Positions 1-64,000 of a DNA stretch of 64,000 nt are shown one piece after another. This stretch comes from Naegleria gruberi (Eukaryota), in the NCBI GenBank assembly GCA_000004985.1, contig GG738866.1; one strand, written 5' to 3'. A program made the translations under genes and the position numbers. The notes beneath the pieces were generated by a model that saw only the letters and a program-made list of their open reading frames with translations, made no database searches and was not told the origin of the DNA. How positions within the stretch are numbered: the first letter of the stretch is position 1; every line of letters begins with the position of its first letter.

Positions 1-18
1 TCTGGTTTATCATTCCAT

Positions 19-1332
19 TCATCGCCCAGTGCATATGAGGAGCCGATTACTTGTCAGTGTGGAGACAATCTTTTGAATGGCAACCTTAATCTCCAAAGTA
101 GCACCATAAGCCCCACATCCCCATCGTCCTGAATTGATTAATTGACCATTGAATTGTGAAAATGCACTGTAGGCTTTTGTTATTTCTCTCATGATACACT
201 TGTTGGATCTTTCATTTAATTCTACTTCAGTATCAAATGGAATAGCATCAATAAAAAGGAGAGTTTGTGGGCTACCAAATGGTTGCAAATAATTCAGAGA
301 TTCATTCAAGGCATTCGATTCTTTCAAGTAAACATGTCTATTAAATGTGAAATCAGTGACATTTTCCAATTGTCTATAAACTCCTTCTACAATCAAACAT
401 TCCTCTGCTTCAATTTCTTTACAAATCATTGAAAATGGAAGCATTTCAGGGTAAATTCCAAAGAATAATTCTTCCTGAGTTGAGTAACTTCCTGGACCAA
501 TCATTTTGTTTGCAAAAACAGTAGAAATTGAAGTTCTTGTGGACATTTGCTCCATTCTTGAAGGTAGAATTTCCATTACTTGCTTTTCAATTAATTTTTC
601 CATATTTTCTTCAACCAATTGTTTCACATTATTAGAATCTACTCGAATTCTCCTCACTGAAATCTTTTCATTCAAAAAATTCGAATAGCTTTCATCCCTT
701 TTAGACAATTCAACTATTCTAAACATTCTCCTCAAATAATTTGCCAATATTTTCAAATAAGTTTCACTCGAAGGAGTCGACTTGTGAGTCCACTCTCTCA
801 AACTCGTCTCAAATCCAACAAACTTTCTTCCACATAATTGTTTCTTTGGATATTGAATTGCTCCAATCAACATACAGGCCACAAGAGTTGCAATTTGCAA
901 TCTGGTCAACTCTACCTTCTGATTAGCTTCTGAACATAGTAAAACTTGCCCATCTGGGAATAATTCAGGAAGAAGCAACACTAAACCTTTCACACAATCC
1001 AATAATTCACCATTACTTTCACACAGTGAATCAAGCGTAGAAACACATGTCTTCATGTATGTTAATTCCAACTCATTCTCATCAAACTTTCGGGAAATTA
1101 CAAAATTTGATGAAGAATTACTAGATTCCCGATAGGAACGTAATAAATCAATTATTTGAGTCAATGAATATGATGTTGAATCATCATTATCAATGCATAG
1201 AGCTTGACAAATGGTCCAAAAAGAAACACTTTCTAATTCTTGGTCTTTTTCTGATAATTTTACAATGCCAGAATTTAAAACTTGATCGATAGGTGAGGTT
1301 GGAAGGATGAGGTAACGTTCTTGTTGTGACAT
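19..1332 (-). CDS. Poly(ADP-ribose) glycohydrolase (PARG), complete 437-aa ORF with ATG at 1332 and TGA stop at 19-21
   Basis: The translation contains the PARG catalytic signature FANKMIGPGSYSTQEELFF (the glycine-rich loop plus QEE) and the C-terminal SGRWGCGAYGATLEIKVAIQ block, which matches the conserved GNWGCGAFGGD segment of PARGs. It is a single uninterrupted ORF. Confidence 0.85.
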   Translation of the reverse strand: MSQQERYLILPTSPIDQVLNSGIVKLSEKDQELESVSFWTICQALCIDNDDSTSYSLTQIIDLLRSYRESSNSSSNFVISRKFDENELELTYMKTCVSTLDSLCESNGELLDCVKGLVLLLPELFPDGQVLLCSEANQKVELTRLQIATLVACMLIGAIQYPKKQLCGRKFVGFETSLREWTHKSTPSSETYLKILANYLRRMFRIVELSKRDESYSNFLNEKISVRRIRVDSNNVKQLVEENMEKLIEKQVMEILPSRMEQMSTRTSISTVFANKMIGPGSYSTQEELFFGIYPEMLPFSMICKEIEAEECLIVEGVYRQLENVTDFTFNRHVYLKESNALNESLNYLQPFGSPQTLLFIDAIPFDTEVELNERSNKCIMREITKAYSAFSQFNGQLINSGRWGCGAYGATLEIKVAIQKIVSTLTSNRLLICTGR

Positions 1333-1616
1333 TTTTTTAATTTTTGTTTACAAAAGAGATTCAATGCTGAATATGAATCTCATTTTGAATGTTACACACT
1401 AGATATTACTAGTTTATGTTTGGCGTTGAATATTATCCTTGTGTGACAATCAAAGGAAATATGAAGTAACACAGAAATTTCCTCCATTTACCCAGCTCTA
1501 CACTCGAGATATAAAAAACTCTAGTGCTACTTTTCAATCCTTTCACTTACAGCTGTACATGGATGCTTTCAGGTTGCCTTAATATGCGTTCATGATAAAA
1601 TCATCCACTAAGAAAA
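1333..1616. promoter_or_regulatory. Divergent intergenic region between the PARG gene (minus strand) and the myosin-like gene (plus strand); presumed bidirectional promoter
   Basis: This is 284 bp of AT-rich non-coding DNA with ATG start codons immediately on either side in opposite orientation. Confidence 0.3.
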
Positions 1617-4600
1617 ATGCTCACAAGCCCTAGAGAAGAATTTGCAGACTCGGGTGATGAAGATGATAAGGACGTTATCGATCAATTTAAAAAGCTGATA
1701 CGGCTTTCTAGGAATTCAAAACAAAATCATAGGAATTTTGCAAAAACTGAAATATCAAACAATATGAATTTTGGAAAGAATAACACTACAAGTGAAAAGG
1801 AAGAAAAAGTCAGTGGTATAGCTAATATGGTGATGAAACGGTTAATGATGGGAAAGTTTGTTACACAAGTCAGGCCTCATTTTCTCTCTGCTGTTCTATA
1901 TTCCGATGAGAGTAGAGAGGACGATTGTTCATCAGTAGCCAATGTATTGTACTCTCGACTCGTTGATTCAATTTCAAAAACTTCTAGGTCGCAAACCATT
2001 GTTCTTAATGGAAAAACAACAAGAAAGAGAGTGAAAACAACATTAACCTTGTTGAACCTTTTATTAGGAGCAAAAGGTAGTGCATCTATTGCTTCCGAAC
2101 AGCTTTCGTTATTTTACAGATTTGGTTCAACTAGTTTGGAACATGGAGAGTACTTGAAACCACTCTTTGCTTTCAATATTGGAATTACATTCAAAACTGA
2201 AAAGGGTTCGTCACAACTATCAGCTCTCGATTTTGATGTGGCTGCTTCTCTTTTCAATAGGTTTGAGATTGAATATTTACTTGAGAAGAAGAGTCCTTAC
2301 CAAACAGCTGTTCAATGTATTGTAGAAAGAATTGAAATATTCAAAGACTTGTTGTGTGCACCTTCAAAAATGTTAGAACCTCTGCTGGGCCAAACTTTTG
2401 TTGAATTGAAATATTTCGCTTTCATTAATAACTTGAAAAAGGAGGTACCAATGTCAGAGTCTAGGTTTTATGATTTTCTCAAGAATATTAAGAGGGCTCT
2501 TTTGTGTTCAACAAGAGAGATTAATACTCTTCTAAGAACGTTATCCATCATACTGCTATTATTGGATTTGGAAGATAACACATCATCTGATGCTTTCAAT
2601 GAGGCTATAAAGTCTGAAATAGAAAGCCATTTGGAAACATTTGACTCTGAGTTACTGGGTCAAATATGTGAAATATTACACATGGAACAATTTGAAGTAT
2701 TGAAAAGTGTTGGAATGATGATAGACAATAAGAGAGAAGAGCTAGGATTTGCGTTTACCAAGTGCACTAGTTTTGTTTGTATTTTGGTTGAATCACTATT
2801 CAGATGGATAGGACAAAAATGTAAAAAAGCATCAAAAGATTTTGTAAATAGTATTGAAATTGATGAGAATCTTGAATGCGAAAATATAGCAGCAGTTCAC
2901 ATTATAAGTTTCCCAGAATTGTCAGCAGAAAAGAACATCATTTATTCCTTTGGAGATTTATGGTGTAATGCCAGTTCTGAGCACGCCTACTCTTGGGCTT
3001 TACAATTTTTGGTAGAGGATATTTCAACAACCCATACAAAGGAAGGATTTGTGACTGATCCTCTTATTGATATTTTAGAAGGTTCTTCAAGCAGAGAAAT
3101 TATTGACTTTTTGTTTGGGAATACTGGTTTATTGTGTTCCTATCCTTCTCTTTCAGATACATCAACTTACCACGACAGAAAGGATGCTATAGATAAGGTT
3201 ATTTTCTTCTTCCGTAATAATTCATATTATGGACTAAGCAGTGTAAATATGGATCAAAATGATGGAAATCACTACATGATTAACCATTCATTTGGAAAAT
3301 TCAAATATGAAGTTGGTTCATTCTTTCCAAAATATATCAATGAAGATGTCCAGCACCAAATATTGAAGGCTGGAATACCAAGTGTTGAAATATCTGATCT
3401 ACACAAGGATTTCCTTCATTCAATGAAGAGTTTATTCTCACCGACTGCCTTGAACTCGGATCCGACTTTTGTAACCTTTTTCCATTTGAAAACCAATACA
3501 TCAACTAATGATTTAATGCAACAAATGATTAATAGCCAAGTTATGACAGTCTCTGATGTATGTGAAAAGTCCTTTGATGTTACTCTTTCGAAGAAATCAT
3601 TCTGGAAAGTTTTTCATCCACTTTCATACAAAAAGTTTTCAAAAGATACCGCTCTTGACCTGGCAGTTTCAAAGATACTTCTCCACTCTATTGGATTTCA
3701 AAAGAGTGGTCAAACACAATTTTATTTTATTGGCAAATCCTCAGTTATGCTTAAAAGAGATACTTACGAAACATTGAGAGCGCACGTTTTTGATGTTATG
3801 AATGAAGCTGCAACAGTTATTCAAAAGTTGTGGAGGCGCTATAAGTTGAAAAAGAAATTGAGGGAATCTATTAAGGAGGCTATTGAAAACAACAGGAAAG
3901 AAATTAAAAAGAAGCCCTCTCCTCAAAAAATTGAAATACCAAATGAAGAAGTGCTGTTTTCAAAGCCAAAGATGGCTGTCAGCACCACTCCTCTAAGCGA
4001 AAAGAAGAAGAAACTTCAAAAGTCATATGCTTATGGATTAGTAAAAAGAAAAGAGGCAATTAAAAAGAGAGCCGCTTCTCCAATGAAGAAACCAAAGCCA
4101 CAAAAGGTAGAAAAGGTGGATATCGACACTCAGGTATCTGTAATTCAAGCATTAATTCGTGGTAAATTGGCAACCAGACATATGTCTAAAAAAGTTGACC
4201 TTAGTTTAAAGATCCAAAGATTGTACAGAGAAAAGAAGAGGAATGATATTGAAAGAGAAATAAGAAAAAGAAAGATTAATGTGATAAAAAAGAGAAACGA
4301 GCAAAAGAAACATGAGATTGAAAAATTGAATGTTGCCGCTAGGAAGATTCAACAAGCATGGGTCAACTATAAGGAAAATTATTTTCAAAAACAACTAATT
4401 GAGGCAGTGATCATAATTCAAAGGGCTTGGAGAGCTTACAAGTTGAAAAGGTCATTGAAAATTCTTCTAAAGATAAGACGAGATGGAGAGAGAAGGAAGA
4501 AAGAATATGAAGAAAGGGAAAGAAGACTGAAAGATAAAGAGATGCAAGTTGTAAGAGAAACCAAAGAATTGGAATATCAAAAACATATACTTGAAGAAAA

Positions 4601-5303
4601 GGAGAAGCTTTTTGTGAAACAGCACATTGTAGATAAAAAGCTGAAGGAAAAGGAAGAGCAGGTATGGAATTCATTACAAGAAATCAGCAATAGTCTGATT
4701 CATTCAAATAGAACTCAACTACCATTAAGCAGCCCTCCTCAACCACCTTCGAAAATTAGCAATCTTCCACTGCTACCTTCAAGTCAGCCAAAAAGACAGT
4801 TGGATGATTCATCAAAAGTTGCAACTAAAATGAGAGAATCATCAGTGAGAACAAAAACCAATATCACAAACGTGTCTAATAACTCAGAAGATAACTCGAG
4901 TTCTAACAAGAAAATTTCATATGCAGACCTGCTAAAAGAAGCCTATGGATCAGCATTCGAATCGAAAATTAAACCAAAACCTCCTTCTCTGAAAAAGGTC
5001 AACAAGACAGAATCAGAAATTGACAAATCAAAGATTGCATCTCCAAGAAAAGTCACTACCAATTCCCAAAACAAGAGTACCATTATTACAAATATTCCAA
5101 CAAGCAGAGTAGTTCCAAAACAACCAATACTTGAGCGTCAAACCCTTAATACTTCAAAATATCACCCTAGTACCATAATAGTTCCAGAAAAAGCAATGAA
5201 ACAGATGATTGAACGTAATGAAAAGAAGTCCAAGAAACCTAATGAAACGTGGAATCAATGGAATTTGCTTGTTCAGGAATTATCTAACGAATTTAATCCC
5301 TAA
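1617..5303 (+). CDS. Myosin-like protein with degenerate motor-domain motifs, three to four IQ motifs, an E/R/K-rich helix and an S/T/P/K-rich tail (1228 aa)
   Basis: The N-terminal ~730 aa are collinear with a myosin head, but the signature motifs are degenerate. SSVANVLYSRLVDSI...QTIVLNGKTTRKRVKTTLTLLNLL replaces PHIFAIAD..AYR...[24 protein letters not shown] (P-loop). SLFNRFEIEYLLEKKSPY..ERIEIFKDLL replaces NSSRFGKFIEI..YLLEKSRV..ERNYHIFYQLL (switch I). LFRWIGQK...SIEIDENLE replaces LFLWLVKKIN...LDIAGFE (switch II). The converter-like TQFYFIGKSSVMLKRDTYETLRAHV is followed by the IQ motifs IQKLWRRYKLKKK, IQALIRGKLATRH and IQRAWRAYKLKR, then an E/R/K-rich stretch (RDGERRKKEYEERERRLKDKEMQ...). 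The myosin consensus was recalled from memory. Confidence 0.75.
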   Translation: MLTSPREEFADSGDEDDKDVIDQFKKLIRLSRNSKQNHRNFAKTEISNNMNFGKNNTTSEKEEKVSGIANMVMKRLMMGKFVTQVRPHFLSAVLYSDESREDDCSSVANVLYSRLVDSISKTSRSQTIVLNGKTTRKRVKTTLTLLNLLLGAKGSASIASEQLSLFYRFGSTSLEHGEYLKPLFAFNIGITFKTEKGSSQLSALDFDVAASLFNRFEIEYLLEKKSPYQTAVQCIVERIEIFKDLLCAPSKMLEPLLGQTFVELKYFAFINNLKKEVPMSESRFYDFLKNIKRALLCSTREINTLLRTLSIILLLLDLEDNTSSDAFNEAIKSEIESHLETFDSELLGQICEILHMEQFEVLKSVGMMIDNKREELGFAFTKCTSFVCILVESLFRWIGQKCKKASKDFVNSIEIDENLECENIAAVHIISFPELSAEKNIIYSFGDLWCNASSEHAYSWALQFLVEDISTTHTKEGFVTDPLIDILEGSSSREIIDFLFGNTGLLCSYPSLSDTSTYHDRKDAIDKVIFFFRNNSYYGLSSVNMDQNDGNHYMINHSFGKFKYEVGSFFPKYINEDVQHQILKAGIPSVEISDLHKDFLHSMKSLFSPTALNSDPTFVTFFHLKTNTSTNDLMQQMINSQVMTVSDVCEKSFDVTLSKKSFWKVFHPLSYKKFSKDTALDLAVSKILLHSIGFQKSGQTQFYFIGKSSVMLKRDTYETLRAHVFDVMNEAATVIQKLWRRYKLKKKLRESIKEAIENNRKEIKKKPSPQKIEIPNEEVLFSKPKMAVSTTPLSEKKKKLQKSYAYGLVKRKEAIKKRAASPMKKPKPQKVEKVDIDTQVSVIQALIRGKLATRHMSKKVDLSLKIQRLYREKKRNDIEREIRKRKINVIKKRNEQKKHEIEKLNVAARKIQQAWVNYKENYFQKQLIEAVIIIQRAWRAYKLKRSLKILLKIRRDGERRKKEYEERERRLKDKEMQVVRETKELEYQKHILEEKEKLFVKQHIVDKKLKEKEEQVWNSLQEISNSLIHSNRTQLPLSSPPQPPSKISNLPLLPSSQPKRQLDDSSKVATKMRESSVRTKTNITNVSNNSEDNSSSNKKISYADLLKEAYGSAFESKIKPKPPSLKKVNKTESEIDKSKIASPRKVTTNSQNKSTIITNIPTSRVVPKQPILERQTLNTSKYHPSTIIVPEKAMKQMIERNEKKSKKPNETWNQWNLLVQELSNEFNP

Positions 5304-5371
5304 TCAACTGTTTAAATTGGATATTAAAATAAAATATTTAAAAAAATAAAAATAAAAAAATCACTATCAAC

Positions 5372-8300
5372 ATGTCGGAGGAAACACCTGTGGAACAACA
5401 AATATCCTCCAATATTGATGATGATCATCATCAGGTGGAAAATACTACCACTAGCATCACTGAGGATACCAACAATGATACATCGACTGTTAATGAACAA
5501 ACAGAAGATGAAACAACAAATATTGTCGAACAAACCTCCGAAGAATCAAAGCAGGAAGAAACAACAATTGAAGAAAATACATCAATAGAAGAAAAACAAT
5601 CTGTTGAATGTAATAACAATGACGATACTATTATTCAACCAACAACAGAAGAATCTACAAAGGTAGAAGAACAAGTAACTTCTCCAACGAGTGAGACCAA
5701 TTTTGATAATGGTGATTGGTTGGATGGTGATTCTTTTGCCACAACCGATGATCATCAACAAGAAACATTGTATAATAACGATCAATCTTCTACTGAAAAT
5801 AGCACACTGCCCGAACAAACAAATCTAGTGAGTGATAGTGTTATTTCTGCTCAATCAACAGATGAACAACAAGAAGCAACAACAACAAACACTGAGGAAC
5901 CAATAGTTGAAGAACAATCATCCGAAAAAGTAATTCCTAATACTTCATCACAGGAAGATTTTGGAGATTATTCAGAGGATGCTTCAGAAGCAATAGTTAT
6001 TGGAGAGACAATGCACGAACACAATTCATCCCAAGATGTAAATAATCAAGTGGAAATACCTTTGGAAGAATCTGTACAAACCAATGAGTCCAACACCTTG
6101 GAAAGTACAAACAAAGTAGAACATTCCGATAGTGTTGTTGAAGAGACTAATAACGAAAATTCAGATGAGGGATTTGCAAATAATGATGATTTTGGTGATT
6201 TCCCAAGCACAGCAACAGCAACCATGGAAACACCAACTATTGAGGAGCCATCAACAATAGTGGAATCTACATCTCAAGAGGGTAGCAACCAAACTTCTAC
6301 TGAGGATAATCTTAATTCGTCTGAACAACCTGCCGAAGATCAACTTGAGGAATCAACCAATCCATCAGAAGAAGGTAATAAGCCAGAAACAACTGTAGAA
6401 ACTGAATTCTCCTCCGTCCAAGAGGAGATGAAGTTTGCAAATGATGAAGATTTTGGAGATTTCCCAACATCGACCGAGGTGGAAACATCCCAACCTGCAC
6501 ATATTAATGAAACAACTGAACCAGTCAGAGAATTTGCAGAAGATGAAGATTTTGGAGATGTTCCAGTATCTACTGTGGTGGAAACATCCCAATCTACACT
6601 CGTAAAGGAAACAATCTCTGAACCTGTACCGGTTCAAGAATTAGCCAAGGATGAAGATTTCCCAACATCTACAGAGGAAACAGCCCAAAAAGAAGAGCAT
6701 GTTAATGACACGAATGAAAAAATAGAATCTGTTGATTCAACAGGCCAAGAAATTGAAATTGTTCAACCAACCACACAAGTTACTGGGTTTGACGATAATG
6801 ATAATTTTGGTGAATTCCCAGAGGTTGCTGAAAATACTCATAAGGTAAAAGGGTTTGGTGATGACGATGATTTTGGCGAATTCCCAACAGAACAACCAAG
6901 TGCACACACTGAAACTGTTATACAGCCAGCAACACAAGAGGAGAAGTTTGTAAATGATGAAGATTTTGGAGATTTCCCTCAACCTACACTCACAAATGAA
7001 ACAATTTCTGAACTAGAATTTGCCAAGGATGAAGATTTTGGAGATTTCCCAACATCAACTGAGGAAACAACCCACGTAAATGAAACAAGTTCTGAACCAG
7101 TTCAAGAATTTGCTCAAGGTGAGGATTTCGGAGATTTCCCAACATCTACTGAGGAAACATCCCACGTAAATGAATCTACTAACCCACCAACAGATGAAAC
7201 AAATGGTGGATTTGCAGAGGATGATGATTTTGGTGATTTTGCTCCAGCAGTTGAATCGACTGAGGCTAATGCAGAGGATGATTTTGGTGATTTTGCTGAA
7301 CCTACAACAGATTCTACTACAGAACAACCAACAACTACAGCAGATCATAATGAAGAAGACTTTGGAGATTTCAATGAGCCTACCCAAGAATCTACTAAGG
7401 AAGATGAAGACGATTTCGGTGGATTTGGGGAAGCAAAGGAGGAGGAAGAAGAACCTGTTGCTAAACCAGTTGAGATCAATTATGCAGATCTTCTTAAGGA
7501 TCAAAAACATGTTATTGATTCTATTCTTTCAATTGACCAGATCAAAAACGAGGACGAATTTTCCAAAGTTAAACAATCTGTTCACAATTTAGTTAGTATG
7601 CTTATACCAACTGAACTTGCAGGAAATCCAGAGAGAACTGACATTACTGGAGAATCTGGAAATACTCTAGAAAAACTATTCAATATGAATTCCAATCACA
7701 ATGCAGATATTTTAAGCAAAATGTCTGTTTGGCAAAATAGTTGTGTGGAAAAACACTTTTTACTCTCACTAGGAATGGAAAAAAAGAAGAATAAGAAGCT
7801 TAACAAACCACTCAGAAAAGCACTTCACAGAAGAACAGCTTCCACAACCTACTCGACACCAATTTCTGGAGATACCCCTCAAAAACCAAAGATTGATACT
7901 CCAAATGTAGATCAAAGAATGAAGATTGATGAAATTGGTAACATTTCTCAAAGAATGCTAGGAGCAAGACATAGAAGAGTTGGTTCCACTGTGACTGACC
8001 TTCATCTTTCTCCAAGAACTGTTCCATTAGGTGTAAACACAATGGAACAGGCTGTTTCACCAACCGCTACAAGTCCACTCCCAACTACTCCTGTATCTAC
8101 CAATAAGTTTACTGGAAACGTTCCATCACCAAGTTTATCGGCTCAACACACTGATGATCTCATCAATTCTTACACTCCATCTATCAATACGCCTTCCTCA
8201 AGTAAGCCAAAGAATGCTGAATTGGATGATATTGCAGCTTTAGTATTTGGTTCTGGATTTGCCTCTCCAACAAAGGAGATACCAAAGACAGAAGTCAAGG

Positions 8301-10228
8301 TTGCAACCAGTACCATCAAAATTACAACCACTTCTGCCTCGCCTTCAGGTGTTGCTCCTCAATCATCAACTGCATCTCAAAAACCTTCTGCTAGTAACAA
8401 TGGTTTTGATAACGATGACTGGGGAAGAATCATTCCAAACATTTCCACAAATACCAATGATGTTAAACCTGTTAAGCTAGATTCACCTGGTTTTGAAAAC
8501 GACACCAAACAATCTGCTACTATTTCCCAACAACCAAAGCCATCTCTATCACCTGTTAAAAAAGAAAGTGTTGTTTCTGCCAACGACGATTTTGGTGACT
8601 TCCCAGAACCAAAGTCAACAAAAGAAGAAACTGAATGGTCAAGTAATGATTCATGGGATGCACCTCCTCAAACATCTCCAAAAGCTACTTCAACAACTGA
8701 CTCTTGGTCTACACCTGAGCCAAAGGAGGTTTCAAATGATTCTTGGGGAGATGACAACAAGTGGACTGAACAATCATGGGAACCTTCACCACCAAAAGCA
8801 ACAGAAACTAAATCAGAAGTGCCAGTCAAGAAGATTGAATCTTCTGTTGTCTCAGCTAGTGAAGATGATTTTGGAGATTTCCCAGAACCAAAAGATCATG
8901 ACCCACAACAACACGATTCTTGGGGAAATACCCAAAATAATTCATGGGAAAGTTCTAGCAATAATTGGGCATCAAATAATGATTCATGGGGAACTTCTCA
9001 AAATGACTCCTGGACAACCCAAGTTGACTCTTTCAAACCTGAGCCAACCTCTTGGGAAAGCTCGTCCATAAGCAATACTAACAATGCTGCCAGCTCAACA
9101 CCATCATTTACTGATCAAGGTTTTGCCAATGATGATTTTGGAGATTTCCCAGTTGTAAAGGAGGATTCAAAGCCTCAAGCAGATTCTTGGGAAACTCAAA
9201 TACCAACCACTATTGAACCAGTCCAAACACCAGAAGCTTCAGTTCCAACTCCATCGTTCCAAACTACATCTCAACCTAATAGTGGATTTGACGACTTCCC
9301 AAAACAACAAGACGAGCAAGGTTTTGGTAACGATGATGATTTTGGAGATTTTCCAGAGCCACAAGACCATTCCCTTAAACAAAATGACAACGATGATTTT
9401 GGTGATTTCCCAGAGCCTCAAGATCACAAACCACAAGATGATTCATGGGGAAGCAACATTCAACCTGTCTCTAACAACGACTCTTGGCTTTCAGCTATTC
9501 CTACAAATGTACAAACTTCTGTTAAACCTGCTCAATTAGGAGGGTTCGATGATTGGTTGTCTCCTGCAACAGTTTCAACTCCACCTGCACAATCAACAGG
9601 TACACCGCTAAGTACCCCTCAACCAATTTCAGATGATTGGCTTTCAGGATCCATTTCTACTCCAACAGTTCCTCAGTCTCAACAAACAACTCAACCTACT
9701 GTAGTTGCTGATGATTGGCTCTCAGGATCTAGCTCTACAACAGCTCTTCCCCAAACTCAACCTGTTGGTGATGATTGGCTTTCTGGCTCCATTTCCACTC
9801 CAACAACACAATCATGGTCAACTGCTGCTGTTGCATCAACTGTTGAAACAACTGAGGATGATAGCTTTGGAGATTTCCCAGAACCAAAGGATCACGAACC
9901 AAACCATCAAGATAACGATGACGATTTTGGTGATTTCCCAGAACCTCAAGATCATGTACCAAAACAAACATTTTCCAATGATGGATTTGATACTTTCCCA
10001 GTTTCACAAAATATTATTATTCCTCCTGTTCAAACAAAGCCAATTGGTGGATTTGACGATTGGTTATCTACTCCAACCTCTCAATCAACAGGGTTTTCCT
10101 CCCAACCAACTTCCCAACCTGTAATTTCTGATGATTGGCTCTCCACTACCACCAGTGCTACTACTTCTCAACCATCTACAAATAATACTGCTGCTGGTAA
10201 ACCAAATGATCTTTTTGAATTTTTCTAA
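5372..10228 (+). CDS. Large acidic, low-complexity protein (1618 aa) with about 20 DFGDF(P) motifs, multiple DDWLS and DSWG motifs and a short non-repetitive central island
   Basis: A single ORF starts only 68 bp after the previous stop. Recurrent (D/E)(D/E)DFGDFP peptides lie between positions 6180 and 9950. DDWLS(G/T) repeats lie between 9535 and 10140. Composition is D/E/T/S/P/Q-rich. Confidence 0.8.
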   Translation: MSEETPVEQQISSNIDDDHHQVENTTTSITEDTNNDTSTVNEQTEDETTNIVEQTSEESKQEETTIEENTSIEEKQSVECNNNDDTIIQPTTEESTKVEEQVTSPTSETNFDNGDWLDGDSFATTDDHQQETLYNNDQSSTENSTLPEQTNLVSDSVISAQSTDEQQEATTTNTEEPIVEEQSSEKVIPNTSSQEDFGDYSEDASEAIVIGETMHEHNSSQDVNNQVEIPLEESVQTNESNTLESTNKVEHSDSVVEETNNENSDEGFANNDDFGDFPSTATATMETPTIEEPSTIVESTSQEGSNQTSTEDNLNSSEQPAEDQLEESTNPSEEGNKPETTVETEFSSVQEEMKFANDEDFGDFPTSTEVETSQPAHINETTEPVREFAEDEDFGDVPVSTVVETSQSTLVKETISEPVPVQELAKDEDFPTSTEETAQKEEHVNDTNEKIESVDSTGQEIEIVQPTTQVTGFDDNDNFGEFPEVAENTHKVKGFGDDDDFGEFPTEQPSAHTETVIQPATQEEKFVNDEDFGDFPQPTLTNETISELEFAKDEDFGDFPTSTEETTHVNETSSEPVQEFAQGEDFGDFPTSTEETSHVNESTNPPTDETNGGFAEDDDFGDFAPAVESTEANAEDDFGDFAEPTTDSTTEQPTTTADHNEEDFGDFNEPTQESTKEDEDDFGGFGEAKEEEEEPVAKPVEINYADLLKDQKHVIDSILSIDQIKNEDEFSKVKQSVHNLVSMLIPTELAGNPERTDITGESGNTLEKLFNMNSNHNADILSKMSVWQNSCVEKHFLLSLGMEKKKNKKLNKPLRKALHRRTASTTYSTPISGDTPQKPKIDTPNVDQRMKIDEIGNISQRMLGARHRRVGSTVTDLHLSPRTVPLGVNTMEQAVSPTATSPLPTTPVSTNKFTGNVPSPSLSAQHTDDLINSYTPSINTPSSSKPKNAELDDIAALVFGSGFASPTKEIPKTEVKVATSTIKITTTSASPSGVAPQSSTASQKPSASNNGFDNDDWGRIIPNISTNTNDVKPVKLDSPGFENDTKQSATISQQPKPSLSPVKKESVVSANDDFGDFPEPKSTKEETEWSSNDSWDAPPQTSPKATSTTDSWSTPEPKEVSNDSWGDDNKWTEQSWEPSPPKATETKSEVPVKKIESSVVSASEDDFGDFPEPKDHDPQQHDSWGNTQNNSWESSSNNWASNNDSWGTSQNDSWTTQVDSFKPEPTSWESSSISNTNNAASSTPSFTDQGFANDDFGDFPVVKEDSKPQADSWETQIPTTIEPVQTPEASVPTPSFQTTSQPNSGFDDFPKQQDEQGFGNDDDFGDFPEPQDHSLKQNDNDDFGDFPEPQDHKPQDDSWGSNIQPVSNNDSWLSAIPTNVQTSVKPAQLGGFDDWLSPATVSTPPAQSTGTPLSTPQPISDDWLSGSISTPTVPQSQQTTQPTVVADDWLSGSSSTTALPQTQPVGDDWLSGSISTPTTQSWSTAAVASTVETTEDDSFGDFPEPKDHEPNHQDNDDDFGDFPEPQDHVPKQTFSNDGFDTFPVSQNIIIPPVQTKPIGGFDDWLSTPTSQSTGFSSQPTSQPVISDDWLSTTTSATTSQPSTNNTAAGKPNDLFEFF

Positions 10229-10357
10229 GTAAGGGATTAATTTTAATGCAAAATAATTGTAGAGATAAACAGAGATATGTTTAATAATAACGACTAGTAT
10301 TTATAAAAAGATAAGCTTTTTAATTTGGAAGTTTCCTAATTAATCACATTAAAAAGA

Positions 10358-13300
10358 ATGTCTGCTCTTAGCCACATCCTTAACACCCTCACCCTCCTCA
10401 TCACAATACTTCTGCTCACATCTCTATCACTCGGAGCCAAACAGCCATACATTCTTCCATACTGTGCCAAACTAACAGTAGAACCTTACAATGTGAAAAT
10501 TGCTACAGCTTCCACAACCATAACTTTCAAATCGACATCTGATCTGTGGTTCTTTCTCGACTCTTCATACTTTGCCCTTATTCCAAACAATACAGATCAT
10601 GGCAAGTTTGCTGACTTTGCTCGTTATTGTGTCTATTTGATGGACACTTCAACTTCCTACACTTATTTACCAGCTGTGAATAGTATGAATTTGACGAGTA
10701 CTAAAACTTTCACAGCCACATTTACCAGTTTACCAAATAACAAGAGACTCTCACTGTCAATGTCAAGTTGTTTCTTTACATTATACAGAGAGAGTGAATA
10801 TCATCAAGAGCTTGTGCCAATTCCACCAATTAGTATCTACAATTATGCAACTGGTACTGGAACTGTTTCATCTTTTGCTCCGACCTATGATTATGATTCA
10901 TACTATGCCAAGTATTGTCTTAATAAGGCAACGAATGATTCAAGATATTCAGCAGAGACTTTCACCAGCACAACTTCAACATCAACTGTAGCCAGTTCTT
11001 TATCTTTGATATCGGAAAGCACTTTTGCAAAAACATATTCCAATTCTGGACTATCTATTTCTGGTAAATGGAAAACAGACTCGTTCTCTTCGCAAATTAA
11101 TTCATTCACCTATTCCAATTACAATTATCAACTCTTCAATCCAATCAATATGAATTTCAAGAAAAATGCAACTTTTATCAAGTATCCTCTCAAATGGAAA
11201 CGTCACATTAATGTGGCATCTGAGTCTGTCAGTTTCACAGTGCCATCAGATACTTCCATCACAAAGAGATGTGCAGATCCTCAAGAATTACAAGATTTAC
11301 TCGACACCTGCATTTCTACCAATCAAATTTTTAAGGTAAATGATGTAGAAGGAGGAACTCCATGGCATTATGGAGCTAATCCTTCATCTCCAGCTGAGGT
11401 TTCAGATGTCAACATTTTAATAACCTATTCTTATTACGAAGCTATTTTCTATTCAGGACTGGCTCTTCCTTATTTGAGAGCTCTCATAGTTAATGGAACT
11501 TTGACAATTGCAAGAACTGACATTTCAAATTCATATTTTTATTGTGCAAAGAATACTTTGAGAAACCAATTCCAATATTGGGATTCCACAGTTTATCACT
11601 TTATCAAGTTTAGTACTATTCATAACATGTATTCATTTGATTCAAGTAGGAAGAGTTATGATTTGAATACAATGGCAGGAATTGGCATTGGATCTCAAAA
11701 TATTCAATTGACTAATTTCGAAAATCAAAATGCAAAGAGTGAGAATGGAGTTTCTTTGCAGATTAGTGATACTTCACTGGATGATACATTCTATTCTCAA
11801 ACAAGAGTTGTTCCAATCTATCAATATAACGAAACAATCAATTCAGTTTTTGATTTGACATTTATTTATGATTCTGAGCTTGGATCCAAGACAGGTGGTG
11901 CTTTGGTGACACAGGAAGATTTTGTGACAACTTATAAATCAACTGCTTGTGCTGAAAAGTATGGTTCCAGACTTGATACTCAATTGAGCAATTTCTTTAC
12001 GTCAAGTGCTTATACTTTTATTAGAATTCCAGAGTTTGCCAATAGACTAAACTATTCCAAGTCTATTTCCTATAATATAACATCAAACTCTATACAAATG
12101 AATTATCTAAACACTGAGCAAGCCGTTCAGTTCAGTTTACTAGTAGATTCTTCATTATTAGTTTACAAAGAGGCAAGAATTTCACTTGCAGATTATTCCT
12201 TCTTTGTAACACCAAATAGACAAGAATGGAATGAAATGAATGCTACCTTGAATGTAAATATAACAAATAGTGGAGAAATTAAAGGAACTTTTCAAGTGAC
12301 AGCAACTTGTGGTTCACCAATCACAGTTAAGGAAGCTAATGTCAAGACTGCTGACATTGAAAATGGAAAATCAACTTTGATTCAATTTGGAGTGACCAAT
12401 TCAGAATGGAAATCATATAAGGATTTACTAAATGTTTCCTGTTTGGTAAATGTTAAAATTATTAAGGAAGAATTATGGACCAGTACGAATAAGGAAATTA
12501 CTATATATGAAACTATTGTTTTGGATCATGGTTACTTTGTACCATATTGCGAACAAAAATATAACGAGCCATTTATTGAATTTTCTGAGAGCCATTTGAA
12601 TCAATCCAAATTTACAAGAATTTCGAATACGTTTTACAATTCTATTCTATTCGCAGTGAAAAGCAATACAACAGATCAAATTTCTGCCAGATACAGTATA
12701 TCAGTCATCCCAACAGACGATAACCCATTTATTCTTTCAAATTCTTCAATACTGACCTTTGAATTAATACCTCAACAAGAAACAACTCTGAATTTGGAAA
12801 TTGTGGGAATTGACTTTGAGAAAATCATGAAAGAACGAATTAATCTGAGCAATTATACCTTCCAAATCACAATCCAGAATATGGATACAGCTGACTGTTG
12901 GTCCGATTATGGAAAATCCATCATCCAACCATTCACGTTCCATGTCGAATATTTGTGTCCAGACAATTTCGTAGGAGTTTTGTGTGATATTCCAGTATGT
13001 TATGGATACAATGCCACAGATATGGAGAACGTATGCTATGGACATGGGTCATGTCTAGCACCAGATACTTGTTCCTGCTTGAATGGTTATACTGCAGATA
13101 ATTGCTCTATACCTATTTGTTTTGATTACAATTCGACTGATGTCAGAGTGTGCTCATCACACGGTGAATGTTTATCACCAGATAATTGTCAATGTTCAAA
13201 TGAATGGACTGGTGATGAGTGTAGTATTCCAATATGTTTTGGAATTCCAGCAAATATTGAATCCACTTGTTATGGTCATGGTAACTGTTCTAATCCAGAT

Positions 13301-16300
13301 ACGTGTCAATGTATTTCAGGATATACATCATCTAATTGTTCAATTCCAGTTTGTTTTGGATTTAATGCTTCAGATATTTCAAATGTTTGTTCAAATCATG
13401 GACAATGTGTTTCACCTGATAACTGCCAATGCGAAAATGGTTATACTGGACTTAATTGCTCAATTCCAATTTGTTTTGGTAAGCATTTACTCATGAATGA
13501 ATCAGGTTTGATCTGCTCAACTCATGGTCATTGTGTGGATACAGACATTTGTCTTTGTTTTGATGGATATTATGGTCCACAATGTGAACTACATAATTGC
13601 TTCAATGTCCCGTTCAACGATTCAAACGTATGTTATGGACATGGTAATTGTACAGAACCAGACCAATGCCAATGTCAAGATGGCTACACTTCATCAAATT
13701 GCTCAATTCCAATTTGTTATAGTTATAATGCATCTGATATTTCAAATGTCTGTTCTACACATGGCAAATGTACTGAACCTGATGTGTGTGCATGTGATAG
13801 TGGGTACACTTCTTTGAACTGTTCAATTCCAATTTGTTTTGGAATTCATTTAGCAATGAATGAATCAATGTTAATTTGTTCATCACATGGTTATTGCGTT
13901 GAACCAGATACATGCATTTGCGAGAATGGATATTATGGAGCAATGTGTGAAATGCATAATTGCTTTGGTGTGAAATTTAATGACTCCACTGTATGTTATG
14001 GACACGGAAATTGCTCACAACCAGATTCCTGTGTTTGCTCAGATGGTTATACATCTGATAATTGCTCAATTCCAATTTGTTTTAACATCACAGCTTCAAA
14101 TTCACAAGTTTGTTCATCACACGGTGAATGTTTATCACCAGATAATTGTCAATGTTCAAAAGAATGGACTGGTGATGAGTGTAGTATTCCAATTTGTTTT
14201 GGAATTCCAGCAATTAATGAAACTGTTTGTTATGGACATGGTAATTGTTCTAATCCAGATACGTGTCAATGTAAATCAGGATATACTTCATCGAATTGTT
14301 CAATTCCTCTTTGTTATGGATTTAATGCTTCAGATATTTCAAATGTTTGTTCAAATCATGGACAATGCCTTGCTCCTGACACTTGCCAATGCGAAAATGG
14401 ATATACTGGACTTAATTGCTCAATTCCAATTTGTTTTGGTAAGCATTTACTCATGAATGAATNNNNNNNNNNNNNNNNNNNNNNNNNNNNNNNNNNNNNN
14501 NNNNNNNNNNNNCATTCCAATTTGTTTTGGAATTCCTGCAACCAACGAATCTGTTTGTTATGGACACGGCAACTGTACCTATCCAGACTATTGTACATGT
14601 AAGCATGGTTTCACATCTAGCTACTGCTTCATGCCAATGTGCTATGGATACAACGCCTCAGATGCTCAAGTTTGCTCTTCACATGGCCAATGCATCTATC
14701 CAGAGTTGTGTAAATGCTCAACTGGGTATACCTCAGAAAATTGTTCAATTCCTATTTGTTTTGGCGTTCATATCTTGATGAATGAAACAGCTCCCTGTTC
14801 CTCACATGGCCATTGTGTTGCTCATGACATTTGTCAATGTTATGACGGATATTATGGAGATAATTGTGAAATACATAATTGTTATGGAGTACCATTCAAT
14901 GATTCTGCAATGACTTGTTATGGCCATGGTAATTGTTCATCTCCAGATATTTGTCTTTGTGAAGAAGGTTATGTTTCGGATAATTGTTCGTTACCAGTTT
15001 GTTTTGGGCTCAATTCTTCTGATTCTAATGTTTGTTCTTCTCATGGACAGTGTATTAAGCCCAATGAATGTGAATGTTCGGTTTATTTTACAGGATTGCT
15101 TTGTGATATTCCAATATGTTTTGGAATTCCAGCAAGTAATGAATCTACTTGTTATGGACATGGTAATTGTTCTAATCCAGATACGTGTCAATGTATTTCA
15201 GGATATACTTCGGATAATTGTTCAATTCCAGTTTGTTTTGGATTTAATGCTTCAGATATTTCAAATGTTTGTTCAAATCATGGACAATGTATTTCACCTG
15301 ATAACTGCCAATGCGAAAATGGATATACTGGACTTAATTGCTCAATTCCAATTTGTTTTGGAAAACATTTACTCATGAATGAATCAGATTTGATATGCTC
15401 AACTCATGGACAGTGTGTGGATACAGACACTTGTCTTTGTGGTGATGGATATTATGGTCCACAATGTGAACTCCATGATTGTTTCCAAGTGCAATTCAAC
15501 GATTCAAACGTATGTTATGGACACGGTAATTGTACACATCCAAACCAATGCCAATGTCAATATGGTTACACTTCATCCAATTGCTCAATTCCAATTTGTT
15601 ATAGTTATAATGCATCTGATATTTCAAGTGTTTGTTCTGCACATGGTCAATGTATTGAACCTGATTTATGTGAATGTCTAAATGGTTACACTTCTTTGAA
15701 CTGTTCAATTCCAATTTGTTTTGGAATTCATTTAGAAATGAATGAGTCAATGTCAATTTGTTCATCACATGGTTATTGCGTTGGGCCAGATACATGCATT
15801 TGTGAGAATGGATATTATGGAGCAATGTGTGAATTGCACAGTTGTTTTGGTGTGAAATTTAATGACTCCACTGTATGTTATGGACATGGAAATTGTTCAC
15901 AACCAGATTCCTGTGTTTGCTCAGATGGTTATACATCTGATAATTGCTCAATTCCAATTTGTTTCAACATCACAGCTTCAAATTCACAAGTTTGTTCATC
16001 ACACGGTGAATGTTTATCACCAGATAATTGTCAATGTTCAAATGAATGGACTGGTGATGAGTGTAGTATTCCAATTTGTTTTGGAATTCCAGCAAGTAAT
16101 GAAACTGTTTGTTATGGACATGGTAATTGTTCATATCCAGATACGTGTCAATGTAAATCAGGATATACTTCATCGAAATGTTCAATTCCTATTTGTTTTG
16201 GATTTAATGCTTCAGATATTTCAAATGTTTGTTCAAATCATGGACAATGCCTTGCTCCTGACATTTGCCAATGCGAAAATGGTTATACTGGATTTAATTG

Positions 16301-19300
16301 CTCAATTCCAATATGTTTTGGAAAACATTTACTCATGAATGAATCAGATTTGATCTGTTCATCCCATGGTGGGTGTATTTCACCTGATACATGTCTATGC
16401 GATAATGGATTTTATGGCCCACAATGTGATTTATTCGATTGTTTTGGAATACAATATAATGATTCGAATACTTGTTATGGAAATGGTAAATGCATTTCAC
16501 CAAATTTGTGCGAATGTTACGATGGATGGACATTTACAAATTGCTCCATTCCTTTATGTTATAATTTAACAGCCTCTGATACGAATGTTTGTTCTTCACA
16601 TGGAAATTGTCTGAAACCTAACGAATGCCAATGTCACGAAGGATTTACATTTGAAAATTGTTCAATTCCAATTTGTTTTAACGTGAACGCATCAGATTCT
16701 AATATTTGCAGTGGACATGGTACATGTATCTCTCCAAATAATTGTTCATGTGAAGAGAATTATTTTAATGCCAATTGTGAAGAAACTACTTGTTTTGGAC
16801 TTGTTTCTAATAGTTTACAAAGTTGTGGTGGATTTGGTAATTGTACAGCATTTGATATTTGTGAATGTGACTCGAAACATGTTGGAGAAAACTGTTCCAT
16901 TACTTTTTGTTTCGGATTACTTTCTAACAATTCGAACAATGTTTGCTCGGGCAAAGGTCAATGTTTAGAATACGACCACTGTAACTGTTCACAAGGTTAC
17001 TATGGAGAATCATGCGACTTATTCGATTGTTTCGACATGCCAAAAAATTCTTCACTTGTCTGTTCAGGAAAAGGTAAATGTTTAGATTCGAATATTTGTA
17101 AATGCGGTATAGGATTTTATGGAGATTATTGTCAAGATTTTGATTGTTTTGGAATTCACAAAGATGATCCAAATGTCTGTTCTAGAGTTTCTCCATGTAC
17201 TTCTCCCAATAATTGCTCCTGTCCAGCTGGATATTACGGAGCTAGTTGTGAACTATTCAATTGCTTTGAAATTCAAAGCAACTCCTCTAAAGTTTGTTCT
17301 GAACATGGGAAATGTCACTTGCCAAATAATTGTTCTTGTGAAGAAGGATATTTTGGGAGAGATTGTTCAGAATTTGAATGTAATTTCATTCACAAAAATA
17401 ATGAAACTGTTTGCAGCTCAAATGGAAAATGTCACTCACCAAATAATTGTTCATGTTTTGATCATTATTATGGAGAAGATTGCGAATTATTTAATTGTTT
17501 TGGGAAAGCATTCAATTCTTCACTGGTTTGCTCTGGAAATGGCCAATGCCTCGATTACAATAATTGTAAATGTAATATATCATTTTTAGGTGTGGAATGC
17601 CAAGATTTTACCTGCCATGGATTACATTTTAATGATTCGAATGTTTGCAGTGGAAATGGAAGCTGTTTATCTTTGGATAATTGCACATGTTTTGATGGAT
17701 TTACTGGGAGTGATTGTGAAATTAATATTCCAGATCCAATTATTGAGAGAAATGAAACTAATAACCAAACTGAAACAACAAATTCAACTCTATTTAGTAA
17801 TCAAACAAGTAGTGATGATAATTCTACCCTGTTTGATAATTCCACTTTGATTAATGGAAATAATCAAACTGAAATGTCTAATTCAACTTTAGAAAGCAAT
17901 CAAACTGTTGTTATTGAAAACTCAACACTACCATTAACGAATCAAACCCTTAATTCATCTTCCATAAATGGAAATCAAACTGAGGTATCAAATTCAACAG
18001 CACTCACAAGTAACCAAACTAATGTTATTGATAATTCTACTTCTTCTGAAAATTCAACATTATCAGCCACCAATCAAACTTTGAATTCCACTTCTGTAAA
18101 TATTAATAACCAAACCGAAACTAATTCTACTGATTCCAATAATTCCACTCTAGAGTCGTGTTCTCAACATGACGGTATACAATGTTCTGGTAATGGATTT
18201 TGCAATCATTCTGAATGTATTTGTGAAAATGGTTACCACGGAACCGATTGCAATCTATTCGAATGTTTTGGAATCAATTCGACTAATTCTCAAGTCTGTT
18301 CTGGTAATGGCCAGTGTGAATCTCCTAATTTATGTGCCTGTAAAGAAGGATATCTATCACCCAATTGTTCCTCATTCACTTGCTTTTCCAAACTAAACTC
18401 AGAACCATTAGTTTGCTCTGGACACGGATATTGCCAAGATCTAAACTCGTGCCAATGTGATTCTGGTTTCTATGGCCCTCAATGTGACCTTATCAAATGC
18501 TTCTCCGTCCTCTCCAATGAATCATCAACAGTTTGTCAAGGTCGTGGAAATTGCACAAATCCTGACACATGTCAATGTGAAACGGGATATCACGGTCCAG
18601 AATGTAACATTCCAGTATGTTTTGGCAATTACAATGAAAATTCAACAAGTGTTTGTAATGGAAATGGTCAATGTTTTGCAAAGGATACATGTCAATGTAA
18701 TGAAGGATATCTTGGTGAAGAATGTCATTTGACAGTCTGTAACAAAACTTCATGTGTTTATGGTGTTTGTGAAAGTGCTTTGAATTGTAAATGTAATGTT
18801 GGATATGGAGGAAAAAATTGTGAGCAAGTCATTTGTTTTGGTCATTTGGCATCTGACATTAATGTTTGTAAGGGAAATGGATATTGCATAGCTCCTGACA
18901 AGTGTAATTGTTCAAGTTTGAAATATAGTGGAAAGGAATGTCAATTCGAACAAGATTCTGATGAGCAATGCTCCATTTATGGAGATTTAACAATTTTTAA
19001 TTCTAATTGGATGAGTGAAAGTTTGAAAATTGGTTTGAGTGGAAAATTGAATCAAACTTTGAGGTCAACTATCAAATATTCTCCTAATTTATTTTCAATG
19101 AATAGTTTCAAATATCTAATCAAGATTCAAAATAACGGAATTAGAAGTTTCGAATATTCTATTCGATCATATTGTGAAAATGGAAATTCTTTCAAGAGTT
19201 TAGGAAAGATGGTTAACTCTATTGAAAGCTCTAAATCATTAACTCAATACGAAAGTATCCAAATTGAAAATGATGCTTTTGGATTTGCATTCTATTCTCT

Positions 19301-20696
19301 TGACGAAAGATTTGAAAATATCGAATGCAATATCGAACTGAGTATGAAACCTCTAGATAGAAAAGACAATTGTTTGGTTTATGATTCTATTCATGATCCT
19401 ACTTCTTCATATAACTACAAAATATTGATGATATTTGAGAATGTTGATTCTTGCCTCTTTATGAAAGAAAATGAAAATGGTCTAGTTGACTTGACCATTC
19501 AAAATTCAGTCCTATCAAGCCTCACAAATCAATCTTCTGAATTATACAATTATGAAACCAATTCTACAGAAAGCTATCTTAAAATTCTTTCCATTTTCCC
19601 ACAGAAGCGTAATAATTGGCAAATAATCCAGTCAACCAATGACAACAACACAACAACCTCAACATCTGCATCTCTGTTAATCACAGCTCAATTAATCAAT
19701 CCAGAAAATCTCTACGGTATATTCATTCCTGCTCTATACTGCCAGGACGACAGTATTTCAAGTGGGGACTCCTTTACAACAAGTTCTAGCTCTCTAACTC
19801 TTTATCATGAAATGTCAAAATTAGTTTTCCAATTCAACATTACAATTCAAAACATTTCACAAGATTTGATTGATTATGGAAGAGTCAGAGGTGGTAAGGA
19901 AGGCACAGCATCCATTAATATCGATTCCATGAACCTTAATTGTTCATTACTACTCATACCATCACCTGCCAAATGTTGGACATCAAAAATTGATAACCAA
20001 TCCAAACGTTCTCTTCCACAACCTTCTACTCAACTCCAACTCTACCTCCAATCACTCAAAAAACTAATATGTCACTTTACCCTGCCAATTGTCTCTGGCG
20101 AATTTAAATTCATCCAAAGTGTCAGATCATTCGAAATTGCCCTAACCTATACTTGTATGACTCTTGGATTCGCCTCAATGATTTGCACAACCAAAGGTCC
20201 AAGAGATCGTAAACACTCCCTACTACAGTTAGTAGATTTCGTAAAACAAACTAGACGAAACAAGCTCGAACAAGATGAACAAGACGAAACTCATTCCACC
20301 CATGAAACAGAGAAAAATTTACCTTACTGCGACAATTGTGGGCATAAAACCTTGAAAAAGGCGAAATTTGAGATTAGCTTTGATGGTCAACAATCAGAAA
20401 GTGAAATTGGATTTTTCGTGTGCGAACAGCAAGAATGTTTTGAAGCATTGTGTTCGTTATACAATGAAAATTATAGTGAATATTTCACATGTTATGATTG
20501 TAGATCTGGTCAATTGGTGAAATTCCCGCCATTTTTGATGGTGGGTGTGGATTGTGTTGATGATTTGCCTGCTGGTGCAGAATCACAAATTTTGTTGAAT
20601 GCCTTTGATGCTGATGAATATGGAGATCTTGATGAAGAAACAGTAGACGAAACATTTGATACAGTGTTATTGGATTCGAATACTAGTAGATCTTGA
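10358..20696 (+). CDS. EGF-like repeat transmembrane protein, about 3440 aa or more. It has a signal peptide, an ~870-aa N-terminal domain, more than 45 tandem CFG-type EGF-like modules, an N-glycosylation-sequon linker, further EGF modules, a C-terminal domain, one transmembrane segment and a Cys-rich cytoplasmic tail. The CDS is interrupted by an assembly gap.
   Basis: The N-terminus MSALSHILNTLTLLITILLLTSLSLGA is a signal peptide. Six-Cys units of ~38 aa end in ...GYTS.NCSIPICFG. A hydrophobic segment IALTYTCMTLGFASMICTT lies near 20150. The two ORF-track ORFs (10358-14602 and 14457-20696) are the same gene on either side of the 50-N run; the frame changes across the gap because the gap length is arbitrary. 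Confidence 0.8.
12960..17730 (+). repeat. Tandem coding repeat array (EGF-like modules), including at least four copies of a ~960-bp super-repeat
   Basis: The string tgaatggactggtgatgagtgtagtattccaat recurs at 13201, 14161 and 16041. ttttggaattccagcaa... recurs at 13241, 14201, 15121 and 16081. Spacing is 960 bp, apart from the copy across the gap. Confidence 0.8.
14463..14512. other. Assembly gap (50 N) inside the EGF-repeat array
   Basis: The sequence shows a run of exactly 50 n characters. Near-identical repeat DNA flanks it on both sides. Confidence 0.95.
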
Positions 20697-21079
20697 TCAT
20701 TTCACAAATCAACAATCTTCAATTACAAATAAAGGCATTCGCTTTGTTTCAGTGTTTCACTCACTTCTTACAATTCGCAAGTCCCAACCAACACTTTCAC
20801 TTTTCACACTTGACATTTGGCAGATAACTCTGCCATCCCAACACCTCACACCATCTCCAACCAACAAACTCTTCCTCACCATCCACTATCTCCAATATCA
20901 CCTTTTGACCCATTCACTCCCATTGTAAACAGTTCCAAATATGACTCGTGAAAATGAATTATAAAACATTGCATGTCATTAGATTAGATGCGGTTGTGGA
21001 AACCGTTACCAATCTAGTCAAGTTGGCCCTTCTGGTAGTTGTGGCAAATCATTTCCATGTTAAAAAATCTTGAAAAAAA

Positions 21080-22446
21080 ATGTTTCCACAACAACAATTT
21101 GACAATAGACAGCAAATGTCACATCAAGACGAAGAAGATGGCGGCTCTGGATCGTTTCATCTGCCATCGATTCATACGTTTATTCAGAATTCGAATAGTG
21201 GTAATTCGCAGCAACAACCACATCATAGCTATCCAAGTCCACATTATCCATTTTCTTCTCCATTTCTTTCGGCTTCCCATGGTTCGAACAGTTCAAGACC
21301 ACGTTCTCAAGATTCGATAATGAGTGGTCTTTCGAATTTCAGTAATCATCATTCATCACATTCGAATAATGTTTCTAATAATTTCCAATATCATCACCAA
21401 CAGTTTTCGAATAATCAGCAACACAATAATCATCAGGATTATTCTAATAATCATAATCAAATGGAAGATGAATCACCAACCATGTCCTCTTCAACCTCCT
21501 CCTTTTCGAATAATGACAACCAACTTTCGAATAACAACCAACATCGAACCCAACGATCCAATTCCTCTCTGATGACCAACCACCAACTCAACAGAAAAGC
21601 AGTCATCACTCCAAATGGCATTAATCTACCTCCAAGTCTTTCCCACAACAATTATTCGAATCCTCACCAACACTATCCTATTCTACCCCAGCAACAACAA
21701 CAACACAACCTTGTTACTCCACAACAACAACCTCCATCCAACAGCACCACGCCATCGTTGTCCACTACCAATCACATTTCTAATAATGTAGTTATTGGAA
21801 CCTTTCCAGTTGGAAATTCCTATTCTTATCATTCACCTCAACAATCTCTTCATCACGTGCAACAACAACTTTATATTCATCACGATCCACAACAACAACA
21901 AACTTTCTTTCCCACCACTCCAAATTCAACTTCATCTTCAACTGCTCCTCCTCCGATGGTGGTGGTTCATCATCAACCTTTAAATGCACATGTAATGATG
22001 AATACCAATACTACTAATAATAATACATTGGCCAATAATAATAATAATTATTATAATCATTCTCATGGTGCTGCTAATAATAATGCTAATAATGCTAATA
22101 ATAATGAATTTTATCCACCATTGCCACCAAAGCCATCACGTCCAGTGCCAATTTCCAATATTTCATTCAGTGGCATTGTTAATAATTATAATAATAATAA
22201 TAATAGCAGTAAGGATAATCAATTGTCTTGTGCATCATTGTCGACAAGTAATGCTTCGTCAGTGAATGGACAATCGGCAGTGATGATGACGAATCAGTTT
22301 GGGATTAATCCACTACCTTGGGATAATAATAGTAAGATGATTAGGTCATTTTCGAATTTTCAACCTAAACCACCTAAAAAGACAAAGAGTTCTGTAAAGC
22401 AATGTGAAAATCCAAAGTGTAATGCTACTGATACTCCATTATGGAG
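21080..22446 (+). CDS. GATA-type zinc-finger protein, exon 1 (poly-Asn/Gln/Ser low-complexity N-terminal region)
   Basis: The ORF starts at ATG 21080. The exon ends ...CENPKCNATDTPLW plus two nucleotides ('ag'), followed by the donor GTAAGT at 22447. Confidence 0.75.
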
Positions 22447-22530
22447 GTAAGTATTTGATATTTTTATTGTAAATATTTAACATTTTACAATAATTATGTG
22501 AAATTTCTTAATTTGAATCACATGTATTAG

Positions 22531-23401
22531 AAAGGGATATTTCGTCGAAGGTGGAAGAAGAGCCAATTTGTGTAATGCTTGTGGACTTCATTATCGTAAG
22601 GGACATTTTTGTAAATTTTGTAATGAAATTTACAGAGATGTTAATGAGCTCGTTTCCACAGAGCCATGGATTTTGTGTTGCGCTTGTGAGAGGTATATGC
22701 ACAGAAAGTGTGTTCAACAGGCAGGTATTTCCCTTCCAAAATCTCAAAGTCATCAACACATTTCACAATCAGTGAATGATCAGTTCTATTGTGATGAATG
22801 TGGAGGTACTAGGACATTACAATCATCCATCACTGCAACTGCAATCAACAATGATCCTGCCACTGCTGTCAGCAGCACTTCCACAACAATGCTCACTGAA
22901 AAGATGGATGAAACCTCCTTTGAATCAAGTCCAATCCTTAATGCAATTGCCAACAATTCAACCTCACCACCAAAGACATCACCTGGTTGTAGACCTCTTT
23001 CATTCCAAGCTCCTCCATCAACTGCACAAGTGAGAGTTGCAACTAGACCATTCACTGTGAGTGCAGACAGAGAGAATGTAGTCTCACTTTTAATGAGACA
23101 CAATGAGACCAACGTGATGGGTATGATGAATGCTCCAAATCCATTTGTAAATAATACTGCTTCTGCTGCAAATGTTGAAGAAGAAAATGGTGAAAATCAC
23201 AATTCTTCACAACAACATGAAACAACCTCTGGTCTCAACAATTATTACAATTTGAAGAATAGACCACTTCCTCCAATTCCATCCAATAATGGAAAAGTTT
23301 TTGCAGAGCAAACAAATTCAACAACAACCTCACCACCAAATATGAGAGAAGGTAATACTCTACCTTCCATTAATTTCCTACTCACACCTCCAAATAATTA
23401 A
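22531..23401 (+). CDS. GATA-type zinc-finger protein, exon 2 (completes the finger and adds a second Cys/His cluster)
   Basis: The 84-bp AT-rich intron (22447-22530) ends in tattag. The spliced protein reads ...TPLWR-KGYFVEGGRRANLCNACGLHYRKGHFC; the junction is in phase 2 and in frame. Downstream lies CKFCNEIYRD...CCACERYMHRKC...CDECGG. Confidence 0.7.
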
Positions 23402-23448
23402 TTTTTGAAATCAAGAGCAAACTTTATTCGAGTTGACATTGTAATAAA

Positions 23449-24186
23449 TTAAAACATATTGAAGGCACAACTTGTTGAGGTTCCTGACCTAGTCATTTTG
23501 ATTTGGTGGTGCTCTCTTTCTTCTTCTTTATCTTCTTTCGTGATGATTCTCTTTCTTTTGATATCATCTAGGGATTCATTTACAGAGGTGGGTTGGTACT
23601 TGTATGAGTTTTCTTTTAGGAATTGATCAAAGGATTGGAAATTGTTGGGAGTAATGGTTAGGTGGAGGTAATTATTAGGAAGGGAAGGAGGATTGGAAGG
23701 TATGGCCTGATTCATTGAGGTGGTGACACCTCCTTGATTACCTAGATTACAGTGTTGTTGAGGAAAATTGTCAGATTGGCAAACCATCATATCATTGGTT
23801 GATACAATTTTTGCATTATGGGAAAAGTCTTGTATGTTTGTGGGAATCTGCATTCCTGAATAATCACTTGTTGGATGTTGATAAATTGAGGTAGGGGTGG
23901 ATGTATTTGTGAAAGATGGTCTAGAATTATCATTAGATTGATTATTAAATATTGACAGGTGTTGATGGTAGTTATTGTTATATTGTTCCAAGTATTGTGA
24001 TGAGAGTGTAGGAGGAGAATGATGGTTTGTGAAAGGAAGTGGTTGACCACCATGTTGTTGTATGTTGTTAGTGGATGCTGCTGAAGGATTGCAATATAAA
24101 TTAATGTAGGAAGGCAAAGAAGATGATCTTCTTAAACTACTATTAGGAGATTCAAATCTACCACCTTCAAGGTATTTAGGTTTCAT
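23449..24186 (-). CDS. Hypothetical low-complexity (N/Q/S/T/P-rich) protein, about 245 aa
   Basis: ORF on the minus strand. The ORF-track start at 24195 is GTG; the first ATG is at 24186 (MKPKYLEGG...). No recognisable domain was found. Confidence 0.35.
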   Translation of the reverse strand: MKPKYLEGGRFESPNSSLRRSSSLPSYINLYCNPSAASTNNIQQHGGQPLPFTNHHSPPTLSSQYLEQYNNNYHQHLSIFNNQSNDNSRPSFTNTSTPTSIYQHPTSDYSGMQIPTNIQDFSHNAKIVSTNDMMVCQSDNFPQQHCNLGNQGGVTTSMNQAIPSNPPSLPNNYLHLTITPNNFQSFDQFLKENSYKYQPTSVNESLDDIKRKRIITKEDKEEEREHHQIKMTRSGTSTSCAFNMF

Positions 24187-25883
24187 AATGTACACGGAAT
24201 AATTTACAAAAATTCACAAGACTGTCTAATCAGTCACTTAGTTATACTTCTTATTATTAGGAATCACAAAAATACACAATGTGTTCCTCCAAAATCTTAT
24301 GAAAAACCGAACGATATGATGATGTCCTCTTTTTCAAAAGCGAAAGTGTTTGTAGTATTTGATGTTTTGGCTATTTTTTTTAACCTTCATTCAATCTTTC
24401 ACTACTCGTGATGATAAACAATATCAAAATACCAAATCAAGCCTTACCCAAAGGCTCAGAGTTGAAAGTTGTTCTTCTTGCTCGATGCCATAGTGGTGAT
24501 GAATAATACAAAAGTTTGTAATGATGATGTAAGTAAAAAATTGGAGGGATTTTTTGCAGCTCAAAGTGCCTTGTCAGAACTAGATTGGTGTTGTAGTTGT
24601 TGGTTCAATAAGGATCCATACGGATTGTAGGGATAATGGAATGCTGTCTATATGGTATTTAGCTGAGAATTGAGTAATACATTGCTGGTACTACAACACT
24701 ACGATTCAATGAATACTACTACGAACAAAACTGTACAATTTTTGATCTACAGTACTCTTCATTATTCAAATAGTAATTTAGGAGTAATTCAAATAGTCCC
24801 TCGACGATGACTATTCAGCTAGATGTTGAGGTATTCATCAATGATAATCACCATCTGGTGTTGATAATTTTTTTGAGGTTGCATCTCACTAAGGTAACAA
24901 GAGAGAATATTCACTACAAGCATTAAGGGTCTTTATTTGGAGTTTTTGAGATGAAGAGTTTCAATGTAAGCAATGTTAAAAATCAAATAGAGGTGACATG
25001 TTTCTTTTAAATTCATTATTTCTTCCTTCTTGACAATAAAGACAGGTACCTCTTAGTTTACAAAGAGTTTTTATAATCAATATAAAAATTACTCTACTTC
25101 CTAGCACCACAATACTATTATGAATCTACTCTTCTTTTTTGCTTGTAATATCTGATTAACAAATTATTGAGGAAAATTTCATTTCTTTTAAATTGATTCA
25201 ATCTATCAATTTGAACACTTAGCATATTCACGGTCAAACTCCCAGCTTTTCCTGCAATTATAACTTGTTATTTCGTAATTAATTTATAAAACAAACTCAT
25301 TTGGTCCATTATGATCCATCACTTGAGGGTTTAATTAATAATAATATCTGAAATATTGTCTAATTGATCAGATTGATTTCTGCTTGTAAATCCATTCTAA
25401 GGTACAATAACAACATCCAATATTAACGTTAACCAAAGAGTAAGCCACTTACAAGTCAATGGTTATAGACAACATCTATCAACAAAGTTCACAACCCAAA
25501 TTTGCACAGTGATCGTTAACATTTAATTGACAATCAACCTTTTGGGAAGTTGACAGAAATTTATCAGTTACAACATTCATTATTGTCAACTCAAGCTTAC
25601 AAGTCAGTTTGCAGCTTGTAGTATATGTGAAAAGCTGATAAGGTTTTTCACTACTTTGTCTCTTGTTCTCTAAATTGAAACTTCTCTCGTTCAGCAATTA
25701 ACCAAAATCTAAAATGTCAAATTTTCAAAAATCACTTCCATCATTATTAAGGAGATTCTCTTAACAATAACTCATATCCAATAACGTGATTCTCTAGAAC
25801 AACCTCCTACTAACATCCAAAAAAACTGTCTTTGATGGATTCAAATAAACAATAGGCAACACTTTCTGGAGCAAACCAATCAA

Positions 25884-26802
25884 ATGTCCACATCATTTCA
25901 ACAGCTTTCAGAAAAAATGAAACGAATGTTTGGAAGCCGTACGAACAATACTGACAAATCAAAAGATCAGTACGTTCTTGGCTCTTCCTCCAATAACAAC
26001 AACAACAACAATACCAACAGTAATAATAACAATGGTAGTAATACTAATGGTGGTAATACTACTACTTCTACCAATAATTCTCAACAACCTACTACATCAA
26101 GTCAACCACCACCACAAAATTCATCCAAACAAGCACCACCAAGAAAAGGATCACGGAATATGGAAATTTCCAGACCAACTAGTTTTAGATTATTGCAAAG
26201 TTTCGCCACAACAGACTCCAATTCTTCTTCATCAAAATCTAACGGCCATCCATATTCAAATGGCGGGGAAAGTAAAAAAAATTCATCATCAAATGGCAGC
26301 AGCAATACATCCTCATCCGCATCATCTACAAGTGCAACGAGTAATAGTCAGACTAGTAGTAGTAGCAGCAGTAGCCTTTCGATTGTTTCGTCCATTGATA
26401 CACAATCATTGAGTTCTCAGGGATCCGTTTCGGGAGATGTAAATATTACCATCAATGATGATCATCATAGCAATGGTCAGCAAAATATGAATTCGGGAGA
26501 GAGAAGTGAATCACCCAATTCAATCACTCCACAAAAGTTGCAAATACCCTCTCCAAAGGCTATGCATCATGGAAGAAGTCCAACATCTTTCAATGTTCCT
26601 TCCTTAACTTCAGTGTTGGTGCAACAGGGCGATAAGGTGCATCATCGAACAAAGTTTAATGAAATTTCTGTTCGTCAATTATCTCCAATGAGTTCTAGAT
26701 CTCCAGTCAAATCTCCTGAATTGGAGTTGACAGAAGAAAGACTCAATAAGATAAATGAGGATTTTGAGGCTGTTTTAAAGAGTAGAGCAGTCAAGCAATA
26801 TG
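25884..26802 (+). CDS. Formin, exon 1 (Ser/Asn-rich N-terminal region)
   Basis: ATG at 25884. The exon ends ...AVKQY plus one nucleotide, with the donor GTATGT at 26803. Confidence 0.7.
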
Positions 26803-26852
26803 GTATGTTTATTGATATATGTTTTAGTATATTTAATCCTGAATATTATTAG

Positions 26853-29800
26853 AAATTGAATACGTGAAAAAGAATTGGTCTTTGAAACAAAAACTAGTTT
26901 TTATTCAAATGAACGAGCAACTCAATAACATGTCGAGTGAGAATTCTTATAATGATCCAAATTCAGAGCCATTGACAGTTGCTGATGAAATTAGAGAAAC
27001 TCTTGTAGTCATCTTTTCTTACTTACAAGATTATGAATATCTCATTACAAACGTCAGAACTCATCACAGAAGATTGCACGTAATCTTGGAAACTGTGAGA
27101 CACTTATCTGTTGCCTTAAGAACACGCGAGATTAATTTTGTTACCGAGTTTATTCAGCAAGATGGTATTAATGCATTAAGTCTTTTATTGACCAAAGTTA
27201 ATAGAATTTACAAACTGAACTTGCATACAGAGAAACAAAGAAAGAAGAAGATTTCTTATCAATTAACCGAGTTGGAAATTTTACAACAAATCATCTTGTG
27301 TTTCCATTCTATTGTTGATACAGATGAAGGAATGGAAGCATTGATTGCACACTCTGATGTTATCAAACACTTGTTAATGATTTGTGACTTTGAAGCATTC
27401 CTCAAGGAAATGTTGGACTATTCAAACTTTATTACTAATAACAGTAGAAATGAAACTGTTCAAAGTCCAAGAGGAACAAAACCATTTAGCACTCAAACTA
27501 ATACCTCATCCTCTGGAGCAGAGAATAATGATGGATCAAGTTCAGACGAAGAGCCTGAAAATGATGCTCAATCTATTTCTGTTCTTTCCTCACCAAGAGA
27601 ATCTAGAAGAAAAACGACAGAGACACTGAAAGGTCTTGTCAACCAAATGATTGTTCAAAAGTCTAACCTAAGATCTAAAATTCTAGTCCTGTTATCAGTT
27701 GTGGCCTACTATGGCGAGAATGGTTTTTGGATCATTTTAGAATCTGTCAATAGCTATAAATTGATGAAGAATGAAAAGCACAGATTCAAAGAAATGTTCC
27801 ACTGTATGGAATCAGTTTTTTATCACGAGCAAGAGCTAGCAGCTCACATTTTAATGTTTATGAATTCATTCCTTTATGCTTCTAAGAATTCGAGTTTTGC
27901 AAGTCATATATATAGAGAATTTATTAACTTTGATGTTAAGAAATTTGTCAGCGAAAAGTATGCCAGCAAGGAGGAAATTACAAATGGAAAACTCTTAAAT
28001 CAGTGTAAAATGTTCCTTGACTTTGAAAATAACGAAAGAAGAATATTCCAAAATGCTTTCAAAGGAGATGGTATTTCTAAGGAAGACGAAGACCTTTGGC
28101 TTTCCTTGTCAGATCCTGTTGAAATTGCCAAAGTAATGAAAATGAGATTGAGTGAATCTGCCGAGTCTAATAGTAGTATGATTAATACCATGAAATTGTT
28201 ACTTCTCATAACTATGAATAAGAATAAGGACAAACTTGACTCCAAGTGGACCCTCGTTGAAAAGGTACTTGCAGATACTATTACACCTTCTGGAGATGTG
28301 ACAGAAAAGAGTGGTGGAGCTGACAGAATTGAATCTCTCAAATTACAAACAACTATTGATTTGCAAAGAGACAGTATCAAGGCACTGGAAAAGGAACGCA
28401 CTCAAGCATTGGATATTATCTCACAATTAACAGACATCACTAGAAACAATAAGGAAAATGCAACAGTTAGTGTTTCTAAATTCGATTCTCAAGACAATCC
28501 TCTGCTCGACAAGCTTGTCGATTTTTCAAAGAATCCACTCGCTGAAAAGTATTCATTCTCTGTAAATATTGTGGAACCTGTAGAAGCTCTCATTCCTCCA
28601 CCTCCTGGTATGGGTGGTATTCCACCACCACCAGGTTCTGGCATTCCACCTCCACCTGGAATGGGAATACCTCCACCTCCTGGTATGGGTGGCATTCCAC
28701 CTCCACCAGGCTCTGGTATTCCACTACCTCCTGGTGTTCCACCACCACCTGGAATGCCTGGTGTTCCTCCACCGCCAGGTTCTGGTATTCCAATGCCTCC
28801 TGGTGGTGGCTTTTTTGGAATGAAAACCAAACTTCCAAAATTACCAGAGCTTAAAGCCACCAAAGACACTAAAAAGATTCACATAGCAGGCGACAAGATC
28901 AATAACAAGGACATTGAAGGAACTGGTTGGATGAGTATTTTAGAAGAAAATGCTGAAAAAATGAGCAAGATATTCGACAAGAATCTATTCGAAAATAACT
29001 TCCAAAAGAAGGAAACAAGAGATGCTCCATCGCAAGAAAAGGAGAATGTTCCTACTCTTGTTTCATTCCTTGACTCGAAGACTTCATACCAACTTGCATT
29101 GTTATTGGGCTTTTTGAAGAAGAATGAAAGAGAAATTAGAAAACATGTAATTGATTTGAATGAAAAGGAACTTCAAAAGCAAACTATTCACAGTTTGAAA
29201 GACTTGTGTCCTGAAGAAGACAAATTCAAGGAAATTGAAAGTTTCGTACAGAAAGGAGATGGTTATTTGGAACAGCTGGAACCTGGTGACAAACTCTTCT
29301 ATGCCATGAAAGACATTCCAAGACTTAAACAAAGATTCACTGCATGGTCAAGCCAAATTTACTTTGAAGGATCTGTTATTAGTGTAGAACCAGATATTGA
29401 ATCCTTGAATAGAGCATGCAAGAATATTGTGCAATGCAAGAGTTTACAAAGATTGATGACATTAATAGTATTGCTTGTCAACTTTTTGAATAAGGCCAAG
29501 ACTGACAAGGACAGAGTTTATGGTTTCAAGCTTAACTTTTTGACAAAACTTGGTGATATCAAATCTTCTAGCGATCCAAATCGTTCAATGATGAATTATC
29601 TTTGCGAATTCTTGTTGGCCAAGGATGACAAGTTAATTCCAGAACTTCTCAAGGAATTGAAAGACTATGCTGAAGTCGGATCTAGAATTGAGCTTCCAGA
29701 ATTGAAGAAAGAAATTGGCAAACTTAACGAGTCCTTAAAAGTCATTCAAACTGAACTCGAATTCTACAAGAAGGAGCAAAAGTTTATCAATGACAAATTC

Positions 29801-30133
29801 CCAAAGCAATTGGATGAATTCTATCAATATGCCAAATCTGAAATGCAAAAAATTAACAAGGCCCAAGAAAAATTGGAAAAGATTTTGAAAGAGGTTGCCA
29901 AATTCTTTGGCGAAAAGGAGAAGGATGTCTGCGATACTCCTCACTTATTCTTCACTGCTGTTTCAAACTTCTTGAAACAACTCGACGCTACTTTTACCAA
30001 GCTCAAGGAAGAAAAGGAAAAGAACAAGGATGACCAATTAAGAAAAGAATTGAAGAACTTTTTGCAGAATAGAAGACCAGAAGGAAACATGACCATTCTC
30101 TCAGCAGTAGCTAACGGTGATATTAAACAATAA
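26853..30133 (+). CDS. Formin, exon 2 (GBD/FH3, FH1, FH2); spliced protein about 1399 aa
   Basis: The 50-bp intron (26803-26852) ends in ttattag. Splicing is in frame (phase 1) into ...EIEYVKKNWSLK.... The FH1 region carries (I/V)PPPPG(M/S)G repeated eight times at 28590-28810. The FH2 signature is LVNFLNK...VYGFKLNFLTKLGDIKSSSDPNRSMMNYLCEFL. The ORF-track start at 26864 is GTG, not a real start. Confidence 0.8.
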
Positions 30134-30157
30134 AACAAACATAGATGATTAATCAAT

Positions 30158-30535
30158 TTAAATAATGAATTTTTTGAATTCTTCATGTTCAGCAAAGAAG
30201 TTCCACATTGTTGTGTCAGCTTTGGTCATTATTTGTCTGTTTGGTTCTTGTTTCTTGACGTGTGTAACTGTTCTATCGAATTTATCATGCACAGAACCCT
30301 CATCTGAATCCTTTAAAAAGTTTACAATCAATTGAGCTGTATCTTGTTCTCTTTCCATGAAGAACATGTGTCGTGTATTGTTCAAAATGACAAATCTCGA
30401 CTTGCTATTCTCCTTCAATAAATCATAATAGATTGGGAAACATTCAGTACTTGGAACTGTCAAATCAAAGATTGACCAAATGAGGAAAACTCTAATATTT
30501 GATTTACCAACAATTCGAATCTGTTCATCACTTCC
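30158..30535 (-). CDS. Alpha/beta-hydrolase fold protein, exon 3 (contains the catalytic-His region NTRHMFFME...)
   Basis: Acceptor ...ccattgcag|GGAAGT; phase-0 exon ending at the stop 30158-30160. Confidence 0.6.
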   Translation of the reverse strand, partial: GSDEQIRIVGKSNIRVFLIWSIFDLTVPSTECFPIYYDLLKENSKSRFVILNNTRHMFFMEREQDTAQLIVNFLKDSDEGSVHDKFDRTVTHVKKQEPNRQIMTKADTTMWNFFAEHEEFKKFII

Positions 30536-30607
30536 CTGCAATGGAAAATTACTTTCGAAAAATGTAAATATTCAATGTCATCATAATACCTACGTAAATG
30601 AATTAAC

Positions 30608-30913
30608 AAATGAAGTTACTTGAGAATTATTCTCATCTTCCTTATTTTTCATTTCCACTGCGTATTTCATTCTCTCCTGAACTAGAGAATCATTCAAATC
30701 AAAAAGTCCAGTAGCAACCTTTTGTTCATCAGTTGATGCCTTATGCAAAGCTCCATAAACAACATTTCCCAACCATGGAACCTTTACAAGTGAACTTCCA
30801 AATGGCAATTTCCAAGTTGCACCAGCAGGTGAAAACAAAATCAAATCATCCACAATATCCGAATGTTTAGCAGCAAAATGTACAGATACACATCCACCCA
30901 TCGAAAATCCAAT
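30608..30913 (-). CDS. Alpha/beta-hydrolase fold protein, exon 2 (nucleophile elbow IGFSMGG). The 3' boundary is approximate: the donor is either GTAACT at 30619 or GTTAAT at 30607.
   Basis: The exon begins directly after ...aataacag| with ATT GGA TTT TCG ATG GGT GGA, reading IGFSMGGCVSVHFAAKH. An in-frame TAA lies immediately upstream. Confidence 0.55.
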
Positions 30914-31003
30914 CTGTTATTCTCGGTCTCTTTGTTTCTAATTTGATTCCAATCATTATTTTGAATACATTATATATTCATCATGATCAAAATATATACC
31001 AAC

Positions 31004-31346
31004 CTCTTTTTGTATGAGCTTTAATAATTAAATTATCAATCAATTCATACAACTGATCCACAAACAAATCAGCCGAATGTTCAATCTCTGGATTTTCAGA
31101 TTTTCCTCTTCCGTACTTATCATAACGTAAATAAATTGTTTTTTCCGATGATGCTGATGATGAATTCAAAGTCTGCTCAATAGCCTTCATCAAATGTAAA
31201 TAAGAATAGGAGTGTGAGGAAATTCCACAAACAAAAACAATGGCATGATCCACTTGATCAGATTCCGATGGTCCATCCAAGATGTATCTGGTTTTTCCGT
31301 GCTTGGTTTTCAAATAGGTACAATTGTCTGCTGGCAATGTTTGCAT
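31004..31346 (-). CDS. Alpha/beta-hydrolase fold protein, exon 1 (ATG 31346 ... LYELIDNLIIKAHTKR)
   Basis: The only GT donors near the exon end (GTTGGT or GTATAT) leave the exon 1 / exon 2 junction one nucleotide out of frame. The boundary is therefore uncertain (see findings). Confidence 0.5.
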
Positions 31347-31504
31347 TTTTTTTAAAATTGTATTGTAAATTATTTTAATCTACCGATTCGTTGACTAATA
31401 TTACAATTTAACAATAAGATAGAAGACCATACTTTATGAAAATTGTTGAAGAGTCGCTATTTGTTTCTAATATTGAAAAATAGAAAAGAAATAGTAAAAT
31501 TATC

Positions 31505-31576
31505 CTCCCATGCCGGGAATTGAACCCGGACCTCCTGGGTGAAAGCCAGGTATCCTAGCCATTGGACTACACGGGA
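31505..31576 (-). tRNA. tRNA-Glu: tRNA-Glu (anticodon UUC), 72 nt, no intron, CCA not encoded
   Basis: The minus-strand sequence TCCCGTGTAGTCCAATGGCTAGGATACCTGGCTTTCACCCAGGAGGTCCGGGTTCAATTCCCGGCATGGGAG folds as a cloverleaf. The acceptor stem is TCCCGTG/CATGGGA (one G-U pair). The anticodon stem is CCTGG/CCAGG with loop CTTTCAC, giving anticodon TTC. A T-loop GGTTCAATTCC is present. Confidence 0.85.
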
Positions 31577-31893
31577 TCTTGTTCATATTGAAAATATTTC
31601 ATAAATGTAATCAAGATAGCAAAATATTTCGTAAAGTTTGAGTACTGAACGTTTAGGAAATTCACAAGCTTAATAGAATCAAATGCTGTTAAAAAATATT
31701 AATTTCAAATGAATGAGTATCTTAATTTCATTAGGCTTAAATGTCGATGAGATTATCATTGCAGCTTTTTATAGAACTTGACAGTAAACTTATCTTCTGT
31801 CAAACACGCAATTTAGTCAACCCAGTTATCTTGGAACAAAACATTAAAGGAATGCAAGTACCAGTGCTAACGGCGGCGAACAGACGAAAAAAA

Positions 31894-31912
31894 ATGATTG
31901 ACATTCGCTTTG
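31894..31912 (+). CDS. Secreted, probably GPI-anchored protein, exon 1 (19-nt micro-exon: MIDIRF plus one nucleotide)
   Basis: ATG 31894 is followed by the donor GTAAGT at 31913. Confidence 0.55.
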
Positions 31913-31964
31913 GTAAGTTGCTTTCTAATACATAAACTAATCAGCAAAGTAATCTCATTACTAG

Positions 31965-33196
31965 TACTTGCGTTGTGGTCAAGTGTTGCTCTCGCACAGC
32001 TTACCACAAGAACATCCAATACCATCACCATAACTGATCGTTCTGGCAATGGTCTAACCGCAATACCTCTCCAAATCGGTCGCCCATTCATTCAAGGTGA
32101 AATTCCATCAGTGCCAGGTGTCAAATTTAATGGAACAATTATTACCTCACAAACTGAAGTAACCAACAGATATCCTGATGGTTCTGTCAAGTTTGCCATA
32201 ATCTCTACCATTCTACCAAATATCCCTGCAAATTCCTTTGGCTATTTAACATTTTTCTCCACAACTCCACATGTTGGTTCTTCATGTTCAATAAGTGGCA
32301 TGTTAAATGATCAACCAGAGTTGGAAGTAAAGATTAAACTGGAAGGAAATTCAACTGAGAGTAACATTAGTCTCAGAGATATGATTTCAAAAGGTTTATA
32401 CAAGTGGACAACTAATGGACCTGTAAGATGTGAATTAATTGTTGCAGATCATTCTATTGAGAGAAAGGCAGATGTTGGATTGGGAGGCCCAAAATCATTT
32501 AGACCAATCTTTCATCTTTCACATTGGAGTAATGGAAAGGTTCGTGTGAGGAGTATCTTGGAAAATTCAGTCATGGATACATTGCAAGATGTACAATATC
32601 ATGTCTCAATTTATACAGGTGTCAGCAATCCTCAATTATCACACAATCAAGCAAATGTCACTCATTGGTTTGGTGCTCGTTGGACACGTATTAATTGGTT
32701 TGGAGCTGAGCCAGAAATCAAATATGATCTCAATTACAATGTTGAATATTTGGCCTTGACAAACTATGTTCCAAATTATTCACTCAATGACACTTACACG
32801 CCATCTCAAATCTCTTCATATTATAATACATTTTTAACAAGACCAAGAGGTATCTTTGAACAAGGTTTTTGGACAAAAGGAATGCCAACAACAGGAATGA
32901 GAGATGACATTGGTGTCATGCCAGAATGGACTGCATACTGGTTGTGTAATGGAGATTGGAGAATGAGACATATAAATTTGATTCAATCTGATTTGGCAGG
33001 TGCTTGGAGAGCTCAATTCAGAGAATGGGATACCTCACTCTATTGGGATAGAAACAAGACAGTTTCTGCTATTGGAAAACCAATTTCAATCTATGCTCAT
33101 CCAACTTGGTGGTTCCCTAATAATGCCGATGTTTATGCTGGAGCATTGAATGTTCCAAAGATTACCAATCCATGGATTTTTGATGCCTCTCATCAA
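31965..33196 (+). CDS. Secreted, probably GPI-anchored protein, exon 2
   Basis: The acceptor ...attactag|TACTTG restores the frame, giving MIDIRF-VLALWSSVALAQ-LTTRT..., a signal peptide. The exon ends ...DASHQ before GTAAGT at 33197. Confidence 0.65.
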
Positions 33197-33240
33197 GTAA
33201 GTTTTATTTTCAAAAGTATTCTAATAATTGTTTCTAATAG

Positions 33241-33337
33241 CCTGATCCATTTTCAGTTCCTTACATGTTGAGTGGAGACTACTACTATTTGGAAAGTTTA
33301 CAATTTTGGGCAGCCATTGGTTGTACTAGAATGAATG
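33241..33337 (+). CDS. Secreted, probably GPI-anchored protein, exon 3 (97 nt)
   Basis: A 44-bp intron ends in ...aatag. The exon reads PDPFSVPYMLSGDYYYLESLQFWAAIGCTRMN plus one nucleotide, and is followed by GTAAGT at 33338. Confidence 0.6.
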
Positions 33338-33380
33338 GTAAGTTATTTTGGATCAGTTTCTAATAATTGAATACTTTCAG

Positions 33381-34285
33381 ATGGTATCTATGGACGTGGC
33401 ATGAGTGGATATGCTGGAATTAATGATCAATTGAGAGGAATTGCATGGACTGCAAGAACTAGAATGTACGCTGCCATTCTCTCACCAGATGAATCCATTG
33501 AAAGATCTTTCTTCTATGAAACAATTTATGATGCCATTGCATATTGGGAAGGAGTGAGAGGAATTGATGATCCTCGTTTCAATACTCGTCCAAATTATCA
33601 ATGGGCAAGAAAAAACAATGCCTGGACATGGTCTCCATTAAGATTCTTTTTAAGAGATACAAATGGTAGAATTGCTGCTTTCTGGCAAGAGAGTATGATG
33701 TTAATTGTTTTGGGAATGATGAGAGATTTGGATTTCCCAGTTGAGCCACTATTGAGCGAATATCACAAGGTGTTAACAACTCAATTATATGCTACTGGAC
33801 ATGATTATCGTTATATGGCTTATTATTGGGCTTTTGTAATGCAAAATTCCACATACAGTTATAAATGGTACGAAACATGGAAAGAATTCAAAGAGCAAAA
33901 TGATGCACAACAAATTCAAAGAAGTCAAGATGCTGTAAATGGATGGTTGACTGGAAATTTCTATGCCAAAATTGCCTCATGTGCAAGTTCATTCCTTGTC
34001 AAGTACACTGGTGGTCCTGAATTATATGCTACTGCCAAGAAGGAAATTTATGACAAGTTCCCCATGTCTTTTGAATATAGATCTTTCAAAATTTATCCAA
34101 GACAAGATATTACACCAATATTTAGAGATGTTAGTACTATACCAAGACCAGATTCTTCATTGAATGTACCAGGAGGAGGTGGCCAAACCTCCAATCCAAA
34201 GAAGGCCATCTCTAGAGCTTCCAATGTTGTAATGAGTGCAGTTACAATGCTCATTCTTGTTATCTTTTCTGTTTTATTAAACTGA
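33381..34285 (+). CDS. Secreted, probably GPI-anchored protein, exon 4; total about 750 aa
   Basis: The acceptor ...tttcag|ATGGTATC reads in frame into DGIYGRGMSGYAGINDQ.... The C-terminus ...SNPKKAISRASNVVMSAVTMLILVIFSVLLN has a small-residue omega region followed by a hydrophobic tail, which is GPI-signal-like. Confidence 0.65.
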
Positions 34286-34435
34286 GAATAAAGTCAAGAA
34301 AATAAATATATAACTGTGTCAACTGCACTGACAGATTCAGATTCATTACACTGATTATCAAATAATTATTAGAAGAGTTTTGAAAGAATTTAATATTTAC
34401 AATTTGATAAAATGTCTTTCTTAGATTATAATAAA

Positions 34436-35200
34436 TTAAATGAGAACCATGGAGGAGTGAGGATGATCGTCATCATCCAAATGTGCCAAATTGAAGTAAC
34501 CTTTGAACTTGGGTGCTTCCTTGTTGAGTAGAATCTTTGATCTTGGTCCTCTGAATGAACCTATCAAAGACGTCGTTGGATTTGAATCCACATGACTTTC
34601 CATCAGGTCTCCAGTGTAATTTTGCTTGAAAACAACCTTTTGTTTCTTCTCTTCATCCTTGTAGAATGAGGCATCCGTATCATTGGACGATGATCCACTT
34701 CCACTGTCACCTTCCGAGTAAATTCCTAGATCGACATTTTCTCCCTTTTCTATTCTTCGTGTTTCCTCACTCATCTTTCTGTCCTTTCTTCTCTTCCTTT
34801 GTTTTTCCTTAGCTTCCTTTAATCTTTCCTCAAGTGCAGCCACTGCATTAAATTCCTTATTAATTCTCTTTCCAGCCTTGATGGTTCTATCAAGCTTTCC
34901 CATCTGACCCTTAACTCTATTAAGGGCCTCCTTCTTCATTTGTTTTAATTGGAGTAATCGTTGTTCACCTTCACCAAAACCTTCCTCTCCATACTTTTTA
35001 GCCATCATTCGATGCAATCGTAAATCATCTCTTATTTGCATAATTTCAGCATGGAGGAGTGCAATGTGATCTTCCATATTGACCATCACATCATCAACTC
35101 GTTTCGTTCTTCCATCCATAGCATTGGTCTTCTTCATGAACGAAGAGGATGGTGAGAAGGGAGGAACATACCCCGATGAAGTTGAACTGGCTGAGCTCAT
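34436..35200 (-). CDS. Hypothetical coiled-coil protein, about 254 aa
   Basis: ORF on the minus strand. The first ATG is at 35200 (the ORF-track start at 35203 is GTG). The central region is rich in K/R/E heptads; no recognisable domain was found. Confidence 0.45.
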   Translation of the reverse strand: MSSASSTSSGYVPPFSPSSSFMKKTNAMDGRTKRVDDVMVNMEDHIALLHAEIMQIRDDLRLHRMMAKKYGEEGFGEGEQRLLQLKQMKKEALNRVKGQMGKLDRTIKAGKRINKEFNAVAALEERLKEAKEKQRKRRKDRKMSEETRRIEKGENVDLGIYSEGDSGSGSSSNDTDASFYKDEEKKQKVVFKQNYTGDLMESHVDSNPTTSLIGSFRGPRSKILLNKEAPKFKGYFNLAHLDDDDHPHSSMVLI

Positions 35201-35595
35201 CACAATAAATTAATTTTTTTTAAAATTCTGTACTTTGAACGATAAAAGTTGGCGGGTTTTTAACTATTGTTTCAAGAACAAAAGGTAAAGATGTGCGAAT
35301 CAGTTATTATAAGACGCCCGTGGATGTTCGTCTCACTGCCATTTTGTGCTCAGCTACTGACCACATAGAGCCATATGGTATCCGAAGAGAAAGCAAGACT
35401 ACGAAGTGGATGAGCCTCACCCAATTTAGATACAGAGTTAACGGTGAGATCGATGGTATTGATAGACTCTCTTCTTATGTGAGTGGTGCATTTTTTGAGA
35501 GGATTGTGGTTCTTTGGTATTTTAATTTTATTTAAAATACATTTAATATTTGAATTGAAAAAGTTTGAATTGTGAAAATGAACTAATTCATCACT

Positions 35596-36957
35596 TTAAA
35601 AGAAGGAAATGGATGGGATATCATAGCAAACTCTAGAGGCAATTGAGCATTGGGAAGAAACAGTAGCAGAACCTGTTATAGCCAACAGTGAATCTACAAA
35701 GAATTGTTTGGCATGAGCAATATTATCAAATAATCTCGAATAGGTCTGTCCAGTATTACCCACTTGTCCAAATCTTGCATAGACTGTGAAAATGTTATCA
35801 TTTAGAGCATTGTTTTGAAGTTGAAGCATGAGGAATTTGTTATCATTTCCACAATTAATAAGAGCATTGAATGTACAAGATGAACGATCTTCATAGGTTT
35901 CTCTATAAATTCTTCCACCAATCCTCATAATAGTACAATATGGATCAGTCACTAGACTATATCGTGAATTATTAGTAACAATTAATGATGATGAAGAGGA
36001 AGTATTTTGAAGAAGGGAGAGTTTTTGCAATTTGCCCAAAAGAACACTACTTTCATCTAATACCAACTCTTCCCTATTGCCTGTGGACAATAAATCAAGC
36101 CAAGGACATTGATGAGTAGAGTGGTCATCATAGCAAACTGTTGTATTGTTATATGGAACGGAAGATTCTATAACATTACTCAAAAGGAAGGCAGAATTGC
36201 TGACAAAATTGATGGGAATGTTTTGATAGATTGGATTGGTCTTAGTTCTCTTAGTGTGTTGTTTGATTTGTTGTTCGTACAGTGTTGGTGAAGGATGATC
36301 CTTACGCTTTCTTCTCTGAAAATTGTTGACTTTGGAGCAATAATTGAGAGAAAAGTCTTTGAGTGGAATGGTCAAAGATGAAGATGAACAACTCTGAGTA
36401 AAGATTGGTTGATGGATAAGTGGTTGTTGTTGATGTTGAGGAAGTGTTAGGAGAGGTGTATCAAAGATGTGGTCTAATTCTTCGAGGAGAGCATTTGGTG
36501 ATGAAGGATCCATAACATGTTGATTTTCTGCACTTGTTGTTGCAACAGAATTACTAATGGTACTGGTTGTTGTTGTTGATGGTGTTGTATCAATTTGCTC
36601 TATCAACTTGCTATCTTCACTTTCAGTGGTACTTGTTGTTGGATGTACTTGCTCTAATTCTCGTACCAATTCTTCAACTTTATCCGCATCATCAGTTGTA
36701 TCAACTTCTTTTGTTTGGTTATTCTTACTCACTGCACCATCAACATCTTCAGTATTGTTGCCATTTGTTGTTGTCGTTGAAGTAGTAGGTTCATCAATTA
36801 CTGTTGTTGTTATTGGTGGTGGAGCAATACTATCTTGTTGAATCAAGTCCAAACCCTCAACCTCCAGAAATTCCTCTTCTTCTTCTTCCTCTACAGGAGA
36901 TGAGGGTATGATCAGAGAGGACTCATCGGCAATCTTAGTGTCGACGTGTTCTGGCAT
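35596..36957 (-). CDS. Acidic, Thr/Ser-rich protein (453 aa) with a C-terminal WGR-like domain
   Basis: ATG at 36957. The C-terminal NKFLMLQLQNNALNDNIFTVYARFGQVGNTGQTYSRLFDNIAHAKQFFVDSLLAITG aligns with the WGR domain pattern (Y.LQL...W.RWGRVG..GQ......A...F...F..KTG). The consensus was recalled from memory. Confidence 0.5.
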   Translation of the reverse strand: MPEHVDTKIADESSLIIPSSPVEEEEEEEFLEVEGLDLIQQDSIAPPPITTTVIDEPTTSTTTTNGNNTEDVDGAVSKNNQTKEVDTTDDADKVEELVRELEQVHPTTSTTESEDSKLIEQIDTTPSTTTTSTISNSVATTSAENQHVMDPSSPNALLEELDHIFDTPLLTLPQHQQQPLIHQPIFTQSCSSSSLTIPLKDFSLNYCSKVNNFQRRKRKDHPSPTLYEQQIKQHTKRTKTNPIYQNIPINFVSNSAFLLSNVIESSVPYNNTTVCYDDHSTHQCPWLDLLSTGNREELVLDESSVLLGKLQKLSLLQNTSSSSSLIVTNNSRYSLVTDPYCTIMRIGGRIYRETYEDRSSCTFNALINCGNDNKFLMLQLQNNALNDNIFTVYARFGQVGNTGQTYSRLFDNIAHAKQFFVDSLLAITGSATVSSQCSIASRVCYDIPSISFF

Positions 36958-37321
36958 TTATTTATGATAAAAAGATTTGGAATACGTTGAACCTCTCTTA
37001 TAAAACTACTAGTATGGCTTTTTTAAAATTATTAAATATAATTATTAATAATCAATCTCGAGAAACGTGTCTGATACGACGTCGTTTTGATCGAATAGAA
37101 ACTGATATTGTTCTATTTCACCATGTTCAGAGTAGCAATATGATAACGGTAATTTGTTTCTCGAGGCAAGTTTATGAATGACAAATAATCATATTACCTG
37201 ATTCACTAATTTTCCTTGTACATTGGATGATTAAAATCAAGATTCCATCCATTATAATCACTCATTAATTGCAATAACAACATTACGTGGTGTGTTTGTA
37301 GACAATAGACAACTCAAAAAA

Positions 37322-38399
37322 ATGTTTCGTCTACCTCTACAGGAAACATTTAAAACATCATCACTAACACATCAGAGATCATCTTTAGCACTGTTCCGGT
37401 GTTCATCTCTTTCTCAACATTATCAATACTCTAGAATTTTCATTTTCATATCACTTTTATTATTGTCATGTTTGTTATCTTCCATAAATTCTCAAGAGTT
37501 TACATTGAATCCTCTCGAGGGAAGAATATCTACCATGCAGTTCATAAACAGACGTACAGTTTATGTTCATACAGATAAATATGTTTATTTGAGTGCTGAC
37601 AAGGGTGTTCACTTTCAAAATTTTAATCAAAAGGCTAGAAATTGTCAAGAAGCAAAATGTATTCAAACCATTGCTAGACATCCTTTTGATGATAACGTAT
37701 TTATTTTAATTTCTAATTTGAAAAAGTTGTTTTACATTTGCACAGATCTCAATTCTGCCAATGAATTTGACATTGATAGAATTAATTGTGTAGAAAGACC
37801 ATTTCCAAATGATAATTCTGATGCTAAACAAGCTCCGATTGTGACCAAAGTAGTTTTCCATCCAAAAATTCATAACACTTTACTAGTTTTAATGAGTAAC
37901 AATAGATTGTATCTCAGTGAAACTTTGGCTAGTAATTTCTACTTTTTAAAGTCAGGTGTTAAACAAATTTCATTTGCAAATTCTGAATCAAAACTCTATT
38001 CCGATACTCTCTTGTTAGGTATCAAGGAAAGTGATGGAATTAGCTATTTTTTCAATATGGACAGTCGTTCTAGAAATGATGAGGATGATAATGAGATTAT
38101 TCGCCATGCTAGAGAATTCATGATGTATGGACCATTCCTTTTCGTTGCGACCATTGAGGAAGCAACAGAAAAATACCAAAAAGAAAAATACATGGCCAAA
38201 CTCTTTGTTGGTACTGATAATGGACGTTCTTTCAATAGAGTTTCAATCTCTCAATCCACTCAAAACCATATCATTGAAAAATCATTCATTATTTTGGATG
38301 GAAGCGAAGGTGCTGTATTGATTAATGTTCAACAAGAACAATCATCAGCTACTTCCTCATCTTCAACTTCTTCCAAGTATGGTAAAGTTTTCATTTCAG
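37322..38399 (+). CDS. Vps10-domain (sortilin-like) sorting receptor, exon 1
   Basis: The first ATG is at 37322 (the ORF-track start at 37292 is GTG). A signal/anchor segment IFIFISLLLLSCLLSS is present, with Asp-box-like SADKGVHF and GTDNGRSF. The exon ends ...KVFISG before GTAAGT at 38400. Confidence 0.7.
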
Positions 38400-38441
38400 G
38401 TAAGTTGATAATTTGAATATATAATACTTATATTCTTTTAG

Positions 38442-39949
38442 ATGCTCGTGGTGTCAGATATAAACAAACATTATGGGATAACAGAAGAGATGGCAATCAT
38501 GCTGATTTTACCAAAGTCAAATCATTGGAAGGTGTTTATCTTGCCAATCAAGTTCAAACCTATGATATGAATACTATGGAGTTGTACGAATGTAACAATT
38601 GTAATGGCTATGAAGATTGTACAAGGAAATGTAAAACTAAAACTCTCATTACCTTCGACAAGTCGGTTTGGAGATACATTACACCACCAAAGTATGGAGC
38701 CAATAAGGAGTTAATCAATTGTCCAAGTGGTAATTGCAAGTTGCACCTTCATGGATTTTCTGCTGGTACTAATCCAAACTATCCAAGACTTCATTCACAC
38801 AAGGATGCAGTTGGTATCATTTTCGCAAATGGTAATGTTGGAGAATATTTATGGGAAGGAGGAACTATCAATACTTACATGAGTAGAGACGGAGGATTGA
38901 GTTGGACTGAAGTGGCTAAAGGTTCTCATGTCTATGAAATTCTTGATCATGGTGGAATTATGATGATTGCTGAGAATAATAGACCAACTGATACACTCAG
39001 GTACAGTTTGGATGAGGCCAATACTTGGGTAACAACCAATTTCACAGAACATCTCAGAACCTATAGAATTAATAAGATGTATGCCAATGAAAAGTTTGAT
39101 CAATTGGCCAGATATGCTCTAATTCATGGTTCTGCTGATACATCAGGAGATATTGTCATTCGTGTTGATTTTTCCAAGGTTCACCAAAGGGAATGCACTG
39201 GTATCAACAATCCATACGACCAAAACAGTGACTATGAATATTTCAAACCACACAACTATAACTCCAAGTGCTTACTGGGTAGAGTTGTTGAGTATACCAG
39301 GAGAAAGAGAACTTCCATGTGTTTCAATCCAAGTCTCACTGAAGGAAAACCTGTCAAGATCACAAATTGTGAGTGTACATATGCTGACTATGAATGTGAC
39401 TATGGATATGAGAAGAAGAGAATTGATGATGTCAAATTTAGTTGTGTAGCAATCAATGCCAAATTGGAAGAGGAATCAAAGGCTCCATCTCTTTCCTCAT
39501 GCCAAACAGAAAATTACTATAATGAATCTAGAGGATATGCCAGAATTCCTGGAAATACTTGTAATGGAGGTTTGAGCAGTCAATTAGATCCTATTAAGAG
39601 AGATTGTCCAAAATCAATGAGTAATTGGGCTGTATTCATTATTGTTCTCTTCTTTGTTATGGTATTGACTTTTGGTGCATTGCTTTTCTACAAACAAAGT
39701 GGATTTTTACAACAATTATTCAATCCTAACAAGATGAGATATAGATACAATCAGCTCATCAATGATATGAATACCCCTGATACTGCATTCGGTCGAGACA
39801 TTGAGAGAAATCAACCATCATCCTTCCAAGACAACAGAATTCAATCCGATGACGAAGATGATGAAGATTTTGGCCTTGATGTTATTGAGGAAGAGGAAGA
39901 AGCACCAGAAGAAATGCATCCAGGTTCTTTTGGATCATCTAAACATTAA
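38442..39949 (+). CDS. Vps10-domain (sortilin-like) sorting receptor, exon 2 (remaining propeller and 10CC module, transmembrane segment, cytoplasmic tail); total about 861 aa
   Basis: The 42-bp intron (38400-38441) ends in ttttag and is in frame (phase 1). Asp-box motifs SRDGGLSWTEV and SLDEANTWVTT are present. The 10CC-type module reads ...CECTYADYECDYGYEKK...C...C. The transmembrane segment is WAVFIIVLFFVMVLTFGALLFY. The tail carries YNQL (Yxx-phi) and the acidic cluster SDDEDDEDFGLDVIEEEEE. Confidence 0.8.
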
Positions 39950-40145
39950 GCAGATCTGATAATAATAGATAGAAAAGTTCCGACATCCAATTCTTTATGT
40001 TCTACATGAGTGAACAAATTATTATTGAGCATGTTCGTTCAAGGAGAAAATGCACTGAACGAACATTACACACAATTAAATTCTCTATTTTTGTTACTCA
40101 GGGTTGGCGCCAATTTTACACACAAACACGCAAAAAAATAAGAAA

Positions 40146-43100
40146 ATGTCTTCCATATTTCACGTTCCAATCCTTATCCTTATTGTGCTTATTGCTTCAC
40201 AGTGGTGGTATTTAAATCAAGAAAGAACATTGAATCAATCATCATCACCAAATATCGATCTCGGCTTACTCTCAAAGGATTGTTCCTCTCAACTTGTTAA
40301 GAATTTCTACTTTGAGAAGGCTTTGAGCCAATATAAGGAAAAATGTCTTGTTGAAAAGAAGTGTGGTTCAGAATCATTAGAAGGTAGTGCTGAGAATGTA
40401 ATTAAGCAGATAGACGAATTAGTTTCCAATCAAAAAAAGCAAGCCTTGGAAAGAAGATGCAACAACCTTATTATTCATTCCGAAAATGTTCAAATTCTTC
40501 CAAAGCAAACAATTGTTGATCCAAAACTTGATGCAATTTGTGGTAATTCAACAGAATGCATTCAAACTGTTCATGAAATGATCATTTATCATCAGGCCTT
40601 TGCTTTTGCAGTTCAAAAGCTAAAGTTGGATCAAGAAAGTGTTAAGAGATTTTTACAATTACAAATCACCAATCTTGGAGAGAAGGCAAATTCAATTTTG
40701 GAATTTATCAGAAATCCTCAAGGTATTGAGGGTCCATCTGGTTTTTCCATTTCCTTGAAGCCAACACATTCCAGCCATCACTCATTCATCCAATCAGTTT
40801 TTTATGGTTTGATGGCATTGGCTTTGGGATGGTTGTATTTAATGTTCTGTACATTTGTTCAAGTAGAAGATGATTACTCGAAGAAAATGGCAGAGGCAAC
40901 TAGAGAGACAGATGAATTGAAAAAGAAATTGAAAGAGGCAACAGTAAAGGTTCTCGAAAAAGTTAAAGAACTCAATACTGAAAAGGAAAAATTAGAGCAA
41001 GATCTTTCAGATGAAAAGCAAACTTCAACAACATTGACAAGCGAGAAAAATCTACTAGAAAATGACCTTTCAACAATGACGACCAAGAAGAATCAATTAG
41101 AAAACGATTTAGCAAACGAAAAAAAATCTACAACATCATTGAGAACTCAAAAGAAAGAAATCGAGGACAAGCTTGAAAAATCCAAGAAGGAATACCAAGA
41201 CACTCTCAATAAGAAAGACAATGAACTAAAGAATACCAATGAAAAATTGAAAGTTGTGGAGAATGAGAATAAGCAATTCAAGAAGGATTTGGATACTAAG
41301 AGCAAGGATATTACCAACTTGGACAATTCGCTGAAGAAATCTAAGGAGCAAATTGCAGAACTTGAAAAATTGCATGCCCAACTAAAAAATGAAAAAGAAC
41401 AAACATTAAGAGATCTTTCGAATTGTAAACTCAGACTTGAAAAGGAGAATGAATTATGTTCTGCTCAACTCAAAAAGCTTGAACAAGAAATCAATAACCA
41501 AATCAATGATATGAAGCAAGTCGTCCAATCAAAGGTAGTATTAGAAAAACAACTCAAGAAAGTTGAGGAAATGCACAGTGAATTGAAGAGTGAGAAGGAC
41601 TTGCAGACCGAAGAATTTTCAAAAGAAAAGGAAAGATTGCTGGGAGAAATGAAGAATTTAGAAAATGAAGTAAAGAAACAAGCAAAGATTTGTGAAATAG
41701 AAAAGATCAACACTGAACTCTCTGAACAAATTCAACAATTATCATCTGAAAGAGATGCTATTCAAAACGCACTTAATGATGAAACTCAAAGATTAAACGG
41801 CCAAACAGAAAAGATCAGAAATGTATTGGTAGAGATCTCAACATTGAAGAATACAAATGAAGAACTTGAAGAAAAAATCAAATCTTTGGAGGAGGAAAGA
41901 TCAAACAAGGACCAAAGTATTGAATTTTTGCAAGAAGAAAGCAAGGTTCTATCTGAAACTGTTACAACACTTGAAACCAAATTGCAAGATATACATACAG
42001 AAGTTGAAGATATAAAGAAGCAATTGGAAGAAGTTGCATCTCTAAAGAAGCAATTGGGAGACAAGAAAATTGAATTGCAACAAATTAATGATGGCTTGAA
42101 TAATTTAGCTGTCCAACACCAAAAGGAATTGGAAAAAGAAAAACAAAAGATTGAAGAGTACGAAAGAACTATTACTGAACTCAAAAATTTACTTTCCGAA
42201 ATGAATAATGAGTTGATGGAAGACAAGTCAATAGAATTAGAGGCAGAACTGAAAGTTGTAAAGGAGTCTAACAGCAAGCTTTTGAAATGCATGGAAGAAA
42301 GAGATGAACAGATAACTAGCCTAGAGGAAGAAATTAAGGGTTTGAAGTCTCAAACCGAAACTCTTTCTGAAGAGGCAAAGAACTTGAAAGAATCATTGAA
42401 AGAAAAGGATAATGAAGTTGTGATATTGACAGAATTAGTGAAATCTGAAGATCAACTTTTGCAAGTTGACCAGGCTGAAATTAACAATTTGAGTAGTATT
42501 GTTAATCAAGCAGATGAAGGAATTACTTATCTTAAAAACGATTTGAATACTATTAGAACTGTTCTTGCTAGCACTGAAGAAAAGCTTAATAAGTCTGTAA
42601 AGGAGAAGGAAAGAATCTATGATGAATATGAAACTGTTCAAAGGGATGTAAAGAGATTAACAGAAGAAAAGCTTGAAATGGAGAAGGAAATCCAAATGTT
42701 AAAGCAAAGAAGCCCTCGTACATTCAAATCTTCACCATCAAGGGAGAAGGAAGAAAATAGGCGATTGAAGGAGAAGATTGAATTATTGGAAAAGAAACTC
42801 AAGTTATCTTTGAAAAAGATTCCATCTGATCAAAATCTCATCAACAACCTACCAATCATCAATACAACAGCTACCACGCCTTCCAGTTCTTCAACAAGTA
42901 CTTCACCAAGCACTGAACAGGATAAGGATGAATTAATCAAACGATTGAAGGAAAAGCTTGAAATTAAGGAAAACAAATTGAAGGCTGCCATTGTGAGTAA
43001 GCTTGAAGTTGTTGAAAGACTCAAAAACTATGAAGCAGATGCTCACTTCAGCACAGCTTCTGTTGGACCTGGAGCTAATCAACCACATCAGCAACCACAA

Positions 43101-43154
43101 CAACCAGTACAACAGAAAGTGGCAACTCCAAGAAATAACAAGAAGAATTTGTAA
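40146..43154 (+). CDS. Coiled-coil protein (about 1003 aa) with two transmembrane segments and a Cys-containing lumenal N-terminal domain; paralogue of the 54190-63034 gene
   Basis: The first ATG is at 40146 (MSSIFHVPILILIVLIASQWWY...; the ORF-track start at 40104 is TTG). A second hydrophobic segment VFYGLMALALGWLYLMFCTF is followed by about 750 aa of heptad-rich coiled coil. It shares the unit KQAKICEIEKINTELSEQIQQLSSERDAIQ with the minus-strand gene. Confidence 0.75.
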   Translation: MSSIFHVPILILIVLIASQWWYLNQERTLNQSSSPNIDLGLLSKDCSSQLVKNFYFEKALSQYKEKCLVEKKCGSESLEGSAENVIKQIDELVSNQKKQALERRCNNLIIHSENVQILPKQTIVDPKLDAICGNSTECIQTVHEMIIYHQAFAFAVQKLKLDQESVKRFLQLQITNLGEKANSILEFIRNPQGIEGPSGFSISLKPTHSSHHSFIQSVFYGLMALALGWLYLMFCTFVQVEDDYSKKMAEATRETDELKKKLKEATVKVLEKVKELNTEKEKLEQDLSDEKQTSTTLTSEKNLLENDLSTMTTKKNQLENDLANEKKSTTSLRTQKKEIEDKLEKSKKEYQDTLNKKDNELKNTNEKLKVVENENKQFKKDLDTKSKDITNLDNSLKKSKEQIAELEKLHAQLKNEKEQTLRDLSNCKLRLEKENELCSAQLKKLEQEINNQINDMKQVVQSKVVLEKQLKKVEEMHSELKSEKDLQTEEFSKEKERLLGEMKNLENEVKKQAKICEIEKINTELSEQIQQLSSERDAIQNALNDETQRLNGQTEKIRNVLVEISTLKNTNEELEEKIKSLEEERSNKDQSIEFLQEESKVLSETVTTLETKLQDIHTEVEDIKKQLEEVASLKKQLGDKKIELQQINDGLNNLAVQHQKELEKEKQKIEEYERTITELKNLLSEMNNELMEDKSIELEAELKVVKESNSKLLKCMEERDEQITSLEEEIKGLKSQTETLSEEAKNLKESLKEKDNEVVILTELVKSEDQLLQVDQAEINNLSSIVNQADEGITYLKNDLNTIRTVLASTEEKLNKSVKEKERIYDEYETVQRDVKRLTEEKLEMEKEIQMLKQRSPRTFKSSPSREKEENRRLKEKIELLEKKLKLSLKKIPSDQNLINNLPIINTTATTPSSSSTSTSPSTEQDKDELIKRLKEKLEIKENKLKAAIVSKLEVVERLKNYEADAHFSTASVGPGANQPHQQPQQPVQQKVATPRNNKKNL

Positions 43155-43327
43155 ATAATGTACCAATAAAAGAAATTGTTTAATATACTGTAAATCGTAT
43201 TGTTAATATAATAATAACTAAATTTTATTTTTTTGTAAATACACAAAAATATTATGGCGCCATTTTTTAGACTTCCAGCAAAAATTGGATTGTCAAAAGT
43301 GAAGCCTAAAAATCAAACAAAAAAAAA

Positions 43328-43936
43328 ATGGCACTCTCCTATCAAACTGCAACAGAATACATAGCCTCACCAATGTATAGGAAGGCTTCATCAATGCCTG
43401 AATACTTTGATACAGACAGTGAAAATAAGGAGGAAATTACACAAGACCCATTCGAAAACATTATCAATAATACCATTGATGAGGAAGAAGATGATTGCTC
43501 CGATCCATTCTCGGAAGTAGACGAATTTCTTGATAACGAATCTGATCCATTCACAATATCTGATATTGATCCCTTCTTGTTGAAAGATGTTGATCCATTC
43601 CTTGTAGATGACAGAGATCCATTTTATGAAGTTGATGAATTTGATGAGGATGAGGTGGATCCATTTCTTGTGGAAGATACTGACGTTTTTAAGGCTAACT
43701 CATTATTGGATGCTGGAGTAGTGACAGATCCTTTCTTGGCAGAGCATGGAGTTAAATGTTTTGAGGAATATGATGGAGATGATCCATTCTTAATAGAAGA
43801 TGAAGAATATGATGAGAAGGAAATGCATTCTAAAGAAGAGAGCAGAAGTATCTTTGAGTTGGTTTTTACCCTTCACAATTTAGGCTTACTTTGTTTGATG
43901 GTTGCTTTATTAATTCTTTTGGTCAACCACAAATAG
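43328..43936 (+). CDS. Small acidic tail-anchored protein (202 aa) with nine DPF motifs
   Basis: ATG at 43328. The motifs are QDPFENI, SDPFSEV, SDPFTIS, IDPFLLK, VDPFLVD, RDPFYEV, VDPFLVE, TDPFLAE and DDPFLIE. The extreme C-terminal hydrophobic segment is IFELVFTLHNLGLLCLMVALLILLVNHK. Confidence 0.65.
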   Translation: MALSYQTATEYIASPMYRKASSMPEYFDTDSENKEEITQDPFENIINNTIDEEEDDCSDPFSEVDEFLDNESDPFTISDIDPFLLKDVDPFLVDDRDPFYEVDEFDEDEVDPFLVEDTDVFKANSLLDAGVVTDPFLAEHGVKCFEEYDGDDPFLIEDEEYDEKEMHSKEESRSIFELVFTLHNLGLLCLMVALLILLVNHK

Positions 43937-44080
43937 AGATTAAAAAAACTAGGATGTAGTAATAAATGTAAATAAAATTAATATCTAACGGAAGAGAAAT
44001 TGTACAATTCTCCTAATAATATAATTTGTTTTTGATTATTTGTTTGAGTTTGGTGTAACTTGATGATTTGTCACATTTCT

Positions 44081-45070
44081 TCAATCTTTCCAATTTGAAA
44101 ATTGTCTTCTGACTTTAAAATCTAAAGGCGTTGAAAATTTTCTCTGTGCAATAGCAAAGCATTCTTCTTTCAAATGTTTGTCTTCCACTGCTGAATAAAG
44201 AAAGGAAAAGGTATTCCATTGAAACTCATTTAAAAAGGATTTTTTAGAGTATCTGACCAGTAGGTCAGGGGCAAGATCACGGTAGCTTGCCAATACATTT
44301 GGATTCCTATTGATTGCTTGAATCAGTTCGTTAGAATGGCCATCAACTACAATTTCATAAACAAACAAGTTATTGAACATGTATTGGAAAAATGAAATAT
44401 TATCGCGAGTGGCCAACACATTTCTAATTAAGGTTCTCTTATGAGTATCAAATCCATACTTATCAAATAATAGTATCAATTCATAATTTAAAAACATGTC
44501 TCTGAATAATATCGTGGGATCATAGATTGATTGTATCATTCTAACGAATGCATACTCTTTCTCTTCCTCCAAGTCGACAATCAGCTCATTACTATTCGAT
44601 TCTATCATACCCAATGAAAACATATTCTTGAAAAAGTCACTATTCTCTGCAAGCACCATTTTGTGTACTTTCAAGCTGTTAATCTCTTTCCCTTGTTTCA
44701 TAAACTTAATAGTAAAATCAGAGTACAGATCATTATTAAAAAATGATCTATAACCGTCTGTTATAATTAATTCTTTGACTCGTGGTGTTTCATTCTCTTC
44801 TTCAGAAGTGGGGAGTGTGAAATATTCAGTAGAAAACGATGAATCAAACAGTAGTGGTAAATTATTGTTAGATTCCAGTGTTAGAGGAACCTTTCTAAAT
44901 TTCCTTGTTTGCAAATATTCAGCAACAAGTAGTCCATCTCTTTCTTCCTTCCTATCCTTCTCAAAGACTGAGTAAAATTCCCACCTCCACTCCTCAAAGC
45001 TCTTCCCTTTACATTCTTCAGCAAAGGTTAGGCTCATATATTGATCATTATTGGCCACAAATCCAAACAT
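44081..45070 (-). CDS. BTB/POZ-domain protein (329 aa)
   Basis: ATG at 45070. The BTB-like block reads DFTIKFMKQGKEINSLKVHKMVLAENSDFFKNMFSLGMIESNSNELIVDLEEEKEYAFVRMIQSIY. Confidence 0.6.
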   Translation of the reverse strand: MFGFVANNDQYMSLTFAEECKGKSFEEWRWEFYSVFEKDRKEERDGLLVAEYLQTRKFRKVPLTLESNNNLPLLFDSSFSTEYFTLPTSEEENETPRVKELIITDGYRSFFNNDLYSDFTIKFMKQGKEINSLKVHKMVLAENSDFFKNMFSLGMIESNSNELIVDLEEEKEYAFVRMIQSIYDPTILFRDMFLNYELILLFDKYGFDTHKRTLIRNVLATRDNISFFQYMFNNLFVYEIVVDGHSNELIQAINRNPNVLASYRDLAPDLLVRYSKKSFLNEFQWNTFSFLYSAVEDKHLKEECFAIAQRKFSTPLDFKVRRQFSNWKD

Positions 45071-45426
45071 TGATAATTATGGCTGCAAAGTCTTATTGTC
45101 CTTTTTTTAAGATTTGATCAGCAAACTTAACAAGATCTTTTGAAAGTTATTTAACGAAGGAATTCTGTTGGGAGGAAATTCCAGCGAAGGGAATTTTCCA
45201 TCAAAACGTTTTTGAAAAATCCCTTCAGCAATAACAGATTATTAACAACAATCATATCAGCTGGTATGATTACAGGAAGGCTTTTGGTAGAGTTGAAAGA
45301 AAATTCAGAATAAATTCGGGTGTTGATCATTTCCCAATATTTTTTACCGTTAATTTATTTCTAAATATTAATATTTAAAAAGAAGAAGAAAATATCATCC
45401 CACACCATCACATTTTAGCTAAAATA

Positions 45427-45834
45427 ATGTATAATCTAGAACAATTAGAACAACTTTCACTCTACGTGATGAGAAGGTTTGGAGAGTATTTCCAAGTCGT
45501 CTCAGCCTTTTCCAAAATTAATAACAACAACTCGGATAAGATTGAACAAATCAGAGGAAGAATTAACGAACAACGTGAATTGTTGGATACATTAAAGAAG
45601 GACGTTGAAATCAATAGGAACAAGTACTCGGAATCAGAAATCAAAGCCTTTGAAATTGAAATTGAGAAGAGTGAGAAGAGGCTAGCCAAGCAAGTTGAAA
45701 TTCTTCATCAATACGAAAATCAAGTTGATACAATGCATCATACGACATTTAATTTGAGTTTTAAATTAATTGTACAGGTGATCATTGCTCTAACTGTTTT
45801 GGCGTTAATGTTTTATATGGTGTTTTTTTGGTAG
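45427..45834 (+). CDS. Small tail-anchored coiled-coil protein (135 aa), with a SNARE-like topology but no clear SNARE motif
   Basis: ATG at 45427. A heptad-rich region is followed by the C-terminal transmembrane segment LIVQVIIALTVLALMFYMVFFW at the extreme C-terminus. Confidence 0.45.
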   Translation: MYNLEQLEQLSLYVMRRFGEYFQVVSAFSKINNNNSDKIEQIRGRINEQRELLDTLKKDVEINRNKYSESEIKAFEIEIEKSEKRLAKQVEILHQYENQVDTMHHTTFNLSFKLIVQVIIALTVLALMFYMVFFW

Positions 45835-46190
45835 ATTGGTTGATAATAGTGTTCATGAAATTGGATATGATATCAATTGAATGGACAATTCTGGTTTGAA
45901 GGATCTTTGAGTTCTTTTGAACTTTATGTCACTGTAGTTAAATTGTTAAACACGAAGTTTACAAACCAGGACAAATGTATCGTACTTCAGCAAGTCGCAA
46001 GAGCTTCAAAAGTTATTTGATAATTATGAACTGATTACTCATCAACAAACATACTAAATATGGTAATTTTATATGGAAAGTTGTTGTCGATTTTTTGGGA
46101 ATGCTCAATTATTGGACTATATCTTATGATTTATGAAACAAAAAAAGATTTTATTCTAATTGATTCAGAATCTTTAAGTTACAAAAAAAG

Positions 46191-49100
46191 ATGAAACAGT
46201 TACTCTCACCGAAATCTATATTACTTTTTATAATACTATCTATAGCTTCTATTGGATGGATGGTTATTGGCCAAGAGTTGCCCTACTCTTCATCATGGTC
46301 AATTACCAACTCGAATATTCAAACATGTAATACTATACGTGGTCAACAGGATGATTACTTTTATATGGGAGGTAAATTCAGTGGCAGTATTGATACAAGT
46401 GCTATAGGAGTCATATCTCCCGATAGATTTAATAACTCTGTAGTTTTGGCAACATCATTAACGAGTGAGGCGTATGCACTTAAGGTTCAAAAGTCAACTG
46501 GTAAGGTTGACTCATCTATTCAATTTGCACCAAGTGGCAATACAGAAACGATTCAAAGTTCAGAAATTATTTCAATAGGAACGAGTACTCAATTTCAAAT
46601 ATTTGCAGGAATTATCAATACAAATCAAGGAATTTTCATTTCAAAGTTTAACACCAATGGAATGGAATGGACACAAACCTATTTATTTTCGAGTGGAAAT
46701 TACATTACAGTGAGAGATTCAAAAGTGGTTGATACGAGTATTGTCATTGTAGGAACATACAGAGGAGACATTTCCATTAGTAATGGTTCAATTGCTCTCA
46801 CTTCATCCTCGAGTCAAGATTACGAAAACATGTTCATTGCTATTTTGGATATGACTGGATCTATTCAATATATCTATACTAATAATGGTAATAATGCTAA
46901 AGTCATACCACAGAATTTGCACTTGTCTTCAAATGGTGAATTTTGCTATGTTATGGGAGTTTTCAGCGGATCAACTTTGTCATTCACCAAATCCACTAGC
47001 TCATCAGAACAGCTAACTCTCACTTCAACAACTTCTACAGATCAGTACGATTTATTCCATCTCAAATATTCCATCACTAGTAAGGAGTTGGTTTGGCTCA
47101 TGGGCACTACAGGACCTCATCAGATGGACTATTCATACAAGATTGTTGGCAGCTCACCTTCGACCATTTATGCCTTCAGGGATATTATCATTGATCAGGG
47201 ATATAGTGAAAGCAGTGATTGTGGCAGCCAAACAGATGTTCCTATTGCAACTCTGACAAGGAATTTATTCACACTTCTCTCATCGAATGTTCTCTTTGGT
47301 GGAGCATCAGCCACAGGTTCTCAGAGTTTGAGCTTTTTCAAAGCTTTGGATTTTGCAGGATTTTCCAATTCAATTCTCTTCGATAATGGAACTACTTCAT
47401 CTGTTATGAACATTTCCAGATCGACACCACTAACTCTCTCTTCGACAGGATTTACTACCTGTCCTAACAAACAAGCTCTGATGAACTATTCCACAGAGTA
47501 TACATTGAATTATGCCAGTGGTTCCGAGACTATCCTTCTCAAATCCTATGTGAGCATACCAAAGTTATTGTTCACTTCCAATTACAATGTTGGTGTAATT
47601 AATTATGCTGGTATTACATCCACTTTGACATTTAACATGCCAAGTACACTGCTGAGTGTTATCGATAAGAATCTGGTTGTTGATGTTGGTGGAACGAAAA
47701 GGCCAGTGAAGAATTCCAATAATGTCTATACGGCAGACTTGTTTTCAACCACTGTAGGATGGAATAATATCACTATTTATTTCAATAATACTGCTCAGAA
47801 CAGGTATGATTTGATTTCTATGAATTCTGTCAAGACTTTCTTCTTTGATGATTCTTTGGTTATCAGTATTCAGAATAGTACAATTTTATTCAATAGCAGT
47901 ACTTTGAATAATGGTAGAGGTACACTAACATTGACAGGATTATTGAATTCCACGTATAATTTCCCACAGGAATATGTCAGCTCTATTATGTGTAGAGTGG
48001 CTCAACAAAATTTTGCTACCAATATTGATGGTAATCAGATTACATGTCAAAATGTTCCATTTTCAGAGAGGAACACGACAGTAGTACTTGTCTATAGATA
48101 CAGCAACTCTATTTTCTATAACATTTCAAGAAGTTTGGATTTGAGTTTTATTGAAACACGGACACTTACAACTTCTTCACAATACAGGGTGATTACAACA
48201 GATGAGCAAACCAAGGGATCGTTTGCTTTGTCTTTAACAATCGGTAAAACAATGGGCTCTTTGGATGTCAAATTGCAAGCAACAAATCAAAATGGAGCTG
48301 CTTCTTATTTACCATTTACAGTTTCATCAGGTACAAGTATTTCTGCAACCTTGGCAGTGGCTCAATTTGAAAAGGCAAATTTGAAATTTATGGTAAAATC
48401 TCAGAATGACTATGTGGATTTTACCAACACAATTTCTATTCAATTCTTGAAGCAAGTCAAGTTTACATCCTTGTCGAGTACCATTGATAATTCGAGACAA
48501 ATGAAGACCGCATTCAGTATTCAACCAAACCTGATAGATTCATTGAAATCTCAGCTAACTTGCCAATATAATGAGAGTCCAACATTGAGAACTGCTTTGA
48601 ATAGTACTGATAATACATGTAATATTGACAATCGATTCCTTTCCACAAACAATACTCTCCAATTATTGCTTAATATGGGAAATAATGTTTATTTACAAAT
48701 ATCAGACAGTATTTCATTGACATCTCCCTCACTACCAACAATATCCTTCCTATTTACTCCTAATTTTGGTATCAGTGGATTTACTAATATTACAACCGAA
48801 ATTACATCTCAAGATTTGATATTTGAACAATTGAAAAGAAATTTACAAATAGAAATTAATTCCATTCGTTATACACCAACTGTTGGGTCAGATGGAAAGG
48901 TTTCATTTCCACTTGTAACCTCAGTAGCCGGCTGGAATAATTTGACAGTTCTTGGAAAATATTCAACCAATGACACTTCATACTCTGTGATCAGCACTCA
49001 GAGTAAGATTTATTTCTTTAATACTCCACAAACAAATATTTTCACTTTCCCTAATGGAAATATCACACTCCTCACTCCATCCAGCAGTAGAAATTTCATG

Positions 49101-52100
49101 ATTGACTTGGTATTGAGTTCTCCCTTTGATATTCCTTATACCTTACTGAGTCCAAACAACTTTTTCTGTAACATATTTGGAGAGTCATATAGTGCCCAAT
49201 TTGTTTCCAGTACCAGAGTTCAATGTCAAAATGTAGTAAGCAGAGAAGGTGAAACTGATTCTTTTATCACAACTTCTATTCGAAATACCACATTTGAAAT
49301 ATCTTCGAGAAGTCTGTTCACCTTTGTTAAAACAAGAGAAATCAAACCTGTTGGAGTGTCTCTCATTCAATCTACTGATTTTTATATTGGAACATTGCCT
49401 CAAACACAAGCAACCTATTCGTTGCAGATTAATATTGAAGATAGCTTGTTCACTGCTCTACAAATTGAAAATACTCAAAAACTTGCTATTCAACTTACTG
49501 ATCTGCTAACCAATCAGAAACAAGTCAGATTCCCACAAATTACCAGAGGATTAAACATGTCTACTCTTTCACTCAACTTGGACGTTGCCACTTCCCAGTC
49601 CATTTTCAAATATGAAATTAGAGTATTGTTTAAAGGACTGGAGATTTCTCAAGTTGCATTAAAGTATCTTCTTGTGAGAGAATCACCAATTGGAAAGGTA
49701 ATTTCCTCCAGAGATTCCACTGATAATTTACTCATCAACATGCCAAGAATTTTATCAACAGCAACTTCAATTAGTGACGATGAAAAGTTAATTATGGACA
49801 GAGTGTACTGCTCTCTTGGAGATTCAACTCTTTCCAAGGTTACCTATTCTGTGAGTGGTGGTATTCAATGTAAATTTGCAACTGATTTCACATCAACACA
49901 AACCAAATCAGTTCAACTCTTCATGTCCATCAATACTGTGGCCACAAATAGTTCAGTTATCAAAATATCCTCCAACTCACAACAAGCATATCCAATCTAT
50001 TGTTATTCAATTCCTCACTATTTACCAACTGTTTGTTCTTCAAAGGGAACTTGTAAGCAAACTGATAACTGTACATGTACCAACAATTTCCAAGGAAATG
50101 ATTGCAGTTTCACCCAATGTTTTGGAATTGCATCCACTGATAAGACTGTCTGCAGTGGATACGGTCAGTGTCCAACCTCAAATAATTGTGTTTGTAATGC
50201 AGGATTTAGTGGCACAAGATGTGAAAATAAGGTCATGTATGTTTCTGAGGACAAATCATGGCTATCCACCAGTGAATCTATGAGCAGTTTACCAAGATCG
50301 CAACTCTCTGCTCTAATAGAAACAGAGAGTTTGTCCAAAGTTGAATGTGCATCTTTATTAGCAACTGCATCTATTGATACCATTGGAGTTGATGCATTTT
50401 GTTTTGTGAACTCTGTTGATATTGTAATCATGTTGAACAGGAACGTTATGAACAATACTGTATTACTATCTTCCTCGACTATTGGTAGCATCCTTTCGAA
50501 ATCATTTTCACAATATCAAGTGCTTGACACTAAAGGAAAGTCAACCAGTCCAGAAATTCTATTAAGAACTAGTTTCTCAAGTGTGAATTTCCCTGCTGTG
50601 GTTGAACCGCTCATTGTCACTGCATCACCTCTCTCAAATTTAGGTCTATCATGGCAAAGTGATGATCCAACTATTAACAGTCAACTTTCTTCATTTGCCA
50701 ATCAGTCAATTATCAAACTGAATTTAGGAGCAAAAACAAGACAAAATGTAATTTCTAATGGAGCTGTTAATTTGGTTTTGCAAGTTGCCGATTCAACATT
50801 CAATACTTTGACCAAATATTCCACTAAATTGCTTTTGAATCAATCTTCCAACTCTGGAGAAGCAATATTCAATTATGGAGGATCTCAAATTGAATGCCAA
50901 TCCTTTGCCTCATGTGATATTGCCTTTAGTGTTGCTCCTATTAAGGGGTCTTCTATTAGGTCATCTTTCAATCCTGACATTGGAAATATAACTACAAACT
51001 ACATTCATAATTTGAAAAGTTTTGCAGAGGGTTGTTCTACTGTATATTCCCTGCGTAGCAGTGAGAGCAAACAACTGTGTATTAAGATTAGAGATAAGGG
51101 TGTTATTCAATACTATTTGGATGTCAATACTCAACAAGATAATTCCATTGTAGTCACTTTGAGTCAATTCAACACTTCCTCTAAAGTATATTCAATTATT
51201 ACCAGTTCTAACTCTGATATTATACAATTGATTAATTTGAATACTAACACTTCTGTGCAAGGCGCGAAGGATGGAAGTAGTTCAGCAGTATATTTCAAGG
51301 GAATCAAAGAGCAAGAACCATACGAGATTAGATTTACTAGTTCATTAGGAAAGGCCTCCCTCAAGATTCAATATTCCACAAGTATGCAACTCAAGCTCTT
51401 AACATTCATTCCTAAAGTAATGGGAAGAAAATCTTCATTGATATTGTCTTCTCTGGTTGACTCTGATAGCAGCACAGTTCAACAAGTTGATTTCCTGTTA
51501 ACAAAGAAAGGCCAATCACAATCCACGTCTCTTCCAATAGTTCAACAATATAATGATCTGACCTTTTCACAAGCCCTGTTGAATGCTTCACTTTTAGATA
51601 GTGGATCTTTCTACATTCTGAGAGTTCAATCAAGGAATGCTAAAGGACATGTAACCTATATTGAACAATCTTTCTATGTACAATTAGAACCAAACTATAA
51701 TATCAATTGTGCTATTACTCCAAAAGAAGGAATTGCTTATGAAACAGAATTTACAATTTCATGTTTATCCAATAATTTAGATTTAGATACTTATCAATTC
51801 CTCATAACGAATGGTACTCATCAATTAGAGCTTTCCAAAGGAAGAAAGAGAGCATTCTTTACTAGAATTGGATTTTTACAAAATGCCAAACTTCAAGTCA
51901 AAACTAATGATGTTTGGAATAGTGAAAAGACAACAGAGTTCCCAATCCAACTCAAACATCCAAAACAAGTTTATCAAACATCTTTAGAATTTTATCAATA
52001 TTTAACAAGAAAAGTTCAGGATCTTCTCAATGAAGAAGTTTCTCCAAACAGTTTAGGATTTGATTATGTCAACAGTGTCATCACCTTCATGTCAATTCTT

Positions 52101-54182
52101 GGTGCTGACTCGAGTATTGTACCAAATTATGAATATAGAACAGAGTTGGGTTTGAGCTTGCTGGATATATTCGAAAAAGTCGTTGGCTATGCTAAACAGA
52201 ATAAGGATTCTACGTATATTGGAAGAAGTTTACCGATAATGAATCAATTCTTGCAACAATTTTCAAATACCACACAAACAAATAGAGATAGAGTCTATGG
52301 ACTGATCAACTCTACGTTGGATATATTACAAGACTTTTCATCAACTAATCCAAGTAGTAGTATTAATGATATATTTACTATTGTTGACAGAATTATTCCA
52401 CTAGTAGCAACTGATTTACAAACTCAATTATTCAACAAATTGAGAATAGTTAATCAACAGAATTTGTTTGGAAAGATGAAGAATGGTTATTTGGTTTCAA
52501 ACTTCTCCAAACTTTCCAATACTACTCTTGAAAATTATCAAATCATTAACTTGAATGTGTTGGGAAGAAAAATTTCAGAGCCAATCAATCTCGGTACACT
52601 TTCACTCAATCTTCCTTCACAAATTAGTTCAGATTCTTTGAATTCTCTATTTGAAGTGAGTGCTCTAATTTATCAAACCAAATCCAAAACAAGTAGAACA
52701 TTACAACAAGCTACCTCTATTCCTAATGTACAAGTTGCACTAACGAAGAATTCCATTCCACTTACCGATTCTTCACTAAATGTCAACATTACCTTCCCAA
52801 TCCAATTGAATAGTAAGACAAGAGCCCAATGTAGATCATTTTCCTTCCAGGAAGAACCAAAGAATCACACAACATTCCAATCCGAATCAGCAGTGGTATG
52901 CTTAGTGGCACTCTCAGATTTGAATAGAAACTTGTATATTTATACCTATGAAGGTATTTTTATAGGACCACTGCCACAAAATAGTGATAATGTGAAAGGT
53001 CCACTTCTTCAGGATAACACCTTGACCATAGCTTTGGCCACCATTTTGTCAACTGTTGGTTTGATATTTATATGCTGTTCACTCCTGGTATTGTTGTTCA
53101 TTATTGGAAAATGTAGAGGAAGAGGAAAGAAGGAAAATACACCAAATATGACAGAGTTTACCTATAAGGCATCTGGATCTCATTCTCCAATTGGAATTTC
53201 AGATCATTCTTCATCTGATAAGAATTCTGATACTTCATCAGAAAAACAACAAACTGAAAAGAATATCAATCAACGAGTGACTGAGAATGTTGAGCTATTG
53301 AATGGACAATATCAATTATTAGAAACCATTTCCATTCACTCCAACTATACTCTCTATAGAGCTAATAATATTAGTACAGGTCAGGTTGTGTGTATTAAGA
53401 AGATTGGATTTTCTTCTTTTGAGGAAATTAATTCATCATCCTCTGTTATTGTGAAAGAGTATACGAACATGTCTCGTACTCAACATGCTAATATTGTCAA
53501 GTTACACGAGGTGTTTGTTGATACAAGTCTTAAGGCAGTTTGTTTAGCTCTTGAATATTTCGAGCTTGGAAATTTGAATGAATTACTACTCAAGCGAATT
53601 CAACAAAACCAAATATTTGATGAGATTCATATTGGTCAGATATTGTATCAACTTTCCCAAGCTCTTTCGTATCTTCATGATGAATGTGGATTGTGTCACA
53701 GGAATATCAGGTTGGAAAACATATTTGTAAGACAATTTACACCACAAAAAATTGATATTTGTTTGGGTGAATTTACAGATTCGAGATCCAGAAACTCACT
53801 CAAAATAGAACATGATGTGCAAGACCAATCGTTTGGATCTGCTATAAGTTCTTATAAGTTTGGTAATTTTACCAAAGCTGTGAAGGAAAATGCAATCAAA
53901 TCTACCAGTGACCAGTTTACGTCTGAAGATACATTCCAGGTTGCGTGTGTAATGTACAAACTAATGTCGTTTGATATGGAGAGTAAGGTCAATTCATTAT
54001 TTGAGGAGTATGAGTTTGAAAAAGACGTATTCACATTGCTAGAATCAAGGATACACTCATCATATTCTAGTGAAATAGTTTCCATCATCTTGTCAATGTT
54101 TGCTCGAGAAGAAAAAAATCGTCCAACAATGAACCAAGTCACCAATTTATTGGGCAATGTATTCAAGTTTGAAACACAATAA
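46191..54182 (+). CDS. Receptor-like transmembrane pseudokinase (2663 aa). It has a signal peptide, a ~2250-aa Ser/Thr-rich ectodomain with two CFG-type EGF-like modules, one transmembrane segment and a cytoplasmic kinase-like domain with degenerate catalytic motifs.
   Basis: The N-terminus MKQLLSPKSILLFIILSIASIGWMVIGQ is a signal peptide. EGF modules lie near 50000-50230 (CSSKGTCKQTDNCTCTNNFQGNDCSFTQCFGIASTDKTVCSGYGQCPTSNNCVCNAGFSGTRC). The transmembrane segment is IALATILSTVGLIFICCSLLVLLFIIG. The kinase-like domain has VVCIKKI (VAIK-like), HANIVKLHE, YLHDECGLCHRNIRLENIFV (HRD changed to HRN), ICLGEFTDS in place of DFG, no GxGxxG loop, DTFQVACVMYKLM and NRPT. Confidence 0.8.
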   Translation: MKQLLSPKSILLFIILSIASIGWMVIGQELPYSSSWSITNSNIQTCNTIRGQQDDYFYMGGKFSGSIDTSAIGVISPDRFNNSVVLATSLTSEAYALKVQKSTGKVDSSIQFAPSGNTETIQSSEIISIGTSTQFQIFAGIINTNQGIFISKFNTNGMEWTQTYLFSSGNYITVRDSKVVDTSIVIVGTYRGDISISNGSIALTSSSSQDYENMFIAILDMTGSIQYIYTNNGNNAKVIPQNLHLSSNGEFCYVMGVFSGSTLSFTKSTSSSEQLTLTSTTSTDQYDLFHLKYSITSKELVWLMGTTGPHQMDYSYKIVGSSPSTIYAFRDIIIDQGYSESSDCGSQTDVPIATLTRNLFTLLSSNVLFGGASATGSQSLSFFKALDFAGFSNSILFDNGTTSSVMNISRSTPLTLSSTGFTTCPNKQALMNYSTEYTLNYASGSETILLKSYVSIPKLLFTSNYNVGVINYAGITSTLTFNMPSTLLSVIDKNLVVDVGGTKRPVKNSNNVYTADLFSTTVGWNNITIYFNNTAQNRYDLISMNSVKTFFFDDSLVISIQNSTILFNSSTLNNGRGTLTLTGLLNSTYNFPQEYVSSIMCRVAQQNFATNIDGNQITCQNVPFSERNTTVVLVYRYSNSIFYNISRSLDLSFIETRTLTTSSQYRVITTDEQTKGSFALSLTIGKTMGSLDVKLQATNQNGAASYLPFTVSSGTSISATLAVAQFEKANLKFMVKSQNDYVDFTNTISIQFLKQVKFTSLSSTIDNSRQMKTAFSIQPNLIDSLKSQLTCQYNESPTLRTALNSTDNTCNIDNRFLSTNNTLQLLLNMGNNVYLQISDSISLTSPSLPTISFLFTPNFGISGFTNITTEITSQDLIFEQLKRNLQIEINSIRYTPTVGSDGKVSFPLVTSVAGWNNLTVLGKYSTNDTSYSVISTQSKIYFFNTPQTNIFTFPNGNITLLTPSSSRNFMIDLVLSSPFDIPYTLLSPNNFFCNIFGESYSAQFVSSTRVQCQNVVSREGETDSFITTSIRNTTFEISSRSLFTFVKTREIKPVGVSLIQSTDFYIGTLPQTQATYSLQINIEDSLFTALQIENTQKLAIQLTDLLTNQKQVRFPQITRGLNMSTLSLNLDVATSQSIFKYEIRVLFKGLEISQVALKYLLVRESPIGKVISSRDSTDNLLINMPRILSTATSISDDEKLIMDRVYCSLGDSTLSKVTYSVSGGIQCKFATDFTSTQTKSVQLFMSINTVATNSSVIKISSNSQQAYPIYCYSIPHYLPTVCSSKGTCKQTDNCTCTNNFQGNDCSFTQCFGIASTDKTVCSGYGQCPTSNNCVCNAGFSGTRCENKVMYVSEDKSWLSTSESMSSLPRSQLSALIETESLSKVECASLLATASIDTIGVDAFCFVNSVDIVIMLNRNVMNNTVLLSSSTIGSILSKSFSQYQVLDTKGKSTSPEILLRTSFSSVNFPAVVEPLIVTASPLSNLGLSWQSDDPTINSQLSSFANQSIIKLNLGAKTRQNVISNGAVNLVLQVADSTFNTLTKYSTKLLLNQSSNSGEAIFNYGGSQIECQSFASCDIAFSVAPIKGSSIRSSFNPDIGNITTNYIHNLKSFAEGCSTVYSLRSSESKQLCIKIRDKGVIQYYLDVNTQQDNSIVVTLSQFNTSSKVYSIITSSNSDIIQLINLNTNTSVQGAKDGSSSAVYFKGIKEQEPYEIRFTSSLGKASLKIQYSTSMQLKLLTFIPKVMGRKSSLILSSLVDSDSSTVQQVDFLLTKKGQSQSTSLPIVQQYNDLTFSQALLNASLLDSGSFYILRVQSRNAKGHVTYIEQSFYVQLEPNYNINCAITPKEGIAYETEFTISCLSNNLDLDTYQFLITNGTHQLELSKGRKRAFFTRIGFLQNAKLQVKTNDVWNSEKTTEFPIQLKHPKQVYQTSLEFYQYLTRKVQDLLNEEVSPNSLGFDYVNSVITFMSILGADSSIVPNYEYRTELGLSLLDIFEKVVGYAKQNKDSTYIGRSLPIMNQFLQQFSNTTQTNRDRVYGLINSTLDILQDFSSTNPSSSINDIFTIVDRIIPLVATDLQTQLFNKLRIVNQQNLFGKMKNGYLVSNFSKLSNTTLENYQIINLNVLGRKISEPINLGTLSLNLPSQISSDSLNSLFEVSALIYQTKSKTSRTLQQATSIPNVQVALTKNSIPLTDSSLNVNITFPIQLNSKTRAQCRSFSFQEEPKNHTTFQSESAVVCLVALSDLNRNLYIYTYEGIFIGPLPQNSDNVKGPLLQDNTLTIALATILSTVGLIFICCSLLVLLFIIGKCRGRGKKENTPNMTEFTYKASGSHSPIGISDHSSSDKNSDTSSEKQQTEKNINQRVTENVELLNGQYQLLETISIHSNYTLYRANNISTGQVVCIKKIGFSSFEEINSSSSVIVKEYTNMSRTQHANIVKLHEVFVDTSLKAVCLALEYFELGNLNELLLKRIQQNQIFDEIHIGQILYQLSQALSYLHDECGLCHRNIRLENIFVRQFTPQKIDICLGEFTDSRSRNSLKIEHDVQDQSFGSAISSYKFGNFTKAVKENAIKSTSDQFTSEDTFQVACVMYKLMSFDMESKVNSLFEEYEFEKDVFTLLESRIHSSYSSEIVSIILSMFAREEKNRPTMNQVTNLLGNVFKFETQ

Positions 54183-54189
54183 AAGTTTA

Positions 54190-57033
54190 TTATTTCCTTG
54201 GTGATCTTGGTGAAATTTGATCGTAGGAAACAGCAGCAAAAGCTTTTTGCAAGCTAGCTAACTTGATCTCAATTTCATCTAATAATTGAGGAGGTGAAGA
54301 AGGAATTGGGTAAAAATAATCTTCTCTCAAAGGTGATTGTGGAATATCCATATGCCCTTGGGAGATTGATAAACCTTCTTTAGTTGTTTCTGCCATGATA
54401 GTAGCTAATTGCTCAAGTTGGCCAATAGCAAATTTCAAATCATTCTCGAGTTTCTTTGTGTAAGCTTCCAAACCTTGTATACCGTCCGTAAGAGTCTTGA
54501 CGGTTTCTTGTTGGCGTAATATTTCCCCATTCAGATTTTCAATTGTTCCTCTTAGTTCTGAACTTTCCTTTGCGTTTTGGTTTTTTAACTTTTCCAACGC
54601 TTCTTGCTTGTCAACAAGTAGCTCCTTTTGAGATTGAGATAATTTTTCATTCTCTTGGAGAATACCATGTAAATCTTTCATAGACTCCTGCAAGAGTTGA
54701 ATCTCCTTCTTTGCCTGACTCTTTTCCTTCTCTAAAATTGATCGTAGCTCGTCTTCTCTTATTTTCATTTCAGCATCTGCTTTTTTCTTCTCATTAAATA
54801 CCTTTTGCATTTCATCTTTTAGCAACTTTAAAGTTTCTGTCTGCAAGAAAATACCTTCTTCTAGCTGTTTTGTTTTTTTCCTTTCCTTTTCTAAATAATC
54901 TTTAAATGTTTCCAAATCATTCTTAAGGCGCCCAATATCTTCAACCGATTTTTCTTGATATTCTTTAAACTCCTCTCCCTTGGTTCTCACTTTTGATTTT
55001 TCCTTTTCCAGCAATTCTGCTTTTGAATTAACCAACTCTTTAAGCTTGTTTGTTTCTTCTTTTTCAACCAAAAGGTCCATCTCAATCTTGCTCAAGTCAA
55101 TTTCCATATTCTGTTTATACAGGTTCATTTCCTTTTCAAATTCTTTCTTTTCATTCATAATTTTTTCTATCTCTTTGTTTTTTTGTGTAAGCTCTTCTTC
55201 AAATTTCTTAAGGAAGTTGTTTAAATCTCCAATTTCTTTCTGATTTTGATTTTTCAAGTCTGTCAAGCTTCTATTTTCCTCTGAAAGTTCGTTTTCTATA
55301 TGCTTCAAACTCTCTACCACCTTCTCAAGTTCTTGTTTAACTGCTGATTCTCTTTGTAACTTGGATTCACCTTCTAAGTTTGCACGTTCAATGCCTTCAA
55401 GAGATTTTTCTAATTCCTGCTTGACATTTGCGAGCTCATTGGATAAATCTTCTTCTTTTTGATTCTTTTCAATCATCAACTGTTTGATATCAACAAGATC
55501 TTTGTGTAATTCTCTTACAGAGTTACTTTCTCTAGTGATTTGTTCTTCCCTTTCGCTTAACTTTTCTTTAAGGGAGCATATCAAGTTCTCCTTTTCAGAT
55601 AATTGAGTGGATAGATTGGCCTTCTCAGATATTATAACGGCCAATTGTTCTGTTGCATTCTTGGCCTCCTCTTCAAGAATTTTAAGCTTGATTTCTCTTG
55701 AAGATTTATCTTCCAAAAGAGAATTGAGTTCCTCTTGAAGATTTAATATATCTTTTTTCAGATTTGTCAAGTCTTGTTGCAACTCACTGTTTTCGTGCAT
55801 TAAATCTCTCACCCTATGCTGTTGTGCCTCTATGAAACTCTCAGTTTTGACTCTTGATACAGTATTCTCAGATACGATTTCTTTTAGTCTCGAGTTGTCT
55901 TTTTCGAGATCATTAACACGGTTTTTGAGCTTTTCAGTTTCATCCAAGATTGCTTGCTTTTCATCTTTTTCAGATTGGATATTTTCTGTTAGTGAGATTA
56001 CCAAGTTAGATTTTTCTTCGTGCAATTTATCAATAGTAGTTCTCAAGTTTTCAACTTCACTCTCGCTTGAATGAAGAATACCTTGTATTTTAGCTTTAAT
56101 GTCTTCTTTTTCTTTCTTGAGGTCATCCCTTTCCTTTTCGATAGCAGACGATTTGTTTTCCAATTGTTTCAACTTTCCATCTGTATCTGAAATAACTTTT
56201 TGTAGATTTTCAATGTTCAAATCAGAAACTTCCAATTTAGAACATAAATCCTTATTAATATCTTTGAGAGCTACAATCTCATTATTAAGAACAGAACATT
56301 CTTGTTGTAATTGGTCATTCTTCGATTTCAATTCTTCTAGAGAGGATGTAATATCTTGAATCCTTGCTTCCGTATCCAATAACTTTTCAGTAAGGGTGGT
56401 ATTTTGGGAAATAAAATTAATTTTCTCATTTTCTGCAATAGTAGTCATTTCTATTAGCTGTTGTTCGAGCTCTTTGTACTTCTGCATTTGATGTGACAAA
56501 TCAGACTTTGAATTTGAAAGCTCGTTATCGAGAGCTTCCTTTTGTGAAAGTAGTTGTAGATTTTCATCCTTGGTGGATTCAATTGTGTTTTGCTGATCTT
56601 GGACTTGTGAGGTGCAGTCATCAAGTGACTCCTTTAATTTTAGAATTTCTGATTGTGATTGAGAGTACTTTTCAGTTAACTCTTGATTTTTCTCCTCTTG
56701 GACTTTTCTAAATAGATCAAACTCCTTGCATTTAGAATTGATCGATTCATTCATAGAAAATAATTTCGATTCCTTTTCCTGTAAGAGTTCTTCTTTTTCT
56801 GCAATATTATTTCCCAAGGTTAATATTTTATCTTTCAACATATCCATTGTGGAATTCTTGCCGTAAAGCTCATTTTTCATTCGATTAAGTTGATCTTCCA
56901 AATTGCTTAGTGAGTTTGTAAGCTCGTTGTTGGTAGTTTCTAATGTTTGCTTTTTCTCAAAAAGGCCAGTGTTAATATTTTCCATTTCACAAATCTTTGC
57001 TTGTTTCTCTTCGACAATTTTCTTTTCCTTCAT
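54190..57033 (-). CDS. Giant coiled-coil gene, segment 4 of 4 (947 aa; the C-terminus is Pro/Ser-rich and ends ...DQISPRSPRK)
   Basis: This segment starts with an ATG (57033) at the third frame change (MKEKKIVEEKQAKICEMENINTGL...). It overlaps the segment 3 ORF by 47 nt. Confidence 0.55.
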   Translation of the reverse strand: MKEKKIVEEKQAKICEMENINTGLFEKKQTLETTNNELTNSLSNLEDQLNRMKNELYGKNSTMDMLKDKILTLGNNIAEKEELLQEKESKLFSMNESINSKCKEFDLFRKVQEEKNQELTEKYSQSQSEILKLKESLDDCTSQVQDQQNTIESTKDENLQLLSQKEALDNELSNSKSDLSHQMQKYKELEQQLIEMTTIAENEKINFISQNTTLTEKLLDTEARIQDITSSLEELKSKNDQLQQECSVLNNEIVALKDINKDLCSKLEVSDLNIENLQKVISDTDGKLKQLENKSSAIEKERDDLKKEKEDIKAKIQGILHSSESEVENLRTTIDKLHEEKSNLVISLTENIQSEKDEKQAILDETEKLKNRVNDLEKDNSRLKEIVSENTVSRVKTESFIEAQQHRVRDLMHENSELQQDLTNLKKDILNLQEELNSLLEDKSSREIKLKILEEEAKNATEQLAVIISEKANLSTQLSEKENLICSLKEKLSEREEQITRESNSVRELHKDLVDIKQLMIEKNQKEEDLSNELANVKQELEKSLEGIERANLEGESKLQRESAVKQELEKVVESLKHIENELSEENRSLTDLKNQNQKEIGDLNNFLKKFEEELTQKNKEIEKIMNEKKEFEKEMNLYKQNMEIDLSKIEMDLLVEKEETNKLKELVNSKAELLEKEKSKVRTKGEEFKEYQEKSVEDIGRLKNDLETFKDYLEKERKKTKQLEEGIFLQTETLKLLKDEMQKVFNEKKKADAEMKIREDELRSILEKEKSQAKKEIQLLQESMKDLHGILQENEKLSQSQKELLVDKQEALEKLKNQNAKESSELRGTIENLNGEILRQQETVKTLTDGIQGLEAYTKKLENDLKFAIGQLEQLATIMAETTKEGLSISQGHMDIPQSPLREDYFYPIPSSPPQLLDEIEIKLASLQKAFAAVSYDQISPRSPRK

Positions 57034-60000
57034 CCTCCAACTTCCTCATTTCTTCCAACAGTCTTTCCTTTTCTTTAGAAAATTCTTCACTCTTCTTTTC
57101 ATTTTCCTTCTCCAATACATTGATGGTCTCTTCAAGTTTCAATACGCAATTATCATACTTATTCTTATTCTGTTCCATTTCTTGTCTTGCCTTTTCCAAT
57201 TCATTCTTTGTATCTTCAAGCTGTCTAATTATTTCTTCTTGCTTTTCACTTAGTGCCAATTTCTTTGCCTCAAGATCTAAATTATGTTGTTCAAGTACTT
57301 GAACCTGTTTTTTCAAATCTTCAATACAGAGAGTATCTTGTTGTGCTCTCTGTTTCAACTCTACGCTAGTATTTTCTGCTTCATTAAAGCGTTCTTCAGC
57401 ATTTGCACGAAGGGTTTCTTCTTTCAACAAACCAATTTTCAAAATATCTAGCTTCTCTTGAAGAACTACTCGATCACTTTCAAGCTTCTTCTTGTCATTA
57501 TTTAAATTCTTTTCTGACTCTTTCAGAATTGAAATTGACTTTTCTAGTTCTTTCACTTTATCTGTTTGCTTCTTAGCATTCATGGTAGCATCCTTGAGTT
57601 CATATTTCAATGTATCAATAGTTTTACCAAGATATTTCACTTCTTCTAGGAGTTTTGATTTCTCTGATTCTAATTGCTTAATTTTTGAATTGTGTGAATT
57701 AACTTCTTTTGCATTTTCTTTGAGTTGCTCTTTTTGGGTGTTCATAACATCTTGAAGAACTTTGATTTTCTTTTCTTGAGTATTACACATTATCTGTGTT
57801 TCTTCTTTGTCTTTAGTCAATAAGTCAGCCTCCTTAGATTTATCAAGAATCTCTTTAGACAATCTTGTTATTGCTTCAGAAGTAGTTCGTTCAAGATTAT
57901 ACTTTTCTGTATTTAATTGAGATATATATTGATCCAACATAGTCTTCTGTTGCTCAACATTGTTAATGCTCTCTTTCAGCTCTTGGTTGGAGGATTCAAG
58001 ATTCTCTATAAATGATTGTTTTTCTTTTGATGTTTGAATTTCCTTGGTAAGAGTTTCTTGAATAACATTTCTTTCAGATGATAATTGTTGAATTTGTTCA
58101 GAGAGTTCACAAATCTTTGCTTGTTTCTCCTCGACTATTGCCTTTTCCTTCTTTACTTCATCCTCCAACTTCCTCATTTCTTCCAACAGTCTTTCCTTTT
58201 CTTTAGAAAATTCTTCACTCTTCTTTTCATTTTCATTTTCCAATACATTGATGGACTCTTCAAGTTTCAATACACAATCACCATACTTATTCTTATTCTG
58301 TTCCAATTCATTCTTTGCATCTTCAAGCTGTCTTATTATTTCTTCTATATCTTTCTTTAAATTCTGTTCTGACTCTTGCAGTGTTTCAAGGGCCCTCTCC
58401 AGCTCTTTCACTTTATCTTTGTACATTTCTAAATTGTTGGTAGCGTCTTTGAATTGAGATTCTAAATTATTAATAGTTTGACCAAGATCCTCCAATGTTC
58501 GTTGGCGATTATCATCTTCCTGCTGTTTGTCATTAATAACCGAAGCAAGTTTAATCTCGCCTTGTCGAACATTTTCACGTAAATTGTTTACAACTGTTTC
58601 CAATTCTTGATTACATTTGGTGAGGTTTTGCACTGTGTCTTCAAGATGTTTCAATTTATCAAGAAGGGTAATATTTGAGGATGCCAGTTGATTTGAAAGT
58701 TCCTTTTCTTTTCTGAAACCATATTGTATATTTTGTAGCTCCTGTGAAATACGAGTGTTTTCTTTTTCTAATTGATTGTTTGCTGTTGATAAAGCCTGGT
58801 TATCGTCCGATAACTTGAGCAGCAAATCTTCATTTTGTCTAATATTGTCTGTCAGGTTTGATTTCTCTGATTCCAACTGTTTGATTAGTGAAATTTGTGA
58901 AATGGTTTCTTTAGCACTTTCTTTGAGTTGCTCTTTTTGAGTGTTCAAAAGGTCTTGAAGAACTTTGATACTCTTGTCTTTAGCATTACATGCTGTTTCA
59001 GTGTTGCTTATCCTTTCTTTAAGCTCTTTAGTAGAAGTCTCAAGAAGGTTCTCCATTATTGATTGTTGCTCTTTTGATAATTGAATTTCATTATTGAGAG
59101 ACTTTTGAATGGCATCTCTTTCAGATGATAATTGTTGAATTTGTTCAGAGAGTTCAGTGTTGATCTTTTCTATTTCACAAATCTTTGCTTGTTTCTCCTC
59201 AGCTATTTCCTTTTCCTTCTTTACTTCATTTTCTAAATTCTTCATTTCTTCCAACAGTCTGTCCTTTTCTTTAGAAAATTCTTCACTCTTCTTTTCATTT
59301 TCCTTCTCCAATACAGTAATAGATTCCTTTAGTTTCAATACACAATCATCATACCTATTCTTATTCTGTTCCAGTTCATTCCTTGCATCTTCAAGCTGTC
59401 TTATTATTTGTTCTCTATCACTCTCAAGGCTCTTCTTGTCATTATTTAAATTCTTTTCTGACTCTTTCAGAATTGAAATTGACTTTTCTAGTTCTTTCAC
59501 TTTATCTGTTTGCTTCTTAACATTCATGGTAGCATCCTTGAGTTCATATTTCAATGTGTTAATGGTTTTACCAAGATATTTCACTTCTTCTAGGAGTTTT
59601 GATTTCTCTGATTCTAATTGCTTAATTTTTGAAGCATTTTCTTTGAGTTGCTCTTTTTGAGTGTTCATAACATCTTGAAGAACTTTGATTTTCTTTTCTT
59701 GAGTATTACACGTTGTCTGTATTTCTGCTTTGTCTTTAGTCAATAAGTCAGCCTCCTTAGATTTATCAAGAATCTCTTTAGACAATCTTGTTTTTTCGTT
59801 TTCCATGACTTCCTTTTGGGTTTTCTTTTCTCCAGAAAGATCTATTATTTTGTTTTCTAACTGTTTAATACGTGACTGCTGTTCAAGTAAATCAAGTTGT
59901 TTAGACTCTAAATTATTAGCCAACTCTATGTTCTGAGTTTTGATTTGGGTCAAGTCTTTCTCTAATCCTGTTATTGTTTCATAATTTGCTTGTTGAAGAT

Positions 60001-60262
60001 TGTCCTTTTCTGTATTTAATTGAGATATATATTGATCCAACATAGTCTTCTGTTGTTCAACATTGTTAATGCTTTCCTTCAACTCTTGGTTGGAGGATTC
60101 AAGGTTGGCTATCATTAATTGTTTGTTTTTTGATACTTGAATTTCGTCGTTGAGCGTGAATTGAATGGCATCTCTTTCAGATGATAATTGTTGAATTTGT
60201 TTTGATAGCTCAGTGTTGATCTTTTCTATTTCACAAATCTTTGCTTGTTTCTCTTGAGTCAT
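56987..60262 (-). CDS. Giant coiled-coil gene, segment 3 of 4 (1091 aa, internally duplicated)
   Basis: This segment starts with an ATG (60262) created exactly at the frame change (MTQEKQAKICEIEKINTEL...). It contains duplicated ~1 kb and ~2 kb units. Confidence 0.55.
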   Translation of the reverse strand: MTQEKQAKICEIEKINTELSKQIQQLSSERDAIQFTLNDEIQVSKNKQLMIANLESSNQELKESINNVEQQKTMLDQYISQLNTEKDNLQQANYETITGLEKDLTQIKTQNIELANNLESKQLDLLEQQSRIKQLENKIIDLSGEKKTQKEVMENEKTRLSKEILDKSKEADLLTKDKAEIQTTCNTQEKKIKVLQDVMNTQKEQLKENASKIKQLESEKSKLLEEVKYLGKTINTLKYELKDATMNVKKQTDKVKELEKSISILKESEKNLNNDKKSLESDREQIIRQLEDARNELEQNKNRYDDCVLKLKESITVLEKENEKKSEEFSKEKDRLLEEMKNLENEVKKEKEIAEEKQAKICEIEKINTELSEQIQQLSSERDAIQKSLNNEIQLSKEQQSIMENLLETSTKELKERISNTETACNAKDKSIKVLQDLLNTQKEQLKESAKETISQISLIKQLESEKSNLTDNIRQNEDLLLKLSDDNQALSTANNQLEKENTRISQELQNIQYGFRKEKELSNQLASSNITLLDKLKHLEDTVQNLTKCNQELETVVNNLRENVRQGEIKLASVINDKQQEDDNRQRTLEDLGQTINNLESQFKDATNNLEMYKDKVKELERALETLQESEQNLKKDIEEIIRQLEDAKNELEQNKNKYGDCVLKLEESINVLENENEKKSEEFSKEKERLLEEMRKLEDEVKKEKAIVEEKQAKICELSEQIQQLSSERNVIQETLTKEIQTSKEKQSFIENLESSNQELKESINNVEQQKTMLDQYISQLNTEKYNLERTTSEAITRLSKEILDKSKEADLLTKDKEETQIMCNTQEKKIKVLQDVMNTQKEQLKENAKEVNSHNSKIKQLESEKSKLLEEVKYLGKTIDTLKYELKDATMNAKKQTDKVKELEKSISILKESEKNLNNDKKKLESDRVVLQEKLDILKIGLLKEETLRANAEERFNEAENTSVELKQRAQQDTLCIEDLKKQVQVLEQHNLDLEAKKLALSEKQEEIIRQLEDTKNELEKARQEMEQNKNKYDNCVLKLEETINVLEKENEKKSEEFSKEKERLLEEMRKLEDEGKENCRRETSKDL
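57460..60250 (-). repeat. Nested tandem segmental duplications inside the coiled-coil gene, with units of about 1.1 kb and about 1.96 kb
   Basis: Positions 57487-57875 and 59443-59805 are more than 95% identical. Positions 57880-58100 match 59990-60200. The ctttacttcatcctccaacttcctcatttcttccaacag block recurs at about 57030, 58150 and 59220. Confidence 0.75.
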
Positions 60263-61637
60263 CTATTTCCTTCTTCACTTCATTCTCCAACTTCTTCATT
60301 TCTTCCAACAATCTGCCGTTTTCTTTTGAAAATTCTTCTAATTGTTTCATTCTTGAATTAGCTTCATTAGCATTTTCTTTGAGTTGCTCTTTTTGAGTGC
60401 TCATGAGGTCCTTGAGAATATTGATTTGTTTCTCTTTAGCGTTACATGTTGTTTCAGCATTGCTAATCTTTTCTTTCAACTCTTGATTAGTGTGCTCGAG
60501 ATTATCGATAACCGATTGTTTGTCTTTTGATACTTGAAATTCCTTCTTAAGAGTTTCTTGAATAGAATCTCTTTCAGATGATAATTGTTGAATTTGTTTT
60601 GATAGCTCAGTGTTGATCTTTTCCATTCCACAAATATTTGCTTGTTTCTCTTGAACCATTTCTTTTCCCTTCTTCACTTCATTCTTCATTTCTTCCAACA
60701 GTCTTTCTCTTTCCTTTGCTAAACGGCAATCTTCCAACCGCATATCTTCAATCCTTTTTTCATGTTCATCCTTCAAGTTATCATACATTTTCTCAACTTC
60801 TAAAATTTGTACATGTAGACCTCTCAATTCATCATTTCTGTGTGCTAAATCTTCACTAAGATTTTCTATTGTTTTCATAGCCTCGGCAACTTGCTGCTCG
60901 GTTTTGAAGAGTGCTTCACCTTTACCAAGGTTTTCTCCAGTTAAATTTTCAACCTCACCCAGCAATTCTTCAATTTTCTTTTCATTCTCACAAATGGTGT
61001 GACAAAGATCCTGTTTGTTTTGTTCGAGAGACTTGGATAACTGCACTAGATCTTCTAAATATTGGTGCATTTTCTCCTTCTCTTGTAAAAGTTGCTGCCT
61101 CTCAGAAGCAATCTCATTGTTAGCTTGATCGAGTTGGTCAATTTTCTTCTTTTGTTCCATTGTTTGTTCTTTCTCTACATTGAGTTCGTTTAATCTTTCC
61201 GAAATTGAGTGTTGTAAAACGCTAATTTTCTCATCCTTTCTTTCGATATCACTCTTAAGTTGTTCGGTTTCATTCTCCATCACTTTCAACTTCTCAACAA
61301 TAATATTTGCCTCTTCTCTTCTCTTGTTGCAACAGTCCTCAAGATCTTTTTCTCTAGCATTTAGTCTTTCTGTCAATCGCTTTATATCCTCCTCGAGTTG
61401 TGTTGTTCTTTGAGATTTAGTATCCTGTTCATAGGTTAAATCCTTAATTTTTTCTCGGAGACTTTGGGATTCTACTTGTTTTTTCTCCCACATATTAGTA
61501 ATTTTTGCTAGCTTTTCATCTTTCTCATTTAATTGGAGAGAAAGGCTATCATTTCTTGTTTGTAAAGCATTCAACTCTTCTTCCTTCTGTTGGTTAAGTT
61601 GGTCTAGAGCAGAAATATTGGACAGAGAGTCTTTCAC
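60231..61637 (-). CDS. Giant coiled-coil gene, segment 2 of 4 (frame shifted relative to segment 1; no ATG at its start)
   Basis: This frame opens with GTG immediately after a TAA and overlaps the segment 1 stop by 4 nt. The coiled coil continues (KDSLSNISALDQLNQQKEEELNAL...). The segment ends ...EVKKEIDDSRETSKDL*. Confidence 0.5.
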   Translation of the reverse strand: MKDSLSNISALDQLNQQKEEELNALQTRNDSLSLQLNEKDEKLAKITNMWEKKQVESQSLREKIKDLTYEQDTKSQRTTQLEEDIKRLTERLNAREKDLEDCCNKRREEANIIVEKLKVMENETEQLKSDIERKDEKISVLQHSISERLNELNVEKEQTMEQKKKIDQLDQANNEIASERQQLLQEKEKMHQYLEDLVQLSKSLEQNKQDLCHTICENEKKIEELLGEVENLTGENLGKGEALFKTEQQVAEAMKTIENLSEDLAHRNDELRGLHVQILEVEKMYDNLKDEHEKRIEDMRLEDCRLAKERERLLEEMKNEVKKGKEMVQEKQANICGMEKINTELSKQIQQLSSERDSIQETLKKEFQVSKDKQSVIDNLEHTNQELKEKISNAETTCNAKEKQINILKDLMSTQKEQLKENANEANSRMKQLEEFSKENGRLLEEMKKLENEVKKEIDDSRETSKDL

Positions 61638-63034
61638 TTATCTTTCAGCTCCGATATCTTTGTGTTTTTGGTATCTATAATTTTTGCAGAGTTTTCATTT
61701 TCCTCACGTAAAGAAGAAACTTCTCCTTTAAGTTTGGTAACTATTTCAGAAATATTGATTGTTTCTCTTTCTAATTCTGCAGATCTTTCCGTAGATCTTT
61801 CCTTTTCTTTGGTTACCTTTTTTAACTCTTGGAAAATATTATTATGTCTTATTTGTACCTCATTTTCTTTTTTCTGAGATTCTGTCTTTAATTGTTGGAT
61901 TTCGTTTTCCAACTTTTCTTTAAGAGATGTGGCTTCTTTCTTTTGCAAGGATAAGTCTTTATCAAGACCCCTATTCTTTTCTGTTAGAGAAGAAACTTTC
62001 TTCGATAATTCTTCTTCTTTCTTCTTTGCTGCCTCCTTTTCTTTTGCACTTTCTGCATGAAGTTTGGTAGTTGAGGTCTTGTATTGCTCATCTAATCTCT
62101 CAAGGTTTGAGTTTTGAGTTCTTGCTTCGGTTTTTGCTTCCTCGAACTTTTGTTCAAGATTAGCTATTGTGTCTTTGAGCGATGCAACTAAATCTCTGCT
62201 TTCTTTTAATTCATTCTGTTTGATTTTGCTTCTTTGATTAGCAGACTCTAGATCTTTGTTCAGCCTATCTATTCTATTCTCCAATGAGGTTTGCTCCAAT
62301 GTGAGAGACTTGTATTGCATGACCATCAATACCACCATAATACCAAAAATGATAGATGTTACAACCTTATCTTCCCTCTCATCATCAGTGTTATCCATTG
62401 TGGTCTTGACAGAAATATCAAATCCTGAATATCCCTCCAACCCTGGTACAGTTCTAATGAATTGTGAAACCTTATCGGGCTCATCAAATAATTTGGAAGC
62501 CTTTGTTTCCATGAACTTTCTGATGTGTTGAGTGTTGAGGTTTGTCTTTTCATTTGCATATTCAAAGACTTGCATATAAATAATTACTTCAAAGACTGCA
62601 CTCATACACTTTGTGGAGCCTCTACAAATCGAATAGACACGATGATCAACCTCCTTCTTTAAAATTGGAACAACCTGCTCATGATGAATAACAAGATTAC
62701 CACACTCACTATTCAAAGACTTTTCTAATTGCCTGGAAATCATTGCATCAATTTTTCTATCTAAATTGGCCACACCACAGTATTTGTTATCGGAAGCGCA
62801 ACCATTCTTGTATTCTGTTAAGGCTTGAACAAAATAAAAATTCTTGATGAGTTGTGAATGGCAATCTTGCTCTAGCAGAGACAAATCGATGAGTGAAGTC
62901 TCGTTAATTATTATGGTCTTTGATGAGGGTATTGTTGTAAAATCGCTCGACTTGAATGGTGTATAAAATTGGCTAATTATCAATACCACCAAGGCTAAAG
63001 CACTAAGGAACAAATTTATCCTTGTAGCTTGCAT
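61634..63034 (-). CDS. Giant coiled-coil gene with two transmembrane segments, segment 1 of 4 (N-terminal lumenal and transmembrane domain plus coiled coil, 466 aa up to an in-frame TGA)
   Basis: ATG at 63034. The N-terminal domain is homologous to the 40146 gene: LLEQDCHSQLIKNFYFVQALTEYKNGC against LLSKDCSSQLVKNFYFEKALSQYKEKC; ECGNLVIHHEQV against RCNNLIIHSENV; ICRGSTKCMSAVFEVIIYMQVF against ICGNSTECIQTVHEMIIYHQAF. The second transmembrane segment is SIIFGIMVVLMVMQY. Confidence 0.7.
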   Translation of the reverse strand: MQATRINLFLSALALVVLIISQFYTPFKSSDFTTIPSSKTIIINETSLIDLSLLEQDCHSQLIKNFYFVQALTEYKNGCASDNKYCGVANLDRKIDAMISRQLEKSLNSECGNLVIHHEQVVPILKKEVDHRVYSICRGSTKCMSAVFEVIIYMQVFEYANEKTNLNTQHIRKFMETKASKLFDEPDKVSQFIRTVPGLEGYSGFDISVKTTMDNTDDEREDKVVTSIIFGIMVVLMVMQYKSLTLEQTSLENRIDRLNKDLESANQRSKIKQNELKESRDLVASLKDTIANLEQKFEEAKTEARTQNSNLERLDEQYKTSTTKLHAESAKEKEAAKKKEEELSKKVSSLTEKNRGLDKDLSLQKKEATSLKEKLENEIQQLKTESQKKENEVQIRHNNIFQELKKVTKEKERSTERSAELERETINISEIVTKLKGEVSSLREENENSAKIIDTKNTKISELKDK

Positions 63035-63401
63035 TGTTTTTTTTCTGGTTTTGAATTGTTCTTATTTGCGAGAGAGTTGGAACGCGTTGAATTTTTCTGT
63101 TGTTCACAAATGTCTGAAACTGACTCCTTGATGGACAAGAATATGTGATTCCACAAAATATTCGGAAGGATATCAAACCTTCATCATGAATTTTTCATAC
63201 TATTATTCAGTTATCAAAAAGCATTGTCTTCCTACATTGAATTAAATTGCCACATAGAAATCATTTAATAGCTTCTTTGGTTTTTCTTCAAAGGAACTAC
63301 AGGTTATTTAGATATTTATAATTAAATTGTTGATTTTCAGAAGAAACCAGCCTAATATTTGTCATTGCATTTTTAATAATTTGTTTTAAAATTAATATTT
63401 A

Positions 63402-64000
63402 TTAAACTAGGGTGTCGAAACAAGAAGTAAATGCCTTATTCCACGATTTAACATCCTCATAATCCTCAAATTGGTAACACATATGGAATTCAATATCATG
63501 TTCATCAATTTCAAGACTCTTTTCTTCCTTGTACTTCGTAATTACAACATTTACATCTCCAACAATTTCATCGGTGACTTTAAATGGAATAAGCCAGTTC
63601 TTTGTTGGAGCTTTAACTACTAAACAATCTCCGAACAAGTAAATTTCGTGCAATTCGTTTTCATGTTTGAAAACTCCCTCCTTGACCAAAAATCGTTTCT
63701 TATTCATCAACTCAGTCATGCCCAAATCCTTATACAACTCAATAACCTTAAATAATGTGTGGTTTTCCAAATATACATCACCTCTGTAATCATCAACTTC
63801 TGAAATTGTGGATAGGAACATATTTACAGAGTCAGTAGCCAAAATATCAGCCAATTCAGTAAGCTTTCCCTTTTGTTGTTGCAAACAAGTAACTGGATCA
63901 AGCAAATAGTAGATTAAATCTCTTGGTTGTGATTGAGTATTCATGTAATTAAAAACATCATTTGTTTGCATATTTTGACAAATAACTTGTAAAGCAGAAG
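63402..64000 (-). CDS. C-terminal fragment of a DH-PH (RhoGEF-like) protein; the ORF is open to the window edge, so the N-terminus lies outside the window
   Basis: The frame upstream of the ATG at 63971 remains open to position 64000 (...SALQVICQN-M...). LIYYLLDPVTCLQQQKGKLTELADIL resembles the end of a DH domain (LIKPVQRI.RY.LLL.EL). RFLVKEGVFKHENELHEIYLFGDCLVVKAP is a PH-like start. Confidence 0.4.
   Translation of the reverse strand, partial: SALQVICQNMQTNDVFNYMNTQSQPRDLIYYLLDPVTCLQQQKGKLTELADILATDSVNMFLSTISEVDDYRGDVYLENHTLFKVIELYKDLGMTELMNKKRFLVKEGVFKHENELHEIYLFGDCLVVKAPTKNWLIPFKVTDEIVGDVNVVITKYKEEKSLEIDEHDIEFHMCYQFEDYEDVKSWNKAFTSCFDTLV

Follow-up and report, generated by a model that had tools for sequence, protein, structure and literature searches.

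Three small frame breaks in a giant coiled-coil gene of the Naegleria gruberi assembly

Four long open reading frames (ORFs) lie end to end on the minus strand of a 64,000-nt stretch of N. gruberi DNA (the window), and all of them appear to encode parts of one coiled coil. Are they one gene or several, and what are the three frame changes that separate them? An earlier note on this DNA had proposed a single long coiled-coil gene, and offered a pseudogene, a repeat-collapse artefact or a gene fissioning into pieces as explanations of its state. The locus contains the following ORFs, together with two hydrophobic segments in the first of them.

61634-63034, minus strand: ORF A, 466 aa, comprising the signal anchor, six-cysteine domain and transmembrane helix, plus the initial ~220 aa of the coiled coil
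62951-63034, minus strand: N-terminal hydrophobic segment of ORF A (aa ~1-28), a putative signal peptide or signal anchor (Kyte-Doolittle windows >1.5)
62297-62374, minus strand: second hydrophobic segment of ORF A (aa ~221-246), a predicted transmembrane helix ahead of the coiled coil
60231-61637, minus strand: ORF B, 468 aa counted from a GTG, coiled coil with an intact copy of a repeat motif (copy 1) and a short repeat unit (U0)
56987-60262, minus strand: ORF C, 1091 aa, made up of three repeat units (U1, U2 and U3)
54190-57033, minus strand: ORF D, 947 aa, unique coiled coil with a Pro-rich C-terminal tail

The coordinates of the four ORFs and their overlaps of 4, 32 and 47 nt were reproduced as the earlier note had given them. 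The start coordinates modulo 3 are 1, 2, 1 and 0 for A, B, C and D, respectively. Each ORF is the sole long open stretch within its frame, and the non-coding frames across the 8.8 kb contain 126-238 stops. A hydrophobic periodicity of 3.5 residues is present in all four pieces (z = 8.6-27 against shuffles), and the repeat motif recurs five times in the locus. When the pieces are joined, proline is absent from residue 198 to residue 2898. ORFs A-D are thus one gene of ~2,950 codons for a membrane-anchored coiled-coil protein. We read the order of its parts as a signal anchor, a six-cysteine domain of ~200 aa, a transmembrane helix, a proline-free heptad rod of ~2,700 residues and the Pro-rich tail. 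The predicted membrane topology would place the six-cysteine domain on the luminal or extracellular side.

The window also contains an intact relative of this gene, 13 kb from the broken locus.

40146-43154, plus strand: paralogue, 1,002 codons in one intact ORF, with a six-cysteine N-terminal domain, a transmembrane helix and a coiled coil

Its N-terminal domain matches that of ORF A with E = 7e-46. All six cysteines are conserved, as is the position of the predicted transmembrane helix, and the coiled coil carries one copy of the repeat motif (41673-41696). The paralogue therefore supports the single-gene architecture, since in it a single ORF links this N-terminal domain to a coiled coil that carries the motif. 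It is the sole homologue found, and the split is absent from it.

Part of the rod is built from repeat units of ~1.1 kb, three of which form ORF C.

59198-60253, minus strand: repeat unit U1
58130-59197, minus strand: repeat unit U2
57010-58129, minus strand: repeat unit U3

The units are 1056, 1068 and 1120 nt long and show pairwise identities of 63-91%. Between units, dN/dS is 0.24-0.42 at dS values of 0.24-1.2, which indicates that the whole block was long read in one frame and under purifying selection. Tandem Repeats Finder reported no repeats here because the units exceed its 500-nt period limit and are too divergent. The collapse of repeats during assembly was considered as a cause of the breaks and rejected. 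Exact internal repeats extend to 80-99 nt at most, and collapse is unlikely when none reaches 100 nt; the divergence of the units, the preservation of their lengths and the Sanger platform also speak against it. A consensus error of a few nucleotides is a separate kind of artefact and is considered below.

The three breaks are small and can be placed precisely. The last line below gives an intact copy of the segment in which two of them lie.

61634-61640, minus strand: A/B break (-1 shift), TAAGTGA, the B-frame TAA and then directly the A-frame TGA
60254-60308, minus strand: B/C break (+1 shift), within a purine-rich variable segment, here 55 nt long (intact copies: 57 or 48 nt)
57010-57058, minus strand: C/D break (+1 shift), the homologous segment, 49 nt against 57 nt
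60651-60698, minus strand: variable segment of intact copy 1, 48 nt and in frame, with a Met codon homologous to the ATG of ORF C

The A/B break is confined to these 7 nt (61640-61634) and equals a 1-nt deletion or a 2-nt insertion. Aligned to copy 1, the B/C break gives gaaaagaaATGgttcaagag versus gaaatag--ATGactcaagag. The earlier note had described this site as a replacement of ctgagg by atgactca; a net loss of 2 nt (55 versus 57), clearest against copy 1, is the better description. The C/D break had been reported as a 7-bp deletion (tttactt). It is a gap of 8 nt (gaagtaaa or taaagaag) with a GAAG direct repeat on its flanks: the spacing is 49 instead of 57 nt, and the frames (modulo 3) demand a +1 shift, with which -8 agrees and -7 does not. 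The net changes at the A/B, B/C and C/D breaks are therefore equivalent to -1, -2 and -8 nt. Three intact motif copies in the locus and the intact paralogue are colinear across the B/C and C/D breaks.

These two breaks share one spot. Each lies immediately 5' of a copy of the repeat motif, within a purine-rich, length-variable segment of ~50 nt at homologous positions of two repeat units. The segment contains a microrepeat, GAAGTRAAGAAGGAAAAG..., and the anchor-to-anchor spacings over the five copies are 48, 55, 57, 57 and 49 nt. The paralogue has a 24-nt gap at the same spot and remains in frame, so that every intact copy (48, 57 and 57 nt, and the paralogue) is in frame, whereas both broken spacings (55 and 49 nt) are out of frame relative to their intact homologues. 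This is best explained by slippage that alters the length of the spot in every copy, with the intact copies holding to multiples of three.

The breaks are very young. There is no nonsense codon in 2,972 codons, which represent ~569 stop-prone site-equivalents. This limits neutral divergence since inactivation to less than ~0.5%, and together with the purifying selection seen between the units it implies that the frame changes arose very recently. The earlier argument against ancient decay of the frames holds on this count. With the selection on the units and the intact paralogue, the lack of nonsense codons also upholds the proposal of one long coiled-coil gene with three frame changes.

Could the gene be in the process of fission, with some or all of A-D separately expressed, each from an ATG or GTG at its break? 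Each frame is long and open, and C and D start with an ATG near a break. The earlier note took these two ATGs to be newly created, but both are already present in intact sister copies. That of ORF C corresponds by homology to a Met codon that copy 1 reads in frame (EMVQEKQ). That of ORF D is an out-of-frame ATG within GAT-GAA, which also occurs in copies 2-4 (three of the four sister copies) and was put in frame by the deletion. The ATGs thus pre-exist and are not adaptations, and ORF B starts without one. The ORFs overlap by 4-47 nt with no spacer between them, and the GC content of the junctions is coding-like at 32-38%, in contrast to 13-28% in the true spacers of the window, such as the AT-rich same-strand intergenic spacer at 5304-5371 (13%). 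The starts of C and D both fall partway through a repeat unit, where mutations have a hot spot, and the paralogue keeps everything in one ORF. Breaks younger than ~0.5% divergence also fit poorly with fission, which we consider very unlikely.

A full-length protein could still be made if the breaks were bypassed by short introns or by programmed recoding. The recoding would be a -1 shift at the A/B junction and a +1 shift at UUG-UGA-A, which ends both B and C. Both ORFs indeed end in the identical GAT TTG TGA AAT, where a +1 shift re-enters the downstream frame. This shared context is trivial, however, because both breaks lie upstream of the same repeat motif. The intact sister copies and the paralogue read EEKQAKICE there under purifying selection, and the shifted RETSKDL* is seen only in the broken copies. 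The homologous copies are plainly in frame and have no conserved slippery site, and the A/B junction lacks an X XXY YYZ heptamer. As for introns, a scan for frame-bridging candidates returned many GT...AG pairs of compatible phase and no convincing intron. The candidates are purine-rich and coding-like, have no pyrimidine tracts and are as common as chance AGs permit; at the A/B junction such pairs occur only at chance level within purine-rich, coding-like sequence. Across the B/C and C/D breaks, only the 2 and 8 nt depart from colinearity with the coding sequence of the sister copies. Bypass of the breaks is accordingly given very little credence. Taken together, readings that accept all three frame changes as genuine and still have the locus expressed seem highly improbable. 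Fissioned products may then include a 466-aa membrane-anchored stub and independently initiated rod fragments; a recoded full-length protein may use shifts at the two homologous UUG-UGA-A sites and the A/B junction.

We favour, with modest confidence, the reading that the indels are real and that the haplotype in the assembly represents a young null allele or unitary pseudogene. In this form, the pseudogene remains the best of the three explanations offered at the outset. A slippage-prone, purine-rich microrepeat in two repeat units would have acquired out-of-frame indels, and three small, very recent indels (-1, -2 and -8 nt) would interrupt the frame of ~2,950 codons. Translation would then yield no more than the N-terminal 466 aa (ORF A). 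ORFs B, C and D would be left as untranslated remnants, since cap-dependent scanning would miss their ATGs. Small frame-disrupting indels against intact paralogous copies, a deletion between short direct repeats, and several breaks in one gene with intact neighbours are all features shared with young unitary pseudogenes or null alleles that carry slippage indels. Unlike a typical young unitary pseudogene, this locus has no nonsense substitution and no further sign of decay. Neutral decay would give three frameshifts and no nonsense codon with only moderate likelihood (roughly estimated at 0.1-0.2), and the combination fits equally well if the gene is intact and the consensus contains three errors.

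That competing explanation, in which the gene is intact in the organism and the three breaks are errors in the draft Sanger consensus, is possible but less probable. The errors might come, for example, from heterozygous in-frame length variants miscalled at slippage-prone purine runs, or from low-quality coverage. The N. gruberi assembly is Sanger-based and derives from a heterozygous organism (PMC9928731), and it is a draft with gaps, one of which (50 Ns) lies in the window outside the locus. Two of the breaks fall in a segment whose copies differ in length while staying in frame, where allelic length polymorphism and ambiguous read alignment are plausible, and a caller could yield an out-of-frame chimera at a length-polymorphic heterozygous microrepeat. 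The rest of the gene also looks functional, with no nonsense codons, no prolines over 2,700 residues, purifying selection and periodicity. Sanger base-calling errors, however, do not typically take the form of a clean deletion of 8 nt between direct repeats or of a complex -2 change, and no Ns or signs of a contig join are present within the locus. The other long ORFs of the window, ~38.7 kb in total, have no frame break. If errors were randomly scattered at the rate that these ~38.7 kb allow, the probability of three or more breaks in 8.8 kb would be ~0.002-0.03, so that three independent errors are improbable unless they are locus-specific. Breaks clustered in one gene are expected of a dead allele.

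Frameshift errors of draft assemblies that truncate gene models have been described in Heterolobosea (bioRxiv 10.64898/2026.08.18.745565). In those cases one gene likewise appears as several ORFs; here the annotation keeps only the 466-aa fragment A. The published cases concern homopolymer runs or polymorphisms among reads, in assemblies made from long reads or with Trinity, whereas the N. gruberi locus comes from a Sanger assembly and has two multi-nucleotide changes.

ORF A corresponds to NAEGRDRAFT_48880 (D2VEF0, N. gruberi NEG-M) and is the only annotated piece of the locus, which lies between a receptor-kinase gene and a gene for 189 aa. Exact protein look-ups assign the window to N. gruberi NEG-M and identify the neighbouring gene as D2VEE9. 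Accession order tracks position, which indicates that no protein is annotated for ORFs B-D. Neither an orthologue nor a second sequence of the locus emerged from searches of protein libraries and of metagenome and genome contigs, and ORF A alone is present in the protein databases. In an exhaustive HMMER search, ORF D had no close match in a library of 1.84 billion representative proteins (50% identity clusters; best E-value 5e-5) and gave just three marginal coiled-coil matches. Repeat unit U2 gave none, and the N-terminal 273 aa of ORF A recovered only itself. A search with the repaired 2,948-aa protein was overwhelmed by 8,000 candidates that shared words with it, and it missed even ORF A. 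An exact-product contig look-up for ORF A returned no record. Three further scans were empty: one of metagenomes with ORF A, one with a gapped DNA pattern across the C/D junction, and one in which prokaryotic genome contigs were compared with a two-sequence N-terminal alignment. Pfam gave only sub-threshold generic coiled-coil matches, and a PDB sequence search gave chance-level matches or none. AlphaFold2 modelled the N-terminal domain poorly (pLDDT 52 alone; pLDDT 58 and pTM 0.51 with the paralogue), and a Foldseek search of the PDB returned only hits with E > 1 and TM < 0.3, so that no fold was assigned. A literature search on NAEGRDRAFT_48880 and on pseudogenes or frameshifts in N. gruberi returned nothing about this locus.

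The gene and its paralogue make up a small family of giant, membrane-anchored coiled-coil proteins in which the N-terminal six-cysteine domain is conserved. The family is apparently restricted to N. gruberi: searches with the ORF A N-terminus, ORF D and unit U2 found no members outside this species. A membrane anchor followed by a very long, proline-free heptad rod with internal repeats is also the architecture of kinectin, p180/RRBP1, CLIMP-63 and golgins such as giantin. The N. gruberi protein has two hydrophobic segments, no proline for 2,700 residues and the strong heptad periodicity given above. This resemblance suggests a possible role as a tether or spacer. The likeness to kinectin- or golgin-type tethers is architectural only, with no sequence or Pfam relation, and the protein is anchored by an N-terminal six-cysteine domain with a transmembrane helix instead of a tail anchor.

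The value of the locus is chiefly for annotation, and current understanding is not challenged; the locus would become more interesting only if the pieces prove to be expressed. NAEGRDRAFT_48880, the 466-aa reference model, covers only part of a gene of ~2,950 codons, and ~7.4 kb that clearly derives from coding sequence (54190-61637) is unannotated. As a further point of value, the locus cleanly illustrates how slippage can concentrate at a purine-rich microrepeat within coding sequence, with intact copies that vary by multiples of three.

The locus is a single gene for a lineage-specific giant coiled-coil protein, and three small indels of very recent date break its frame. Its four minus-strand ORFs have exactly the lengths and overlaps (4, 32 and 47 nt) that the earlier note gave. 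They are listed here with two plus-strand genes of the window:

40146-43154, plus strand: paralogue, an intact single ORF of 1,002 codons
46191-54182, plus strand: D2VEE9, convergent neighbour of 2,663 aa with EGF and protein-kinase parts, receptor-kinase-like
54190-57033, minus strand: ORF D, 947 aa
56987-60262, minus strand: ORF C, 1091 aa
60231-61637, minus strand: ORF B, 468 aa
61634-63034, minus strand: ORF A, annotated as the 466-aa 'predicted protein' NAEGRDRAFT_48880 (EFC44865 / D2VEF0)

Over the 8.8 kb, each minus-strand frame contains 126-238 stops. Only ORFs A-D stay open over long distances, far beyond what chance would give. The frames of their start coordinates (mod 3) are A=1, B=2, C=1 and D=0, so the frame moves by -1 at A/B and by +1 at each of B/C and C/D. 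A hydrophobic periodicity of 3.5 residues is strong in all four ORFs (z = 8.6-27 against shuffles). When they are joined into one frame of about 2,950 codons, the repaired protein is free of proline from residue 198 to 2898. On the opposite strand, Ser/Phe/Leu-rich ORFs of 101-167 aa (56903-57302 and 59157-59660, plus) are absent from all protein collections checked; they arise as a by-product of purine richness on the sense strand (the plus strand has an AT skew of about -0.3). At the 3' end, the stop codons of D2VEE9 and ORF D lie 7 nt apart (54183-54189), so the convergent 3' UTRs must overlap.

The gene carries five copies of the motif GAGAAACAAGCAAAGATTTGTGAA (24 nt, translated as EKQAKICE), at 60650, 60253, 59197, 58129 and 57009 (copies 1-5). 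These bound repeat units of 397, 1056, 1068 and 1120 nt, three of which correspond exactly to ORF C. Pairwise codon comparison of the units gives dN/dS of 0.24-0.42 at dS of 0.24-1.2, indicating that the sequence from the unit in ORF B to the end of ORF C was long translated in one continuous frame. Furthermore, none of about 569 stop-prone site-equivalents in ORFs A-D has become a stop, which limits any neutral period to less than about 0.5% divergence. Both results bear out the earlier argument against ancient decay.

The paralogue shows directly that an ORF-A-type head and an ORF-B/C-type rod belong to one reading frame. Its N-terminal domain is 31% identical to ORF A over 400 aa (E = 7e-46) with six of six cysteines kept, and it also has a transmembrane helix, a coiled coil and one EKQAKICE copy (41673-41696). 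At the DNA level this motif region is 90% identical to copy 3, a hint of possible gene conversion between the paralogues. The exact product of 40146-43154 is absent from the protein collection; the annotated model, if any, therefore differs.

The B/C and C/D breaks both fall in a purine-rich segment of about 50 nt immediately 5' of a motif copy (copies 2 and 5, respectively). Measured between a fixed upstream anchor, TTGGAAGAAATGA, and the motif, this segment spans 48, 55, 57, 57 and 49 nt in copies 1-5. In each of the three intact copies the length is divisible by three, whereas the broken ones differ from 57 by -2 (B/C) and -8 (C/D). The C/D gap, earlier put at 7 nt, is thus 8 nt; it is flanked by GAAG direct repeats, the signature of replication slippage. 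Unique sequence surrounds the A/B break, which is pinned to TAAGTGA (a B-frame TAA followed at once by an A-frame TGA) and equals the loss of 1 nt or the gain of 2 nt. In the purine-rich segment at the motif, a hot spot for such changes, an in-frame gap of 24 nt is seen in the paralogue; this indicates that the segment recurrently alters its length, working copies being held to multiples of three by selection. In-frame losses of 21 nt (IEKINTE) right after the motif in copy 4 (58106-58129, minus) and of 9 nt (KLE) upstream of it in copy 1 are further evidence for an indel-prone neighbourhood.

Introns at B/C and C/D are contradicted by colinearity with coding sister copies, and a scan at A/B gave only chance GT..AG pairs. 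Programmed frameshifting, by which ribosomes would cross the breaks, is not indicated. ORFs B and C do end in a common UUG-UGA-A context, but this is trivial since each break precedes a copy of one and the same motif, and it is the other frame of this motif that the intact copies use under selection; a slippery heptamer is absent at A/B.

The idea that A-D are becoming separate genes, which the earlier note had raised on the strength of newly created ATGs, lacks support. The breaks did not make these start codons. The homologue of the ORF C start (ATG ACT CAA GAG) is already in frame in copy 1 (GAA ATG GTT CAA GAG, EMVQE). That of ORF D is an out-of-frame ATG within GAT GAA, present also in copies 2-4, which the C/D deletion merely shifts into frame; ORF B has only a GTG. 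No conserved split was found, and there is no spacer between the ORFs, whose junctions are coding-like (32-38% GC). In comparison, the same-strand intergenic spacer at 5304-5371 is rich in A/T homopolymers (13% GC). With just 68 nt between the large genes D2VED2 (an IQ-motif protein) and D2VED3, it shows that real intergenic regions here are at times very short yet compositionally distinct.

The window belongs to a scaffold of 469 kb in the Naegleria gruberi NEG-M assembly. This draft, based on Sanger sequencing, comprises 1,977 scaffolds, and the organism is reported to be heterozygous (PMC9928731). A 50-N scaffold gap (14463-14512) lies inside a giant EGF/teneurin-like repeat gene (10358-20696, plus) and makes ORFs of 1414 and 2079 aa seem to overlap by 146 nt; this overlap is an artefact of scaffolding rather than a frameshift. 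Strict repeat collapse, another earlier proposal, is unlikely at the coiled-coil gene, as its units are just 63-91% identical and all exact repeats are shorter than 100 nt. Protein searches, contig look-ups and scans of metagenomes and genome contigs found no second sequence of the locus. A null allele or young pseudogene is the likeliest state of the interrupted gene, and we lean towards indels that are real in the organism, because two of the three affect more than one nucleotide, one of them a textbook slippage deletion. An error of the draft consensus, with the gene intact in the organism, is a less probable reading. It would fit a gene that looks fully functional in other respects, and two breaks lie where heterozygous in-frame length variants could mislead a consensus caller. 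However, besides the nature of the changes, no frame break occurs in the window's other long ORFs, which total about 38.7 kb, and at least three hits in 8.8 kb from randomly scattered errors have P of roughly 0.002-0.03. Such clustering favours real indels, as hits are expected to cluster in a gene that has died.

The predicted protein would consist of a signal anchor, a six-cysteine helical domain, a transmembrane helix, a coiled coil of about 2,700 residues and a Pro-rich tail. Such an arrangement suggests a filamentous tether or spacer anchored in a membrane, resembling kinectin, p180 and golgin-type proteins in architecture alone. Pfam, PDB sequence and fold searches found no relative, and in the databases searched the family occurs in N. 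gruberi only. ORFs B, C and D have no exact match in NCBI, UniProt or EukProt, and ORF D has no close match among 1.84 billion representative proteins. UniProt and GenBank accession numbers track scaffold position, and D2VEF0 comes directly after D2VEE9. Together, accession order, exact look-ups and the ORF D search indicate that about 7.4 kb of plainly coding-derived DNA (54190-61637, minus) is without protein annotation. The chief worth of the locus is a correction of the annotation: NAEGRDRAFT_48880 is merely the N-terminal fragment of the gene.
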